Shown: positions 1 through 64,000 of the stretch, piece after piece | How positions within the stretch are numbered: position 1 is the first letter of the stretch | Layout: each line of letters starts with the position of its first letter | Assembly: GCA_946185535.1 (NCBI GenBank) | Contig: CAMHJX010000010.1 | Span: 18,492-82,491 of the forward strand | Length of the DNA: 64,000 bases | DNA from: an uncultured Bacteroidales bacterium | Lineage (GTDB): Bacteria; Bacteroidota; Bacteroidia; Bacteroidales; F082 | Direction of reading: 5' to 3' | The notes under the pieces: generated by a model | Database searches by the model: none | Seen by the model: the letters and a program-made list of their open reading frames with translations, nothing else | Told to the model about the DNA's origin: nothing | Translations under genes and position numbers: made by a program

Positions 1-1997
1 GCCTGGCCGTTGGCATCGGTGTTGCCTTCCCAGTCGTCCCAGTTCTCCACGACTTCATCGAAGTCCTTGATCTTGTTTTGGCTCAAGGCGGCATTGGCCT
101 CGATGGTCAACCATTTGGTGGGACTCACGCCGGCTTGCAGCTCGACGCCCATGCGGTACGAGTCCTTGATATTGGTGGTAAGGGCCTCGCCGATGTCGCT
201 GACCGCGCCGGTCTGCACGAACTGGTTGGTGTAGTCCATATAATAAAAGTTGGCGCCTGCCTGCCAGATGCGTCCATTGTAGTTGTAGCCCAACTCATAG
301 TCGAGGAGTTGTTCGGGCTTGGGGAAGGGATAGGAGCCGTTGTCGGTGAAGTTGTTACGCTCGGGCTCGCGGTGGCTCATGGCCACGGAGGCATAGGCGT
401 GGTGGCTGTCCGTGTCGAAGGAGATGCCGCCCTTGGGGTTGAAGAAGGGGTACTTCTCGTGGATGTTGAGTTCCTGGTTGTAGTATTGGCTGTCTTCTTC
501 GTAGAACTTGTCATTGATGCCATTGGTTTTGTAGTCCACATAGCGGAACTGCATGTCGCCGAAGACGGTCCAGTGGTCGGCGAAGGTGTAGGCCGCTTTG
601 ACGAAGACGTTGCCGTCGAGCTTCTGTGCATCGGAGTCATAGTATTTGTAGTCGCCATCGGCGAGATATTTGTTAGCGACGTCTTGGTTGGCGATATAAT
701 TCACATAACCAAAGTGGTTGCCTTGGAAATTCTGGGCCGAGATACCGCCGATGACATTCCAGTTTGCATTCTTGTAACGGGTGAACCACACGAGGCCATA
801 GGTGTCTTGACGCAGTCCTTTCTTGCGGACAAAGTCAGTCTTTTTCACAGTGTTGCCGTCATTGTCTTTATAGGTCATGCCGAACTTCGAAAGCTTGTTG
901 TTGGGGCGGAACTCCTCGTAATAGCCGTAGCCGTAGGTGTAGTGCAGCGTGGCCGTGGTCGACCAGTGTTCGTTGATCTCCCAAGCGGCGGAGAGCAGGT
1001 TGTGGTCTTGCCAGAAGTTGTCGGTGGTGCGGTCCCAGAAGGTGCCGTCGTTCATCTGGTAGCGTTGAGTCATGTAATGGCCGTTTTCGTCCTGGACGAA
1101 GTTGCCGTCCTCATCGGTAACAAGGTATTCATAGAGCGAGTTGAACTGTCCCAAGCCCACCTTATACATATCGGCGTAGGTCTTGATGCCCGTGGGGATG
1201 CCGTAGGTGCCATCCATGAGGCTCATGTCGTTGTTGCCTGCCGTCACACCATTCCAGGCCTGGCCGGTCATCTCGAAGTTACCGATGTTCTTATAACGGA
1301 GGATGAAGTTCTTGCCCATCCAGGTAAGGCCACCGTAGTAGCTGCCGCTGCGGCCTTTGGTGCCATGGATGAAGCCGTTGGTGTGGGTCTCATGGTAGGC
1401 TCCGTCGATGATAAGGTGGTTCCACAACAAGCCCGTGGAGGCCTTGGCGCCGAAGTTGAGCGTGTTGAATGAGCCATAGGAGCCTGTGATCTCGGCACTC
1501 GGCACGAAGGAAGGTTTGGCCGATGTCAGGGATATCGTGCCGCCAAAGGCACCGTCGCCATTGGTGGAGCTACCCACGCCGCGTTGGATCTGCACCGAGC
1601 CGAGCAGCGAGCCGTAACTGTTCATGTTGGCCCAGAATACGCACTGGTCTTCGGGCGAATTGAGCGACACACCGTCGAGGGTGACATTGATACGCGAGTC
1701 GCCGGCGCCACGGATGCGCATGTATGAGGTGCCGGAGCCAATACCGTTCTCACCCCATGCGATGATGCCGGGTGTCTTGGCGAACAAGAAGGGGAGTTCC
1801 TGACCGGTTTTCGAAAAGTCGTTGAGTTCCACCTTCTCGATGTTGGTGACGGAAAAGGGGGCATTCTTTTGGAGGCGCACGCCGTTGATTATCACCTCAT
1901 CCAGGTTTTGAACATTAGTGGTGTCTAGGTTTTGTGCATGAAGGCTCATCGTCACGAAAGTGGCGAAAGCAAGAAAAATGATGTGTTTTTTGAGCAT
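1..1997 (-). CDS. TonB-dependent outer-membrane receptor, N-terminal ~665 codons (3' end lies beyond the left edge)
   Basis: My own reverse-complement translation from the ATG at 1997 gives MLKKHIIFLAFATFVTMSLHAQNLDTTNVQNLDEVIINGVRLQKNAPFSVTNIEKVELNDFSKTGQ..., i.e. a signal peptide plus plug-domain style N-terminus. A spot check further in (..GDGAFGGTISLTSAKPSFVP..) stays open. The 464-aa + strand ORF 78..1472 is its antisense shadow. A TPP riboswitch precedes it. Confidence 0.85.
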   Translation of the reverse strand, partial: MLKKHIIFLAFATFVTMSLHAQNLDTTNVQNLDEVIINGVRLQKNAPFSVTNIEKVELNDFSKTGQELPFLFAKTPGIIAWGENGIGSGTSYMRIRGAGDSRINVTLDGVSLNSPEDQCVFWANMNSYGSLLGSVQIQRGVGSSTNGDGAFGGTISLTSAKPSFVPSAEITGSYGSFNTLNFGAKASTGLLWNHLIIDGAYHETHTNGFIHGTKGRSGSYYGGLTWMGKNFILRYKNIGNFEMTGQAWNGVTAGNNDMSLMDGTYGIPTGIKTYADMYKVGLGQFNSLYEYLVTDEDGNFVQDENGHYMTQRYQMNDGTFWDRTTDNFWQDHNLLSAAWEINEHWSTTATLHYTYGYGYYEEFRPNNKLSKFGMTYKDNDGNTVKKTDFVRKKGLRQDTYGLVWFTRYKNANWNVIGGISAQNFQGNHFGYVNYIANQDVANKYLADGDYKYYDSDAQKLDGNVFVKAAYTFADHWTVFGDMQFRYVDYKTNGINDKFYEEDSQYYNQELNIHEKYPFFNPKGGISFDTDSHHAYASVAMSHREPERNNFTDNGSYPFPKPEQLLDYELGYNYNGRIWQAGANFYYMDYTNQFVQTGAVSDIGEALTTNIKDSYRMGVELQAGVSPTKWLTIEANAALSQNKIKDFDEVVENWDDWEGNTDANGQ

Positions 1998-2053
1998 AAC
2001 TCGTTGATTTAAAGATTAATAATTCAATAAATCAATAGAGGAATGATGAGGAA

Positions 2054-2157
2054 CTCGATTCCCTGTCTCGGCATTATCCGTATCAGGTGCAAAGGGTTTG
2101 ATCTCAGCCTGTCTTTCAATCCGCAAGCGGATAAGGCACCCCTATTGGTATCGGTGA
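2054..2157 (-). promoter_or_regulatory. TPP (THI-box) riboswitch in the 5' leader of the TonB-dependent receptor
   Basis: The reverse complement reads AUAGGGGUGCCUUAUCCGCUUGCGGAUUGAAAGACAGGCUGAGAUCAAACCCUUUGCACCUGAUACGGAUAAUGCCGAGACAGGGAAUCGAG. It has the invariant THI-box blocks GGGGUGC, GCUGAGA, ACCCUUUG.ACCUGAU, GGAUAAUGCC and AGGGA in canonical order. Confidence 0.85.
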
Positions 2158-2165
2158 CAAAAATA
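2158..2165 (-). promoter_or_regulatory. Bacteroidota -7 promoter box (TATTTTTG) for the riboswitch/receptor transcript
   Basis: Matches the TAnnTTTG consensus on the minus strand immediately upstream of the riboswitch 5' end. Confidence 0.5.
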
Positions 2166-2369
2166 CAGCTTTTTTTGATTACTTATTCAAAAATTTTTGC
2201 CTACTATGTCATTCCTAGCAGAGGTTATGTGCGGATGGAATCTATAGGAGGCAAAAATTATGTTGTAGTTGAAATAAAGCACTATGAATTGTTTGATGAA
2301 AATCCCTGCTGGCCATAGATTCCCGCCTACCCGCAAGCCTATGTTGGAATGACATAGCCAGCAAGGATT

Positions 2370-3461
2370 TTAAACCCCAACAAAATAACACAAATACCCG
2401 CAAACAGCCGCCACCAAGGCATTAACTATCTTTGCTTTCAAGAAACTCCTTTTGCTCTCGGCAAGCAGCGGCAGCGAGGCATGGCCGTCCTGCGAGATGG
2501 AGCTGGCTAGTAGCACAGAGAAAGGCACAGTACTCGTGGCAAACAAAGTGACGAACAGCAAATGCGGCCCCGATTCGGGGATGATGCCTACCAAGACGGC
2601 CAACAGGATCATCCATGGGATGTTGTTGCTGATAAGGGTTTCAATGTCAAAGTAATGCAGACCGACCTGGATGACAAACAAGGCGCCGAAGGTCCAGAGG
2701 AAGATGCTCAAGAAATGCTTGCGGATGATGTGCTCCCAAAGGTGTTCCTTGACGACATGCTCGGGTGCCGTGGCGATGAACCACACCACGAAGAGGCTCA
2801 CGATGGCGAAGATGAGGTTCATCCAATACTCGTCGAAGATGTTCAGCTGGGTGTGGACGGCTTCCTCGTGTTCATGTTCGTGTTCCAGCATGCCGAAAGC
2901 GAGGGCAGCGATGAACAGGATGACGCCAAGCAGCAGGGCGATACGCTCCGCACTGGCATGGCGCATGTTGCGGAATGATGCTTTCTCGGGTTGGTGCGTC
3001 TTATCATGGTGGTCTTCCTCATGAATCTGGTAGCCGTCTTCGCAGCCTTCATGTTGGGTTTTGTTGTTTGGCTTGGAGAATCTGTCCACCAGCCAGCCGG
3101 CAAGGATGGCAATGGCGAACAAGACCACCATCAGCAGCAAGGCCTCCTTGGGAATCATGGCAAGCATGATGAAGGCTTCATCGCCCGATGAGGCAATCAT
3201 CATGGCGATCAAGGCGCCGAAGCTCAACAGCTTATGCGAGTACATCGACACGGCGGCAAAACCGCCCATGCAGCCCGGGATGATGCCCAAGCCCGCACCC
3301 AAAACCACCTGTCCGAAGCGGCTATGGCGCAGACGCGAGAACCATTTCCCGTGGGAATGTATGTTGACATACTCGATCATCAGCATCATGATAATCACTA
3401 GGCCAGTGATTAAGACGCTGTTTCTCAGTACATCCAATGACAAATGCAAAAAGTCGTGCAT
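2370..3461 (-). CDS. Polytopic membrane permease of the ArsP_2 / 'putative manganese or heavy-metal transporter' type, with His-rich loops
   Basis: From the ATG at 3461: MHDFLHLSLDVLRNSVLITGLVIIMMLMIEYVNIHSHGKWF...GIIPGCMGGFAAVSMYSHKLLSFGALIAMMIASSGDEAFIMLAMIP. About 10 hydrophobic segments, plus central HEEDHHDKTH and EHEHEHEE loops. The track ORF (2370..3800) extends 113 codons upstream across the rimM promoter region, which I reject. Confidence 0.6.
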   Translation of the reverse strand: MHDFLHLSLDVLRNSVLITGLVIIMMLMIEYVNIHSHGKWFSRLRHSRFGQVVLGAGLGIIPGCMGGFAAVSMYSHKLLSFGALIAMMIASSGDEAFIMLAMIPKEALLLMVVLFAIAILAGWLVDRFSKPNNKTQHEGCEDGYQIHEEDHHDKTHQPEKASFRNMRHASAERIALLLGVILFIAALAFGMLEHEHEHEEAVHTQLNIFDEYWMNLIFAIVSLFVVWFIATAPEHVVKEHLWEHIIRKHFLSIFLWTFGALFVIQVGLHYFDIETLISNNIPWMILLAVLVGIIPESGPHLLFVTLFATSTVPFSVLLASSISQDGHASLPLLAESKRSFLKAKIVNALVAAVCGYLCYFVGV

Positions 3462-3496
3462 GATTTGAAAAATGAGCTGCAAAAATAAGAAATTCC

Positions 3497-3504
3497 TATA
3501 TTTG
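3497..3504 (+). promoter_or_regulatory. -7 promoter box TATATTTG upstream of rimM
   Basis: TAnnTTTG match. The ~170-nt leader that follows contains REP-like hairpins (ATTGCGGA..TCCGCAAT, GATGGCGGA..TCCGCCATGATG). Confidence 0.4.
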
Positions 3505-3683
3505 CAGCGAAAAAGAAAAAGGACTGGGATAACGAGACTTATCCTTTTAATCATCATTGCGGACTTGATCCGCAATCTCCTAAGCGGAAGGATTCGTTTT
3601 CTTGCTTGGGAGATGGCGGATGTCCCTCCGCCATGATGACTAGAGGAAGAATGTAGTTCTTCTCGGTCAGTTATCGGTGTAAT

Positions 3684-4208
3684 ATGAAAAAAGAAGACTG
3701 TTTTTACCTCGGCAAGATTGCCAAGACACACGGACTGAAAGGGGAGGTGACTCTTAAAGTGGAGGCCGATGATCCTTCCGCATACCTTGAGATGAAGCAT
3801 TTTTTCCTAGAAATCAATAAGGTGCTGACCCCTTTCTTCGTGGAGAAGATTACGATGAGCGGTGATAAATTCTTTATTGCTATTCAAGACATGAAGACTA
3901 TTGAGGCAGTGCAACATCTAGTCGGAAAGTCAGTGTATTTATCTTTGGAAATGTTGCCCAAGCTCAGCGGCAAGCAGTTCTATTTCCATGAGATTGTGGG
4001 CTTTACCGTGGTCGACACGGAGAAAGGCGAACTTGGACCCGTTAGTCAGGTGCTGGAATACCCCACGCAGGCCATCCTGCAGATAATGAAAGACAAAAAA
4101 GAAATCCTTATCCCGATTTTGGACCAGGTCATTCAAAATGTAGACAGAACTAAGAAAATACTTACGATTACGGCTCCTGAAGGGCTGATAGACATGTATT
4201 TGCAATGA
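3684..4208 (+). CDS. rimM: Ribosome maturation factor RimM
   Basis: 174 aa. N-terminus LGKIAKTHGLKGEVTLKV is typical of RimM, followed by a PRC-barrel-like C-terminus. Shares a 4-bp ATGA overlap with the next gene. Confidence 0.9.
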   Translation: MKKEDCFYLGKIAKTHGLKGEVTLKVEADDPSAYLEMKHFFLEINKVLTPFFVEKITMSGDKFFIAIQDMKTIEAVQHLVGKSVYLSLEMLPKLSGKQFYFHEIVGFTVVDTEKGELGPVSQVLEYPTQAILQIMKDKKEILIPILDQVIQNVDRTKKILTITAPEGLIDMYLQ

Positions 4209-4918
4209 CCGACGCGCGCCCATTTCATTTCAAGCATTTCAGCCTCTACCATCATCGCTCGACAATGAAGGTGGGCACCGATGCCATTTTGTTGGGACGC
4301 TGGACAGAGGTCAAGCCATTGGACATTGTGCTGGATATCGGCACGGGCTGCGGATTACTGCCGCTCATGCTCTCGCAAAAGGGAGTGGCGCATGTGGATG
4401 CCGTTGACATCGACAAAGCCTCCATCGAAGAGGCGACGATCAATTTCGAAGCCTCGCAGTGGCGTGAGCATCTTAAGGCCTATTGCATCGATATCGTTGA
4501 TTTCCAAAAGGAAAAGAGATATGACCTCATTGTTTCCAACCCACCGTTCTTCAACCGTTTTTCGAAATGCGACTCGGAGCGTAAGAGTCGTGCGCGGCAC
4601 AACGACGCGGGGCTATCGTTTGCCACGATATGCCAAGAGGTTGGTCGTTTGATGCAGCCTGATGGTCGTTTTGCATTGGTGTTGCCTGCTGATGTGTCAA
4701 TGGAGTTTCTTGATACTGCGGAGCGTTACGGGCTTTATCTTCACAAGAGGATGATCATCGTGCCGATAGCGGGGAAGGAGCCCAATCGCGTCAATCTGGA
4801 ACTGGGTTTTGGGAAATGCGATAGTGTTTTTGAGGAGACCTTTGTCATCCGCGATGCAGACAAGCGTTTCACGCCGCAATACAACGAATTTCTGAAGGAT
4901 TATTATTTAGGTCTATAA
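4205..4918 (+). CDS. tRNA1(Val) (adenine37-N6)-methyltransferase (YfiC/TrmN6 family)
   Basis: FKHFSL.HHRSTMKVGTDAILLG opening, SAM motif VLDIGTGCGLL and catalytic LIVSNPPFF motif. Confidence 0.8.
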   Translation: MTDARPFHFKHFSLYHHRSTMKVGTDAILLGRWTEVKPLDIVLDIGTGCGLLPLMLSQKGVAHVDAVDIDKASIEEATINFEASQWREHLKAYCIDIVDFQKEKRYDLIVSNPPFFNRFSKCDSERKSRARHNDAGLSFATICQEVGRLMQPDGRFALVLPADVSMEFLDTAERYGLYLHKRMIIVPIAGKEPNRVNLELGFGKCDSVFEETFVIRDADKRFTPQYNEFLKDYYLGL

Positions 4919-4955
4919 CCCTCTCTAAACTCTACACTCTAAACTCTACACTAAA
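4919..4955. repeat. Short tandem repeat (CTCTAAACTCTACA-type) between convergent genes
   Basis: cctctctaaactctacactctaaactctacactaaac. This is the complement of the TTTAGAG family seen at 42081-42215. Confidence 0.7.
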
Positions 4956-5819
4956 CTATTGTCCCTTTTTCGAGGCCTCTTTGTTTGCCTTGGCTCGATG
5001 CTCATTAAACATATACACCACCCTCAGAGTGATGCTGTTGTTGTACTGGCGTTGCAGGGGTTGCACTCGCGAGTCGTCGGTTTTCAGGAGGGTTTCGTTG
5101 GTGTCTTTGTAGAACAGGCGTGTACGAATGGGCATCAGCGAGTATTGGTAGCGCAATTCAGCATGGATGCCTTCCCAGATGCGGACTCGGGCATCGGCGC
5201 AAATGCAGAAATCGTTGCCTCGATAGCTGTCGGAGTTGGCAATCACTTGTGGAACCAGCTCTTCGATGGCTGCGTCTTGCGGATAGCCCGCCGTATAAAG
5301 CATTTTGGTCAATTCCTTGATGTTGGTTGCTTGGCTGACATCGGGGAGGCCTTCTCTGTCCTCTCTCCAATGGATTTGTCCGTCACCCAAACGGATGGAC
5401 GAGGATTGTCCGTTGATGTATTCTTGGAGTCCGACAATGCGCCCGTATGACACGCCGACGCCGAGGCTATAGCGATCCTTGTCGGTCACATAGATCATCA
5501 CTGGGATTTCGGCATAGTTGAGGTTCAGTTTATAACGCCCCGAATACAGTCCAAGATGGGGGTTGATGGAATCGCCCTTGTAGGCACCTTTTTGGTTGAA
5601 AAGCACCTCAAGGCCGACATCCAACCAGTTGGTGATGGGGATTAAGGCACCGGCACCGACATGGACGCCCGGCTTGCGGTAATGGTAGCATTCGTCGCCG
5701 TCCACTTGGCAAATATTGCCGCCCAAGATCAGTTCGCCTTTGACGATTTGGGCATGGAGCAGGGCAGGAGCGGCCAAAGTGAAGGCCAACAGTAGGGTAA
5801 CTATTCTTAATCTCTTCAT
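4956..5819 (-). CDS. Outer-membrane beta-barrel protein (porin/PorT-like family)
   Basis: Signal peptide MKRLRIVTLLLAFTLAAPALLHAQ, alternating beta-strand pattern and an aromatic C-terminal strand region (ITLRVVYMF). It has its own TATTTTTG box at 5877-5884 (minus). Confidence 0.6.
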   Translation of the reverse strand: MKRLRIVTLLLAFTLAAPALLHAQIVKGELILGGNICQVDGDECYHYRKPGVHVGAGALIPITNWLDVGLEVLFNQKGAYKGDSINPHLGLYSGRYKLNLNYAEIPVMIYVTDKDRYSLGVGVSYGRIVGLQEYINGQSSSIRLGDGQIHWREDREGLPDVSQATNIKELTKMLYTAGYPQDAAIEELVPQVIANSDSYRGNDFCICADARVRIWEGIHAELRYQYSLMPIRTRLFYKDTNETLLKTDDSRVQPLQRQYNNSITLRVVYMFNEHRAKANKEASKKGQ

Positions 5820-5876
5820 TATTGTTCGATTTCTAGGATTAACTGATTTGTGGCGTTTTTATTGCGAAACCGGCTG

Positions 5877-5884
5877 CAAAAATA
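5877..5884 (-). promoter_or_regulatory. -7 box TATTTTTG for the beta-barrel gene
   Basis: The minus strand reads TGTATTTTTGCAG, 58 nt upstream of the ATG at 5819. Confidence 0.45.
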
Positions 5885-5889
5885 CAAAA

Positions 5890-8304
5890 TCATCGTTGAT
5901 TCAAAATTTGTCCCGATACGCTGTATCGTTTTCCGTCCTTGATGATGACGATGTGTCCGTCTTCGATCACTTTCTGGACAGAAGGCTCTTGGCTTTCCTG
6001 GTTGCCGTTTTCATCAATGCCAAAGTCCGTCTTCACGATGGTGTCGGACCAAATGATTTCCGACTCGACACCGTTGGCGTACACTTCGCTGATGCCGAAA
6101 CGGTATTCTCCAGCTTGAGCCTCATTCCAGGTGTAGTCGATATAGGATGTGCTGGTGACTTCATCTGCCAGCATTAGGCTGTTCCCTTCGCTGTCGGCAC
6201 GATAGATTCGATAGCCCATGATTTGTTCCAGACGGCTCTTGATTTCATAAATGCGAATGGAGAAGCCAATGGCAATAAACATGGCATCTTTGCCATCGTA
6301 TTTCCCAATGTGGGCTCCAACTCCGTAGGTGTAATCCCAGCCTGGATCCATCAAAGGACGGTCCAAGATAATGTTGTTGGTGATGTCATAATCGTAAACT
6401 CCAGTTTCACCTGACAGCAATAAGTGAGGGGTCCCGTCTTTTGCGGTGAAGTAGCCTGAGCCATAGATGGGTTCTGGTGCTGTTGGACTGAACATGATTC
6501 TTTGTCCTTGACGGTCATAAAGGATTGCTTCCTTATTATGGTCAATCCAAAAGCCGTCATATTCAGGGTCGTAGGTCGTTGCCCCGAACCAAATGCCCAT
6601 ATCTATGCTGTCGTTGACAGTTTTGTTGTAAAGGTCTATACTATATAAAACACTGAGTCCTGAACGTACACAATTACTATAAAAGTAAGTCCCATCGTAA
6701 GCAATGCCTAAAGTTTCCGGGACGCCTTCCACATTGAACTTTTCGAGCAATTCTCCATCCATGGTGTATTTTCCGTATGAGAAAGGAGGGTTGTCCCAAT
6801 ATGCGTAGTTGACATAGATGTGTTCGCCGTCGGTGGCCACGCCGCCACATTCCTCATTACTGTCAATTTCCTTGAGGAGGCTCCACTCTGTATCAGCTTT
6901 GCTCCATGAAAGGCTTACACTAGTGCTATTCGGGTTGTTCGCCTCGGGTGAATAACTTGCCGTGATTTGACCAACTGGAAAACCGGAGAAGTAAGCCTCA
7001 ATGTCGAGGATGTCTTCTTCCACGCTAAGGGTTATGGATGGTATGTTGGATATGGTTTCCCCGTTTCTCTTCCAACAATAAAACTGGTAGCCTTCTGCCG
7101 GAATTGCTGTCAAAGTGCATGAATCACCAATATGGTATTCGCCATTGCCATTGATAGCGCCTGCTGTTGATGGATAGGCTGTGGCTTCCACAGCCCAAGG
7201 TTCATATTCTGGATTGATGTCGAGGATGGCGAAGTTTTTTTCGTTAAAGCTATATCCGATCGGATTCAGATGTCCCAAGGCGAAATAGCCGTTGGCGCGA
7301 CCCCATCCCCAATTAAAGTGTAGCAAGTCGTTGCCGTCGTAGCCGTCACAAACGAAGGCATGGCTGCCTTGGCTGCCTTTACCTCCATAGAATACGGGTC
7401 GTTGTAAGTCAAGACAGGCCTTCAGCATCGAAATCCATTCTTCGTCGCTGAAATCACTTCGCTTTTCGATATGGAGCCGTCTTGAATAATTGAAGTAGCG
7501 TATCAATGCATCGGGCACATCTCCTGAATCAGCACCAGAACCGTTGGTGGTATATTGCATGTCAACGGAAACGCCGCAATGGAACAGTAAGGTTGCCACC
7601 GCCTCAACTTCAATGTCGCTGGAATTGTCGGTCAGCGAATCGGGCATGTGATCCCAGTCGTAGACGGTGTTGCCGAAATCAGCGGAAAGTGTGAGGCCCG
7701 CATTGAAATAGGAATGCGACCCCCAGCCAGTTTCCGGATAGCGCCAATAGTGCATAATCTGACCCATGGCCACGGCTACGCAGCCCACTTCGGCATGGCC
7801 ACACGGGACTTTTGAAAAGGTGGGGCAGAGTTCGTTGTAATGGCATCCCTGCTCCCACATTTCGGTCAGCAGGGGCTCAACGGCTGTGGCAGTCTTGCTT
7901 TCGTTGAGCCGCCCAGTGTTCTTCACTAGTTCCCATTGCCTTGCCGTGAGTTCATCCGCTTCAAGATGGTTTTCGATGCCATATTGTATCCTTGCGACGA
8001 AGTCCTGCAAATAGGCCTCCATTTGCACGGGAACGGTGTTCGGGCCGAAACGGCCTTCAAGGGAATAGCCGATGATGGGTGTTTCGCAATCGTCGGCCGA
8101 AACGATGACGAAGCCGTCGTCGGTATTGAAGACATAGAATGCAGACCCACTCTTGTCTGTTCGATAAGTGGAGACTAGTTGCACATCGCTTGCTCCCATG
8201 AACTTGACGGCGATGGATTGCGCTGTTTGCAGGTCGATGGGGCGGGCAGCAGTGCTTAAAAACAACCCGAAAAAGGCGATGCAGAGAAGGGAGATGCGTT
8301 TCAT
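5890..8304 (-). CDS. Secreted C10-family (SpeB/interpain-type) cysteine protease, paralog 1 (variable domain type A)
   Basis: The ATG at 8304 gives MKRISLLCIAFFGLFLSTAARP (the track ORF starts at an upstream TTG, 8337). Spi-type propeptide (FYVFNTDDGFVIVSADD..PIIGYS). Catalytic Cys context GHAEVGCVAVAMGQIMHYW and His context GSHAFVCDGYD..HFNWGWG. Ig-like and Fn3-like modules. C-terminal SVQKVIEDGHIVIIKDGKRYSVSGQ motif. Confidence 0.85.
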   Translation of the reverse strand: MKRISLLCIAFFGLFLSTAARPIDLQTAQSIAVKFMGASDVQLVSTYRTDKSGSAFYVFNTDDGFVIVSADDCETPIIGYSLEGRFGPNTVPVQMEAYLQDFVARIQYGIENHLEADELTARQWELVKNTGRLNESKTATAVEPLLTEMWEQGCHYNELCPTFSKVPCGHAEVGCVAVAMGQIMHYWRYPETGWGSHSYFNAGLTLSADFGNTVYDWDHMPDSLTDNSSDIEVEAVATLLFHCGVSVDMQYTTNGSGADSGDVPDALIRYFNYSRRLHIEKRSDFSDEEWISMLKACLDLQRPVFYGGKGSQGSHAFVCDGYDGNDLLHFNWGWGRANGYFALGHLNPIGYSFNEKNFAILDINPEYEPWAVEATAYPSTAGAINGNGEYHIGDSCTLTAIPAEGYQFYCWKRNGETISNIPSITLSVEEDILDIEAYFSGFPVGQITASYSPEANNPNSTSVSLSWSKADTEWSLLKEIDSNEECGGVATDGEHIYVNYAYWDNPPFSYGKYTMDGELLEKFNVEGVPETLGIAYDGTYFYSNCVRSGLSVLYSIDLYNKTVNDSIDMGIWFGATTYDPEYDGFWIDHNKEAILYDRQGQRIMFSPTAPEPIYGSGYFTAKDGTPHLLLSGETGVYDYDITNNIILDRPLMDPGWDYTYGVGAHIGKYDGKDAMFIAIGFSIRIYEIKSRLEQIMGYRIYRADSEGNSLMLADEVTSTSYIDYTWNEAQAGEYRFGISEVYANGVESEIIWSDTIVKTDFGIDENGNQESQEPSVQKVIEDGHIVIIKDGKRYSVSGQILNQR

Positions 8305-8333
8305 ATTTTTTTTTGTTTTTATTATTATCGTTT

Positions 8334-18240: not shown

Positions 18241-20376
18241 TTACAATTTCATTGTCAAACTAATCCTATTCCTGTTCACATCGACCTCAAGTACTTTCAC
18301 GCGAACCTTTTGGTTCAAATGTACCACTTCGTTCGGGTCTTTGATGTAATGGTCAGCCATCTGGCTGATGTGGACGAGGCCGTCCTGATGCACGCCAATG
18401 TCGACGAAGGCACCGAAGGCGGTGATGTTGGTCACGATGCCATTGAGGACCATGCCTGCGCGCAAGTCCTTGACTTCGCGGATGTTCTTGTCGAATTCAA
18501 AGGCCTCAAAACTTTTGCGCGGGTCGCGGCCAGGTTTGTCGAGTTCGCTGAGGATGTCGTTGATGGTCTCCAAGCCGAAATGCTCTTCTACAAACTCTTC
18601 GGGCTTGATTCTAGCGATGAGTTCCTTGTTGCCGATGAGGTCTTTCACTTTCACGCCCAGTTTCTTGGCCATTTTCTCCACGATGTGGTAGCTCTCGGGG
18701 TGGACGGCACTCTGGTCCAAGGGGTTGTCGCCGTTATGGATGCGCAGGAAGCCGGCACATTGTTCGAAGGCCTTTTCGCCGAGGCGCGGCACGCCATAGA
18801 GTTGTTGGCGCGTCTTGAAGCCACCGATTTCGTCGCGGTAGTGGACGATGTTGTAGGCCAGTGTGGGACCTACGCCGCTCACATACGACAGCAGCTGTTG
18901 GCTGGCCGTGTTGAGTTCCACGCCGACGGCGTTCACGCAACTCTCCACCGTCTGGTCGAGGCTCTCGCCGAGTTTTTTCTGGTCTACATCGTGCTGATAT
19001 TGTCCCACGCCGATGCTCTTTGGGTCGATTTTCACCAACTCGGCCAGAGGGTCCATCAGTCGGCGCCCGATGCTGACCGCGCCGCGCACGGTGATGTCGT
19101 AGTCGGGGAACTCGTCGCGGGCGATCTTGGAGGCGGAATACACCGACGCGCCGCTCTCGCTCACCATCACGGCCATCAGGTCGCGGTCGAATTTGATGCT
19201 GCGGATGAAATCTTCGGTCTCGCGTCCCGCCGTGCCGTTGCCGATGGCGATGACCTTAATGCGGTAGGCATCCACGAGGCTCTTGATTTTGCGCATCGCG
19301 CCCACTGTGTCAGACTTGGGCGGGTGGGGGTAGATGGTTTCGTTGTGGAGTAATGCGCCTGTTTCGCTCAAGACCACCACCTTGCAACCTGTGCGGAAAC
19401 CCGGGTCAATGGCGAGGATGCGCTTCTGGCCCATCGGGGCGGCGAGGAGCAGTTGTTTGAGGTTCTCGGCGAAGACACGGATGGCGGTCTCGTCGGCTTT
19501 CTCCTTATAATAATTACGGATTTCGGTCTCAATGGAAGGTTCCAAGAGGCGTTTCCACGAGTCGGCGATGGCCTCGCGTACGAGTTCCGATGATTCGTTG
19601 TCGTTCTTCAGGAAGATGCTCTCCAAAGAGTTCAGCACGAAGTCGTCATCGACTTTGATTTTCAGTTTCACCATGCCTTCTTCCTCTGCGCGGAACAGGG
19701 CTAAAAGGCGATGCGAGGGCGCCTCGGAAATCGGCTCGCGGAAGTCGAAATACTGCTGGTAGGTCTTGCCTTCCTCTTCCTTGCCTTTGACCACGGCGGA
19801 GCTGATGTCGCCCTGCATGTGGAAGATCTTACGGATGCGGTTGCGTCCATTGATATTTTCCGAGACCCACTCGGCCATGATGTCCTTGGCACCTTGCAGG
19901 GCTTCCTCGATGTCGTTGACACCCTTGCCTGCGTTGACATAGCGTGCAGCGAGGCGGTCCACGAAGTCTACATTCTGCGCCATGATTTGTGCGGCCAGAG
20001 GCTCCAAACCTTTCTCGCGGGCGATGGCGGCGCGGGTGCGGCGTTTAGGCTTGTAGGGCAAATACAAATCCTCAACTTCTTGCAAGGTCTTGGCGTTCAG
20101 TATCTTTTGTTCCAGTTCGGGCGTGAGTTTCTCCTGCTCACGGATGGAGGCAATGACGCTTTCTTTGCGTTTTTGCAGTTCGGTGAGTTGTTCGAGGCGT
20201 TTCTGAACAGCGGCCACATTCTCTTCATTCATAGTGCCTGTCATTTCCTTGCGGTAGCGGGCGATGAAGGGAATGGTGGCACCTTCGTCGAAGAGGCGAA
20301 TGACATTGGCAACATGGTGCGCGGCGAGGTTGAGTTCCTGTGCGATTTGAGTGCTGAAATCTATCGAGTTTGGCAT
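18241..20376 (-). CDS. tex: Tex-like transcription accessory protein (S1 RNA-binding domain protein)
   Basis: 711 aa. N-terminus IAQELNL..HVANVIRLFDEGATIPFIARYRKE.TG, YqgF/RuvX-like and HhH regions, and a C-terminal S1 domain (GMVLNGIVTNITAFGAFVDIGVHQDGLVHISQM). Confidence 0.9.
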   Translation of the reverse strand: MPNSIDFSTQIAQELNLAAHHVANVIRLFDEGATIPFIARYRKEMTGTMNEENVAAVQKRLEQLTELQKRKESVIASIREQEKLTPELEQKILNAKTLQEVEDLYLPYKPKRRTRAAIAREKGLEPLAAQIMAQNVDFVDRLAARYVNAGKGVNDIEEALQGAKDIMAEWVSENINGRNRIRKIFHMQGDISSAVVKGKEEEGKTYQQYFDFREPISEAPSHRLLALFRAEEEGMVKLKIKVDDDFVLNSLESIFLKNDNESSELVREAIADSWKRLLEPSIETEIRNYYKEKADETAIRVFAENLKQLLLAAPMGQKRILAIDPGFRTGCKVVVLSETGALLHNETIYPHPPKSDTVGAMRKIKSLVDAYRIKVIAIGNGTAGRETEDFIRSIKFDRDLMAVMVSESGASVYSASKIARDEFPDYDITVRGAVSIGRRLMDPLAELVKIDPKSIGVGQYQHDVDQKKLGESLDQTVESCVNAVGVELNTASQQLLSYVSGVGPTLAYNIVHYRDEIGGFKTRQQLYGVPRLGEKAFEQCAGFLRIHNGDNPLDQSAVHPESYHIVEKMAKKLGVKVKDLIGNKELIARIKPEEFVEEHFGLETINDILSELDKPGRDPRKSFEAFEFDKNIREVKDLRAGMVLNGIVTNITAFGAFVDIGVHQDGLVHISQMADHYIKDPNEVVHLNQKVRVKVLEVDVNRNRISLTMKL

Positions 20377-20453
20377 AACTTCTTATTTAAAGGTGCAAAA
20401 ATACGGTTTTCTATGGGATTATTTGTTTATCTTTGCAGCAAATTGTAACAATT

Positions 20454-20762
20454 ATGCCCATATTAGTCTTTCTTTTCGGTTTGCTGGCGGGCTGTCTTTT
20501 GGCAGTCATCGTCGGTTTGATTGGCTCGCACCGTCGCATTGGTTTCGGTTGGGCCTTCTTGCTTTCAGTGGTGACTACGCCCTTGATTGGCCTTATCGTG
20601 ACGCTGTGTACGCCCAAGTTGGAAACCAAAGACCGCAAATGGGGCTGTCTGGGTACGCTGATCGGCATAGTGATGTTGGTGCTTCTCGTTGTGGTGGTGC
20701 TCATGTTGTTGCCTGACTTGTACGAACAATTGCAGTCGTGGTTCCAATCCTTGAGATCATAA
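20454..20762 (+). CDS. Small membrane protein (3 predicted TM segments), unknown function
   Basis: The ATG at 20454 lies downstream of a TATCTTTG box (20426-20433); the track start at 20433 is a TTG inside that box. Sequence MPILVFLFGLLAGCLLAVIVGLIG... is hydrophobic. Confidence 0.5.
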   Translation: MPILVFLFGLLAGCLLAVIVGLIGSHRRIGFGWAFLLSVVTTPLIGLIVTLCTPKLETKDRKWGCLGTLIGIVMLVLLVVVVLMLLPDLYEQLQSWFQSLRS

Positions 20763-20894
20763 ACTGATGAACAGAAATTAGATACAAATTAGACGCGAGA
20801 CTTTAAGACACGAGACGCGAGTCAGGTTCCTGAACTTGTCGAAGGGTTGTCCCGTGTCGCGTGTCTCGCAGTCCCGCGTCAAAAAAGACAACCG

Positions 20895-21527
20895 ATGATT
20901 AAAAACCTAATATTTGACTACGGCGGTGTGCTCTTAGACTGGAACCCGCATTATCTTTATGACCCTTATTTCGGCGACAAGGAAAAGGCCGAATGGTTCC
21001 TCACTAACATCTGCACCTACGAGTGGAATGCCCAGCACGACAATGGCCGTCCCGTGGCGGAAGGCACAGCGGAACTCATCGCCGAGCATCCCGAATGGAA
21101 GAAGGAAATCGAATTGTATTACGGCGAGTTTATGAAGATGATGGGCGGACAGATCCCAGGTATGGAGGAGTATGTCAAGGAATTGAAAACCAAAGGTTTC
21201 CGTGTGTTTGGACTGTCCAATTGGTCGGAGGAGACCTTTGCCTTGGTAAGGCCGGTTTATCCCGTCCTCAACCTTATGGAGGATATGGTGATTTCGGGCA
21301 TCGAGCGGGTGATGAAGCCCGACCCGAAGATTTTCCAATTGGCCTTGAAGCGTTTCGGCATCAAGGCCGAGGAAACGGTGTTTATTGATGATAACCCGAA
21401 TAATGTTGCCGCGGCGAATGCTTTGGGAATCACGGGGATATTGTTTGAGGGAAAAGAAAATTTGGAAGAAAAACTACTAATGCTAATTCACCATCGCGGC
21501 GCATTTGTCAATGATGGCATTGGCTAA
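20895..21527 (+). CDS. HAD-superfamily hydrolase (subfamily IA)
   Basis: From the ATG at 20895: MIKNLIFDYGGVLLDWNP (DxGGV motif I), GLSNWS (motif II) and a VFIDDNPNNV acidic motif. The track start at 20847 is a TTG. Confidence 0.8.
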   Translation: MIKNLIFDYGGVLLDWNPHYLYDPYFGDKEKAEWFLTNICTYEWNAQHDNGRPVAEGTAELIAEHPEWKKEIELYYGEFMKMMGGQIPGMEEYVKELKTKGFRVFGLSNWSEETFALVRPVYPVLNLMEDMVISGIERVMKPDPKIFQLALKRFGIKAEETVFIDDNPNNVAAANALGITGILFEGKENLEEKLLMLIHHRGAFVNDGIG

Positions 21528-21875
21528 ACGGAAGCCACCATCACTCACGTCTTTCGATTGGTTGCCATCATAATTCATCGACAAATGCATTGTGTCGTAA
21601 CCGTCATTGACCAACGCAAGCAATTTGCGGTCGCGTTTGCCAACAGCCTCTTTGTAGTCGCGAATATCGGCGCGAGTACGGCGATCCTCCCTCACATGGA
21701 ATACCGCATCAAGTGCCATGAGCACACCAAGCCATAGGTAGTTTCCAGCGGCGCGAACATATTTTTCGTCATCGTAACGGTTCAGTTCGGCGTTGAACTC
21801 ACCTTTTTCCTGAAGTGTTTCTTTGGCATTTTCCACATAGCGTCTAGCTTCTTCTATAGGATCTTTCCGTTTCAT
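21483..21875 (-). CDS. Small helical protein, probably DUF5618-like
   Basis: 130 aa: MKRKDPIEEARRYVENAKETLQEKG...KYVRAAGNYLWLGVLMALDAVF. My recollection of that family is only moderate. The 3' end overlaps the convergent HAD gene by 45 nt. Confidence 0.45.
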   Translation of the reverse strand: MKRKDPIEEARRYVENAKETLQEKGEFNAELNRYDDEKYVRAAGNYLWLGVLMALDAVFHVREDRRTRADIRDYKEAVGKRDRKLLALVNDGYDTMHLSMNYDGNQSKDVSDGGFRLANAIIDKCAAMVN

Positions 21876-22113
21876 AGTGTTTTCCTTTCTATTTCTTTTT
21901 TCGCCGCAAAGATAATCACAATTTCTGTGCCAGCGGCAATATTTCTGTGTTTCAATGCTTTTTTATGTCATTTTTCCCCATTAATACAAGTGTAAAATTA
22001 CAACTTTTTTCCACTATTTCAATACCACTTTTGCAACTTTTTTCCAAATCACGGAAGAATGTGTTGTTTTCATCTCGGTTTTATTCGTAATTTTGCAAAA
22101 AATCATCAGCATT

Positions 22114-22506
22114 ATGCGTTTCCTAGAATATCTTTTTTTTAAGTATTACAATTTGGGCATTAAACTTGGGTCAAAGCAAAATGCTAGCACTTCTGCCATA
22201 CTCTTATTATCGTTTGTTTTTACCCTTTATCTAGTTGATGTTGCTATTACACTTGATTGCCTCTTTGGAATTAACTGGGATAGTCGTTGGATTGTCGGCT
22301 TTTTAATAGTTTCTATCGTTATCCTGATTCTAGTTTTCGATTTTACATTAGTATATTTTGGTAAAAGTTCAAGGATTGTATCCAAACACAAGGAAGAATG
22401 GACGGGAAAGAAAAATTTAGGAGCAATTTTATTTCCTATAATTGCTATTCTTTGGTTTAGCGTGTATTGTGTTGTCAAAATACTGATGAATCGAGGTGTT
22501 TTATAA
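22114..22506 (+). CDS. AT-rich hypothetical membrane protein
   Basis: The ATG at 22114 lies just downstream of a TAATTTTG box (22088-22095); the track start is a TTG inside the box. Four hydrophobic segments, with visibly lower GC than the neighbours. Confidence 0.45.
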   Translation: MRFLEYLFFKYYNLGIKLGSKQNASTSAILLLSFVFTLYLVDVAITLDCLFGINWDSRWIVGFLIVSIVILILVFDFTLVYFGKSSRIVSKHKEEWTGKKNLGAILFPIIAILWFSVYCVVKILMNRGVL

Positions 22507-22568
22507 GAATTTTGAAAACAGATTTTTGAAAAATTTCTACACGAAGTGTATTCCATAAAACAAAGAAT

Positions 22569-24077
22569 ATGAAAATCCTCTCAGTCAATCAAATCCGCGA
22601 AGCGGACAAATACACGATAGAAAACGAACCCATCGAGTCCGTCGACTTGATGGAACGCGCCGCCACCAAGGTCTTCGAGTGGCTCTATCGTCGTGCGCCG
22701 CGCGACAAGACCATCAAGATTTTCTGCGGCATGGGCAACAATGGCGGCGACGGCCTCGTGGTGGCCCGACTGCTCAATGAGCAAGAGATTGTCCCGCAGG
22801 TGTTTATGGTGCGCTACAGCGACCGCATGAGCCACGACTGCGAGGTGAACTACTACCGCCTCGTAAACGAGACCAAGGTGCCGATGTTCGACATCCTCAC
22901 CGAGGACGACTTCCCGAAAGTCGACGCCAACGATGTGGTGGTCGACGCCATCTTCGGCTCGGGCCTCAACCGTCCGCCGCAGGGCATGACCGCCGACCTG
23001 ATTGCCTACCTCAACCAAACCAAGGCCATCCGCGTGGCCATCGATATTCCCTCGGGCCTCTTCGCCGACGAGCCCAGTGCCTTGGGCTTCATCTTCAAGG
23101 CCGACTACACGCTGACCTTCCAAAACCCCAAGTTGGCTTTCCTGCTGCCCGAGAATGACCCGTATGTGGGGCGTTTCGAGGTCTTGGACATCGGCCTGCA
23201 CCCTCGCTATCTGGAAGAGGTGGAGACCAACAACCTGCTGACCGTCAAGGCGATGGTGAAGCCGATACTGCACAACCGCACGAAATACTCCCACAAGGGA
23301 ACATACGGTCATGCCTTGCTGATTGCTGGCTCTGAAGGCAAAACGGGCGCGGCTTTGCTGGGCGCGAAAGCCTGTCTGCGCACGGGTGTGGGTTTATTGA
23401 GCGTCCACCTGCCAAAAGTGGCACAGCTGCCTTTACAGACCGCCATCCCCGAGGCGATGATTGATGGCGACGACTCAGAAACCTGCTTTTCGATGTTCGG
23501 CAAATTGGATGCCTATACCGCCGTGGGCGTTGGTCCAGGCTTAGGCAAGTACGATGACACCGTCCGCGCCTTGAAACGCCTGATTCAAGATGTACAAGTG
23601 CCGCTCGTTATGGATGCCGATGCCTTGAACATCCTCTCCGACAACCCGACTTGGCTGCCGTTCCTGCCTGCCAAAACGATACTGACGCCGCATCCGAAGG
23701 AGTTTGAGCGCTTGGTGGGGAAGACCTCGACCTCGTTTGAACGCCTAGAGAAACAAAGGGAACTGGCCACCAAATACAACCTCGTCGTCATCGTGAAAGG
23801 CGCGCACACCACCGTCGCGATGCCCAACGGTACCATCTTCTTCAACACCACGGGCAATCCTGGAATGGCCACGGCGGGCAGCGGTGATGTGCTGACGGGC
23901 ATCATCCTCTCGCTTCTGGCGCAACGCTATTCGTCAGAGGAAGCCGCCGTGTTGGGTGTCTATCTCCACGGCCTCGCTGGCGACCTCGCCGCCGACGAGA
24001 TAGGGCATGAGGCTTTGATTGCCTCTGACATCACGGAGCATCTGGGGAAGGCATACGCTGCGCTTCATACAAAGTAG
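22569..24077 (+). CDS. nnr: Bifunctional NAD(P)H-hydrate repair enzyme (epimerase + ADP-dependent dehydratase)
   Basis: 502 aa. YjeF_N motif CGMGNNGGDGLVVARLL, and a C-terminal carbohydrate-kinase part GTYGHALLIAGSEGKTGAALLGAKA...GSGDVLTG. Confidence 0.9.
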   Translation: MKILSVNQIREADKYTIENEPIESVDLMERAATKVFEWLYRRAPRDKTIKIFCGMGNNGGDGLVVARLLNEQEIVPQVFMVRYSDRMSHDCEVNYYRLVNETKVPMFDILTEDDFPKVDANDVVVDAIFGSGLNRPPQGMTADLIAYLNQTKAIRVAIDIPSGLFADEPSALGFIFKADYTLTFQNPKLAFLLPENDPYVGRFEVLDIGLHPRYLEEVETNNLLTVKAMVKPILHNRTKYSHKGTYGHALLIAGSEGKTGAALLGAKACLRTGVGLLSVHLPKVAQLPLQTAIPEAMIDGDDSETCFSMFGKLDAYTAVGVGPGLGKYDDTVRALKRLIQDVQVPLVMDADALNILSDNPTWLPFLPAKTILTPHPKEFERLVGKTSTSFERLEKQRELATKYNLVVIVKGAHTTVAMPNGTIFFNTTGNPGMATAGSGDVLTGIILSLLAQRYSSEEAAVLGVYLHGLAGDLAADEIGHEALIASDITEHLGKAYAALHTK

Positions 24078-24260
24078 TTTTTTCCACGCAGAATCTGCAG
24101 AACTCGCAGAACCTGCGGGACACGATTGCCTCACGCAGAATACCCTGAACCTGCCGGACGCAAACCAATCATCGCATTGCGATTCCCATAATTTTGCGGA
24201 TTCTGCGTGATAAATATGTATGTGTCGATTCGAGTGAAAAGAGTATGTTGAGTAAAGAAA

Positions 24261-26831
24261 CTATCTGACGACCACCTTTTTGGTCAAGGTGCCCTCTTTT
24301 CCAGTAACCACGAAGAAATAAATCCCTTTTGCGCGTCTTTTCATACTGTACTCCAATTCTTTGGTGCATGAGGCGTTAAAGGTTTGTATAACATCAATCA
24401 AACCTCCCATCATATCATACACTTTGACCACAACTTTACCCTCCATGTCTTCAAAACGTAGTTCCATTTCTCCATTGTTGGGGTTGGGAATGATATCGAA
24501 GGTGCTCCTTGGATCATCCTGTTCGTTGATGCCATAGAATGATGGTATAAGCCAATAACGCACTATATTTTCCTCTTTTGAACAAGGGCTCACCGCTTTG
24601 AAGGTAAGCCAAACGGTATCCTCCCCCCAATCCATCGGATACAAGATGCAAGTGCGATTGTCGTCGGAAGGGACGATGCGCCAGCTCGGTTTTGAAATGC
24701 TCCATTCGCATAGGCTGTCAATCCACGTGAAATCGGAAAGAGAGTCGATAGCTTGGAAGGTATAGCATTTCACATTGAACTCTGTCGCTGTGATAGGATA
24801 ATGCGGTGACTCGATGGTTGGCGTGATGCACTCCAAAACTGGATTAGGTTCGTAATTCACGGTAAGGTTCAAATCAATAATGCTATCACAGCCATCTCTA
24901 GTCAGACCTTCATACTGATAATGACCTGACTCCGTAAGATAGCCATCTGGGGCTGCCTTCCACGGATACCTGTCGCACACCGTTTCCACCAAGCTAGCTT
25001 CAAAACCTTTCTTGATGGTAAGGTCTAGTATATAGATATCGTCGCATCCAATAGAATCGGTAATAGTGTCGTAATAAACACCATCATGGAAGTACTCATG
25101 ATTACGCCATGTGAACGAGTTTTCACATGTTTTCACTCTTTCAGTTGGATGGATTCGCTCATGATCTATCGTAAGATGCAGCGTAATTGTACTGTCGCAG
25201 CCAAGAGCCGTTTGTGACGAATACGCGTAATCACCCGATTCCGTATAGGTGGCACCGTGCCAGGTGAACGCGTTGCATGCGACTGCCGTTGTGTCACCTT
25301 GGAAATCATGGCCAAGGGTAAGGTGTAGCACAAAGGTGCTGTCACAAGTTCCGGGTTCTTGAATAATATTTACGTATGTGCCGCTATTCGTAAAGTTGGT
25401 TCCACGCCAATGGTAGTTGTTGCATGCTGTTACAATTTCCTCTGAATTATAGCTTCCACTGATGACAAGGTTCAAGAGCAAAAGGCTGTCGCATCCATCA
25501 ATGCTCTGCGCCAGATGGGTGTATACTCCAGATTCGGTGTAGGTCGTGTTATACCATTCGTATTCATTACAAGCCGTGGCCTCAAGGTAAATCGTGTCAA
25601 TAGGGTTGATGGTCAGGTGAAGTATCAAAGTGCTGTCGCAGGTTCCAGGTGTATGGACAATCTGGGTGTATGTGCCGCTTTCAGTATAAGTATTCCCTCG
25701 CCAATCATAGCTGTCGCATGCAGTTGCATACTCTTCTGAAATCAAGGTCCTGACATTTATCGTTTTGGTAAGATAGAGCGAATCCATTGTTCTGTGAGGG
25801 TTATGAAGCACATTGGTTACAGTGTAGAAACCGTCAGTGGTATAAGTGTGGGTAACTTGTTCGCCTTGCGCAGAAGTGCCATCGCCAAAATACCATGTCA
25901 CGTCATCATAGTGCCAGTTGGTTTCCGTATTGAATTCCAAGGCTTGATTGGTGCAGAAATAATGGTCTTCAGGGATTTCCGAATAATCCCAGCCGTCAAT
26001 TGTCATGGTGTAATTGAAGTTGGTAGAAAAACTATGTGCCTTAAGGAAAACGCCTGAATCAGCAAACTCGTCACCTACGTCACAAATGGCCATTTTGATA
26101 TGGTAATTCGACATGGGAACCACATTGAAACTTACTTCGATCAAGGTTGTGAAACCGTCAAATTGAATGGTAGAGCCTCCTGTGTTGTCGATGTAATACG
26201 CTGAATTGTGGTTGAGGTTCACATTGTCGATGCTGACGACATCTGTCGTTCCAGGTATCAAGGCCATGTTCTGATGGTCGTAATATCCGCCGGCTGGATT
26301 GATTCCTTCCACAAAAAAGCCAAATACATCGTTGTAATCCCCGCCGACCCATTCCATATATTCTTCAGAGCCGAACACAAAACTGAAAGTCAATGTATTA
26401 TCCCAAGGGATAAAATCAAACTCAAGCACTGCGACATTTTGTGTTGTTCCAGAGGCAATAGAGGCTAAATCATCATCGTAATACGCGTCACATGTTGAAG
26501 GAACCATTGTTTCATCTGAGTCGTTTGGGCCGACAGCGACACTCACTCCTCCAGTAGCCAGGATGAGACCAGACTCCATACCGATGTTGGTAGGTGTACT
26601 ACCTGTCTCGAACTTACCAATGAGGTTGCAATAAATGATTCTTTCGGAACCGTTGAATTTGGCATTGGATATGGTGACGCCATTGTCCAATAGGATGTTT
26701 CTGACCAATGAATCCGCTGTCCAGCCATTCAGGTCTGAGGCTTCTGTCACAATAAGTTGGGCGTGCAGTTTCCCTGAAAATAGAAAGCCCAGTAGTATGG
26801 TAATCAGGAATAGTGTTCTTTTTCTTTTCAT
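24261..26831 (-). CDS. Large secreted T9SS cargo protein: choice-of-anchor-L-like N-domain, PKD domain, six Cys-containing ~49-aa repeats, type A T9SS C-terminal domain
   Basis: Signal peptide. N-domain LVRNILLDNGVTISNAKFNG...GLILATGG...FDFIPWDNTLTFSFVFGSEEY. PKD-like VTWYFGDGTSAQGEQVTHTYT. Repeats of the form C..Y.W.G..Y.ESG.Y......GCDS...L.LT. C-terminus FDIIPNPNNGEMELRF...KGIYFFVVTGKEGTLTKKVVVR. Confidence 0.8.
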   Translation of the reverse strand: MKRKRTLFLITILLGFLFSGKLHAQLIVTEASDLNGWTADSLVRNILLDNGVTISNAKFNGSERIIYCNLIGKFETGSTPTNIGMESGLILATGGVSVAVGPNDSDETMVPSTCDAYYDDDLASIASGTTQNVAVLEFDFIPWDNTLTFSFVFGSEEYMEWVGGDYNDVFGFFVEGINPAGGYYDHQNMALIPGTTDVVSIDNVNLNHNSAYYIDNTGGSTIQFDGFTTLIEVSFNVVPMSNYHIKMAICDVGDEFADSGVFLKAHSFSTNFNYTMTIDGWDYSEIPEDHYFCTNQALEFNTETNWHYDDVTWYFGDGTSAQGEQVTHTYTTDGFYTVTNVLHNPHRTMDSLYLTKTINVRTLISEEYATACDSYDWRGNTYTESGTYTQIVHTPGTCDSTLILHLTINPIDTIYLEATACNEYEWYNTTYTESGVYTHLAQSIDGCDSLLLLNLVISGSYNSEEIVTACNNYHWRGTNFTNSGTYVNIIQEPGTCDSTFVLHLTLGHDFQGDTTAVACNAFTWHGATYTESGDYAYSSQTALGCDSTITLHLTIDHERIHPTERVKTCENSFTWRNHEYFHDGVYYDTITDSIGCDDIYILDLTIKKGFEASLVETVCDRYPWKAAPDGYLTESGHYQYEGLTRDGCDSIIDLNLTVNYEPNPVLECITPTIESPHYPITATEFNVKCYTFQAIDSLSDFTWIDSLCEWSISKPSWRIVPSDDNRTCILYPMDWGEDTVWLTFKAVSPCSKEENIVRYWLIPSFYGINEQDDPRSTFDIIPNPNNGEMELRFEDMEGKVVVKVYDMMGGLIDVIQTFNASCTKELEYSMKRRAKGIYFFVVTGKEGTLTKKVVVR

Positions 26832-26968
26832 TTCGTAAAGTTCTTTTTTTCAACATTTTGACAGCGGCAAAAATAGATAAAAAAATGAATTTTACAAGGG
26901 GCGGATTGAAAAATCTGGAAAAGTATTCTTGGGATTGTGTATTTTTGCCATTCATTGTTAGCTAGTCT

Positions 26969-28297
26969 ATGATTAAAACCACCGTTTCGAACCGAGAGAT
27001 CTGGCGTATCGCGTACCCCATCATGCTGGGTAATCTTGCGCAGACCATCATCACCTTTACCGACACCGCTTTCCTTGGTCATCTCGGCACCATCGAGCTG
27101 AGTGCCTCCATGATGGCGGGACTTTATTATTACGTTTTCACCACCTTGGCCATGGGCTTTGCCGTTGGCATCCAGATTTTTATCGCACGACGTTTCGGCG
27201 AGGGCGACCTGAAGAAAATCGGCGTGGTGTTCCAGCATGGGGCGTTGTTTGTGCTGGGTTTGGGCGTGCTGCTGTTTTCGATTTTGTTCTTCTTCAGCCA
27301 TCGGTTGCTGCACATCATTATCGAGTCTGAAAACATCTATGCGGCGGCAGGGGAGTATCTGAGATTCAGGCAGTTCGGCATCATGTTCGTGGTGTTCAAC
27401 TTCCTGTTTCGCTCGTTCTACGTCGGCATCAGCAACACGAAGGTCATCACCTTTTCGACCATCATCATGGCCGTGGTCAACATTTTCTTCGACTGGGCGT
27501 TGATTTATGGCAAGTTCGGTCTGCCCGAGATGGGCATCGGCGGTGCGGCCTTGGCCTCGCTGATGGCGGAGATTACGGCGTTCTGTTTCTTTTGGATCTA
27601 CACCTATTTCACCATCCCGCACGAGGAATACGGCATGTTCCGCTGGCACAAATGGCAGCCCGCCTTGATGGGCGACATCCTCAAAGTGGCCTTTCCGAGC
27701 ATGATTCAGCGGCTGTTCTCGTTTGGCGCCTGGTTCATCTTCTTCGTGATGATCGAGAAGATGGGGGAGATGGCCATCGGCGTGTCGTCGGTGGTGAGGA
27801 GCACCTATATGATCCTCATCATTCCAGGTTTTGCTTTTGCGGCCACGGCCAATACGCTGACGAGCCGCATCATCGGCGAAGGCAAGAGCGACGAGGTAAT
27901 GTCAATGCTTTGGAAGGTGGTGAAAAACAGCTTGATATGTTCTTCGATTTTGGTCGTCATCACCTTCATCATGCCGCAACTTGTTTTGCATATCTATACT
28001 GACGATGTGGCCTTGGCTCAGGCTGCAGTGCCATCGGTGTATGTTATTGCGGTGGCGACGCTTGTCAGTGCTATGGGTAGTGTGTTTTTCGAGGCCGTCT
28101 CCGGCACGGGCAACACCACGGCGGCCATGGCCTTGGAGTTTGGCGTGCTCATCCTTTATATGTTCTATATCTACCTGATGACCAAGACCTCAACCATCGC
28201 CGGCGTTTGGACCGCCGAATGGCTCTACAACGCACTCATGGGCGTGATTTCGTTCCTTTATATTTGGAAAGCCGATTGGCGGCGGAAGAGGATTTGA
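26969..28297 (+). CDS. MATE-family multidrug/toxin efflux transporter
   Basis: 442 aa, 12 TM pattern, N-terminus EIWRIAYPIMLGNLAQTIITFTDTAFLGHLG. TATTTTTG box at 26939-26946. Confidence 0.9.
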   Translation: MIKTTVSNREIWRIAYPIMLGNLAQTIITFTDTAFLGHLGTIELSASMMAGLYYYVFTTLAMGFAVGIQIFIARRFGEGDLKKIGVVFQHGALFVLGLGVLLFSILFFFSHRLLHIIIESENIYAAAGEYLRFRQFGIMFVVFNFLFRSFYVGISNTKVITFSTIIMAVVNIFFDWALIYGKFGLPEMGIGGAALASLMAEITAFCFFWIYTYFTIPHEEYGMFRWHKWQPALMGDILKVAFPSMIQRLFSFGAWFIFFVMIEKMGEMAIGVSSVVRSTYMILIIPGFAFAATANTLTSRIIGEGKSDEVMSMLWKVVKNSLICSSILVVITFIMPQLVLHIYTDDVALAQAAVPSVYVIAVATLVSAMGSVFFEAVSGTGNTTAAMALEFGVLILYMFYIYLMTKTSTIAGVWTAEWLYNALMGVISFLYIWKADWRRKRI

Positions 28298-28308
28298 GGG
28301 TGGTTCAT

Positions 28309-28475
28309 GGAGGTTGAAACCTCCGATGAGGTGAGGTTGCACTGACGCTTTTTGTAGACGGAGGTTGAAACCTCCGATGTGGTAGGGTCGTCCTTTCAGG
28401 ACTATGTGTGATGCGATGCTTGGGAGAGGGCGGAGGTTGAAACCTCCGATGTAGTAGGGCCGTCCCTTCGGGACT
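28309..28475. repeat. Cluster of three REP-like palindromic elements (GGAGGTTGAAACCTCC + GGGTCGTCCTTTCAGGAC)
   Basis: GGAGGTTGAAACCTCCGATG occurs at 28309, 28360 and 28432. The last two are followed by GGTAGGGTCGTCCTTTCAGGACT and GTAGGGCCGTCCCTTCGGGACT, which are hairpins with compensatory changes. Confidence 0.85.
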
Positions 28476-28513
28476 TTGCTTAATGAGAAAGAGTGCGATT
28501 TAGCATGTTTATG

Positions 28514-28521
28514 TATCTTTG
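28514..28521 (+). promoter_or_regulatory. -7 box TATCTTTG for the sirtuin gene
   Basis: TAnnTTTG match 31 nt upstream of the ATG at 28552. Confidence 0.45.
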
Positions 28522-28551
28522 CAGAATCTAATCAGACCTAGTTTTACTATT

Positions 28552-29259
28552 ATGCGGCAAAAACTTGTAGTCTTCACCGGTGCAGGCATCAGCGCCGAGA
28601 GCGGAATCCCCACCTTTCGTGATGCCAACGGCATGTGGGGGAAATATGATGCCATGAAGTTGGCCAGCGTTGAGGGCTTCGAGGAAGACCCGCAGGCCGT
28701 GCTCGATTTCTACAATGCTCGTCGCAAAAACCTGTTGGAGGTGGAGCCGAACCATGCCCATCATGTTTTGGCTGACATGGAAAAGCGATTTGATGTGACC
28801 ATCATTACCCAAAATGTGGACAATCTGCATGAACGGGCAGGTAGTAGCAAGGTGTTGCATCTTCATGGCGAGTTGAGCAAGGTGACTTCGTCACGCAATC
28901 GTCTCGACCCCAAATGCATCAAGGAATATCCGCTTGATGTCCCGATTCGGTTAGGTGACAAAGCCGCCGATGGCTCGCAACTGCGCCCTTATATCGTATG
29001 GTTTGGCGAGTATGTCGATGGTATGGATTTGGCAGAATATTGGGTGCAACAAGCCGACATCTTTGTGGTCGTTGGCACTTCGTTGGTGGTCTATCCAGCG
29101 GCTGGGTTGGTCGATTATGCTCCGAGTGAGATTCCCAAGTTCCTGATTGACCCGAAGGACTTGAAAGGCGGCCTGCCGACTGGGTTCCAGCATATCAAGG
29201 CTAAGGCGGTGGAAGGGGTGGATGAGTTGGTGGAGAGTTTGGATGAGTTGGAAAAATAG
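28552..29259 (+). CDS. cobB: NAD-dependent protein deacylase (canonical Sir2/CobB sirtuin)
   Basis: From the ATG at 28552: MRQKLVVFTGAGISAESGIPTFRD, QNVDNLHERAG, HLHG, RPYIVWFGE, VVGTSLVVYPAA. Confidence 0.85.
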   Translation: MRQKLVVFTGAGISAESGIPTFRDANGMWGKYDAMKLASVEGFEEDPQAVLDFYNARRKNLLEVEPNHAHHVLADMEKRFDVTIITQNVDNLHERAGSSKVLHLHGELSKVTSSRNRLDPKCIKEYPLDVPIRLGDKAADGSQLRPYIVWFGEYVDGMDLAEYWVQQADIFVVVGTSLVVYPAAGLVDYAPSEIPKFLIDPKDLKGGLPTGFQHIKAKAVEGVDELVESLDELEK

Positions 29260-29288
29260 TGTAGTTTTATCGCTAAAAAACTGATGAT

Positions 29289-30500
29289 ATGGAAACAATT
29301 ATAAAAATGCTAGAATCTATCTCAAAACTTTACGAACAAGAGAAGAAAGTGGAAGAAAAGAAACGAGAAGAAGGTGAATTCTTTAATGTGTTCAATACAA
29401 TTGGTTTGCGGACGGAAGAGGTGCGGCTGCACTCTGCTTTTATTGCTGAGTTGCTAAATCCTAAAGGTTCTCATGGATTGTCTCAACGTTTCCTTCAGGC
29501 TTTTTTGGAAGTGATAGAAACATCAGATGATTATTTGGACTATTGTCGATGCGGGCACAATGATATTGTTGAGCGTGTGATTGGCCCAGTAAACGATATG
29601 GGAACAGAAGGCGGTAGAATAGATATTATCATTGAAGATGGAAACCATGCCGTCATTATTGAAAATAAAATCTATGCGAGTGACCAAAAGAACCAAATGC
29701 TTAGGTATAACAATTATGCTAAAAAAGATTTCCCCAACGGATACAAACTAGTTTATCTTTCTCTTGATGGACATGAGCCTGATGATTGTTCATTGGGAAA
29801 AGATGAGTATAAAGTCATATCCTATGAAAAAGAGATTGTTGAATGGCTTGAAAAGTGTTATTCCATTTCCGATAGTAAGCCATTGGTTCAATCTGTTATA
29901 AAGCAATATTGTGAACTTGTGAAACAAATCACCAATACAGATATGGATACAACATACAAAAATAATTTGATGTCGATAATGCTTGATTCCAAGAACGTTA
30001 TTGCCGTAGGCGAGATGTTGCAACTTCAAGATGAATGGTTTGGGATGATTCTTGAAAAGTATATATGGAATCCATTGGAAAAACTAGCAAAACAAAAGCA
30101 AATGCTGTTTGGTAAAGAATTGGAAATTGCAGGGGATTGGAATGGAGCAGGGGCATGGATATATAGGGCAGAATGGAAATATTATGGGATTTTTATTTGG
30201 ACGAAAAACAGAAAGTATTGGGCTGATATGTTTGTAGGTGTAAGTTGGTTTGAAGTGCCAAATCGGAAGAATAAAATTTCCAAAAAAGATCGTAAAGATT
30301 GTAAATTGAATTGTTTAAACTCTTTTGACCCAAATGATGAAGAATGGCCTTATGGATGGGAATTCTTGCAAAATGATATTCGTAATTGGAATTATAAAAT
30401 TATTGATAACATTGTTCAAGGGAAAGTATTTGATTACATCAAGAAAAAGTTCGAGGATATTATTTCTGAGATTGACGAGTTGCAATTAAGGATGCCGTAG
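29289..30500 (+). CDS. PD-(D/E)xK nuclease-superfamily protein (PDDEXK_4-like), AT-rich orphan
   Basis: 403 aa. FNVFNTIGLRTEEVRLHSAFIAELLNPKGSHGLSQRFLQAFL opening, then a GRIDIIIEDGNHAVIIENKIYA (D..ExK) core. Markedly lower GC than the flanks, and it sits between REP clusters. Confidence 0.65.
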   Translation: METIIKMLESISKLYEQEKKVEEKKREEGEFFNVFNTIGLRTEEVRLHSAFIAELLNPKGSHGLSQRFLQAFLEVIETSDDYLDYCRCGHNDIVERVIGPVNDMGTEGGRIDIIIEDGNHAVIIENKIYASDQKNQMLRYNNYAKKDFPNGYKLVYLSLDGHEPDDCSLGKDEYKVISYEKEIVEWLEKCYSISDSKPLVQSVIKQYCELVKQITNTDMDTTYKNNLMSIMLDSKNVIAVGEMLQLQDEWFGMILEKYIWNPLEKLAKQKQMLFGKELEIAGDWNGAGAWIYRAEWKYYGIFIWTKNRKYWADMFVGVSWFEVPNRKNKISKKDRKDCKLNCLNSFDPNDEEWPYGWEFLQNDIRNWNYKIIDNIVQGKVFDYIKKKFEDIISEIDELQLRMP

Positions 30501-30507
30501 TTCAGAC

Positions 30508-31273
30508 GGTTTCAACCTCCGCTTCTCGTCCAAGTATGCCCACCTCAATCCGTTTCAAACGCCCAACGCTCATCATACTCAATGCCAGCCTCGTCCAGGA
30601 GGCGCTTGTATTCATCTCTCCAGTCGGTGCGGTGGTGGTGTGCCGCTTGGTTGCGGATGTATCGAACCACATTGTCAAGGGCGTTGTAGCTTACGGAGAA
30701 AGCACCATAGCCCGCCTGCCAGCAGAAGCCTTCGTAATATTGTTCGTCCAAGGTCTTGATCCACTTGCTGCTGTAAGCCTTGATGCGCTTCACGAAGTCG
30801 GACAAGGAGATGGTCTTGGGTAAGGAGGTGAGGATGTGAACATGATTGCCGATACCACCGATTTCTACGGGTATACCATCCATGTTGCGAATGACACCTC
30901 CGATGTAGGCGAACACTTGCCCGAGGTCTTTGTCGCGTATCTCCATGCTACAGTACTTGATATGGAAGACGAGATGGATGTCGTTTCTTGCGAGTGAGCT
31001 TCCCATGGTGGTTGAGTTTGTGTGGTCAAGGGGATTGAAATCCCCGTAGAAGTCGGGTCGTCCTTTCAGGACTCTGCACTGACTCCAGAGCACAAAAGTA
31101 GGAAAACTCTTTGAATGTGTGTTTTGCTTTGGAAAAAGTTTTTCTCATTTTCTAGCTTAAATCTGAGTCCTGAAAGGACGACCCTAACACATCGGAGGTT
31201 TCAACCTCCGCAACCCAAAAAAGGTCTCAGGTAAGCAGAAAAAAGGACGACCCATCGGACGGCTTCAACCTCC
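30508..31273. mobile_element. RAYT gene with flanking REP-like palindromes (no TnpB, no obvious IS ends)
   Basis: GGTTTCAACCTCC at 30508. GGGGATTGAAATCCCC + GGGTCGTCCTTTCAGGACT at 31030-31073. Inverted copies AGTCCTGAAAGGACGACCC + CATCGGAGGTTTCAACCTCC at 31166-31209, and a partial copy at 31244-31273. Confidence 0.7.
30545..31006 (-). CDS. IS200/IS605-type Y1 (HUH) transposase, REP-associated (RAYT-like)
   Basis: From the ATG at 31006: MGSSLARNDIHLVFHIKY..., HUH motif GNHVHILTSLP, SLSDFVKRIKAYSSKWI, QAGYGAFSVS and a catalytic Tyr region VVRYIRNQAAHH. The track start (31093) is a GTG inside a REP element. Confidence 0.8.
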   Translation of the reverse strand: MGSSLARNDIHLVFHIKYCSMEIRDKDLGQVFAYIGGVIRNMDGIPVEIGGIGNHVHILTSLPKTISLSDFVKRIKAYSSKWIKTLDEQYYEGFCWQAGYGAFSVSYNALDNVVRYIRNQAAHHHRTDWRDEYKRLLDEAGIEYDERWAFETD

Positions 31274-31286
31274 ACGAGATAACAAC

Positions 31287-32021
31287 TCACCGCAACCGCA
31301 CCCAAACCACCAAAGGCCGATGGTCGGAGGCCTCTGGCTCATCGATGACATGCGTTTCGAGGGCCTCGGCGCGGCCGTTGAATACGGCGACGTAGTCGAT
31401 GCATTCTGTCGGCTTGTCGGCAGGGTAGGTGGCCTCATCACTAGAGAGGACGGTGAAATACTGTGTCATCAACTCGAGCAATTCCGAGCCAGGCTCATCA
31501 TTCCAGTCGCCAGCAAGAAGGAAAGGCTTCTGCCACCGTTGGGCCTCTTCTACGATGAGCGGAACCGATGCCATGCGTTGCGCCTCTTCAAGGTCAAGGT
31601 GGGTGCAGGCAATCACATAATCTTCCAGCTCCACCACTAAAAGCACACGAGGTTCTTCACCTGGTAAAGGGATGCGTCTAATGCTCAGTGGGATCTCATG
31701 AGAAAGAATGCCCACGCCATATTGGCCTCCATCAAAATCTATGGCAGCCCCAAAGATCGGATGGTAACCTGTTCGGCTAGCCAACTCGTCCAGTTGGTCA
31801 CGATGCCCGCTTCGACCCGTCATGCTGTCCAACTCCTGAAGGGCCACCACATCGGGCTGTTGTTGGACAATCACGCTGGCCGTGCGGTCGTAGTCCACCA
31901 CTAGGTCCATGCCCGCACAATGGCGCACATTGTAACTCATTACTTGCAACTGCCGATTTTGCCCTAATGAGTCCAATGCGATGCCCAATAGCAATACGAT
32001 CAACACGATGAGCTTTTTCAT
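31287..32021 (-). CDS. Secreted endonuclease/exonuclease/phosphatase (EEP) family protein
   Basis: Signal peptide, then LQVMSYNVRH, PDVVALQELD and a C-terminal ASDHRPLVV motif. Confidence 0.85.
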   Translation of the reverse strand: MKKLIVLIVLLLGIALDSLGQNRQLQVMSYNVRHCAGMDLVVDYDRTASVIVQQQPDVVALQELDSMTGRSGHRDQLDELASRTGYHPIFGAAIDFDGGQYGVGILSHEIPLSIRRIPLPGEEPRVLLVVELEDYVIACTHLDLEEAQRMASVPLIVEEAQRWQKPFLLAGDWNDEPGSELLELMTQYFTVLSSDEATYPADKPTECIDYVAVFNGRAEALETHVIDEPEASDHRPLVVWVRLR

Positions 32022-32135
32022 TCTTTGATGATGTTTTTCTGCGTCAAAAATACTAAAAATTACAACATGGCGGTAAGTAACTACATTTTTGATATATTAT
32101 TGCTTATTTTCCTATTCATTGTAAACCAATAATAT

Positions 32136-32242
32136 ACCCGACAGCAAACGACAACAAACGACTACTTTCGACTACAAACGTTTAATCAACGGCTTTTTCT
32201 TGACAAACGCTGTTTCTTTGCAACATCAAAATCGAAAATGCT
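32136..32242 (+). promoter_or_regulatory. Conserved upstream module, copy A (ACCCGACAGCAAACGAC..CGACTACAAACGTTT..TCAACGG..TTGACAA..TTTCTTTG)
   Basis: Near-identical modules occur in the same orientation relative to the downstream ATG at 58065-58160 and 59167-59279. Confidence 0.6.
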
Positions 32243-32701
32243 ATGACGGACAAGAAACCATTCGACAAAGAACAATCGATCAAAATCCCGTTTTCGGAAT
32301 TAGTGGAACTGATTGATCAAAAATGTGACTACAAGTTTGCCATCATCGACAACGAGGTTGATGAAGAATTGATGCTTTTGGCCAAAAAGGAAGGATTAGA
32401 TTTGACAGGCTACAAGCATGTGATTGAAACAAGCGGGACTAGTCACTCGCAACACAGACACGGGGAGAATAGTAAAGATAGGGCGCCTTTGACTGTGGAG
32501 GATTATTTCCTTATTCCTTACATTATCAAAAACCGAGATGCAGTGATCATTTCTCCGTCTTTGACAAGAATTCATAAGAACAGAGTCTTCATTTACGAAA
32601 AGAAGATTGGTAATCAATACGTTTATGTGGAAGAGATAAGAAGAGGAAGGAACAAAAGCCTGGCTTTTCAATCCCTCAGAAAAAGAAAAGCCCCCGATTA
32701 G
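32243..32701 (+). CDS. Hypothetical 152-aa protein; possible barnase/EndoU/colicin-like (PBECR-type) nuclease fold
   Basis: The pattern H.IETSGTSHSQHRHG...PLTVEDYFLIPYIIKNRDAVI...VFIYEKKIGNQYVYVEEIRRGRNKSLAFQSL resembles polyvalent-protein PBECR modules from memory. Unverified. Confidence 0.4.
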   Translation: MTDKKPFDKEQSIKIPFSELVELIDQKCDYKFAIIDNEVDEELMLLAKKEGLDLTGYKHVIETSGTSHSQHRHGENSKDRAPLTVEDYFLIPYIIKNRDAVIISPSLTRIHKNRVFIYEKKIGNQYVYVEEIRRGRNKSLAFQSLRKRKAPD

Positions 32702-32797
32702 GAGGCTTTAAAGTGTTATCGCGGAGGGTGTCATGCCGAAGCCTGTCCCTTACGTCTTGATAGTCCGCTGTTTTTCTATCCGTTTCCGCGACTAACT
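32678..32797 (-). ncRNA. Candidate ~120-nt antisense sRNA convergent with, and overlapping the stop codon of, ORF 32243..32701
   Basis: The minus strand has GGAAAAAGTTGTATTTTTGCAG (-7 box at 32803-32810). It is followed by a stem TCGCGGA..TCCGCGA and an intrinsic terminator AGCCTCC-TAATC-GGGGGCT + TTTCTTTTT at 32678-32707. Confidence 0.3.
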
Positions 32798-32917
32798 GTC
32801 TGCAAAAATACAACTTTTTCCTAATACGCAAGTCTGGATGAGAAAAAACAACACAAATTATCTACATCATGTCAAAAATTACTATCTTTGTCCCTTATTA
32901 ATGAACGCGCAAAAGCG

Positions 32918-32960
32918 AATCTTGAATCTTTGAATCTTAAATCTTTAAATCATCTTAAAT
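32918..32960 (+). repeat. 7-8 nt periodic A/T-rich tandem repeat in the recA 5' leader
   Basis: aatcttgaatctttgaatcttaaatctttaaatcatcttaaat. A TATCTTTG box lies at 32883-32890 upstream. Confidence 0.6.
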
Positions 32961-32986
32961 ACTAACTAATTAAAAACCCCACAATC

Positions 32987-34015
32987 ATGACTACAGAAAA
33001 AACACAAGAAGAAGCTGCAAAACTGAGGCAGGAGAAACTGAAGGCTTTGGAAGCCACATTAGGTAACATCGAGAAGAGCTTTGGCAAGGGAAGCATCATG
33101 CGCCTGGGCGCCGAGGCCGAGAAGATGGAGAGCATCTCCACCGGCTCCATCGGCTTAGACTATGCCCTCGGCGTGGGCGGTCTGCCAAAAGGCCGTATCA
33201 TCGAGATTTACGGCCCCGAGAGCTCGGGTAAGACCACGCTGGCACTCCACGTGATTGCCGAGGCACAGAAGAAGGGTGGCATCGCCGCCTTCATCGATGC
33301 GGAGCATGCCTTCGACCGTTTCTATGCCGCCAAACTCGGCGTGGATGTGGAGAACCTCCTTATTTCACAGCCCGACTACGGCGAACAAGCCCTCGAAATC
33401 GCTGAGAACCTCATCCGTTCTGGTGCCATCGATGTCATTGTCGTCGACTCCGTTGCTGCTTTGACGCCCAAGAGCGAAATCGAAGGCGAGATGGGCGACA
33501 GCAAGATGGGCCTCCAAGCCCGCTTGATGAGCCAGGCCATGCGTAAGCTCACTGCCACCATCAACAAGACGGGCTGCGTCTGCATCTTCATCAACCAGCT
33601 GCGCGAGAAGATTGGTGTGATGTTCGGCAATCCCGAGACCACCACAGGTGGTAATGCCTTGAAGTTCTATAGCTCCGTGCGTATCGACATCCGCAAGATT
33701 AGCCAGATCAAGGACGGTGAGAATGTTTTGGGCAGCCGCGTGAAGGTAAAGGTCGTCAAGAACAAGGTGGCCCCGCCCTTCCGCAAGGCCGAATTCGACA
33801 TCCTTTATGGTGAAGGCATCTCTCGTTCGGGCGAAATCGTCGACCTCGGTGTGGAGATGGGCATCATCAAGAAGAGCGGCTCATGGTTCAGCTATGGTGA
33901 CTCCAAGCTCGCCCAAGGCCGCGACTCGGTCAAGAAACTCATCGAAGATAACCCCGAACTCGCCGACGAACTTGCTGCCAAGATCTTCGAGGCGTTGGAG
34001 AAGAGTGAAGAGTAA
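32987..34015 (+). CDS. recA: Recombinase RecA
   Basis: 342 aa. KAL...[13 protein letters not shown], Walker [21 protein letters not shown], and a [16 protein letters not shown] loop. Confidence 0.97.
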
Positions 34016-34035
34016 GGTAATGAGTGATGTTTAAT

Positions 34036-34105
34036 CCCCCTTGCCCCCTTTAAAGGGGGGACTGCTTTTACGGAGCCGTTCCCCCTCTGAGAGGGGGCAA
34101 GGGGG
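34036..34105 (+). terminator. G5/C5-run structured element downstream of recA (probable terminator or REP-like hairpin)
   Basis: CCCCCTTGCCCCC (34036-34048) is the exact complement of GGGGGCAAGGGGG (34093-34105). Two inner hairpins, CCCCCTTTAAAGGGGG and CCCCCTCTGAGAGGGGG, each reuse one arm of that helix. Confidence 0.5.
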
Positions 34106-34136
34106 AGTAAAACAAACCCTTGCAAAAACTGAAACA

Positions 34137-35171
34137 ATGAAAAAATCCATCCTATTCCTCGGCCTGCTGCTCGCCCTTTTTGCCTGCGACAACACGCCTA
34201 AACCAGAACCAAACAACACAACCAAGGAACCTACGGCTACCATCACGGTGAACGATGCTATCCAACTGATTTCTGACTCCATAGTCATGGACAGCACCAA
34301 TGCGAACCTCTATTTGCATCGCGCCAAGGCTTATTTTGCCAACGAGCAAGTTGGACAGGCCATGGTCGACATCAACAAGGCTTTGCAACTCAATCCGAAC
34401 AATTTGGAGACCTATCTTTTGCTGGCCGATGTGTATTATGCCTTAGGCGACCAGGACAATATTGCCTCAACATTGAACAAGGCTGTGGAAATCAATTCCT
34501 TGGATGCTCGTCCGCTGGTGAAATTGGCTGAACTCAACCTCTTGCAACAGAATTTCAACCTCGCTTTCGCATATGTTGACAAGGCTCTTGGGCTTTCGAC
34601 CTACAACCCCAAGGCCTATTTCGTGAAGGGCATGTGCTATATGGCTTCGAAGCAGGACACGGTCAATGCACTGAAGAACTTCCAATTGGCAGCCGAGCAG
34701 GACGATAGTTTCTATGACCCCGTCGAACAGATCAGTCGTATTTATGCCGTTCAGCAGCCGCCTTACGCGATGGACTACCTTCGCAAGGCACAGCAGCAGT
34801 TCCCCGACATTCCGACACCGCGCTATGAGTTGGCTATGTATCTCCAAAGCCATGGCGAGCCTGAGGAAGCTTTGGCACATTACGACACTATCCTAATGAA
34901 GTATCCCTATAACTATATCGTGCTGTTCAACAAGGGTTATGTCAATTATGTCTACCTCATGGACAACGAAGCTGCACTGGAATACTTCAATCGCGCTTTG
35001 ACCATCAATCCCGCATACATCGATGCCAAATACAACAAAGGTCGTGTGCTGGAGCAGATGGGCGACTATTCGCAAGCCACCGAGATTTACAAGGATGTGC
35101 TGAAGACCCAACCTGACTATAAGTTAGCTGTCGATGCACTTAACCGAGTGCAAAACCAAGAAAAAGAATAA
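34137..35171 (+). CDS. Tetratricopeptide-repeat lipoprotein
   Basis: The ATG at 34137 gives MKKSILFLGLLLALFAC (lipobox), followed by multiple TPR-like A..Y...G....A...Y..AL repeats. The track start at 34041 is a TTG inside the recA terminator. Confidence 0.8.
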   Translation: MKKSILFLGLLLALFACDNTPKPEPNNTTKEPTATITVNDAIQLISDSIVMDSTNANLYLHRAKAYFANEQVGQAMVDINKALQLNPNNLETYLLLADVYYALGDQDNIASTLNKAVEINSLDARPLVKLAELNLLQQNFNLAFAYVDKALGLSTYNPKAYFVKGMCYMASKQDTVNALKNFQLAAEQDDSFYDPVEQISRIYAVQQPPYAMDYLRKAQQQFPDIPTPRYELAMYLQSHGEPEEALAHYDTILMKYPYNYIVLFNKGYVNYVYLMDNEAALEYFNRALTINPAYIDAKYNKGRVLEQMGDYSQATEIYKDVLKTQPDYKLAVDALNRVQNQEKE

Positions 35172-35193
35172 GTTCTAAAACCAACATGTAACC

Positions 35194-36861
35194 ATGATCC
35201 AAGTTTATTGCATCAACAACAAGACGACCAAAGAATTCCCGGAAGGCATGACTTTGCTAGAGATGCTGCCGGAATTTGAGTTTGATAGACCCTATCCCAT
35301 TGTCTCTGCCAAGGTCAACAATGTTTCGCAAGGTCTGAAGTTCCGCGTCTACAACAGCCGTGATGTTGAGTTCCTCGACCTTACCCACCACACGGCGCGC
35401 CTTGTTTATTTTAGATCGTTAGGTTTCCTGCTTTTTAAGGCCGCACAGGACCTGTTTCCAGACAGCAAACTGAACATGGAGCATCCCATCTCCAAAGGCT
35501 TTTATTGCCGTATCAAGAAAAACGATGGCAAGATACTCGATGGCAATGACATCGCTGCACTCAGATTGAGAATGAGGAATATCGTAGCCGAGGACATTCA
35601 GTTCCATCGTCATGAGGCTCGCATCGAGGATGCCATCAAAATGTTTGGCAAACTAGGGCAGGAGGATAAGGTGAAATTGTTTGAAACCAGCGGAAAAGCC
35701 TATACCGATTACTATACCTTAGACGAAACTCCTGACTATTATTATGGTCGCTTGGTGCCTTCTACAGGTTACCTTGGCATTTGGGATATCGAAGCTTATC
35801 GTGATGGTATCTTGGTGCGCATTCCCGACCGCGACCATCCTGACCGCTTGGCCGAGATGCAAGACCAGCCCAAGACCTTCGAGGTGTTTTCGGAGAGCCT
35901 GAAGTGGAACGACATCATGGGTTTGAGTACGGTCGGCGATGTCAACCATGCCTGCCAAAATGGGATGGCAAGGGAGTTGGTGCAGGTGGCTGAGGCCTTG
36001 CAGGAGAAGAAGATTGTGCAGATAGCCGAGGAGATTAATCGACGCTATCATAGTGAGAACCCTGTTCGTTTGGTGCTGATTACAGGACCAAGCAGCAGCG
36101 GCAAGACCACCTTCTGCAGCCGTGTCAGCATCCAGCTGAAAGCCTGTGGGTTGAAGCCTATTTCGTTCTCGACGGATGACTATTTCGTCAACCGTGTGGA
36201 CACACCAAAACTGCCTGACGGCACATACGACTTCGACAATTTCGATACAGTTGACCATGCAGCCCTCGAACGCGACTTGATTGCCTTGTTGAAAGGTGAG
36301 GAGATAGAAGTGCCGGAGTACAATTTCGTCACGGGCATGCGCGAATACAATGGCAAGAAACTACAGCTGAAAGAAGGAACTGTTTTGCTGTTGGAAGGCA
36401 TACATGCCTTGAACCCCATGCTGACGGACCAGGTTCCCGAGTCGACCAAGTTCCGCATCTTTATCTCCACTTTGACCAGTACTGCGCTGGATGACCACAA
36501 CGCTATCCCGACAGATGACAACCGATTGTTGCGCCGCATCGTGCGTGACTACAACAAGGGTGCGTTTACGGCGCGTCAGACCATCAGCCAATGGGCAAGT
36601 GTGCGTGCAGCCGAGGAAAAGTGGATTAATCCTTATCAGGAGAATGCCGATGTGATGTTCAACTCTGCCTATCTTTTGGAGTTTGCCGTCATGCGCAACC
36701 ACGCCGAGAGCATCTTGGCCACCGTGCCGAACAATTGTCCCGAATACACCGAGGCGCATCGTCTCTTGCGTTTCCTGCATTATTTCACGCCCGTCTCCGA
36801 CAAGGAGATTCCGGCTACATCCATGCTGCGCCAGTTCATCGGCGGTAGCAGTTTCATGTAA
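35194..36861 (+). CDS. Nucleoside (uridine-kinase-like) kinase with N-terminal TGS-like domain
   Basis: 555 aa. P-loop LITGPSSSGKTTFCSRV, STDDYFVNR, and LLLEGIHALNP typical of the uridine kinase/PRK family. Confidence 0.7.
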   Translation: MIQVYCINNKTTKEFPEGMTLLEMLPEFEFDRPYPIVSAKVNNVSQGLKFRVYNSRDVEFLDLTHHTARLVYFRSLGFLLFKAAQDLFPDSKLNMEHPISKGFYCRIKKNDGKILDGNDIAALRLRMRNIVAEDIQFHRHEARIEDAIKMFGKLGQEDKVKLFETSGKAYTDYYTLDETPDYYYGRLVPSTGYLGIWDIEAYRDGILVRIPDRDHPDRLAEMQDQPKTFEVFSESLKWNDIMGLSTVGDVNHACQNGMARELVQVAEALQEKKIVQIAEEINRRYHSENPVRLVLITGPSSSGKTTFCSRVSIQLKACGLKPISFSTDDYFVNRVDTPKLPDGTYDFDNFDTVDHAALERDLIALLKGEEIEVPEYNFVTGMREYNGKKLQLKEGTVLLLEGIHALNPMLTDQVPESTKFRIFISTLTSTALDDHNAIPTDDNRLLRRIVRDYNKGAFTARQTISQWASVRAAEEKWINPYQENADVMFNSAYLLEFAVMRNHAESILATVPNNCPEYTEAHRLLRFLHYFTPVSDKEIPATSMLRQFIGGSSFM

Positions 36862-36890
36862 TCTTGAATTTTAAATTTTGAATCTTGAAT

Positions 36891-37637
36891 ATGGAATTTA
36901 GCGCAAAACAAGTAAAAGACCAAGTCGTCCAATGGATTCGCGACTGGTTTGAAGTGAACGGAAAAGGCTGCAACGCCGTCATCGGTATCTCGGGCGGCAA
37001 GGATAGCAGCGTCGTAGCAGGCCTTTGTGCCGAAGCCCTCGGCAAGGATCGCGTCATCGGCGTGACCATGCCTAATGGTGTGCAACCCGACATTGACGAC
37101 AGTATGAAGCTCATCAACCACCTGGGCATCCGCCATTGTTGCGTCAACATTGGTGACACTTATAACACTTTGATTGCTGCCATTAAGGAGCAACTCGGCA
37201 CTTTGGATGCCGAAGTCAGCCGTCAGACCACGATTAACCTGCCTCCACGCCTGCGTATGAGCACTTTGTATGCCGTTTCGCAGTCGATGAACGGTCGTGT
37301 GGCGAACACCTGCAACCTCTCTGAGGACTGGGTGGGCTATTCGACACGCTATGGTGATGCTGCCGGTGACTTCGCTCCTTTGGGAGGTCTCACCGTGCAG
37401 GAAGTCAAGGCGATAGGGAAGGAGTTGGGGTTGCCCATTGAGTTGGTGGAAAAGACCCCGTCAGATGGCCTCACCAACAAGAGCGACGAGGACAATTTGG
37501 GCTTTACCTACGCCGTGTTGGACAACTACATCCGCACAGGTGTTTGCAACGACCCCAAGACCAAGGCCCTCATCGATCACAAGCACATCACCAACCTCTT
37601 CAAACTGCAGCCGATACCGCATTTTGAGATGAAGTGA
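36891..37637 (+). CDS. nadE: Ammonia-dependent NAD+ synthetase
   Basis: From the ATG at 36891: MEFSAKQVKDQVVQWIRDWF, PP-loop GISGGKDSSVVAGLC, and TPSDGL near the C-terminus. The track start 36885 is a TTG. Confidence 0.9.
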   Translation: MEFSAKQVKDQVVQWIRDWFEVNGKGCNAVIGISGGKDSSVVAGLCAEALGKDRVIGVTMPNGVQPDIDDSMKLINHLGIRHCCVNIGDTYNTLIAAIKEQLGTLDAEVSRQTTINLPPRLRMSTLYAVSQSMNGRVANTCNLSEDWVGYSTRYGDAAGDFAPLGGLTVQEVKAIGKELGLPIELVEKTPSDGLTNKSDEDNLGFTYAVLDNYIRTGVCNDPKTKALIDHKHITNLFKLQPIPHFEMK

Positions 37638-37686
37638 ATACCACAATTATCAATTGTCAATTGTCAATTCTCAATTATCGATTCGA

Positions 37687-38082
37687 ATGTTCTCTTGTCC
37701 TATCCAAATAAGAATGAGCGACCTCGACCCGTATAACCACGTTAATAACGGGGCGCAGTGCAACTTTTTCGACATGGGCCGAAGCCGTTACTTCGAGCAT
37801 GTCTTTCAAGCCAAAATCGACTGGCTCAACTTCAAATATGTCCTCGTCCACGTGGACTTGGATTTCCGCCATCCCGTGTTGTTCCACGACCCCATTGTTT
37901 GTGAGAGTCGTATCCTCGAGATAGGCAACTCCAGCTTCAAGATGGAGCAATGCCTGAAAGATGCTGAAACGGGCGAAGTCAAGACCTTGTGCCACGCCGT
38001 GGTGGTGTATTTTAATCGAGATACGAACCAGTCGGAGCGGATACCCGATGCCGACAGGGAAAAAATGATGCATGCTGACTAA
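37687..38082 (+). CDS. 4HBT/YbgC-type acyl-CoA thioesterase
   Basis: From the ATG at 37687: MFSCPIQIRMSDLDPYNHVNNGAQCNFFDMGRSRYF, a hot-dog-fold signature. Confidence 0.75.
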   Translation: MFSCPIQIRMSDLDPYNHVNNGAQCNFFDMGRSRYFEHVFQAKIDWLNFKYVLVHVDLDFRHPVLFHDPIVCESRILEIGNSSFKMEQCLKDAETGEVKTLCHAVVVYFNRDTNQSERIPDADREKMMHAD

Positions 38083-38111
38083 CCCGTGTCGAAGACACGA
38101 TATTCTATTAA

Positions 38112-42080
<3,969 letters not shown>

Positions 42081-42215
42081 TTTAGAGTTTAGGGTTTAGA
42101 GTTTAGAGTCAGTTTAGAGTTTAGGGTTTAGAGTTTAGAGTCAGTTTAGAGTTTAGAGTTTAGGGTTTAGAGTTTAGAGTCAGTTTAGAGTTTAGAGTTG
42201 GGAGTTGTTCAGTTA
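42081..42215 (+). repeat. Heptanucleotide tandem repeat (TTTAGAG/TTTAGGG) with a 32-bp higher-order unit
   Basis: [TTTAGAG TTTAGGG TTTAGAG TTTAGAG TCAG] x2, then a 39-bp variant and a decaying tail. It starts 1 nt after the GH2 stop. Confidence 0.9.
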
Positions 42216-42266
42216 GTAGTTGTCGCTTTGCGTCATGGACTCGCTTTGCCTCATTGCCATTATTAT

Positions 42267-42316
42267 AAAAACCCGACATTGCATATCGGGGTGAATTAGG
42301 GTCGCCCTTTCAGGGC
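42267..42316. repeat. Composite hairpin repeat (left bracket of the island)
   Basis: AAAACCCGACATTGCATATCGGGGTGAATTAGGGTCGCCCTTTCAGGGC is about 90 % identical to the reverse complement of 59431-59473. Confidence 0.75.
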
Positions 42317-42656
42317 TTTGTTGCCGCTTTGCGTCATTGCGAGGAACGAAGCAAATCGAAGATTGATTTCATCGAATGCTGAGCATTTCAACGGAGTTAA
42401 TCCAGGAAACCAGTTATCGGTTGTTTAGTTAGCACCCCTTTCAATCCAGCCTTTCTGCCCATGTCATCCCCGCGCTGGCAGGTGTGGAGGTTGGGATCTA
42501 TGGGCAGAAAGCCAACAGGGCCTATAGTCTCAGTTTTCAAGGAATTAACCTTGTTGATATTTTTGTTGACAAAAAAATGTAAGAAAAACACTTATATTTT
42601 AGTGTTTCTTGAGAATTATTCGTATTTTTGCAAAACAAGTTTTAAAATTAATTCTC

Positions 42657-43403
42657 ATGGAACATCAAATCCAACAACCACTGTTTTATGACTACGAGGG
42701 TCTTCCACCAGATCCCATAAGCGTTCCTTGTGGCGACGCGAAACCGTCATTGCAAGGAACGAAAACCATTACTTTGGGCACGTTTACGCTAAGTCAGATT
42801 GAAGAGGCAATCACTAACGTTGTGGATCATGCCATTCGGATAAAAGGCATGGTAACCACCCACACCCGTCCCTGTCTCTTTGACTGTGGCAGCCTTTCAC
42901 ATCATTACATCTATTTGTCCACCATCAAGATGGTGCACAACGACACCTGGGATGATTTTGGCCGCGCCTGTTTCGAGCGCTACGACTACCCATTCACTGA
43001 GTTCCATTGCACGCTCTGTTCCGTCGATGAGATACGGCAGAAGATTGAGGCATGGGTGCGACAGTATGAGCGGAACCGCATCGTGAGCTTGCCTTGCGTC
43101 CCTAAGAGGTGGTGCTTTCCCAACCTCTTAGAACACTATCTTGCCGAAAACCGACTGGATGGGAAGCTGTCGGCCTTGATAGAGGAACTTAAAGCCAAAA
43201 ACCCCATAACCGAAATCTATTGGGAGGCAGACGGACATCCCTGCCATCCCTTTGATGATAAGTCTTTCTATTTACATCAACTTGCCAAGCTAAGCCTGAG
43301 CGGAGCCCATCCGCAAGCGAGGACGGCGGCACGGCCCTGCTGCCGTTCCTTCCTGATGGCCTCGTGCCGTCAGTCGTCAGGCGATGACCTGTTGGGTCAT
43401 TAA
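42657..43403 (+). CDS. Hypothetical protein (Cys/His-rich), unknown function
   Basis: The ATG at 42657 lies 27 nt after a TATTTTTG box (42623-42630). No motif is recognised. The last ~40 residues (..AHPQARTAARPCCRSFLMASCRQSSGDDLLGH) look non-native, so the gene may be decayed or truncated. Confidence 0.4.
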   Translation: MEHQIQQPLFYDYEGLPPDPISVPCGDAKPSLQGTKTITLGTFTLSQIEEAITNVVDHAIRIKGMVTTHTRPCLFDCGSLSHHYIYLSTIKMVHNDTWDDFGRACFERYDYPFTEFHCTLCSVDEIRQKIEAWVRQYERNRIVSLPCVPKRWCFPNLLEHYLAENRLDGKLSALIEELKAKNPITEIYWEADGHPCHPFDDKSFYLHQLAKLSLSGAHPQARTAARPCCRSFLMASCRQSSGDDLLGH

Positions 43404-43444
43404 GTACCATCGTCTCAAATCTCGTTCCAGAATTTTGGTCATGT

Positions 43445-43740
43445 GTCATGACCTCAAACCTATCGCTGATAGGTCGAAGGTGATGTGCTATGACCAAAAA
43501 CACCTGGAATTTGGGCTTTTTGTCTCGTTTCTCGACTTAAAACCTATTTTGAATAGGCTTCAAGTTGCAGAATGTGGCTCAAAAGGTCTAAAAACCGGAA
43601 AAAAAGTCATGTGTCGTGACCTGAAACCTATCATTGATAGGTCGGAGGTGATGAGCTATGACTTTGAACCTGTCACGGATAGGGTAGAGGTGAAGAATCA
43701 TCACTTTGAAGCTGTCACGAATAGGCTGGAGCGAATGATG
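43445..43740. repeat. Array of seven 42-bp units carrying 15-bp operator-like palindromes (CCTATC-N3-GATAGG)
   Basis: Palindromes at 43459-43473 (CCTATCGCTGATAGG), 43543-43557 (CCTATTTTGAATAGG), 43627-43641 (CCTATCATTGATAGG), 43669-43683 (CCTGTCACGGATAGG) and 43711-43725 (GCTGTCACGAATAGG). Spacings are 84, 84, 42 and 42 bp, with degenerate units in between. Confidence 0.8.
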
Positions 43741-43903
43741 AAGACTTTTGTCTTATTGACGATAATAGTGTTGTCAAAGTTTGGCATTTTTGATGCGTCC
43801 CCTCCGCCAGGCAGGGCTTGTGTCGTGCGGAAAACACCTATGCTGAAGCGGCATGTGCCGTTTCAAAACAAATCTTTTGTTTAACCATTAAATTACTAGC
43901 GCT

Positions 43904-44671
43904 ATGAAAGGTAATTTAAAACTGTCTTTGGGACTAGACGTTAAACAGTTCCATGAAGGTCTCGATGAGATCTGCCGCCACTTTGCTGACAGCCGTTCCG
44001 ATGATTACTTGAACGGTCTGGTGCAGAAGGTGGCCGAAGCCAAGGAATCGCTCTTCGCTGCCATGTACATCGCCTCGGTGAAGCGTGGTGTACTGGATGA
44101 ATCGCGAAAGCTTAACGGACGCATTGCTGCGCTGACGCGTTACCTCGACTTGTGTGCCTACGACACGGATGCCGAAGTGAGTGCCAGTGCCAGACTGTTG
44201 CGCCGACAGCTTAGGGCGTATGGCAAATCGCTCGCCCACATGCGTGTCGACAGCCGTCTGACTGCTGTTGAGGCCCTGTTGCGCGACTTGGGTGGCGACG
44301 AATTCCAGCCTCACGTGAAGCGTCTGCCTGAACTTGCCACTCGGTTTGCCGAGATAGGGAAGGCAAAGGATGACCTGAGGAAGCAACGCCTTTTGGTGGA
44401 CCAGTACAAGAGTAGCTTGGTGAAGCCTGAGTCCTTGCTTGAACTGAAACGGGAGGCGGCGGACCAGCTGGTGCCTTTAGTGGCCTACCTTGAGGTGATG
44501 GCCAGGAAAGACGCTTCTGGCTATGGTGAGGACTATGCCGTAGTGACGGAGGTCATCACCAGGCTGAACGCCACCCGACGCAGGAGCGACTACCTCCACA
44601 TCGAGGTGGAGCTTGAGGACGACGAGACCGATGACAAGGTTGAGGAGTCTCCAGTTTCCATTGGGGCTTAA
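43904..44671 (+). CDS. Hypothetical alpha-helical protein with acidic tail (possibly DUF6261-like)
   Basis: 255 aa with coiled/helical composition. YGKSLAHMRVDSRLTAVEALLRDL resembles my recollection of DUF6261. It has its own terminator downstream. Confidence 0.45.
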   Translation: MKGNLKLSLGLDVKQFHEGLDEICRHFADSRSDDYLNGLVQKVAEAKESLFAAMYIASVKRGVLDESRKLNGRIAALTRYLDLCAYDTDAEVSASARLLRRQLRAYGKSLAHMRVDSRLTAVEALLRDLGGDEFQPHVKRLPELATRFAEIGKAKDDLRKQRLLVDQYKSSLVKPESLLELKREAADQLVPLVAYLEVMARKDASGYGEDYAVVTEVITRLNATRRRSDYLHIEVELEDDETDDKVEESPVSIGA

Positions 44672-44728
44672 GCTCTCATAATGTTTTAATTTGGCGGATT
44701 AAATAAATAGGTGACTTAGAATCCGCCG

Positions 44729-44768
44729 CCTCCCCATGAGCTGTTTGGCTTGTGGGGAGGATTTTTTA
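44729..44768 (+). terminator. Intrinsic terminator
   Basis: CCTCCCCA-N16-TGGGGAGG followed by ATTTTTTATT. Confidence 0.6.
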
Positions 44769-44809
44769 TTCACTTTATAACGTATTGTGGAGTTTGCTTT
44801 GTTTTTTTA

Positions 44810-44817
44810 TATCTTTG
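44810..44817 (+). promoter_or_regulatory. -7 box TATCTTTG for the type I R-M / defence operon
   Basis: TAnnTTTG match 31 nt upstream of the hsdM ATG at 44848. Confidence 0.5.
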
Positions 44818-44847
44818 CAGTTCAAACATCTATTTATAATAGAAACA

Positions 44848-46707
44848 ATGAACCAATCGCAATACAACCAACTGTTCTCGTTCATTTGGAACATCGCAAC
44901 GGACGTGTTGGTCTATGCCTTCGAGAAAGGCGAATATAAGAAGATCATAATGCCGATGATGGTGCTGCGTCGTATCGACGTGCTGCTGGAGCCTACCAAA
45001 GACCAGCTCCTGAAGCAGAAACAGATGCTCGACGACAACCACATCCAAAACCAAGACCCCATTCTTTACAACGTCACAGGCTATCCGTTCTACAACACCT
45101 CGAAGTTCACCATGAAGACGCTGAAGAGCGAGACCGACCCGCTGCGACTGAAGATGAACTTCATCGACTACCTGAACGGCTTCAGCAAGGACGTGCAGGA
45201 TATCATCGACAAGTTCCACCTGCGCCAGATGGTCGACAATCTCACCGAGGCGGAACGCCTGGGCAGCATCATCGAGAAGTTCACCGATGATAAAATCAAC
45301 CTCTCCAATAAGCCTGTGCTTGATGACGACGGCAAAGTTCGTCTTTCTGGTCTCGACAACCACACCATGGGCACCATCTTCGAAGAGCTGCTCCGTAGGT
45401 TCAACGAGGAAAACAACGTGACTGAGGCTGGTGAGCACTTTACGCCTCGCGACTATGTGAAGCTGCTGGCCGACCTTGCTTTGATGCCCGTTGCCGACAA
45501 GATAACCGACAACACCTACCATGTCTATGACGGCGCTTGTGGCACTGGTGGCATCCTCACCATCGCACAGGAGCGCATCAAAGAGATTGCTCAGGAGCGC
45601 GGCAAGCAGGTTCAAGTGAACATCTTTGGCCAAGAGCTGCAGCCCGATACTTTCGCCACCTGCAAGGCAGACTTGATGATTTCCGAAAACATCCGCTCAT
45701 TCCGTTACCAGCATGGCATGGAGCAGCGCGAATATATCGCTTTCGATAGCACCATTTCCCGCGATGGACATCCTGGTGAGACCTTCGACTTCTGCATCTC
45801 CAATCCTCCCTTCGGCACGCCTTGGAAGGAAGATCTGAAGAAGCGTGGTCTGGGTGAGAACGAGAAAAAGAAATTCACTGATAGTCGTTTCGTCATCATC
45901 GACAGTGAAGGCCATGAGATTTCCTTCATACCCGATATTGGCGACACTCAGATGCTGTTTTTGGCCAACAACCTTTCCCGTATGCGCGAGGATACCGCCC
46001 TTGGCACCCGTATCGTCGAAGTGCATAACGGCAGCAGTCTCTTCACGGGCGATGCAGGCAGCGGCCCCAGCAACTTGCGCCAATACATCATCGAAAACGA
46101 CCTGCTGGAGGCCATCGTGGCCATGCCAGAGAGGGATTTCTACAATGCTGGTATCGGCACCTATATTTGGGTCGTTACCAACCGTAAGGAGGACCGTCGC
46201 AAAGGCTATGTGCAACTCATCGACGCTACTGAAATCAAGACTCCGCTGCGTAAGAACCTGGGCGAAAAGAATTGTGAGACCAATGAGGCTGACCGCGCCC
46301 AGATTCTGAAGCTCCTCATGGACTTCAAGGAAACGCCCCAAAGCAGGATTTTCCCCAACAATGAGTTTGGCTATTGGAGCGTGAAGGTGTACCAGCTGCA
46401 ACGCGATGAACAAGGCAACATCGTGCGGGACAAGAAAGGCAAGCCCGTGATGGATAAGAAGTCCAAGGACACGGAAATCATACCTTTCCGTTATGAGGGC
46501 GGTATAGATGGCTTTTTCGAAAACGAAATCAAGCCCTACGCACCTGACGCATGGATTGACCCGCAAAGCATCGAAGTGGGCTACGAGCTTTCGTTTACTA
46601 AATACTTCTACAAACCCAAAGAGCTGCGCACCATTGCTGAAATCTCAAAGGACATCCGTGATATTGAGCAGCGCACCGATGGCATGTTGAACGAAATACT
46701 TGGGTGA
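44848..46707 (+). CDS. hsdM: Type I restriction-modification system, DNA methyltransferase subunit M
   Basis: From the ATG at 44848: MNQSQYNQLFSFIWNIATDVL (HsdM_N style), SAM motif VYDGACGTGGIL and catalytic FCISNPPFG. The track start at 44752 is a GTG inside the upstream terminator. Confidence 0.92.
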   Translation: MNQSQYNQLFSFIWNIATDVLVYAFEKGEYKKIIMPMMVLRRIDVLLEPTKDQLLKQKQMLDDNHIQNQDPILYNVTGYPFYNTSKFTMKTLKSETDPLRLKMNFIDYLNGFSKDVQDIIDKFHLRQMVDNLTEAERLGSIIEKFTDDKINLSNKPVLDDDGKVRLSGLDNHTMGTIFEELLRRFNEENNVTEAGEHFTPRDYVKLLADLALMPVADKITDNTYHVYDGACGTGGILTIAQERIKEIAQERGKQVQVNIFGQELQPDTFATCKADLMISENIRSFRYQHGMEQREYIAFDSTISRDGHPGETFDFCISNPPFGTPWKEDLKKRGLGENEKKKFTDSRFVIIDSEGHEISFIPDIGDTQMLFLANNLSRMREDTALGTRIVEVHNGSSLFTGDAGSGPSNLRQYIIENDLLEAIVAMPERDFYNAGIGTYIWVVTNRKEDRRKGYVQLIDATEIKTPLRKNLGEKNCETNEADRAQILKLLMDFKETPQSRIFPNNEFGYWSVKVYQLQRDEQGNIVRDKKGKPVMDKKSKDTEIIPFRYEGGIDGFFENEIKPYAPDAWIDPQSIEVGYELSFTKYFYKPKELRTIAEISKDIRDIEQRTDGMLNEILG

Positions 46708-48026
46708 GCATGGAGCGGTATAGTAAATATAAAGAAAGCGGCGTGTCATGGGTTGGCCAAATTCCCGAGCAATGGGAAATCAAACAATTACGCTCTTTCT
46801 TATCCCTGTTTTCGGAAAAAGGACACGGCGATGCTCAATTATTATCTGTTACGAGGGAGCAGGGCGTTATAGTTCGTGACAAAGATGACAAGGACGAAAA
46901 CCATAATTTTGTCCCTGATGATCTGAGTGGATATAAATACATCGAAAAAGGCGATTTTGCCATCAATAAGATGAAAGCATGGCAAGGCTCATACGCTGTA
47001 TCTTGCTTTGATGGCATTGTTAGTCCTGCATACTTCACTTGCAAGTTACGAGGAGTAGACAAAGAATTTTTCAGCAGAGCTATTCGCAGTAAAGCTTATG
47101 TCCCATTTTTTACACAATACTCAAAAGGAATTAGGGTTGGACAATGGGATTTAGACCCCAATGCCTTAAAGTCAATACCTTTCTTTCTTCCCCCACTTCC
47201 CGAGCAGCAAAAAATAGTCAGTTATCTTGAAAGCAAGACATCAAGTATTGATGCCTATGTTGCCGAAAAAGAGAAAGAACTTCAACTGCTTAACGAGCTA
47301 AAAGAGGCCGAAATAGCCAAAGTAGTAACACACGGATTGAATCCAAACTTAAAATTGAAAGACAGCGGTGTGTCTTTCATCGGTATGATACCTGAGCATT
47401 GGGAAGTAGAACCTTTTGGAAGGCACTTTACATTTGGTAAAGGATTGCCCATCACCAAAGCTGACTTGTTGCCAGAAGGTTTGGCAGTTATTAGTTATGG
47501 CCAAATCCATGCAAAAACAAATACTGGTGTTACAATGGATGAAAGTTTGGTACGACGAGTGTCACCTTCATATCTTGAATCTCATCCACAATACTTGTTG
47601 CATCAAGATGATTTCGTTTTTGCCGACACGTCAGAAGATTTGGAAGGCTCTGGAAATTTTGCTTTCAACGATTATGAGGATGACATCTTTGCCGGCTATC
47701 ATACTTTGGTAGCTAGACCAATCGACCTTCTTTGTCCAAAGTATTACGCTTATCTGTTCCAATCAACGAAATGGAAGAGCCAGGTACGCTCATTGGTCAA
47801 CGGTGTTAAGGTCTACACAATAAGTAAACGTATTTTGAAAAACTCATATATCCTTATCCCCACCATAAAAGAGCAACAAGAGATAGTGGCCTATGCAGAT
47901 GAAAAAACTGTCAAGGTTAATTCTCTCATTTCAGAATTAGTATCTGAGATAAACTACTTGAAAGAATACAAGCAACGCCTCATCGCCGACTGCGTTACAG
48001 GCCAAGTGAACGTGCAAAACATCTAA
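46704..48026 (+). CDS. hsdS: Type I R-M specificity subunit S (two target-recognition domains)
   Basis: W.GQIPE.WE.K.L opening, repeated at IGMIPEHWEVEPFG. Conserved central and C-terminal helices (LPPLPEQQKIVSYLE.., IPTIKEQQEIVAYAD..LKEYKQRLI). The GTG at 46704 overlaps the hsdM stop; an alternative ATG is at 46710. Confidence 0.9.
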   Translation: MSMERYSKYKESGVSWVGQIPEQWEIKQLRSFLSLFSEKGHGDAQLLSVTREQGVIVRDKDDKDENHNFVPDDLSGYKYIEKGDFAINKMKAWQGSYAVSCFDGIVSPAYFTCKLRGVDKEFFSRAIRSKAYVPFFTQYSKGIRVGQWDLDPNALKSIPFFLPPLPEQQKIVSYLESKTSSIDAYVAEKEKELQLLNELKEAEIAKVVTHGLNPNLKLKDSGVSFIGMIPEHWEVEPFGRHFTFGKGLPITKADLLPEGLAVISYGQIHAKTNTGVTMDESLVRRVSPSYLESHPQYLLHQDDFVFADTSEDLEGSGNFAFNDYEDDIFAGYHTLVARPIDLLCPKYYAYLFQSTKWKSQVRSLVNGVKVYTISKRILKNSYILIPTIKEQQEIVAYADEKTVKVNSLISELVSEINYLKEYKQRLIADCVTGQVNVQNI

Positions 48027-48038
48027 AACCGAGGAAAT

Positions 48039-50159
48039 ATGCGTGATGCAACCAAAATAAGCGATTACTTCTATGGGGCAAAGACCCTGTTTATCATCCC
48101 ACTTTATCAGCGCAAGTATGCCTGGCAGCAGAAGCACTGTGTGCGCCTCTTTGAAGACCTGAAGAAAATCCACAAGGAAAACATCTACAGCCACTTCTTC
48201 GGCAGCATCGTGTCAACCAAGGCCGACGAGCACGAAGACGACCTGCTTATCATCGATGGCCAGCAGCGTATCACTACGCTCTCGCTGCTCATCCTGGCTG
48301 GCCTCAATGCCGTGGCCAACGGCGACATGCAGAAAGGCGATGAGGACATTGAAGAGGTTCGCAAAAACTACCTCTATGCTGTCCGTCGCCGTGTCGACCG
48401 CCAAATCAAGTTGAGACCCATCGAAGGCGACATCGAAGCCTACGACGCTTTGTTCTCAAACAATCCTGATGAGTTTGTGAAGAACACTGGCATCACCTCC
48501 AACTATCTGTTGTTCTACCAGATGATCAAGGCAAGCGATTTAACCTTTACCGATTTGATTGAATCCATCGAAAAGCTCATCATCATCGACATCTGCCTTG
48601 ACTCAAAGGACAACCCACAGCTGATTTTCGAATCACTCAACTCTTGCGGCAAGGACTTGGAAGAAGCCGACAAGGTGCGTAACTATTTGCTCATGTCACT
48701 CACACCTTCCGAACAGGAAGAGTATTATCGTTCCTACTGGAGCAAGATTGAAAAACTGACAGACAATGAACCTACGATGTTTATCCGTGACTACCTGACA
48801 GTCGAAAACGGTGCCATCAGTAACATCGAGGAATTGTACTTCGATTTCAAGAAGTACGACGAAGAGAAGCACATCGTAAGACGTGATCTTCTTGAAAAGA
48901 TGCTGAAGTTTGCCCGCTACTACAGGCAAATTACCAACGGCGAGACGGGCAATGAGCGCATCGATAGAAAGCTGAAGCAGATTGCCAACATCGGCACCAC
49001 CGTCCACCTGCCTTTCTTCCTGGCATTCTTCGACTATGCAGATGCCAATGAGTTGGACGAAAACGAAAGGTATGAGGTGCTGGATGTGGTGGAAAACTAC
49101 TGGGCACGTCGTATCATCTGCAACTATCCGGCTAATGCCCTACAGAAGATGTTCTCAACGCTGCACACCGACATCATGAAGATATACAAGCGGCACGAGA
49201 AGAGAGAAATCGAATTGACGTTGCCTTATTCTCAACTCTTGAAATTTGTGCTGTTGAGGAAACAAGGTACAGCCTCGTTCCCCAACGATACCGAGGTGAA
49301 GGATATGTTCCCCACACGTCAGATCTACAGAATCCCCATTAGCTACCGATACTTCCTCTTCGAAAGGATGGAAAACGAAAACAGCCCCGAGGCCAACGAT
49401 ACCATCGTGCCTAAGATGCAATCGGGTGAGTTTACCATTGAGCACATCATGCCTCAAACGCTTACGTCTCAGTGGAAGCAAGAGCTTGGCGATGATTGGG
49501 AAAACATCTACGACACCTATCTGCACACCTTCGCCAACCTAACGCTGACGGGCTTCAATGCCTCCTACAGCAACCATTCCTTCATGGAGAAGAAAGAAGG
49601 CTACATTGACCGCAAGGGCAACAAGATTGACGGCTTCGATAACTCAGCCTTTCGTTTGTCGAACTACCTGAAACATTGCACAAAGTGGACCTTGGATGAA
49701 ATCAAGGAACGCCAAGAAATCCTCCTGAAGAACTTCCTCGACCTATGGCCAATGATTTCAACGGAGTATGTGCCACTCGAAAAAGAGTATGAGCTGGTCT
49801 CGTTCGACGATGACGAATATGAGCTGACCAATAGAAAGATATTAGGCTTCCGCTATCGCGACGAGCGACACTCAGTCATCACCTGGAAAGACATGCTCGT
49901 GCAAGTCTGCAAGCTCATGTATAACGAGAATCCTTCCACGATGACCTATGTGGCCACCAAGAATTTCTGGATGCATGAAGAGGGCAACAGAGACAGGTCA
50001 AAGATTGCAGAACGCTGCTATGTCCACTCTTCTTGTAGCACCTATACAAAGCAGAGTATTCTGAACTATCTGTTTAAGGAACTTGGCATTCCTTCCGGAG
50101 TGCTGGAGTTTGAAATTGCGCCGCTGGCCGACAAAGTAATAGACACTGATGATGAATAA
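48039..50159 (+). CDS. DUF262 + DUF1524 (GmrSD-like, type IV restriction-type) protein embedded between hsdS and hsdR
   Basis: N-terminus FIIPLYQRKYAWQQKHCVRLFEDL...IIDGQQRITTLSLL (DUF262/ParB-like). C-terminal His-Me-type block FTIEHIMPQTL...HTFANLTL (DUF1524). Confidence 0.85.
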   Translation: MRDATKISDYFYGAKTLFIIPLYQRKYAWQQKHCVRLFEDLKKIHKENIYSHFFGSIVSTKADEHEDDLLIIDGQQRITTLSLLILAGLNAVANGDMQKGDEDIEEVRKNYLYAVRRRVDRQIKLRPIEGDIEAYDALFSNNPDEFVKNTGITSNYLLFYQMIKASDLTFTDLIESIEKLIIIDICLDSKDNPQLIFESLNSCGKDLEEADKVRNYLLMSLTPSEQEEYYRSYWSKIEKLTDNEPTMFIRDYLTVENGAISNIEELYFDFKKYDEEKHIVRRDLLEKMLKFARYYRQITNGETGNERIDRKLKQIANIGTTVHLPFFLAFFDYADANELDENERYEVLDVVENYWARRIICNYPANALQKMFSTLHTDIMKIYKRHEKREIELTLPYSQLLKFVLLRKQGTASFPNDTEVKDMFPTRQIYRIPISYRYFLFERMENENSPEANDTIVPKMQSGEFTIEHIMPQTLTSQWKQELGDDWENIYDTYLHTFANLTLTGFNASYSNHSFMEKKEGYIDRKGNKIDGFDNSAFRLSNYLKHCTKWTLDEIKERQEILLKNFLDLWPMISTEYVPLEKEYELVSFDDDEYELTNRKILGFRYRDERHSVITWKDMLVQVCKLMYNENPSTMTYVATKNFWMHEEGNRDRSKIAERCYVHSSCSTYTKQSILNYLFKELGIPSGVLEFEIAPLADKVIDTDDE

Positions 50160-50170
50160 ACCACTTAGCT

Positions 50171-53100
50171 ATGCCAACAAATGTAAGTGAGAAACAACTT
50201 GAAACCATCCTCGTCAATTACCTGTGTAACGTACATCAATACGAACAGGGTGTTTCCGAAGACTATATCAAAGACTATGCGCTTGATACGGCGCGAGTGA
50301 AGCGCTTTCTGCTGGCCACCCAAAAGAATAAGGTGGAAAACACTGCCTGCTTCGCCAACGAGATTTCTGAAAGGAAATTCTTCACCGAACTCAACAAGCA
50401 GTTGGCTCAGCGTGGCGTCACCGATGTGCTACGCAAAGGTTTCCGCTTCATTTCGGAGCTTTTCGACATGTACTATCCGCTGCCGTCCGAACTGAATCCT
50501 ACGGCTCAGGAAATGTATGAAAAGAACATCTTCTGCGTCACCCGCCAGCTCTTCTACAGCAAGGAAAACCAAAACAGCATCGATGTGATGGTTTCCTTGA
50601 ACGGTATGCCGCTGATGACCTTGGAGCTGAAGAACCACTACACTGGCCAGACTGTGGAAAACGCCGTGAAGCAGTACCAGACCGACCGCGACCCTCGTGA
50701 CCCGCTACTGGCTCCCAAGCGTTGCGCCGTACACATGGCCGTCGACGACGACGACATCAAAATGTGTACCTGGCTCAGTGGCAAAAGCTCTTGGTTCCTG
50801 CCTTTCAATAAAGGCGTGAACGGTGGCGCAGGCAACCCCATCAATCCCAACGGTGTAAAAACCGCCTATCTTTGGGAAGAAGTGTTGGAAAAGCACTCGC
50901 TTTCCGACATCATCGAGAACTATGCCCAGGTGGTGAAGAAACTCGACCCCAAAACCAACGTCGAGAAACAGAGTGTGGTTTGGCCCCGCTACCATCAGCT
51001 CGACTGCGTTCGCAAGCTTCTCGCCGAGACCAAGGCGCACGGGGTAGGTCAACGTTTCTTGATCCAGCATTCTGCTGGCTCGGGCAAGTCCAACTCCATC
51101 ACTTGGCTCGCTTATCAGCTCGTCGGCTTGCTCGACGGCACACAAGCCTTGCTCGATAGCGTCGTTGTCGTCACCGACCGCGTCAACCTCGACAACCAGA
51201 TAAAGAACAACATCGTAGCTTTCAAGCGGCTGCAGAACTTGGTGGCTTGGGCTGACAGTGCCGAGGCGCTGCGCAACCACCTCAGCAGCGGCAAGAAAAT
51301 AATCATCACCATCGTCCACAAGTTCCCCTACATACTGGAAGCCATCGGCGGTGAGCTGAAACACAAGCGTTTCGGCATCATCATCGACGAGGCTCACAGC
51401 AGTCAAAGTGGCTCACTCTCAGCCAAGATGAATATTGCGCTGAGCGGAAACGCTGGTGAGGATGAAATGGATCTGGAAGACCGCTTGACGGCCATCATCG
51501 AAGGCCGCAAGATGGTACCCAACGCCAACTACTATGCCTTCACCGCAACACCCAAGAATAAGACCCTTGAAATGTTCGGCACGCCTTTCCAGCAGCCCAC
51601 CGGGGAAATCGGCCACAAGCCTTTCCACGAGTACACCATGAAGCAAGCCATCGAAGAGGGCTTCATCATGGATGTGTTGGAACACTACACCACCTACACC
51701 AGCCTCTATAAGATTGTGAAAGCCATCGAGGAGGATCCCGTGTTTGACAAGAAAGAGGCTCAGAAGAAACTCCGCGCTTTTGTCGAAGGCCAACCCGAGA
51801 CCATCCAACAGAAAGCCAACATCATCGTTGAGCATTTCCACACGCAAGTCATCGACAAAGGCAAGGTCGGCGGTCAAGCCCGTGCAATGGTGGTCACAAG
51901 CAGCATCCTTCGCGCCATTGAGTTCTATTACGAGATTTCTCGCCTGCTCAAAGAGCGCAAGAGTCCCTACAAGGCCATCGTCGCCTTCTCAGGCTCGAAG
52001 AACTATGGCGGCAAGGAAGTGACCGAAGCCGATGTCAACGGATTTCCCTCGAAAGACATTGAGGAAAATATGGAACACGACCCGTACCGCATCCTCGTGG
52101 TGGCCGACAAGTTCCAAACCGGCTACGACCAACCTCTTTTGCACACCATGTATGTAGATAAGATCTTGACCGATGTGAAGGCCGTTCAGACGCTTTCGCG
52201 CCTGAACCGCTGCCACCCAAAGAAACGCGACACCTTCGTCCTCGATTTCGCCAACGAAGCGGAGGACATTCAGGCTGCTTTCCAGCGTTTCTATAAGACC
52301 ACCATCCTTTCACGTGAGACCGACCCCAACAAGCTCAACGACCTGCTGACGCAGATAGAGGAAGCCAACATCTACACCGAAGAAGAGGTGCGTCTGCTGA
52401 ACGAAAAGTATTGGGGTGGTGCATCGCGTGAAGAAATAGACCCAATAGTGAATGAGGCCGTAGAACGTTTCAAGCAGCTGGACGACAATGATAAGATTAT
52501 CTGCAAGAGCAGTATGCGTGGCTTTCTGCGTACCTATCCCTTCATTGCTGCGGTAATGCCTTACAAGAGCCTTGAATGGGAAATGCTTGAAACCTATTTC
52601 TCACTCCTCATCCACAAACTGCCAGTCCTGAAGGGAGAAGATTTCACCGAAGGCCTTATTGAGGCAATCGACTTCGATAAATATCGCTTGATTAAAAACG
52701 AGGAGAAAAAGATACAGCTGGAGAACCAGGACACCGAGATAGATCCTATCCCTGTCGGCAAAACCCAGGGCAATAAAGAGCCTGAGCTTGCAAAACTCAG
52801 CGACATCCTTGATGAATGGAACAACCTGCACTTCTCCAACATGGAGAAAGCGAAGGAGCAGCTGGAAGAGCTGCCTCAGCGTTTACAGGCCGATGCCACC
52901 TTCATCAATGCTGCCCGCAACAGCAACCGCGAGACCGCCATGCAGCAATGCGCTGCATCCCTGATGATGATTGTTGCCGGCATGTTGAACGAAAACACCG
53001 AGTTCTGCCGCTACTATCTTGACAACCCCGACTTCATGAACGCCATCAACCTGCGTGTCTTCGATACCGTCTACAGCAGTTTAGGTTCAAGCCCCTGGGT

Positions 53101-53179
53101 TGCAAGCGACACTCCCCTCAGCTATGGTTACACTCCCAGCAGTAATGTCCCTATGGCAGCAGAAAATCCTCCTAGCTAA
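50171..53179 (+). CDS. hsdR: Type I restriction endonuclease subunit R
   Basis: 1002 aa. N-terminal PD-(D/E)xK region (IDVMVSLNGMPLMTLELKN). SF2 helicase motifs HSAGSGKSNSI, VVVVTDRVNLD, IIIDEAHSSQSG, FTATP and VADKFQTGYDQP. Confidence 0.92.
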   Translation: MPTNVSEKQLETILVNYLCNVHQYEQGVSEDYIKDYALDTARVKRFLLATQKNKVENTACFANEISERKFFTELNKQLAQRGVTDVLRKGFRFISELFDMYYPLPSELNPTAQEMYEKNIFCVTRQLFYSKENQNSIDVMVSLNGMPLMTLELKNHYTGQTVENAVKQYQTDRDPRDPLLAPKRCAVHMAVDDDDIKMCTWLSGKSSWFLPFNKGVNGGAGNPINPNGVKTAYLWEEVLEKHSLSDIIENYAQVVKKLDPKTNVEKQSVVWPRYHQLDCVRKLLAETKAHGVGQRFLIQHSAGSGKSNSITWLAYQLVGLLDGTQALLDSVVVVTDRVNLDNQIKNNIVAFKRLQNLVAWADSAEALRNHLSSGKKIIITIVHKFPYILEAIGGELKHKRFGIIIDEAHSSQSGSLSAKMNIALSGNAGEDEMDLEDRLTAIIEGRKMVPNANYYAFTATPKNKTLEMFGTPFQQPTGEIGHKPFHEYTMKQAIEEGFIMDVLEHYTTYTSLYKIVKAIEEDPVFDKKEAQKKLRAFVEGQPETIQQKANIIVEHFHTQVIDKGKVGGQARAMVVTSSILRAIEFYYEISRLLKERKSPYKAIVAFSGSKNYGGKEVTEADVNGFPSKDIEENMEHDPYRILVVADKFQTGYDQPLLHTMYVDKILTDVKAVQTLSRLNRCHPKKRDTFVLDFANEAEDIQAAFQRFYKTTILSRETDPNKLNDLLTQIEEANIYTEEEVRLLNEKYWGGASREEIDPIVNEAVERFKQLDDNDKIICKSSMRGFLRTYPFIAAVMPYKSLEWEMLETYFSLLIHKLPVLKGEDFTEGLIEAIDFDKYRLIKNEEKKIQLENQDTEIDPIPVGKTQGNKEPELAKLSDILDEWNNLHFSNMEKAKEQLEELPQRLQADATFINAARNSNRETAMQQCAASLMMIVAGMLNENTEFCRYYLDNPDFMNAINLRVFDTVYSSLGSSPWVASDTPLSYGYTPSSNVPMAAENPPS

Positions 53180-53230
53180 CCAATTAAACAATGATTACAA
53201 CAGTAATTATCTAATCAAAAATAAATACTC

Positions 53231-53773
53231 ATGGACGAAAACGAAAACATTGAACCCGTCATCACTTATAAAGAGATGTTTGATTTAGCCCTTGGTGAAA
53301 CCATTGAACCTGTTACTAATGAAAAACAATTGAATGACATCTTACACAGTGAAAGCTTTGAATTGACAATTCGTGCTTTAGGTGACAGAAATCCTTATTT
53401 TGCACGTCACGTTTTTAGGCACCATGATATAATGACCATAATTCATAAGTTTTGTGAAATAACCAACCATGTAGAAAAAACCTTTGAGTCACACATCAGG
53501 GAAACGTATGATGTGTCCCTTGAAGAGTACGAAAAACTCTTTGGTGAAAGCATCGATGTTGCTAAAATGGAATACTATGGTGACTATCTCATAGAAGAAG
53601 AGCCTCTGCCGATTAGCTATGATGTTATTATCGATGTTTTGAATGACTCAAATATCAAAATAACACCTGAACAAGACGAGAAACTTCAAAAGCAATTAAG
53701 TCCCTTCACCGATGAGGAGTGTGAGGACCTCATCAAGCGTTGCCGTCAAGCCCCAGAACTGTTTGGCTGGTAA
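53231..53773 (+). CDS. Hypothetical highly acidic 180-aa protein (AT-rich cassette gene 1)
   Basis: Clean ATG ORF 51 nt after hsdR. Strong Asp/Glu excess, no recognisable motif. Confidence 0.5.
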   Translation: MDENENIEPVITYKEMFDLALGETIEPVTNEKQLNDILHSESFELTIRALGDRNPYFARHVFRHHDIMTIIHKFCEITNHVEKTFESHIRETYDVSLEEYEKLFGESIDVAKMEYYGDYLIEEEPLPISYDVIIDVLNDSNIKITPEQDEKLQKQLSPFTDEECEDLIKRCRQAPELFGW

Positions 53774-53797
53774 AAACACTCTAGATAATCAATAGCA

Positions 53798-54310
53798 ATG
53801 TTACAAGATATGGTTATTCCTGAATGGCTGACAGCAGTTATTTGTGTTATTGTTGGTGCTCTATTGACATTCATAGCTACAATGATAGTGAATCGGGTGT
53901 CTTATAGAAACGAATACTACAAGATGATTATTGAGAAACGCATAAAAGCATACAATAATGTAGAACGTCTCTTGTATTCTATTAAATCCGAATCTCTAAA
54001 ATGCTTATTAAAAATGCATGTGTTAAGGGATGCGAATGCGCTAAAGTCATTGAAACTAGAGATTAAGAAGGTAAAAGATGATTCTGTTTGGTTGTCAGAG
54101 AAAATGAAAGTCGCAGTATCTTCTTTGATAAATGCCATTTATTCGTTTGAAGAAAAACCAATTGAGAATTTGACAGCTAATGATACCAAAAACCTGTCTG
54201 ATGAAATCAAAGCAATGGGATTGGTAATTGAAGATATATTGGTAGAGGATTTAAAGTCATTGCATAAGGTTAGACGGTTTTTAAGAAATAAACAAGTAAT
54301 AAAAGAATAG
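53798..54310 (+). CDS. Hypothetical single-pass membrane protein (AT-rich cassette gene 2)
   Basis: N-terminal TM helix WLTAVICVIVGALLTFIATMIV, then a helical K/E-rich domain. It ends 9 nt before the AbiH-like gene. Confidence 0.5.
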   Translation: MLQDMVIPEWLTAVICVIVGALLTFIATMIVNRVSYRNEYYKMIIEKRIKAYNNVERLLYSIKSESLKCLLKMHVLRDANALKSLKLEIKKVKDDSVWLSEKMKVAVSSLINAIYSFEEKPIENLTANDTKNLSDEIKAMGLVIEDILVEDLKSLHKVRRFLRNKQVIKE

Positions 54311-54319
54311 GTTAGATTT

Positions 54320-55603
54320 ATGAATAGAATTATTCTAATTGGGAACGGCTTTGATAAAGCTCACGGGTTGCTTACGGGATATGATGACTTCATAAACTGG
54401 TATTGGAATAAAAGAGTTTCGGAATTAAAAACTGAGCTGTCAAATGCGACCAGTGATATTCTTTGTACTTTAGAGATTAACTCTGAGCATTTTAAGACTT
54501 GGAGTTTGTATTTCTTTTATCATGGGCATGAATTAAAAGCTTTAACAGGTGAAGAGATAATAAAGGGGTTTAGTGAAGTTAAAACTCATTTCCGAGTTAC
54601 AAAATCCTACTTTTTTTCTAGAATTCTTCACTCATATCATGAAAAAGGATGGGTAGATATTGAAAACGAATATTATAGATTGTTATTTCCCTCTGCCGTG
54701 AATGGGCCTTCCCCGTACAATGACAAACCAAGTGAGTTGAATGAGCAATTGGAATATGTTCGAAGTCTTTTGATAGAGTACCTGAATACTATACAAAAGG
54801 AAAAGATAAATGAATCAATTGTCAAACAAAGCATCAAAGAAAAGTTTTATTCATGTTTTAAACCGAATGATATTTCAATTAGTGCAATGCCAAAATGGAA
54901 TGAATTTGTTAGAGGGAGATGTCGTTTTGATTCGAATATAAGATTTTATGATGAATCTGATTGGGATGAATTGTTAGACGCTTATGATGTAAAAGATAAA
55001 GACTATATTAAGACGGAAAACAAACAGTTTATTAATTCATATAGGGAACAAGTTGGGAATAAGGGAATAGAATCAATCGTAAAGAATGATTTCCCCAAGC
55101 ATTTCTTGCTGCCAGATAGGATTATGCTATTGAACTTTAATTATTCAAACACCGCAGATCTTTATCTGCGTAAAGACGAAAGATTTGTAGTAAATCATAT
55201 TCATGGCAATTTGAATGAACCAGATAGCGTGATTTTTGGATATGGAGATGAATTAGATGAGAATTATAAAATAATGTCGGAGAAAAATGATAATGAGTAT
55301 TTGCGCAATATCAAGTCTGTCAAATATTTGGAATCTCCTAATTATCGCAATCTGCTTGAGTTCATAGAATCTTCGTCTTATCAGATTTTAATTATGGGAC
55401 ATTCTTGTGGCAATTCGGACAGAACCTTGCTTAACACTTTGTTTGAACATAGGAATTGCGTCTCCATTAAACCGTTTTATCATGTATTTGATGAAGGCAA
55501 GGACAACTATATGGATTTGGTTCAGAACATTTCCCGAAACTTCACCGATATGAAATTGATGCGCGATAGGGTGGTGAACAAGACTTTCTGCGAAACGATA
55601 TAA
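54320..55603 (+). CDS. AbiH-family abortive-infection-like protein (AT-rich cassette gene 3)
   Basis: N-terminus MNRIILIGNGFDKAHGLLTGYDDF matches the AbiH signature (IGNGFDLAHGL.T.Y.DF). C-terminal ILIMGHSCGNSDRTLL matches the second AbiH block (GHSL...D). Confidence 0.75.
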   Translation: MNRIILIGNGFDKAHGLLTGYDDFINWYWNKRVSELKTELSNATSDILCTLEINSEHFKTWSLYFFYHGHELKALTGEEIIKGFSEVKTHFRVTKSYFFSRILHSYHEKGWVDIENEYYRLLFPSAVNGPSPYNDKPSELNEQLEYVRSLLIEYLNTIQKEKINESIVKQSIKEKFYSCFKPNDISISAMPKWNEFVRGRCRFDSNIRFYDESDWDELLDAYDVKDKDYIKTENKQFINSYREQVGNKGIESIVKNDFPKHFLLPDRIMLLNFNYSNTADLYLRKDERFVVNHIHGNLNEPDSVIFGYGDELDENYKIMSEKNDNEYLRNIKSVKYLESPNYRNLLEFIESSSYQILIMGHSCGNSDRTLLNTLFEHRNCVSIKPFYHVFDEGKDNYMDLVQNISRNFTDMKLMRDRVVNKTFCETI

Positions 55604-55638
55604 TAACTTTCTTTGCCCCAACAAAACACTACACACCC

Positions 55639-56766
55639 ATGTCCCAAGACACTAATATCAACAACAATTTTCCCACCTTCAAGCCCTCTGAACTCATCGC
55701 CATCTTCAGCGCGGCATTAGGCCGTCAGAACGAGTTTGCCAAACTTGTCAGCCTGCGTGGTATCTACCAGCAACGACAAAACAACCCCAATTGGTCATAC
55801 GCCTATGCAGGGCTGCACGACGAGTCCTCGCAAGATGAAATCACGTTGCGCATAGCCAAGGATCTCTATGAGACCCTCATTGATGGGAACCTGATTACAG
55901 TGACAGGCATCCTCGAACGCAAAATCGACCCACGCGGTAGCGTGCAGATCACACTTAATGTGACCCGTGTGGAGAAGTTGCAAGAACAGGCCGTCAGCCT
56001 CGCCGACCAGAAGAAGGCCGAGCTGCGGCGTCACAAATCCCAGACAGGCTTCCGCAACGTGGATGGTGTGCTGGAAAAGCGTCTGCTAGCCGACGAGCGC
56101 CCACGCGTGGCCTTGCTGCTTGCCAACAACTCCATCACCATGTCGGACTTCGAGGCGGGCATACAAGCCGCCAAAACCGCTATCGACTTCACCGAGTTCC
56201 GCTCTGACTTCTTCAAGGCGGCACCGCTGTGCCAACGCCTTTGCGAAATCGACGCACAGAGCTTTGATGTTATCGCCGTGGTGCGTGGCGGAGGCATCGG
56301 CATCGAACGCCTCGACAATCTTGAAGTGTTGGAGACTTTGAGCCACCTTACTACTCCTGTCATCTCCGCCGTGGGTCACCCCGAAGAAAGGCTTACCTTT
56401 AAGGAAATTGCTGATAAGGAAGTGGCCACTCCCACGGCCTTGGGACAGTATCTCAACGAGCTGGTGGAACGCGTGGCCGACATGAAGGCTAAATCGAAGG
56501 CACTGTTGGTGCAGCAGGTGAGCAAGCAATATGCCGACCAGATTGCCAGCCTTGAGAAGCGGCTGACGAAACAAGAGAAGGACTTCAAGGAAGAGCGTGC
56601 AGGTTACGTGGAAAGGGAGAAACGCAACGTGGAGGAGATGGCCAACATGAAGAACAAGGTCGCTTGGATGGCCAACAAGCTCAATGAACGCAAGAGAACC
56701 ATCACCCTGCTGGCAGTGGGACTTGTGGCGGCTGTGGGTGTCATGATTTGGATTGCTTTACGGTGA
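55639..56766 (+). CDS. Exonuclease VII large-subunit (XseA)-like protein with C-terminal coiled coil and transmembrane anchor
   Basis: OB-fold-like N-domain (LVSLRGIYQQ...ITVTGILERKIDPRGSVQITLNVTRVE). Catalytic-domain blocks RVALLLANNSITMSDF, DVIAVVRGGGIGIERLDNLEV and PVISAVGHPEERLTFKEIADKEVATPTA. Long coiled coil, then ITLLAVGLVAAVGVMIWIAL at the extreme C-terminus. Confidence 0.6.
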   Translation: MSQDTNINNNFPTFKPSELIAIFSAALGRQNEFAKLVSLRGIYQQRQNNPNWSYAYAGLHDESSQDEITLRIAKDLYETLIDGNLITVTGILERKIDPRGSVQITLNVTRVEKLQEQAVSLADQKKAELRRHKSQTGFRNVDGVLEKRLLADERPRVALLLANNSITMSDFEAGIQAAKTAIDFTEFRSDFFKAAPLCQRLCEIDAQSFDVIAVVRGGGIGIERLDNLEVLETLSHLTTPVISAVGHPEERLTFKEIADKEVATPTALGQYLNELVERVADMKAKSKALLVQQVSKQYADQIASLEKRLTKQEKDFKEERAGYVEREKRNVEEMANMKNKVAWMANKLNERKRTITLLAVGLVAAVGVMIWIALR

Positions 56767-56789
56767 TTGTTGAGGTGGCATGGCTGCTG

Positions 56790-57115
56790 GAGCCAAGTCC
56801 CAAAGGGACGACCCCACCACACCCCGATATGTAATGTCGGGTTTTTATATTGAAAAGGGCGGATTCTTGTATGCCGCAGTCATAGATGCCCGCCAGCACA
56901 CAAGCCAGCGTCGGTATGACATGGCTGCTTGACCCTAACTCACCCCGATATGCAATGTCGGGTTTTCATGATAAGACGGATGACAATGATATTCCGCAGC
57001 CATAGATCCCAAGCCATCGCACATGCCAGCGTTGGGATGACATGGCTGCTGAATTCTGCCGCAGCCACAGATGCCAGCCGCCGCACTTGCCCATGCTGGC
57101 ATGACATGGCTGCTG
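56790..57115. repeat. Cluster of composite hairpin repeats (REP half-site, 2x CCCCGATATGCAATGTCGGGTTTT, 3x GCCGCAGCC..GACATGGCTGC)
   Basis: Copies at 56795-56846, 56873-56928, 56941-56966, 56994-57049 and 57059-57113. The track ORFs here (56929..57261, 56935..57156) are repeat read-through. Confidence 0.8.
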
Positions 57116-57164
57116 GAACTTCGCCTAAGGATGACCTTCTTTCTAAACTGCCACAACAGCCCTC

Positions 57165-58064
57165 TCAGATTACTTGTCCCAGTAGCAAGCCCTTGTCCAA
57201 TCCCATCTTGCTGAAGGCAAAAAGTTTCCTTCCCAAGTCCTTGAGTGATGCACCCAGATGATAGACTTGGCTGTCGATGATAAGGAATCGGTCGTGCACG
57301 CGTGTGCGTGTGGCTTTTAGCTCGGTCTTACGACCGGTCTGCACAAGGCAATCGGACTGGAGCACCAATAGGGTAGGGATGATTCGCTCCACAAAAATGG
57401 TCGCTTCCACGCCGTCGTTTCGGCATTCAAGGATGTCGAAGTCCGAAGCGTCAATGTAATTGTCGATGAGGATGACCTCCTGATGCGCCGTCTTTATCAA
57501 GTTTTCGGCAAACAGGCGTGCGTCGAGAACCTGACCTTCGAACAACACACCTTCAACAGGCGGCAGATTGGTACGGATGAAGAAGTCTATCTTTTCTGAA
57601 TGGAGGTCGGTTTTTTCTTCCAATAGACGAATCCTGTTGCTTTGTTCGTCAAAACGTGCATCCAACTGCATTTGAAAAGCCTGTAGTTGCTGCCTAACGG
57701 CATAACCGCGGAGCAAGTATTCTTTCAAAACCTGATTGGCCCATCGGCGGAACGCTGTTGCATTGATGCTATTGACGCGATAGCCTACAGACAATATCGC
57801 GTCAAGGTTATAGAATTTGGTGGAGTACATTTGTTTTCCGTCGTTACCCATAAGTTCCAAAATGGAACATGTGCTGTTTTCTTCCAGTTCGCCACTAGAA
57901 TAGATGTTCTTTAGGTGCTTTGTGATGGCGGGTCTTTTTGTTCCGAACAGGTCGGCAATTTGTTGCTGTGTAAGCCAAACGGAATCCTCTTGTACCCGCA
58001 CTTCAAGCTTGACCATCTCGTTTGGTTGATAAAGCACAATCTCGTTTTCTTTTCTTGTTTCCAT
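57165..58064 (-). CDS. RhuM-family (virulence/DNA-binding) protein
   Basis: EIVLYQPNEMVKLEVRVQEDSVWLTQQQIADLFG...FYNLDAILSVGYRVNSINATAFRRWANQVLKEYLLRGYA is the characteristic RhuM N-terminal region. Confidence 0.8.
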   Translation of the reverse strand: METRKENEIVLYQPNEMVKLEVRVQEDSVWLTQQQIADLFGTKRPAITKHLKNIYSSGELEENSTCSILELMGNDGKQMYSTKFYNLDAILSVGYRVNSINATAFRRWANQVLKEYLLRGYAVRQQLQAFQMQLDARFDEQSNRIRLLEEKTDLHSEKIDFFIRTNLPPVEGVLFEGQVLDARLFAENLIKTAHQEVILIDNYIDASDFDILECRNDGVEATIFVERIIPTLLVLQSDCLVQTGRKTELKATRTRVHDRFLIIDSQVYHLGASLKDLGRKLFAFSKMGLDKGLLLGQVI

Positions 58065-58160
58065 AATACAATTAGTTTTACGCTACAAAGATGCAACCCT
58101 TGTCAAGATATACCCGTTGAATAAACGTTTGTAGTCGACAGTAGTCGTTTGCTGTCGGGT
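58065..58160 (-). promoter_or_regulatory. Conserved upstream module, copy C
   Basis: The minus strand reads ACCCGACAGCAAACGACTACTGTCGACTACAAACGTTTATTCAACGGGTATATCTTGACAAGGGTTGCATCTTTGTAG...ATG. Confidence 0.6.
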
Positions 58161-58397
58161 AAGTAATTGGGAATGAAATGGATGGTTTTTTTTGGAAATA
58201 AATCTTACATCAATCTGTCATAAATGGATCGATTCGTCGTTCCTCCTCGCGATGACGCGAAGCGACGACGAGGGTTTAGTCCTCTGGCGGTGTAAGGATG
58301 GCGGATCCCTGTCCGCCATGACGGCAAGGGGCGGGGGTGTTGTCCGTTGTCGTGTTGTTTTCTGTCCTTGTGCCGTGTGCGGGAATGCCTATGATCG

Positions 58398-58561
58398 ACC
58401 GGGTAGGGTGCGCGGGCCTGGCCGACATGGGGGAGGGGCGCTCGCTATGTGCGTAGGGCCCATGATGTCGGCCTTGAATTTTTGGTCCTTTTGTTTCAAG
58501 ACAAAAGGACGGAAATAAATGGCCGCAGCCGCACCTGCCCATGCAGGCATGACATGGCTGC
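58398..58561. repeat. ~160-bp composite multi-hairpin repeat, copy 1
   Basis: ACCGGGTAGGGTGCGCGGGCCTGGCCGACATGG...CATGATGTCGGCC...GGTCCTTTTGTTTCAAGACAAAAGGAC...GGCCGCAGCC..GACATGGCTGC. It is paralogous to 59591-59752. Confidence 0.8.
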
Positions 58562-58633
58562 TAAAGCCTCAGTAAAAATAGAAATATCATCCATCCCCTT
58601 GCGGGTTTGTGGAAAAGTTGTATTTTTGCAGCG

Positions 58634-58701
58634 AGAAATACCGGTCAGGGGCTGCGTTCCAAACTTCGGGGAGGTAACGGATTACATGACCGGTTTTTTT
58701 T
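58634..58701 (+). ncRNA. Candidate ~65-nt sRNA (promoter + hairpin + U-tract), convergent with ORF 58828..59166
   Basis: GGAAAAGTTGTATTTTTGCAG (-7 box 58621-58628), then stem ACCGGTCA (58640-58647) / TGACCGGT (58687-58694) followed by T8. The T-tract lies only on the + strand side. Confidence 0.3.
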
Positions 58702-58827
58702 ATTGCACCTCAATCTTGTTCACGCAGTATTGGACATGCTTTCCGCCAGTCATAACACCAATGGTGAGTTTTACTACAAAATCCAAATAATCTTTTTCCT
58801 CATTCACGAAGTGATGATACAATAAAA

Positions 58828-59166
58828 TCATGTTTTGTATCCATTACGCTTTTGTTCACCTTCTTTCCGTGAAACGAATAAAGGTTGTCCTTCCAATGGC
58901 TTCGCCTCTTCAATGACTGTTCTCAAATGCTTCACTGCATACGTGGATTTCCAATTGTGCAAAGCCTCACGAGCCGTCTTTTTGTCGCTTTCATTTCTTA
59001 CAATATAGATGTCCGCATTTAAAAACTTGTTTTTCACCGCATTGGGTAGTCCTTTACGCTGTAATTGTTTCCATAGTGTTTCATAATAGCCCATAATCAA
59101 CGTAAAACGTTCTTTGCTCCTCTTCTTTTCTGTCGGGATGCCTTCAATGTATTCTGGTGTTTCCAT
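58828..59166 (-). CDS. Hypothetical 112-aa basic protein (possible polyvalent-protein/PBECR-like module)
   Basis: Clean ATG ORF preceded by conserved upstream module copy B. LPNAVKNKFLNADIYIVRNESDKKTAREALHNWKSTYAVKHL has no motif I can assign firmly. Confidence 0.4.
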   Translation of the reverse strand: METPEYIEGIPTEKKRSKERFTLIMGYYETLWKQLQRKGLPNAVKNKFLNADIYIVRNESDKKTAREALHNWKSTYAVKHLRTVIEEAKPLEGQPLFVSRKEGEQKRNGYKT

Positions 59167-59279
59167 ATTAAAGTGGTTTTAATTATTTTGAATGCAAAGA
59201 AACATCATTTGTCAAATCCTATCCGTTGAACAAACGTTTGTAGTCGACTGTAGTCGTTTGCTGTCGTTTGCTGTCGGGT
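59167..59279 (-). promoter_or_regulatory. Conserved upstream module, copy B
   Basis: The minus strand reads ACCCGACAGCAAACGACAGCAAACGACTACAGTCGACTACAAACGTTTGTTCAACGGATAGGATTTGACAAATGATGTTTCTTTGCATTC...ATG. Confidence 0.6.

Positions 59280-64000: not shown

Follow-up and report, generated by a model that had tools for sequence, protein, structure and literature searches.

Why would an uncultured, rumen-type Bacteroidales bacterium keep five protease genes of a single family side by side, each extended by several hundred codons of non-catalytic sequence, and in what respect do the copies differ? Protein breakdown in the rumen limits the nitrogen efficiency of livestock, and the enzymes of its dominant uncultured Bacteroidales are poorly known. 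In the window (the whole stretch of 64,000 nucleotides that was analysed), five such genes lie on the minus strand. We read them, with a probability of about 0.7, as a recombining tandem array of five secreted C10 zymogens that would be co-transcribed, targeted by interchangeable propellers and addressed by a common C-terminal tail. Tandem arrays of C10 genes are already known; new here are a propeller apparently nested in a fibronectin-III (Fn3) domain, the mosaic structure of the array and a widespread tail that is not modelled in Pfam-A or NCBIfam. The locus offers a testable model in which one C10 chemistry is combined with interchangeable propellers in a recombining array that occupies a fixed site with 1–5 copies across species.

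Organization of the array

The original prediction described five minus-strand genes of ~800 codons with intergenic distances of 24–29 nt, and both the open reading frames and an independent repeat search agreed with it. All five ORFs are intact, encode 802–814 aa and are arranged head-to-tail with gaps of 24, 27, 26 and 29 nt (g1 to g5, Table 1), and the repeat search returned five copies with start-to-start spacings of 2474, 2453, 2436 and 2454 nt (Tandem Repeats Finder is blind to the 2.45-kb period of the array). Translation of g4 and g5 likely begins at the conserved ATG (MKRISLL...) rather than at the upstream TTG given in the ORF list. Rfam and tRNA scans found nothing within the array.

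Table 1. Positions of the array genes, their parts, the shared tracts and the neighbouring genes in the window
Feature	Position	Strand	Remarks
-7 box TATTTTTG	18151..18158	-	Bacteroidetes-type TAnnTTTG; precedes the start codon (ATG) of g1 by 29 nt
Tex	18241..20376	-	S1-domain RNA-binding protein; conserved boundary gene upstream of the array
g1	15692..18121	-	809 aa; type 1 propeller, to which no propeller of the fetched loci is related at >50%
g1 signal peptide MKRTIILCIAFFGLLLSTAAR	18059..18121	-	putative; signal-peptidase-I type without lipobox, from sequence
g1 Inhibitor_I69 (Spi-like) prodomain	17813..18064	-	aa 20–103, Pfam
g1 Peptidase_C10 catalytic domain	17099..17674	-	aa 150–341; Cys175 codon 17597–17599, His315 codon 17177–17179
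g1 Flg_new_2 (InlB B-repeat-like)	16805..16999	-	aa 375–439, Pfam
g1 Fn3, N-terminal part (...SVSLSW)	16715..16792	-	aa 444–469; putative strands A and B, from the model and the spliced fn3 match
g1 variable domain	16016..16714	-	aa 470–702; modelled beta-propeller of five blades; the DG-x-hydrophobic blade motif occurs five times
g1 Fn3, C-terminal part (GYRIYR ... GVYCFGISEVY)	15827..16015	-	aa 703–765; putative strands C to G
g1 tail SVQKVIEDGHIVIIKDGKRYNVSGQHLN	15695..15778	-	aa 782–809; acidic linker ahead of the tail has pLDDT <50
g1–g2 spacer	15668..15691	-	24 nt, A-rich, conserved among all four spacers
g2	13259..15667	-	802 aa; architecture as g1; propeller DNA identical to g5
g3	10805..13231	-	808 aa; architecture as g1; propeller type 3
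g4	8334..10778	-	814 aa from the conserved ATG; architecture as g1; propeller type 4
g5	5890..8304	-	804 aa from the conserved ATG; architecture as g1; propeller type 5; ends ...GQILNQR
Other spacers	13232–13258, 10779–10804, 8305–8333	-	same conserved A-rich type
730-bp tract, g1/g2	16752..17481; g2 copy 14298–15027	-	identical; C-terminal part of catalytic domain plus Flg_new_2
894-bp tract, g5/g2	6031..6924; g2 copy 13394–14287	-	identical; covers the whole propeller
389-bp tract, g5/g4	7211..7599; g4 copy 9685–10073	-	exact match
282-bp tract, g5/g1	g5 7778–8059; g1 17595–17876	-	exact match
OMP beta-barrel gene	4956..5819	-	287 aa; conserved downstream boundary; own TAnnTTTG box (5877–5884); outside the repeat

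Between positions 5800 and 18400, the minus strand contains three TAnnTTTG sites: one upstream of g1 (18151–18158), one after g5 and ahead of the next gene (5877–5884) and one deep within g4 (8874–8881). A search of the four spacers found none, and the first site is therefore the sole intergenic TAnnTTTG ahead of any array gene, as had been proposed. This motif is a weak marker, since the entire window shows no enrichment of it (43 sites found against 36 expected). Terminator-like hairpins were likewise not found in the array spacers. One -7 box, A-rich spacers of 24–29 nt and spacers free of such hairpins fit the 'operon-like' layout originally suggested; motif and spacing are consistent with co-transcription of g1–g5, in which case a single promoter upstream of g1 would serve all five genes.

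The array occupies a fixed chromosomal position between Tex and the OMP beta-barrel gene, and the order Tex-[C10]n-OMP barrel recurs in ~20 rumen Bacteroidales species. A comparison of copy number in related genomes, which had been recommended together with the prediction, gave 1–4 copies at the same locus in these relatives versus five here. The main differences between the copies lie in a single domain, and the description of the array as expanded and specialised is thus upheld.

Clustered C10 genes have been described in B. thetaiotaomicron (btpB-btiB-btpC-btiZ-btpZ) and B. fragilis (Bfp1-4), with co-transcription reported (PMC3462683, PMC2873492). As in the present array, paralogous SpeB-like C10 genes with leader and propeptide are clustered head-to-tail on a Bacteroidales chromosome. 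However, the Btp/Bfp loci comprise three clustered genes with interleaved genes for staphostatin-like inhibitors, and their products are predicted lipoproteins, whereas the array has five genes whose products lack a lipobox and carry a ~440-aa extension that comprises an apparently nested propeller and the tail. We found no staphostatin-like inhibitor genes at the array: the gaps of 24–29 nt leave no room for them, the flanks are Tex and the OMP barrel, and no small lipocalin-like ORF is present.

Protease head and propeller extension

To assign the proteins, the HMM searches suggested by the original prediction were run on all five sequences. Every product matched Inhibitor_I69 at aa 20–103 (60–68 bits, cut-off 25), Peptidase_C10 at aa 150–341 (E 5e-61 to 6e-63; 207–213 bits, cut-off 26; full profile 1–194) and Flg_new_2 at aa 375–439. 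The segment that had been called an Ig-like module therefore scores instead as an InlB B-repeat. An NCBIfam search with the five full-length proteins gave no match at E <= 0.01. The sequences GCVAVAMGQIMHYW (containing Cys175), SHAFVCDGYD (containing His315) and NWGW are identical across the five copies. Cys175 (GCVAVA) aligns with interpain GCVATA, a position that is Ala in the 3bb7 sequence, and His315 (SHAFV) aligns with interpain GHAFV; NWGW is conserved, and the alignment with 3bba (interpain A), which pairs both residues with its catalytic dyad, has an E-value of 1.4e-44. In phmmer comparisons with interpain A and SpeB structures (E 1e-44 to 1e-31), Cys, His and NWGW were aligned. Prodomain plus catalytic domain of interpain A and SpeB (3bba, 3bb7, 1dki) align with aa 37–355 (E 1e-44 to 1e-36); homology stops at ~aa 365, and the C-terminal half has no PDB sequence match. 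Family, prodomain and catalytic dyad, all named at the outset, thus hold up both in the HMM searches and in the alignments with solved structures. Since interpain A and SpeB share the catalytic Cys, His and NWGW with the five products, an autoactivating zymogen is the expected mechanism.

The five leaders follow the pattern MKR(T/I)..LCIAFFGL.LST(A/I)A(R/H)P, in which the sole Cys is at position 8, within the hydrophobic core; reading the five leaders for a lipobox ([ASG]-C) revealed none. We conclude that each gene encodes a predicted secreted papain-fold cysteine-protease zymogen of family C10, of the SpeB/interpain A kind and with predicted activity. Such zymogens would be exported by Sec and then activated by removal of the prodomain.

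Beyond this head, each product carries a C-terminal extension of ~440 aa, so that the order is signal peptide, Spi-like prodomain, catalytic domain, InlB B-repeat-like domain, propeller, disordered acidic linker and tail. Structure prediction with AF2, also proposed with the original prediction, gave a model of aa 366–809 with a pLDDT of 88.1 and a pTM of 0.78, and of aa 470–702 with a pLDDT of 89.2 and a pTM of 0.88. The variable domain of the C10 copies is modelled as a five-bladed beta-propeller: Foldseek matched it with a probability of 1.0 to YVTN, WD40, NHL and YncE propellers (TM-scores 0.5–0.6), and DSSP assigned 19 strands, which together with five DG-x-hydrophobic motifs suggest five blades. 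Since the closest structures reach a TM-score of only ~0.5–0.6 at 10–14% identity, the fold tells nothing specific about function.

The variable domain had been predicted to lie between two Fn3-like modules. These two flanking modules are best read as halves of one. DSSP places two strands before the propeller and five after it, and when the propeller was spliced out of g1, Pfam fn3 matched across the junction with an E-value of 9e-4 and 19.8 bits, below the cut-off of 25. The same splice in g4 gave no Pfam fn3 match, nor did the C-terminal Fn3 part alone match Pfam. Strand order and the sub-threshold match (19.8 bits versus 25) thus suggest a single fibronectin-III domain with the propeller inserted into its B-C loop. 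The propeller may direct the head to a different target or substrate in each copy; the same proteolytic chemistry would then be steered to another substrate or surface ligand by each propeller, widening the range of protein targets.

Alternatively, the proteins might be primarily adhesins, in which propeller, Fn3, Flg_new_2 and tail bind surfaces while the head serves mainly self-processing or maturation, as in gingipain-adhesin complexes. A protease-less paralog (P0018, from a cluster of 16 members) opens a related array and, behind its own signal peptide, retains the complete C-terminal module of Flg_new_2, propeller and tail; moreover, the Flg_new_2 and BspA-type domains that accompany the tail are characteristic of surface adhesins. 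However, conservation within the proteins is strongest in the head (omega 0.07–0.23 among the paralogs), and dyad and prodomain are intact in all five genes as well as in those intact, full-length relatives that were read. This combination argues for a selected proteolytic function, and we consider a primarily adhesive role unlikely compared with that of propeller-targeted proteases. The gingipains and HagA of P. gingivalis combine cysteine proteases with binding modules and share near-identical, recombining DNA segments among paralogs. The array shares with them the union of protease and non-catalytic modules as well as the recombining segments, but gingipains belong to family C25 and not C10, carry Cleaved_Adhesin repeats and not an Fn3-nested propeller, and are encoded by dispersed rather than tandem genes.

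Mosaic evolution of the five copies

Synonymous divergence between the paralogs depends on the part compared, with dS of 0.16–0.69 for heads, 0.03–0.9 for tails and 1.6 to saturation for propellers. Tracts of identical DNA, 282–894 bp long, link copies to one another within heads and within tails and propeller (Table 1). The five genes have propellers of four types, and three of these types are found again in sister genomes: the g3 propeller is 97% identical to L001_2, that of g4 is 84–89% identical to L001_3, L002_1 and L003_2, and that of g5 is 97% identical to L001_4, so that the order g3-g4-g5 corresponds to L001_2-_3-_4 in one sister genome. Between the window and this genome, propeller dS is 0.04–0.07 whereas the heads attached to the same propeller type differ by 0.24–0.63, showing that heads were reshuffled after the two genomes diverged. 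Omega of the orthologous propellers is 0.2–0.4, and averaged dN/dS on the propellers gave no sign of positive or diversifying selection. Across the family, 83 propellers form 38 types at 70% identity. As read from these alignments, the array grew through tandem duplication of a 2.45-kb unit and is still recombining, heads and tail-plus-spacer are exchanged patchwise among copies, and the propellers are old, distinct types under purifying selection that are common to sister genomes. Common head and tail may act as homology arms through which a single protease chemistry is moved among ~40 or more ancient propeller modules, the putative targeting units.

An array of near-identical repeats raises the concern that five copies, or the chimeric-looking g2, result from mis-assembly of fewer repeats. 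Indeed, g2 resembles the head of g1 joined to the propeller of g5, with identity to g1 ending 10 alignment columns before identity to g5 begins, and in MAG assemblies of relatives the arrays break or are frameshifted (L003 copies 1 and 2, L019 copies 2 and 3, and a fusion in P0001). On the other hand, all five ORFs are intact and g2 is unique at both ends, its first 640 nt being 82–94% and its last 150 nt 82–91% identical to the other copies. In addition, three propeller types occur in the same order in the independently assembled sister genome, and arrays of 2–4 copies are found at the same locus in many independent assemblies. We regard an artefact as highly improbable.

The same features could also reflect programmed surface variation, in which the cassette array changes the exposed propeller by recombination and thereby escapes phage, protozoa or host antibody instead of widening the substrate range. 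Conserved, recombination-prone flanks (head on one side, tail plus spacer on the other) bracket a very divergent propeller cassette; conversion tracts are perfectly identical, and one propeller was copied recently from g5 to g2. The diversity of propeller types across the family and the heads reshuffled between sister genomes would be in keeping with such a system. Against it, every copy is a complete gene that has a start codon, a signal peptide and catalytic residues of its own, and no silent or truncated donor cassettes were found in the window. Upstream of g1 there are only weak inverted-repeat pairs of 11–13 nt, none of the invertible-promoter type, and no recombinase was found among the part of the window ORFs scanned with Pfam. 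Since propeller types are also kept across species under purifying selection, programmed variation appears improbable, and we favour an array in which recombination redistributes heads and tails among long-lived propellers.

A shared C-terminal tail

The short conserved C-terminal motif noted at the outset was recovered in all five products as a tail of ~26 aa with the consensus vqKvIENGQlvIIRDGVRYNvxGqxl. It is not private to the C10 family, since it ends hundreds of unrelated signal-peptide proteins in Bacteroidales of gut and rumen. A tail profile retrieved 234 cluster representatives at E <= 1e-3, and in 141 of 145 re-scored matches the tail ended within 6 residues of the protein C-terminus. 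Among long tail carriers, 51 of 60 had signal-peptide-like N-termini and none of the 60 a lipobox. Carriers include proteins with Big_2, BspA LRR, CBM26 and F5/8-C domains as well as M4, S8 and C10 peptidases, and are by prediction typical extracellular proteins. Pfam and NCBIfam models did not match the tail, a word-indexed homology search with the 45-aa tail gave 6 fragments only and was uninformative, and no description of the tail was found in the literature searched on the motif strings, on new CTD classes or on conserved Bacteroidales C-terminal motifs.

Interpain A and Muribaculaceae SpeB homologues (PMC4936053) carry a C-terminal domain (CTD) of T9SS type A, which the five array products, unlike interpain A, do not have. 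Three types of T9SS CTD are distinguished: A (PF18962/TIGR04183), B (PF13585/TIGR04131) and C (cl41395) (review PMC10202324). The T9SS CTD models suggested by the original prediction did not match any of the five proteins: for Por_Secre_tail (PF18962/TIGR04183), a Pfam search of the C-terminal region and tail at E <= 10 returned noise only and NCBIfam nothing, and the sole match to the type B CTD (CHU_C/TIGR04131) was spurious (E 3.7, within the propeller). The idea of a truncated T9SS CTD was rejected as well, since a profile of 142 tail sequences, compared by hhalign with nine type A CTDs, gave a probability of 0.9%. Tail and T9SS CTDs nevertheless share their setting, as both stand at the very end of Bacteroidota enzymes and adhesins that are extracellular, have a Sec signal and are not lipoproteins, although the tail has ~26 residues in three short strands whereas a T9SS CTD is an Ig-like sandwich of 70–100 residues. 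In one related array (L163), the two are interchangeable on paralogous bodies: a T9SS type A CTD closes the first paralog at precisely the point at which the adjacent paralog carries the tail.

The gene neighbourhoods of 119 tail-bearing loci contained no enriched machinery gene, only SusC, SusD and GH genes of the PUL type, each at no more than 11 loci. The OMP barrel downstream of the array was considered as a dedicated partner of the tail and rejected because it occurs only at the array locus and is absent beside other tail-bearing genes. Since the tail has no detectable CTD similarity and no enriched machinery, its role is approached through its position, its cargo and the one CTD swap, which together suggest a sorting or anchoring tag. 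The zymogens would then be carried to the cell surface or into the medium, with the tail serving to address or anchor them. Our broader proposal, that gut and rumen Bacteroidales use the tail as a widespread, hitherto unrecognised signal for secretion or surface anchoring in place of the T9SS CTD, and that the array is a recombining cassette system, is tentative. Should the tail prove to direct sorting or anchoring, the secretomes of these bacteria would be predicted better, because predictors of T9SS CTDs and of lipoproteins now miss tail proteins; if it is an address label, the question follows which machinery reads it. Por_Secre_tail itself is present in homologue P0012 (38 bits), and the genome from which the window derives also encodes a Por_Secre_tail protein.

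Five C10 zymogen genes in one array

The five minus-strand genes of the array (g1 to g5, g1 being promoter-proximal) were recovered by ORF scan as frames of 802–824 aa within positions 5890–18121, with gene starts set at a conserved ATG (MKRISLL...). They are separated by gaps of 24, 27, 26 and 29 nt, each with a conserved A-rich spacer, and an independent repeat search returned five in-register copies at spacings of 2474, 2453, 2436 and 2454 nt, which bears out the original prediction of five head-to-tail genes 24–29 nt apart. That prediction also placed the sole recognisable TAnnTTTG box upstream of g1, and indeed none of the four spacers carries the motif on the minus strand; of three such sites in the array region, the others lie 3' of g5 and inside g4. 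Since TAnnTTTG is not enriched window-wide (43 observed versus 36 expected), it is only a weak promoter marker. No terminator-like hairpin was found in any of the four spacers, and g1–g5 may be co-transcribed from one promoter.

Features of the array and of the surrounding window
Feature	Position	Strand	Remark
g1	15692-18121	-	conserved ATG start
g2	13259-15667	-	conserved ATG start
g3	10805-13231	-	conserved ATG start
g4	8334-10778	-	conserved ATG start
g5	5890-8304	-	conserved ATG start
TAnnTTTG box	18151-18158	-	29 nt before g1 ATG
TAnnTTTG box	8874-8881	-	deep within g4
TAnnTTTG box	5877-5884	-	past g5, ahead of next gene
Tail of g1	15695-15778	-	equivalents in other array genes
Exact tract g1/g2	16752-17481 = 14298-15027		730 bp
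Exact tract g2/g5	13394-14287 = 6031-6924		894 bp
Exact tract g4/g5			389 bp
Exact tract g1/g5			282 bp
OMP beta-barrel gene	4956-5819	-	287 aa
Tandem repeat CTCTAAACTCTACA	4923-4957		14 nt, about 2.1-2.5 copies
PKD protein gene	24261-26831	-	856 aa
TPP riboswitch RF00059	2043-2153	-	56.3 bits, barely above gathering score (54.3)
ORF	78-1472	+	464 aa
Defence island	44752-55603	+	HsdM, HsdS, HsdR

All five proteins match the Pfam models Inhibitor_I69 (aa 20–103, 60–68 bits), Peptidase_C10 (aa 150–341, 207–213 bits, full profile) and Flg_new_2 (aa 375–439, 31–38 bits); no NCBIfam model matches them. The top PDB sequence matches are interpain A (3bba, E 1.4e-44) and its zymogen 3bb7, aligned across aa 52–354, and SpeB sequences follow at E about 1e-37. 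In these alignments GCVAVA corresponds to GCVATA of interpain (the position being Ala in the 3bb7 sequence), SHAFV pairs with GHAFV of interpain A, and NWGW is conserved; all five proteins share Cys175, His315 and NWGW. Judged by sequence, the catalytic part belongs clearly to the interpain/SpeB kind of family C10, as had been predicted together with the Spi-type propeptide and the catalytic Cys/His pair. The leader, MKR..LCIAFFGL.LST.A with cleavage after the final A, reads as a signal-peptidase-I type without a lipobox. The products would be exported by Sec, and the zymogens would be activated through prodomain loss. The closest published gene arrangements are btpB-btiB-btpC-btiZ-btpZ of B. 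thetaiotaomicron and the bfp/bfi loci of B. fragilis, in which three clustered C10 lipoproteins are interleaved with staphostatin-like inhibitor genes (PMC3462683); in contrast, the window array has neither inhibitor genes nor lipoprotein signals.

Mosaic structure and the conserved locus

Measured in 50-aa windows, protein identity among g1–g5 is 76–100% as far as aa 400 or so, 28–57% across the variable propeller domain (where g2 and g5, however, are identical) and 83–97% over the last 30 residues. Paralog dS (Nei-Gojobori) is 0.16–0.69 in the prodomain plus catalytic region (the head, omega 0.07–0.23) and 0.03–0.9 in the C-terminal tail, whereas in the propeller it runs from 1.6 to saturation, indicating a difference of age or exchange and not of constraint alone. 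Four gene pairs share exact DNA tracts; given flanking identity near 0.88–0.9, the calculated chance of even the shortest is about 1e-13. Because both ends of g2 are unique, it is most likely a genuine fifth gene into which tracts resembling g1 and g5 were recently copied by conversion. With these unique ends, intact ORFs and a gene order conserved across assemblies, the array as a whole is unlikely to be an assembly artefact.

With each species represented by one genome, some 26 MAGs of uncultured Bacteroidales from rumen or gut (RUG, RGIG, Ca. Limimorpha) contained full-length relatives, the closest to g1 at 77% identity. The locus is syntenic, in the order HAD, Tex, [C10]n, OMP beta-barrel, methyltransferase, RimM, ArsP_2. 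The copy-number comparison proposed earlier gave one to four copies at this locus in relatives versus five in the window: one in eight species (e.g. L008, L011, L012, L016, L018, L020), two in L004, L006, L009, L010, L013 and L023, three in L007 and L019, and four in L001 and L003, all lower bounds, with several arrays at contig ends or frameshifted (copies 1 and 2 of L003, 2 and 3 of L019). The frameshifts in several MAGs fall near aa 190 (L003 5264–9970; L019 7895–12287), and in P0001, a called protein, part of a propeller is joined to the middle of a protease head. Such copies are pseudogenes or recombinants, or else the repeats were misassembled.

The g3 propeller is 97% identical to that of the second L001 copy (L001_2). 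The type shared by g5 and g2 is 97% identical to L001_4 and 90–92% to L002_2, L004_1, L005_1 and L006_1, and that of g4 is 84–89% identical to L001_3, L002_1 and L003_2, so that g3-g4-g5 repeat the order L001_2-_3-_4. Among the fetched loci nothing exceeds 50% identity to the g1 type; P0005, a metagenome fragment of 265 aa, matches the g1 query at 93% identity over the part it covers. In all, 83 family propellers form 38 clusters at 70% identity. Flanking DNA is about 93–95% identical to L001 and L003 (about 93% to L001 for window positions 1–5889), which makes these genomes sister species. Compared with L001, the window propellers show low dS (0.04–0.07, omega 0.2–0.3) but heads joined to the same propeller type differ at dS 0.24–0.63; heads have thus been exchanged among paralogs since the genomes diverged, while propeller types stayed stable and constrained. 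Programmed surface variation is a possible reading of such an array, but every copy is a complete gene, no invertible promoter was seen, no recombinase occurs among the window ORFs scanned with Pfam, and propeller types are conserved under purifying selection. We conclude that the five C10 zymogen genes, all intact, sit at a conserved locus as a tandem array that undergoes recombination; g1–g5 have head and tail in common and carry four propeller types.

The g3 and g5 propellers are more alike than the flanks when compared with L001_2 and L001_4, and the cassettes look younger, or more recently swapped between lineages, than their surroundings. The OMP beta-barrel gene lies always directly downstream of the array (about 20 species) and evolves faster than its housekeeping neighbours (54–99% amino acid identity versus 86–98% for Tex); it showed no association with other tail-bearing genes. 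A short tandem repeat separates it from the methyltransferase gene.

Architecture of the C-terminal half

AlphaFold2, run on a 32-sequence alignment, gave a confident all-beta model for g1 aa 366–809 (pLDDT 88.1, pTM 0.78), and Foldseek against the PDB returned beta-propellers (1l0q, a YVTN propeller plus PKD, then WD40, NHL and Lp49). For aa 470–702 modelled alone (pLDDT 89.2, pTM 0.88), propellers were the sole structural matches (probability 1.0, TM-scores 0.5–0.6, 10–14% identity). Its 19 strands, grouped 4+4+4+4+3, and five conserved DG-x-hydrophobic motifs (TDGEYIY, TDGDYFY, NDGFWL, KDGSPHLL, YDGKDALF) indicate a predicted five-bladed propeller. In the larger model two strands precede it (QITASYSPE, SVSLSW) and five follow (GYRIYR ... 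GVYCFGISEVY ...), an order of A-B, then C-C'-E-F-G, which is that of a single Fn3. With the propeller removed, the g1 sequence matches the Pfam fn3 model (E 9e-4) over the splice junction; neither the C-terminal Fn3 piece alone nor a spliced g4 construct matches it. From strand order and the spliced-construct match we infer one Fn3 with the propeller nested in its B-C loop. Fn3-like strands do flank the variable domain, as originally predicted, but the two predicted modules are better read as one split Fn3. Beyond it lie an acidic linker (pLDDT below 50) and the tail, three short strands at pLDDT about 84. No solved structure was matched by sequence for this architecture (Flg_new_2, Fn3 with propeller, tail), which so far has come to light only in 48 database clusters from rumen or gut. 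The propellers may each direct their enzyme to a substrate or ligand of its own.

The C-terminal tail and its carriers

In the genome loci fetched, every full-length member that extends to its C-terminus closes with ...VQKV(I/F)E(D/N)G.I.IIK(D/N)GKRY.(V/I).GQ.LN. Against 1.84 billion cluster representatives, the tail profile matched 234 proteins at E <= 1e-3, and in 141 of 145 re-scored matches it lay at most 6 residues from the C-terminus. From 233 non-redundant tails the consensus vqKvIENGQlvIIRDGVRYNvxGqxl(K)-COOH emerges, its frequencies biased because the tails were gathered partly with a pattern of that shape. Carriers span 36 to 1548 aa; among 60 long ones, 51 have signal-peptide-like N-termini and none a lipobox. 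With binding modules (Big_2, BspA-type LRR, Flg_new, CBM26, F5/8 type C, Cleaved_Adhesin, beta-helix proteins) and peptidases of families M4, S8 and C10, they are typical extracellular proteins. A DNA-pattern scan gave at least 120 matches, among those listed mostly in Paludibacteraceae and unclassified Bacteroidales MAGs of rumen and gut, also in some Muribaculaceae and Bacteroidaceae, with several loci per genome. Hundreds of unrelated signal-peptide-bearing carriers occur among the database proteins P0055–P0199 and the loci L042–L160. No dedicated neighbour gene was found beside tail-bearing genes.

The T9SS CTD model check suggested with the original prediction gave no Pfam or NCBIfam match to the tail, and hhalign found no similarity to type A CTDs (probability 0.9%). 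A T9SS review gives CTD types A, B and C alone, placing type B motifs within the final 100 residues and the type C signal of ChiA at 100 aa (PMC10202324). No published description turned up in the literature searched for the motif, and the tail could prove an element new in kind; it would act as an address or anchoring label. At locus L163 (875–5850), the first array gene after Tex, split by an assembly frameshift, ends with a Por_Secre_tail CTD (38 bits) directly after the ...GVNEDN linker of its paralogs, and the adjacent next paralog ends in the short tail: as read from these sequences, paralogous bodies with one C-terminal module directly exchanged for the other. The window itself encodes a PKD protein with a canonical Por_Secre_tail CTD, so T9SS cargo and tail cargo coexist in this genome.

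At locus L161 (7621–9063), the first array gene after Tex encodes P0018, a protease-less protein of 480 aa with its own signal peptide, Flg_new_2, propeller and tail; a full C10 paralog starts 9 nt after it. A relative, P0023, heads a 16-member cluster, and the protease-less form measures 480–484 aa. Such a paralog supports an adhesin-first function of the array proteins, which the strong constraint on an intact catalytic head opposes.

Elsewhere in the window, the TPP riboswitch would control a gene nearer the start of the window, possibly on the minus strand; the plus-strand ORF there has no Pfam match and may be spurious. The defence island encodes a type I restriction-modification system with a GmrSD-family nuclease gene between HsdS and HsdR; an AbiH-like gene comes next, where GC content is low (0.365 at 54–56 kb).

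Follow-up and report, generated by a model that had tools for sequence, protein, structure and literature searches.

The AT-rich stretch considered here lies at the end of a type I restriction-modification (R-M) operon from a Bacteroidales bacterium, within a window (the whole stretch of DNA that was analysed) of 64,000 nucleotides. The genes are on the same strand in the order hsdM-hsdS-gmrSD-hsdR-ORF1-ORF2-abiH, the last of these being ORF3, and the features of the locus are as follows.

44752..46707, + strand: hsdM, an ORF and the first gene of the cargo-carrying type I R-M operon (context).
46704..48026, + strand: hsdS specificity subunit, an ORF matching Methylase_S genes in related loci (context).
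48039..50159, + strand: GmrSD-type (type IV) restriction gene between hsdS and hsdR, with Pfam GmrSD_N and GmrSD_C (context).
50171..53179, + strand: hsdR, with Pfam HSDR_N, SWI2_SNF2, ResIII and T1R_D3-like matches.
53231..53773, + strand: ORF1, 180 aa, an acidic, predicted all-alpha protein with its last 11 codons missing.
53771..53808, no strand: left recombination junction of the ORF2-AbiH module, as located by homology breakpoints.
53798..54310, + strand: ORF2, 170 aa, basic, with one N-terminal transmembrane (TM) helix.
54320..55603, + strand: ORF3, 427 aa, an AbiH-family protein and predicted SIR2-like effector.
55639..56766, + strand: divergent XseA-like gene with a C-terminal TM segment (Pfam Exonuc_VII_L, 55.7 bits).
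56823..56841, + strand: terminator-like hairpin, the first on this strand after hsdR.

The window hsdM is 90-94% identical at the nucleotide level to Pfam-annotated HsdM genes (HsdM_N, N6_Mtase) in two related loci, L091 and L096, and the GmrSD-type gene is matched by the PADLOC Orf5 and HEC-06 models, at up to 453 bits. The last ~90 nt of hsdR form a variable tail, ending ...VPMAAENPPS, with blastn homology to the hsdR genes of L091 and L096 stopping near 53090. The first-pass annotation described three same-strand ORFs, with spacers of 24 and 9 nt, straight after hsdR, and its coordinates proved exact; the drop in GC content that it reported is likewise apparent by windowed GC, i.e. 0.31-0.39 at ~53200-55600 compared with 0.50-0.58 in hsdR and the XseA-like gene. 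With a GC of 0.342, the 2.4-kb AT-rich stretch is the lowest of the 64-kb window (mean 0.48, sd 0.032), and sliding windows of equally low GC make up only 0.16% of the total, all of them overlapping it. An Rfam scan of 52000-60000 gave no RNA family, a sigma-70 promoter scan, with a model unsuited to Bacteroidales promoters, gave a result at or below shuffled expectation, and no + strand terminator-like site was found from 52800 to 56822. The hairpin at 56823..56841 sits within a repeated ~120-nt intergenic element.

Comparison with related loci shows that the region is a mosaic. Four loci (L165-L168) have 97.5-98% nucleotide identity to the window from 51951 to 53771, i.e. through hsdR and ORF1, past which an EVE-like gene and a KAP-NTPase-like gene replace ORF2 and AbiH; homology to these loci and to L081 stops at 53770-53771, the 3' end of ORF1, and homology to L085 starts at 53808, covering only ORF2 and the first ~240 nt of AbiH. 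In L096 the same hsdR (95.7% nucleotide identity) has AbiH directly behind it, and in L091 (94%) it has an ORF1-like gene, then PDC-M15A/B and a REase-ARP nuclease. The slot after hsdR hosts many unrelated genes in related loci, with the cargo genes of the compared loci having a GC of 0.32-0.41 compared with 0.46-0.53 for hsdR. The suggestion, made from base composition, that this DNA was acquired separately from its flanks is supported both by GC content and by the breakpoints in relatives, which identify a variable region. The proposal of a single three-gene cassette is, by contrast, rejected, on the basis of the breakpoint at 53771, where relatives ~98% identical through ORF1 switch cargo, and of the other contexts in which ORF1 occurs.

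On the other side of the slot, homology begins at 55659. The XseA-like gene, for which TIGR00237 scores under its cut-off, is 92-97% identical in L169-L173, whether or not AbiH is upstream, and is absent from 84 other loci. A role as a fourth component was rejected, given its conservation at this level beside unrelated upstream genes (L169, L170, L172, L174); the gene is best regarded as the conserved right flank of a variable slot, rather than as a system component.

The acidity of ORF1 (pI 4.47, net charge -24) is as originally described, and it was proposed that ORF1, ORF2 and ORF3 constitute one three-component AbiH variant, in which the acidic ORF1 is a DNA mimic or regulator. The tight spacing of the three genes, their common strand and their shared low GC, together with the low pI of ORF1, are in accord with this proposal, which is nonetheless already largely refuted by the comparative data and which we regard as highly improbable. 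Strains 98% identical across hsdR and ORF1 carry other genes after ORF1, and the junction falls at the ORF1 3' end, which is cut 11 codons short. An ORF1 homologue is absent from all of ~90 AbiH loci, and ORF1 is also lacking in the other loci with an ORF2-AbiH pair; distant ORF1 homologues precede PDC-M15A/B and the REase-ARP nuclease. The ORF1 family is tiny, comprising 6 homologue clusters, all of which are placed directly after hsdR.

Neither is the DNA mimic component of the proposal supported. The AlphaFold2 (AF2) model of ORF1 is all-alpha (pLDDT 76), and Foldseek comparison gave no fold match: the best E values were 1.6 (PDB) and 1.8 (BFVD), and the matches listed include no known DNA mimic; a mimic of the Ocr or ArdA type was thus rejected. 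The homologues at 47-49% identity are far less acidic than the window protein, with net charges of -9 to -12. Searches with ORF1 against Pfam, NCBIfam and PADLOC gave no match, and those against PHROGs gave two at chance level (E 0.24 and 0.37). Overall, ORF1 appears to mark the start of the cargo slot rather than to be part of an AbiH module.

The assignment of ORF3 to the AbiH family, made initially from motifs, is secure. An HMM search gave 94.2 bits for PF14253 (cut-off 30.9, E 1.8e-26), with coverage of profile positions 1-255 of 260, and the same profile is matched by all 46 aligned ORF3 relatives. Both AbiH motifs are present, i.e. IGNGFDKAHGLLTGYDDF and MGHSCGNSD, with IGNGFDKAHG at residues 7-16 and MGHSCGNSD at residues 359-367. 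Invariant in the 46 relatives are G8-N9-G10-F11-D12, N274 (in NFNY), H295-G296 (in HIHG) and G360-H361-S362, whereas residues about 40-90 are hypervariable; the identity profile is mosaic. The PADLOC AbiH model PDLC02345 matches residues 3-60 only (26.6 bits), and ORF3 has matches to more than 7,000 proteins in the database at E <= 1e-10.

The AF2 model of ORF3 (pLDDT 86) has extra helical segments at residues about 40-260, and its predicted Rossmann-type core finds the defence SIR2 NADases (a group including DSR2, SIR2-HerA/Nezha and ThsA) best in structural comparisons. Nearly all of the best 20 Foldseek matches in the PDB are to SIR2-HerA (8sub) or DSR2 (8wkt), though these are weak (E 0.04, TM about 0.3) and none is at E <= 0.001. 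At the sequence level, Pfam SIR2_2 matches ORF3 weakly (E 0.038) and touches, also weakly, 3 of the 46 relatives; an AbiH-clade profile gave only chance helical matches against PDB sequences. ORF3 has a conserved Gly-rich loop with Asn and His candidates, which may be comparable to those of the defence SIR2 NADases; we take N274 and H295 to be the candidate catalytic residues by analogy with the SIR2_2 motif rather than by superposition. The G-x-S-x-x-x-D element of ORF3 likewise presumably fits the SIR2_2 pattern. An alternative reading of GHSCG, as the motif of an alpha/beta-hydrolase (lipase), arises from weak Lipase_3 matches in 8 of the 46 relatives (E >= 0.027), but was discounted as motif coincidence because the structural matches are to SIR2 proteins and because of the SIR2_2-like pattern. 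ORF3 is a putative effector that probably consumes NAD. ORF3 differs from the defence SIR2 NADases in being without HerA, SLOG, pAgo or a large sensor domain. The statement in the first-pass annotation that the AbiH mechanism is not established holds with respect to experiment; the family has, however, already been placed among SIR2-like proteins (bioRxiv 10.1101/2024.09.18.613514; PMC13064643), and AbiH is counted in the SIRim group (bioRxiv 10.1101/2024.09.18.613514).

ORF3 shares with AbiH from L. lactis and S. thermophilus the PF14253 profile, the N-terminal GNGFD, the C-terminal GHSxG..D and a defence context. The AbiH prototype, which we take to be of 346 aa, is about 80 aa shorter. Unlike the prototype, which stands alone on an ICE (PMC13064643), ORF3 is from Bacteroidales, is attached to the end of a type I R-M operon and comes after a small membrane protein.

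This small membrane protein, ORF2, has a pI of 9.2 and, by hydropathy, one strongly hydrophobic N-terminal segment (about residues 8-30), as originally described, followed by a C-terminal domain of roughly 135 aa; by the positive-inside rule, its topology is predicted to be N-out, C-in, with the C-terminal domain cytoplasmic. Its close homologues form 12 clusters. The wider superfamily is of 486 clusters from many phyla, and is stand-alone and unannotated, with no matching Pfam or PADLOC family. When members of this superfamily were located in genomes, by a degenerate DNA motif scan, 60 genomic members were solitary with heterogeneous, unrelated neighbours, so that a general link of the superfamily to AbiH, or to any conserved neighbour, was rejected.

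Within the close homologues, by contrast, the coupling of a small single-TM protein to AbiH, one of the original claims, is well supported. Homologues with 40-72% identity to ORF2 precede AbiH, or a remnant of it, by 4-17 nt, such an arrangement being present in 9 of 10 locus groups. In seven of these groups, ORF2 and AbiH are both intact and 4-17 nt apart (the window, L086-88, L089, L092-94, L179, L180 and L181), and in two an intact ORF2 is followed by a 5' AbiH remnant (L085, and L185/L186, three loci in all); the exception is L184, in which both genes are decayed. The adjacency spans at least two type I R-M families, and all seven pairs with a visible upstream region are behind hsdR or hsdS. 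The suggestion that both upstream ORFs would co-occur with AbiH in other genomes thus holds for ORF2, through its close homologues, but not for ORF1, which has no AbiH neighbour elsewhere. The converse relationship is looser. The closest relatives of ORF3 (65-69% identity; L095, L096, L098 and L171) are intact and without ORF2, which is also absent from 80 species-representative AbiH homologues; AbiH is solitary in these cases, and in the window it has ORF2 9 nt upstream. A search for AbiH residues tracking the presence of ORF2 gave zero diagnostic columns, and a co-evolution signature was rejected. ORF2 appears to be a lineage-specific AbiH partner, restricted to a small Bacteroidales lineage; to our knowledge, a 170-aa single-TM partner is undescribed for any SIR2 system.

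It may be that ORF2 and AbiH have independent single-gene functions, having been co-captured in a recombination hot spot and inherited as a block, with ORF2 having a membrane role of its own, like its solitary superfamily relatives. ORF2 could indeed be able to act alone, since its superfamily is solitary, since co-variation with AbiH is absent, since ORF2 is intact where AbiH is truncated, and since the nearest relatives of ORF3 are without it. Consistent with such independence, AbiH from lactic acid bacteria has been proven to work as a single gene (PMC12322248, PMC13064643), and simple linkage predicts just such a tract as L085 shares with the window, i.e. ORF2 and only the first ~240 nt of AbiH. 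However, the two genes remain neighbours even where ORF2 identity is as low as 40% and AbiH identity about 48%, with the same short spacers, in at least two type I R-M families and whether hsdR or hsdS precedes them; pure hitch-hiking is unexpected over such divergence in a slot with otherwise fast turnover. We therefore consider independence of the two genes to be possible, but not probable.

A toxin-antitoxin-like relationship, in which ORF2 neutralises AbiH or sequesters it, as a toxic protein, at the membrane, would account for the tight coupling of a small upstream gene to a larger, predicted toxic, enzyme, and decayed loci lose AbiH while keeping ORF2, an order of loss that such a pair would tolerate. 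Intact AbiH without ORF2 is, however, the rule, including in the closest relatives, and AbiH is therefore not lethal without ORF2; we regard this type of relationship as very unlikely.

The genomic association of AbiH with R-M genes extends beyond the loci with ORF2. In 19 of 79 AbiH homologues the upstream neighbour is a type I subunit (11 HsdR, 4 HsdM and 4 HsdS), i.e. about a quarter of the homologues are straight behind hsdR, hsdM or hsdS, often with gaps of -47 to +15 nt. AbiH may be functionally coupled to the R-M enzyme; alternatively, the location on R-M operons could mirror an insertion hot spot rather than function, since the same slot is open to many unrelated genes.

A specific form of coupling would link AbiH, alone or together with ORF2, to the type I R-M system in the way that PrrC is linked to EcoprrI: the R-M complex would keep AbiH silent, and AbiH would fire when phage anti-restriction proteins disable restriction, with ORF1, always beside the HsdR tail, as a possible adaptor. 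The strong enrichment of type I subunits immediately upstream of AbiH homologues, often with overlapping or near-zero spacing, its recurrence in several R-M families, and the absence of a terminator hairpin between hsdR and the cargo can be accommodated by such a mechanism, for which PrrC and PARIS provide R-M guardian precedents (PMC12707154). On the other hand, AbiH may follow any one of hsdR, hsdM and hsdS, some other gene is the upstream neighbour in about three quarters of the homologues, and the L. lactis and S. thermophilus AbiH proteins protect when cloned alone (PMC12322248). Homology to PrrC is also absent, with no PrrC/RloC domains (ABC-ATPase plus anticodon nuclease) found in ORF1-3 by Pfam, NCBIfam or PADLOC, and the unrelated cargo in the same slot fits the general pattern of defence genes embedding in R-M operons (bioRxiv 10.1101/2024.01.29.577857). 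Taken together, these observations make a guardian role unlikely.

The window cargo does resemble other R-M-embedded defence genes, including PrrC in EcoprrI, TgvAB in Vibrio VPI-2 and the 'guilt-by-embedding' PDC/HEC candidates, in being co-directional, tightly spaced and at the end of an hsd operon, and a GmrSD gene is embedded in the window operon, as with TgvAB and HEC-06 (PMC11411939; bioRxiv 10.1101/2024.01.29.577857; PMC12707154). It differs from PrrC and TgvAB in having no sequence relation to them and in being appended behind hsdR, rather than located between subunits. In L091 and L081 the same slot, behind the same hsdR and an ORF1-like gene, is filled by PDC-M15, a PADLOC candidate two-gene system; no relation links the PDC-M15 proteins to ORF2 or ORF3, and the comparison shows only that ORF1 is common to different cargos.

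The interpretation that we favour, and consider reasonably probable as a whole, is of a variable slot containing ORF1 and a separate ORF2-AbiH module, the latter encoding a SIR2-like abortive-infection effector and a membrane accessory. The AT-rich segment would be the present content of a cargo slot, extending from the hsdR 3' end to the XseA-like gene, in rumen/gut Bacteroidales, and would hold two independently assorting pieces, i.e. ORF1 and the ORF2-ORF3 module. ORF1 would belong to a family that is always straight behind hsdR and ahead of any cargo, its last 11 codons having apparently been lost here by recombination. ORF2 and ORF3 are probably co-transcribed with hsdM-hsdS-gmrSD-hsdR. 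On phage infection, ORF3 is predicted from its conserved residues to consume NAD+ or to ADP-ribosylate a target, via the GNGFD loop, Asn274 and His295, an activity that would halt phage production by the infected cell. Membrane-anchored ORF2 may modulate or localise AbiH; since most AbiH genes work without ORF2, its role would be modulating rather than essential. The habitual location of AbiH of this clade on type I R-M tails would provide a layered defence, possibly acting as a back-up if restriction fails. Within this interpretation, the data directly demonstrate the family membership of ORF3, the mosaic and its breakpoints, the linkage of ORF2 to AbiH, the association with R-M genes and the lack of ORF1 at other AbiH loci, whereas the NADase chemistry, the role of ORF2, co-transcription and any functional coupling to the R-M enzyme are deduced.

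A more ambitious version, which we regard as a long shot, is that ORF2 and AbiH form a two-component, membrane-coupled sirtuin defence that fires according to the state of the type I enzyme, and that ORF1 is an HsdR-tail adaptor to swappable effectors (AbiH, PDC-M15, EVE/KAP). If true, this would reveal a modular 'restriction enzyme plus plug-in suicide effector' architecture.

That defence genes embed in R-M operons and that AbiH is SIR2-like have both already been published, so current ideas are not overturned, and the novelty is modest, i.e. an AbiH of known type with a lineage-specific membrane accessory on an R-M operon. AbiH, which protects dairy bacteria, has been on record since 1996; the present analysis adds a large Bacteroidales AbiH clade that is habitually attached to type I restriction operons. 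The linked membrane partner in one small lineage may provide a handle on the control or localisation of a sirtuin-like effector, while ORF1 identifies a gene that appears to mark the start of the cargo slot, and ORF2 opens up a widespread, unannotated single-TM family. The occurrence of the same hsdR with AbiH alone, with ORF2 and AbiH, or with other cargo would constitute a natural set for testing cooperation between effectors and restriction.

The AT-rich segment 3' of hsdR carries an AbiH gene and is foreign DNA, and it is not a three-gene system. The gene order is as follows.

Genes and repeats in and around the AT-rich segment of the window
44752-46707, hsdM, first gene in order
46704-48026, hsdS
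48039-50159, + strand, GmrSD-type type IV (modification-dependent) restriction gene, between hsdS and hsdR
50171-53179, hsdR, directly before ORF1
53231-53773, + strand, ORF1, 180 aa
53798-54310, + strand, ORF2, 170 aa
54320-55603, + strand, ORF3 (AbiH-like), 427 aa
55639-56766, + strand, divergent XseA-like gene with a C-terminal TM helix
56803-57117, 58381-58565 and 59431-59774, intergenic repeat families, ~60-160 nt
57165-58064, - strand, RhuM/Bro-N-like gene, PADLOC candidate PDC-S05 (358 bits)

The three ORFs lie exactly where the first-pass annotation had placed them, with spacers of 24 nt (ORF1-ORF2) and 9 nt (ORF2-ORF3), ORF1 starting 51 nt after the hsdR stop. The drop in base composition that it described is evident in the GC profile (0.31-0.39 in the segment vs 0.50-0.58 in hsdR and the XseA-like gene); at 0.342 the segment has the lowest GC content of any 2.4-kb stretch in the window (mean 0.48, sd 0.032). 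No terminator-like hairpin was found on the + strand from hsdR to 56823, just past the XseA-like gene, which makes it plausible that transcription reads through from the hsd genes into ORF1-3. That defence genes can be embedded in type I R-M operons has been reported before, for PrrC, for TgvAB and in 'guilt-by-embedding' work (PMC12707154, PMC11411939, bioRxiv 10.1101/2024.01.29.577857). The GmrSD-type gene, which is strongly matched by the PADLOC Orf5 and HEC-06 models, parallels the published embedding of TgvAB and HEC-06; the GmrSD-hsdR order likewise occurs in the related locus L085.

One hsdR with varied cargo, together with a conserved XseA-like right side, shows the segment to be what fills a fast-turnover slot between these two genes. 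The window's hsdR is common to loci L091 and L096 (94-96% nt identity, up to ~53090).

Arrangements 3' of the shared hsdR
L096, AbiH alone
L091, ORF1-like gene and PDC-M15
window, ORF1, ORF2 and AbiH

Related MAGs (L169-L173) keep the XseA-like gene at 92-97% identity, with homology beginning at 55659; ahead of it they have unrelated genes or AbiH variants (51-68% identity). The cargo genes seen in the slot are all AT-rich (GC 0.32-0.41), and the earlier proposal of acquired DNA is borne out. Of the 79 genes lying immediately upstream of an AbiH homologue, HsdR accounts for 11, HsdM and HsdS for four each, and YhcG/DUF1016 proteins and other DNA methylases for three each, the spacing to AbiH frequently being -47 to +15 nt; L081 and L096 also have YhcG/DUF1016 genes within their type I operons.

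ORF1 (pI 4.47, net charge -24) has homologues in only six clusters among 5.8 billion proteins. Four metagenomic contigs (L165-L168) match the window at 97.5-98% nt identity from 51951, within hsdR, to 53771, where the window's ORF1 ends, and are divergent beyond; their cargo comprises a full-length ORF1 (191 aa), then an EVE-like protein (135 aa) and a KAP-NTPase-like protein. The window's ORF1 ends 'FGW*', without 11 C-terminal residues found in all full-length homologues. A 90% identical ORF1 follows a different hsdR in L081-84, and a 48% identical one follows the window's hsdR (94% nt) in L091, in both cases directly; next come PDC-M15A and PDC-M15B (Pfam PM0109), a PADLOC candidate, and a REase-ARP/PDDEXK nuclease (ORF1-headed cargo of the REase-ARP/PDDEXK_13 type: L081 8001-10969; L091 7001-9912). 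From these contexts, ORF1 is the constant first gene 3' of hsdR, ahead of at least three different cargos. PADLOC's definition of PDC-M15 does not include ORF1. No ORF1 homologue was found in the ~90 AbiH-containing loci examined, and ORF1 stands outside any AbiH unit; the proposed three-gene system is thus not upheld, ORF1 preceding other cargo and homology breaking at its end. The suggestion that ORF1 is a DNA mimic likewise finds no support: its AF2 model, all-alpha (pLDDT 76), has no significant structural match in PDB or BFVD, and the acidity is weaker in distant homologues.

ORF2 is basic (pI 9.2), with a single strongly hydrophobic segment near its N terminus, and its close homologues form 12 clusters. 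Its linkage to AbiH was examined in ten locus groups.

State of the ORF2-AbiH pair
window, L086-88, L089, L092-94, L179, L180 and L181, intact ORF2 with AbiH 4-17 nt downstream
L085 (7511-7885), intact ORF2 with a 93-aa 5' AbiH remnant only
L185 (1718-1870) and L186 (986-1147), intact ORF2 with a 49-aa 5' AbiH remnant only
L184 (4866-5360), ORF2 with a nonsense codon, no AbiH

The pairs, with identities down to 40% (ORF2) and ~48% (AbiH), lie 3' of type I hsdR or hsdS wherever the upstream region is visible, in at least two R-M families. Pair decay begins with AbiH, three loci having intact ORF2 beside a 49-93-aa stub. In the ORF2-positive clade (L086 8786-9886, - strand; L087, L088 and L092-94), AbiH is followed by a convergent DUF4268 gene, recurrent in these type I R-M tails, whose product matches PADLOC candidate PDC-S11 (456 bits).

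The link is one-directional, ORF2 being strictly tied to AbiH, whereas AbiH mostly occurs without ORF2. The idea of a small membrane partner of AbiH therefore stands for a narrow ORF2 lineage (AbiH or its remnant downstream in nine of ten groups) and not for AbiH generally: ORF2 is absent beside 80 AbiH homologues from species-representative genomes, and ORF3's nearest relatives (65-69% identity; L095, L096, L098/99, L171) are intact without it. The window's AbiH clusters with these ORF2-less genes in a neighbour-joining tree, where L086, L089 and L092 form a separate ORF2-positive clade; no AbiH residues track ORF2 presence. ORF2 may be a membrane-anchored accessory, its C-terminal domain inside according to the positive-inside rule, which would modulate or localise AbiH in one lineage; alternatively, it may have an independent role and be merely co-inherited with AbiH.

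Beyond its close homologues, ORF2 defines a widespread, unannotated single-TM superfamily (L100-L164; P0139-P0285), for which no family was found in Pfam or PADLOC. A profile of ORF2 homologues retrieves 486 representative clusters (50% identity) at E <= 1e-3 and 113 at E <= 1e-10, mostly of 160-230 aa (~180 aa typical); P0174 (377 aa) has a C-terminal extension. All members inspected have the N-terminal hydrophobic segment, as a single TM, and the motifs Y-Y-K-x-[IV]-[IL]-x-[KR]-R-x-x-A-Y, LWLS and D-[ML]-x-x-L-H-x-V-x-x-F-L. Scanning genomes with a degenerate DNA motif gave 60 members, from Bacteroidota, Proteobacteria, Acidobacteriota, Negativicutes and others; none is adjacent to AbiH and no conserved partner gene was found, the neighbours being heterogeneous and the genes usually solitary.

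ORF3 contains both AbiH signature blocks first read from its sequence and matches PF14253 at 94.2 bits (gathering score 30.9); the PADLOC AbiH model covers its first 60 residues only (26.6 bits). The family is large, with >7,350 proteins matching ORF3 at E <= 1e-10. The window's AbiH gene is a mosaic. Residues ~40-90 (window 54440-54590) are hypervariable, with 22-34% identity to relatives otherwise 65-69% identical and 53-68% to the AbiH remnant of L085, the partner of the closest (72% identical) ORF2 homologue; over the C-terminal 170 residues (last 170 alignment columns), identity to ORF2-less L095 and L096 is 80-97%. The hypervariable segment might serve in specificity or partner contact, or be no more than a recombination tract.

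AF2 models ORF3 with confidence (pLDDT 86, pTM 0.84), and the PDB entries that come closest are nearly all defence sirtuins (SIR2-HerA, DSR2). These matches are weak (best E 0.04, TM ~0.3), with none at E <= 0.001; sequence-profile searches with AbiH did not reach SIR2. Residues G8-N9-G10-F11-D12, N274, H295-G296 and G360-H361-S362...D367 are invariant, which we take, partly by inference, to fit a SIR2_2-type NAD-binding loop, catalytic Asn/His and a G-x-S...D motif. AbiH has been placed independently among SIR2-like 'SIRim' proteins, with NAD+ depletion suggested and the mechanism stressed as unknown (bioRxiv 10.1101/2024.09.18.613514; PMC13064643). Model matches, this placement and the invariant residues together suggest that ORF3 is probably a sirtuin-like effector, predicted to consume NAD+ in abortive infection. 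The Streptococcus thermophilus AbiH protects as a single gene (PMC12322248).

At the slot borders, the XseA-like gene, the constant right border, matches Exonuc_VII_L (55.7 bits) and, far under the cut-off of 180, TIGR00237 (60.7 bits). The RhuM/Bro-N-like gene, a defence-island marker just downstream, is conserved in L169 and L171. Several of the intergenic repeats contain a CCCGATATG..CGGG hairpin, then a T-run; matching repeats flank the slot in L081, L091, L095, L096, L098 and L171, and they resemble REP/MITE-type elements, here of a Bacteroidales group; no Rfam match was found. On the left, a short motif, [GP]-M-A-A-E-[NPD], recurs in the last 5-20 residues of HsdR across different type I families (window 53140-53179, L081, L096, L098, L016, L040, L059; LAAE in L091), and window-L081 nucleotide homology starts exactly there, at 53145 (35 nt ahead of the hsdR stop); the motif might act as a tag for docking or degradation, or else mark a recombination joint.

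The leads from this segment are the strict linkage of ORF2 to AbiH, the unannotated ORF2 superfamily, the hsdR-proximal ORF1 and the natural series of cargo variants after one hsdR.

Follow-up and report, generated by a model that had tools for sequence, protein, structure and literature searches.

The window analysed here, a stretch of 64,000 nucleotides from an uncultured Bacteroidales bacterium, contains a row of co-directional defence genes that ends in a reading frame for an XseA-like protein of 375 aa (55639..56766, + strand, ATG start), recognized from the ORF and its translation, Pfam and Foldseek. The row starts with the genes for HsdM (44752-46707) and HsdS (46704-48026), and continues with GmrSD (48039-50159), HsdR (50171-53179), a 180-aa ORF (53231-53773), a 170-aa ORF with an N-terminal transmembrane (TM) segment (53798-54310) and an AbiH-like gene (54320-55603, Pfam 1.8e-26), all on the + strand. 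Judging from Pfam and PADLOC, and from relatives that carry unrelated arrays at this place, the whole segment (44752..55603, +) is exchangeable defence cargo. The ATG of the XseA-like gene follows the AbiH stop codon by 35 nt on the strand of HsdM-HsdS-GmrSD-HsdR. The earlier note had thus placed the gene correctly, as the last in a row of type I restriction-modification (R-M)/GmrSD genes and directly behind an AbiH gene that Pfam confirms.

On its 5' side the cargo is bordered by a gene for a 255-aa protein with a weak Pfam match to DUF6261 (43904..44671, +). In two relatives, L024 and L033, ~10 kb separate a homologue of this conserved border gene from the XseA-like gene downstream, and the cargo within that distance differs; window positions 44480-44766 are 96% identical to L024 at the nucleotide level. 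On the 3' side of the XseA-like gene, homology to relatives stops at 56768-56794. The variable junction DNA that follows contains ~121-bp repeat units with a GCATGACATGGCTGCTG motif (56769..57117, +) and a terminator-like hairpin with a T-run 57 nt past the stop codon (56823..56851, +; second copy at 56944-56962). A RhuM-family gene (57165..58064, - strand; Pfam, NCBIfam) lies in a stretch that is present in some relatives only. The backbone resumes with an LD-carboxypeptidase-like gene (59754-60941) and ArcA (60969-62261), with synteny in relatives, and genes such as RecA and GH2 show the wider surroundings to be chromosomal. A recent integrative element is unsupported, as the window contains no tRNA genes and the window ORFs scanned include no integrase.

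The 375-aa product is related to the large subunit of exonuclease VII (ExoVII). Pfam Exonuc_VII_L matches it with E = 7e-15 and 55.7 bits (gathering score 35.9). The NCBIfam xseA model (TIGR00237) covers residues 53-356 with 60.7 bits, below the equivalog cutoff of 180 bits, and relatives of the protein score 49-65 bits, likewise below 180. A phmmer search of the PDB with the single sequence returned no match, but the family profile matched the E. coli ExoVII large subunit (8txr_A) at E = 4.4e-14. The same chain is the best Foldseek match to the AlphaFold model (mean pLDDT 77.9) with E = 2.5e-17 over 360 aligned columns, at an identity between the two proteins of only about 16%. These matches bear out the XseA layout that had been proposed from the sequence, including an OB-fold-like N-domain (about aa 16-115; 55684..55983, +). 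The model contains a five-stranded barrel at residues 35-115 (strands 35-45, 54-60, 67-73, 85-96 and 102-115), and second-tier Foldseek matches for this domain are OB folds of aaRS, SSB and MCM. The Pfam OB models PF13742 and PF01336, both carried by canonical XseA proteins, do not match the XseA-like protein.

The OB fold is followed by a catalytic alpha/beta domain (about aa 121-262; 55999..56424, +) with D170, R216-G-G-G, G246-H247, E250 and D259. In an alignment that includes E. coli XseA itself, the first Asp, the Arg, the His and the Glu coincide with D155, R205, H238 and D241, which are essential in the E. coli protein (PMC3439923), and D259 corresponds to D250. The catalytic blocks and the upstream Asp singled out in the earlier note are therefore intact. 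The exchange of D241 for E250 is conservative, and this position is D or E across the family. D170, R216 and H247 are invariant in canonical and tail-anchored sequences alike, and among 61 diverse family members D170, R216-GGG and H247, as well as G246, E250 and D259, are invariant or nearly so.

The C-terminal part departs from this canonical plan. AlphaFold extends the catalytic domain into one continuous helix of ~110 residues (265-374), with pLDDT of only about 50-60 around residues 320-360. A long helical segment is thus present where a coiled coil had been expected, and it is modelled as a single continuous helix. By this model and the family alignment, residues 265-351 (approximate limits; 56431..56691, +) form a neck, kept up to about aa 305, and a Q/K/E-rich stalk, the length of which varies across the family between ~50 and more than 300 aa. 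The last segment is a TM anchor (about aa 352-374; 56692..56760, +) followed by one Arg. This call comes from a hydropathy calculation and not from a dedicated TM predictor: the top 19-residue Kyte-Doolittle window reaches 2.55 at residues 355-373, with 2 residues remaining. The model terminates in this helix; the canonical C-terminal beta-barrel is missing, and no tail-anchored sequence aligned with E. coli XseA has the canonical LSPL...RGYS block. The low TIGR00237 score and the lack of the barrel mark the ORF as a non-canonical XseA.

The C-terminal anchor postulated for this protein is borne out by its hydropathy, but it is not peculiar to this ORF. A C-terminal TM helix occurs in 120 of 127 full-length family representatives, and the membrane anchor is the defining trait of the entire XseA-like family. 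The TM helix of the window protein is flanked by positive charge on its N-terminal side; in the family the net charge is +1.9 N-terminal and +0.4 C-terminal of the helix, and the tail behind it is 2 aa long on average. The protein contains no signal peptide, and an N-terminal hydrophobic stretch occurs in 3 of the 127 representatives. The predicted topology is N-in, with a cytoplasmic head.

The absence of a nearby xseB, also pointed out previously, was borne out by a six-frame scan: Exonuc_VII_S has no match in 55300-57200, nor in the small or neighbouring ORFs of the operon. Without XseB, canonical XseA neither binds DNA nor shows activity (PMC3439923), and the nuclease fold of ExoVII is completed by a strand from XseB (PMC10835039). 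For these reasons the paralog might require XseB from elsewhere, or might have no nuclease activity in vivo.

Homologues of the XseA-like protein form 1061 clusters at E < 1e-3, 389 at E < 1e-10 and 122 at E < 1e-30, and the distinct family amounts to about 1,000 clusters at 50% identity. A metagenome scan with a single-protein query covered relatives of at least 43% identity; a profile built from distant members retrieved 18 proteins, and four contexts of this far group were examined. IMG/VR contigs yielded further matches to the family. No defence-protein model in PADLOC-DB v2.0.0 matches the XseA-like protein at E <= 0.01, and the literature searched contains no description of a tail-anchored XseA-like protein, in agreement with the earlier statement that no described defence system of this kind is known. 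The membrane-tethered product of the ORF is a relative of ExoVII, a DNA-repair nuclease, that had not been described before.

Comparison of loci revealed that the XseA-like gene is the constant last gene behind changing anti-phage cassettes in rumen and gut Bacteroidales. Among close relatives the XseA-like protein is 81-97% identical, whereas the upstream HsdR is only about 24% identical, absent or replaced. The arrays between the 43904-44671 gene and the XseA-like gene are exchanged wholesale (type I R-M, BREX, GmrSD, AbiH, ApeA, KAP), and ApeA, GmrSD_N, BREX, KAP or CoiA-like genes stand in the place of AbiH. The immediately preceding (-1) gene shares its strand with the XseA-like gene in 44 of 50 loci. 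The commonest upstream families are HsdR (10 distinct), GmrSD, AAA_15/21, BrxL, KAP, AbiH and methylases, and ApeA, McrBC, Schlafen-like and KAP genes are among those adjoining the XseA-like gene across loci; no R-M enrichment was seen among downstream genes. Known defence genes lie beside it in 12 or more of the 17 close loci and in 9 or more of the 19 mid loci, but in none of the 4 far ones; these counts come from a small, Bacteroidales-biased sample uncorrected for shared ancestry.

The earlier note saw in the protein a candidate effector or sensor. Read as membership of the type I R-M/GmrSD/AbiH operon, with the protein as one of its dedicated subunits, this role is at odds with the turnover. 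Within the window such a subunit would fit the shared direction and the short distance to AbiH. No terminator was found between the two genes, and the promoter-like element 31 nt before the ATG (TTTCTTTG, 55608..55615, +) is degenerate, with one mismatch to TAnnTTTG, which we take to be the Bacteroidetes -7 promoter consensus. AbiH and the XseA-like gene are also inherited together in L007, L009, L020 and L026. Across loci, however, AbiH directly precedes the XseA-like gene in no more than five cases (the -1 genes of L001 and L002 are not AbiH-like), and HsdR, GmrSD and AbiH are each dispensable. The close relative L002 has no recognized defence genes upstream, neither HsdR nor GmrSD nor AbiH. 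Of 29 close relatives, 17 have an exact TAnnTTTG at a distance of 30-36 nt upstream of the ATG, compared to a background of 1.7% per window, and nucleotide homology among relatives starts and stops at the borders of the gene. Since the cargo is swapped while the protein stays 81-97% identical behind unrelated systems, since most close relatives have a promoter-like element, and since the gene also occurs in islands and on plasmids, it is not a dedicated part of this operon; the comparative data contradict the subunit model, which we regard as highly improbable.

The same sharp borders raise another question, namely whether the gene has anything to do with its cargo. It could be a passive border gene with a housekeeping or mobile-element-backbone function, for example in membrane-associated DNA repair or damage tolerance. 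The upstream flank would then be a recombination hotspot, and the gene would acquire defence neighbours by supplying a homology arm. Consistent with this possibility, the XseA-like gene has diverged to the same degree as the backbone gene ArcA, homology breaks exactly at its ends, and it occurs in two N-terminal variants with a breakpoint near codon 7. The promoter-like element of its own in most close relatives and the seemingly "empty" site in L002 point in the same direction. Far members of the family lie near housekeeping genes or SOS-polymerase cassettes, with no defence neighbours in the four contexts. SOS/translesion cassettes recur near three subfamilies, as IMS and YolD in L043, as S24 with a Y-family polymerase on a B. 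ovatus plasmid, and as LexA-ImuB-DnaE2 in L074/L080. Finally, canonical ExoVII is itself a repair enzyme (PMC10835039).

A passive role is harder to reconcile with a second, ~47%-identical subfamily. Here the XseA-like gene follows McrBC, Schlafen-like, KAP, type IIG and further genes in tight packing, and it frequently marks the border of an island that has integrated into comM. Truncated comM halves adjoin the gene; true comM fragments were found in L012, L013, L056, L061, L071 and L075, plus L081 and L082. A 492-aa downstream gene in L043, L055 and L059, considered as full-length ComM, turned out to encode a Y-family polymerase, with a YolD-like gene behind it. Members of this subfamily have no promoter-like element, and their start lies -8 to +9 nt from the preceding ORF, which they abut or overlap; they would therefore be co-transcribed with defence genes, and their autonomy is less clear. 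Further copies lie on plasmids of Prevotella sp. E2-28 and B. ovatus, one of them within a defence cluster. The terminal position is thus kept in two ~47%-identical subfamilies and in settings as different as a hotspot, comM islands and a plasmid. This persistence, the packing into one transcription unit with defence genes, and the plasmid copies, which speak against a core housekeeping role, leave the passive border gene as a possible but on balance somewhat unlikely explanation.

The opposite extreme would be a stand-alone defence gene, with the tethered nuclease as an anti-phage or anti-plasmid effector that either acts constitutively on invading ssDNA or is released or activated upon infection. 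The association with defence genes in close and mid loci, the range of upstream families and the plasmid copy inside a defence cluster argue for this idea, as do the retained catalytic residues. In addition, a trypsin-like ORF overlaps the start of the XseA-like gene by 4-8 nt in L012, L043, L059, L071 and L075, and is adjacent to it in L081 and L082; in this clade the coupled protease might release or activate the nuclease. On the other hand, neither PADLOC nor the literature searched knows such a system, the association is one of position, for which a single hotspot in each lineage largely accounts, and the far members have no defence neighbours. The vertical-like conservation of the gene is also unlike that of typical fast-turnover defence genes. 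Although a role in defence is plausible from these contexts, we consider a dedicated stand-alone effector improbable.

The interpretation that we favour, with moderate confidence, is that the ORF encodes an autonomous tail-anchored paralog of the ExoVII large subunit, constant behind exchangeable cassettes, which acts as a membrane-proximal ssDNA exonuclease. Put more generally, an autonomous ssDNA nuclease that is tethered to the membrane and tied to islands and mobile elements is the most likely identity of the protein. A cytoplasmic head, consisting of the OB fold and the XseA nuclease domain, would be carried on the helical stalk, and the single TM helix would fix this stalk to the inner membrane in place of the canonical beta-barrel. 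The protein would probably stand upright on the membrane as a parallel dimer, comparable to half of the ExoVII spindle. The exonuclease activity at the membrane is inferred from this architecture only. In this view the gene does not encode a subunit of R-M, GmrSD or AbiH; its site in the window is a chromosomal hotspot between the 43904-44671 gene and the LD-carboxypeptidase/ArcA backbone, the site of the sister subfamily is the edge of comM-integrated islands, and Bacteroidales plasmids carry further copies. The nuclease may degrade ssDNA at the inner face of the membrane, be it incoming conjugative, transforming or phage DNA, or the processing intermediates of the mobile element itself. Because of this activity it would be a generic accessory, useful with any upstream defence cargo.

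A bolder version, which we consider doubtful, would make the family a new class of membrane-tethered, XseB-independent ssDNA exonucleases that form a generic barrier to conjugation, transformation, and ssDNA phage or injected phage DNA. Mobile elements and hotspots would keep such a nuclease as a terminal gene to complement the dsDNA-directed R-M, BREX and McrBC systems, and in one clade the translationally coupled trypsin-like protease might release or activate it. Restriction of incoming ssDNA by the protein, if it occurs, would cover what the dsDNA-directed systems leave open.

Conserved genes that flank defence hotspots are known, for example in P2/P4-like elements and in the core defence hotspots of Pseudomonas. 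There too, a constant gene borders a slot of interchangeable defence systems, with a second conserved gene on the opposite side. In contrast to these examples, one protein family, the XseA-like one, serves as the slot marker in no fewer than three settings (chromosome, comM islands and plasmid), and in one subfamily the gene appears to be co-transcribed with the cargo. The fixed 3' position behind cassettes offers a practical marker of defence hotspots in rumen and gut Bacteroidales, the defence repertoire of which is poorly charted.

In the current view, ExoVII is a soluble repair machine of the composition XseA4-XseB24. The tail-anchored protein shares with E. coli XseA (PDB 8txr; PF02601; TIGR00237) the OB fold, the RGGG...GHxx(D/E) residues, the Asp equivalent to D155 and the long post-catalytic helix. 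Unlike E. coli XseA, it is anchored through a freely length-variable Q/K/E-rich stalk, has no xseB nearby, and is encoded in defence islands, plasmids and integrated islands instead of a housekeeping context. A catalytic head that is kept while a membrane anchor takes the place of the dimerizing C-terminal barrel would be a new ExoVII-type architecture, and it bears on the questions of what XseA can do without XseB and what its long rod is for.

ExoVII has been likened to SbcCD and Mre11-Rad50, DNA-end nucleases with a head on a coiled coil (PMC10835039). The XseA-like protein also presents a nuclease head on a long helical rod with an associating far end, in this case predicted to associate with the membrane, but it has no ATPase and its rod ends in a TM helix instead of a zinc hook or beta-barrel. 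EndA of S. pneumoniae and NucA of B. subtilis are membrane-bound, outward-facing competence nucleases. Their analogy to the XseA-like protein is purely functional, in that a nuclease is stationed at the membrane, the entry point of foreign DNA; the folds are unrelated, and the XseA-like head is predicted to be cytoplasmic. Several unannotated genes found upstream of the XseA-like gene are themselves candidates for new systems.

The XseA-like gene (window 55639-56766, + strand) is an ATG-initiated open reading frame of 375 codons. Judging by sequence, its product is a genuine relative of the large subunit of exonuclease VII (ExoVII) and has kept its active site. Residues 199-350 match Pfam Exonuc_VII_L with 55.7 bits (gathering score 35.9), and a profile of 61 diverse homologs finds 8txr_A, the PDB chain of E. 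coli XseA (E=4.4e-14), in an alignment where the RGGG and GHxxD blocks coincide. An AlphaFold model computed from 39 homologs (mean pLDDT 77.9) contains a five-stranded barrel at residues 35-115, an alpha/beta domain at residues 156-262, and a single unbroken helix at residues 265-374. Foldseek ranks the 8txr chains first (E=2.5e-17), followed by OB folds of aminoacyl-tRNA synthetases, SSBs, and MCM proteins, in agreement with the OB-like N-terminal domain proposed in an earlier note on this sequence. When the authentic E. coli XseA sequence was aligned with canonical and with tail-anchored proteins, D170, R216-G-G-G, G246-H247, and P265 did not vary in either group. D170, R216, and H247 correspond to E. 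coli D155, R205, and H238, and E250 occupies the position of D241. The earlier reading of the ORF, of its XseA-like identity, and of retained catalytic blocks with an upstream Asp was therefore correct.

The protein is not a canonical XseA, however, but a conserved putative paralog that belongs to a distinct tail-anchored family with an intact catalytic signature. Against the NCBIfam xseA equivalog (residues 53-356) it scores 60.7 bits, below the cutoff of 180. An exhaustive search of 1.84 billion representatives returned 1061, 389, and 122 clusters at E<1e-3, <1e-10, and <1e-30, respectively. Hydropathy-based prediction places a strongly hydrophobic helix at most 12 residues from the C-terminus in 120 of 127 representatives of at least 320 aa, which bears out the TM helix first noticed in the window protein; this feature persists to 23% identity. 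The representatives carry a net charge of +1.9 before the helix and on average 2 residues past it, and N-terminal hydrophobic stretches are nearly absent. These sequence features indicate a cytoplasmic head and a C-terminal anchor. Family alignments contain about 290 conserved residues (OB, catalytic domain, and neck helix), then a Q/K/E-rich stalk of about 50 to more than 300 residues, and then the anchor. The C-terminal beta-barrel that dimerises canonical XseA within the XseA4-XseB24 complex (PMC10835039) is missing.

Databases label family members as "hypothetical protein" or "exonuclease VII large subunit". None of the PADLOC models matches the XseA-like protein, and a full-text literature search found nothing on membrane-anchored XseA or ExoVII-like proteins in defence islands, consistent with the claim that no defence system of this type has been described. 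A 2024 structure paper surveying ~340 XseA sequences leaves membrane-anchored forms unmentioned. Although the enzymes as a family are known, this architecture and this genomic context are new, and the function is predicted.

An AbiH gene (Pfam 1.8e-26) ends 35 nt before the start of the XseA-like gene. Genes for HsdM, HsdS, GmrSD, and HsdR, together with two small ORFs without matches, run in the same direction. The earlier note had described this placement correctly, as well as the missing partner: no XseB turned up when all six frames of 55300-57200 were searched with Pfam, nor in the neighbouring ORFs scanned. The GmrSD-type (type IV) restriction gene (48039-50159) is inserted into the type I R-M operon, after hsdS and before hsdR, and strongly matches the PADLOC Orf5 and HEC-06 models (E=3.8e-136). 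The two small ORFs (180 and 170 aa, 53231-54310) separate hsdR from the AbiH-like gene. Neither has a match above E=0.009 in the four libraries scanned or a homolog in related loci; the 170-aa product opens with a hydrophobic TM-like segment. Elsewhere the window consists of chromosomal backbone, with genes for RecA, GH2 beta-galactosidase, MatE, and others. The window contains no tRNA genes, and there is no integrase among the ORFs scanned.

Loci carrying family members (L-numbers) were collected from genomes (10), metagenomes (54), and IMG/VR (5), plus contexts via exact-protein look-ups. The sample consists mostly of rumen and gut Bacteroidales metagenomes, and defence labelling by seeds makes the defence counts lower bounds. 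Proteins 81-97% identical to that of the window are preceded by unrelated genes. HsdR upstream of them is ~24% identical or absent, and just five loci have AbiH at the -1 position. Other -1 genes encode ApeA (L005), GmrSD_N (L003, L024), HsdR (L036), KAP (L041), or a CoiA-like nuclease (L021), and L029 carries BREX (BrxL) arrays. The candidate effector or sensor of the earlier note, if read as a dedicated subunit of the R-M/GmrSD/AbiH operon, is contradicted by this comparison and very improbable. The -1 gene is co-directional in 44/50 loci, and 23/32 loci have at least five consecutive co-directional upstream genes. Among 119 dereplicated upstream proteins, HsdR domains are the commonest Pfam families (9-10 proteins), followed by GmrSD, AAA_15/21, Methylase_S, BrxL, KAP, AbiH, and DNA methylases; PADLOC assigns 11 as type I restriction enzymes. 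Downstream, the 115 proteins are heterogeneous, with no R-M families in the top 25. L002 (81% identity) has a beta-eliminating lyase and an unknown gene upstream, and no recognised defence genes there.

L024 and L033 have a homolog of the 255-aa gene (43904-44671) ~10 kb upstream, but the cargo in between differs; synteny with LD-carboxypeptidase-like and ArcA genes recurs downstream. Blastn homology to relatives starts -40 to +20 nt from the ATG and stops within ~30 nt past the stop codon; nucleotide identity to L023 and L067 is ~85% in the XseA-like gene and 84-86% in ArcA. The sequences suggest that breakpoints of cargo-exchange recombination fall within the 5' end of the gene. Comparison of window 55639-55660 with L005, L006, L008, L022, L024, and L027 revealed two versions of the first ~7 codons (MSQDTNINNNF... 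and MSDQPNNNNF...), and nucleotide homology to the second group begins only at 55659. Whatever gene precedes, a perfect TAnnTTTG, which we take to be the Bacteroidetes -7 promoter consensus, stands 30-36 nt before the ATG in 17/29 close relatives (background rate 1.7% per window); the version at 55608-55615, TTTCTTTG, has one mismatch.

On the 3' side, a dispersed small repeat with the motif GCATGACATGGCTGCTG (five matches in the window, 0.28 expected) forms units of ~121 bp directly after the gene (56769-57117), with further sites at 58547-58563 and 59543-59559. Each unit holds a terminator-like hairpin, CCCGATATG(T/C)AATGTCGGG, and a T-run. The motif surrounds the gene in nine related loci, including L005-L007, L020, L025, L027, L029, and L030, always on the same strand, and occurs once just upstream of the gene in L006. 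It may be a REP/MITE-like element marking island junctions.

A ~47%-identical subfamily (463-493 aa) keeps the terminal position with tighter packing than the close relatives: the distance from the preceding ORF's end to the ATG is -8 to +9 nt, irrespective of the family of that ORF (trypsin-like, PRTase-like, a 1233-aa Schlafen/AlbA_2 protein after McrB and McrC, or a KAP NTPase after GmrSD and HsdR, among others). Only the 3' half of comM follows, sometimes after a 128-aa ORF, in L012, L013, L056, L061, L071, and L075. In L081 and L082 the gene abuts the comM 5' half on the opposite strand, after HTH, Eco57I-like type IIG, 258-aa, and trypsin-like genes. The subfamily therefore sits at the edge of comM-inserted islands. 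The comM gene (YifB/Mg-chelatase-like) of gut and rumen Bacteroidales holds islands with defence-type cargo in both orientations, with the XseA-like gene at the island edge.

The 1233-aa protein, whose sole domain match is Schlafen/AlbA_2, lies directly upstream in L014, L048, L050, L051, and L053, after McrC in the last three and with McrB farther upstream in L050 and L051; possibly it is an uncharacterised accessory to type IV restriction. The trypsin-like ORF (148-195 aa) overlaps the XseA-like start by 4-8 nt in five loci of one clade within the ~47% subfamily. It is directly upstream in L012, L043, L059, L071, L075, L081, and L082, and separated by 188 nt in L055. Genes for UDG-like (240-258 aa) and PRTase-like (630-860 aa) proteins often precede it, and the set looks like a conserved multi-gene module.

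The family occurs on plasmids as well as in integrated islands. A 205-kb Prevotella sp. E2-28 plasmid encodes a 461-aa copy with anchor beside type I R-M, GIY-YIG, WYL, and AAA genes. A copy annotated without anchor is carried by a 117-kb B. ovatus MOBP plasmid, where it directly follows a PD-(D/E)XK nuclease, near S24/Y-family polymerase genes and RhuM. Across two Bacteroidales subfamilies, the XseA-like gene is the constant last gene after swappable defence cassettes and is not bound to any single neighbouring system. We favour, with about even confidence, an autonomous tethered nuclease that acts as an island accessory. The cytoplasm-facing head would degrade ssDNA near the membrane. Between the head and the C-terminal barrel of canonical ExoVII, two XseA helices extend in parallel (PMC10835039). 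Substitution of the barrel by a TM helix suggests dimers that stand on the membrane with their helices likewise parallel. An enzyme of this kind would encounter DNA that enters as a single strand and would be equally useful behind whichever dsDNA-directed system, which could explain why the gene persists through changes of cargo. One point against this reading is that E. coli XseA shows no activity unless XseB is present (PMC3439923, PMC10835039).

Recognised defence genes precede none of the distant members (26-33% identity) in the four contexts sampled; that the gene is a bona fide stand-alone defence gene appears doubtful. L076 is a housekeeping context, and L074 and L080 lie beside a RES-Xre toxin-antitoxin pair and a LexA-ImuB-DnaE2 cassette. 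In L043, L055, and L059 a Y-family polymerase (IMS) and a YolD-like gene follow the XseA-like gene. Such SOS-polymerase neighbours hint at a role in damage tolerance, and the defence association may simply arise because the gene supplies the homology arm of a recombination hotspot. Both points count against the reading as an autonomous tethered nuclease and island accessory and for a passive border or repair gene, a possibility we consider rather unlikely. An S24 peptidase and a Y-family polymerase lie near the family member in L078, and SOS/translesion-polymerase cassettes accompany members of three different subfamilies (L043/L055/L059, L078, and L074/L080).

Elsewhere in the window, a SIR2-family gene (246 aa) adjoins a PD-(D/E)XK (PDDEXK_4) gene (403 aa) at 28519-30497 (+), ~2.5 kb upstream of recA; the two genes may form a defence-like module of their own. 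At 5890-20376 (-) there are six ORFs in tandem, each of about 711-824 aa. The one scanned (5890-8334) encodes a streptopain-like Peptidase_C10 protein whose propeptide is Spi inhibitor-like.
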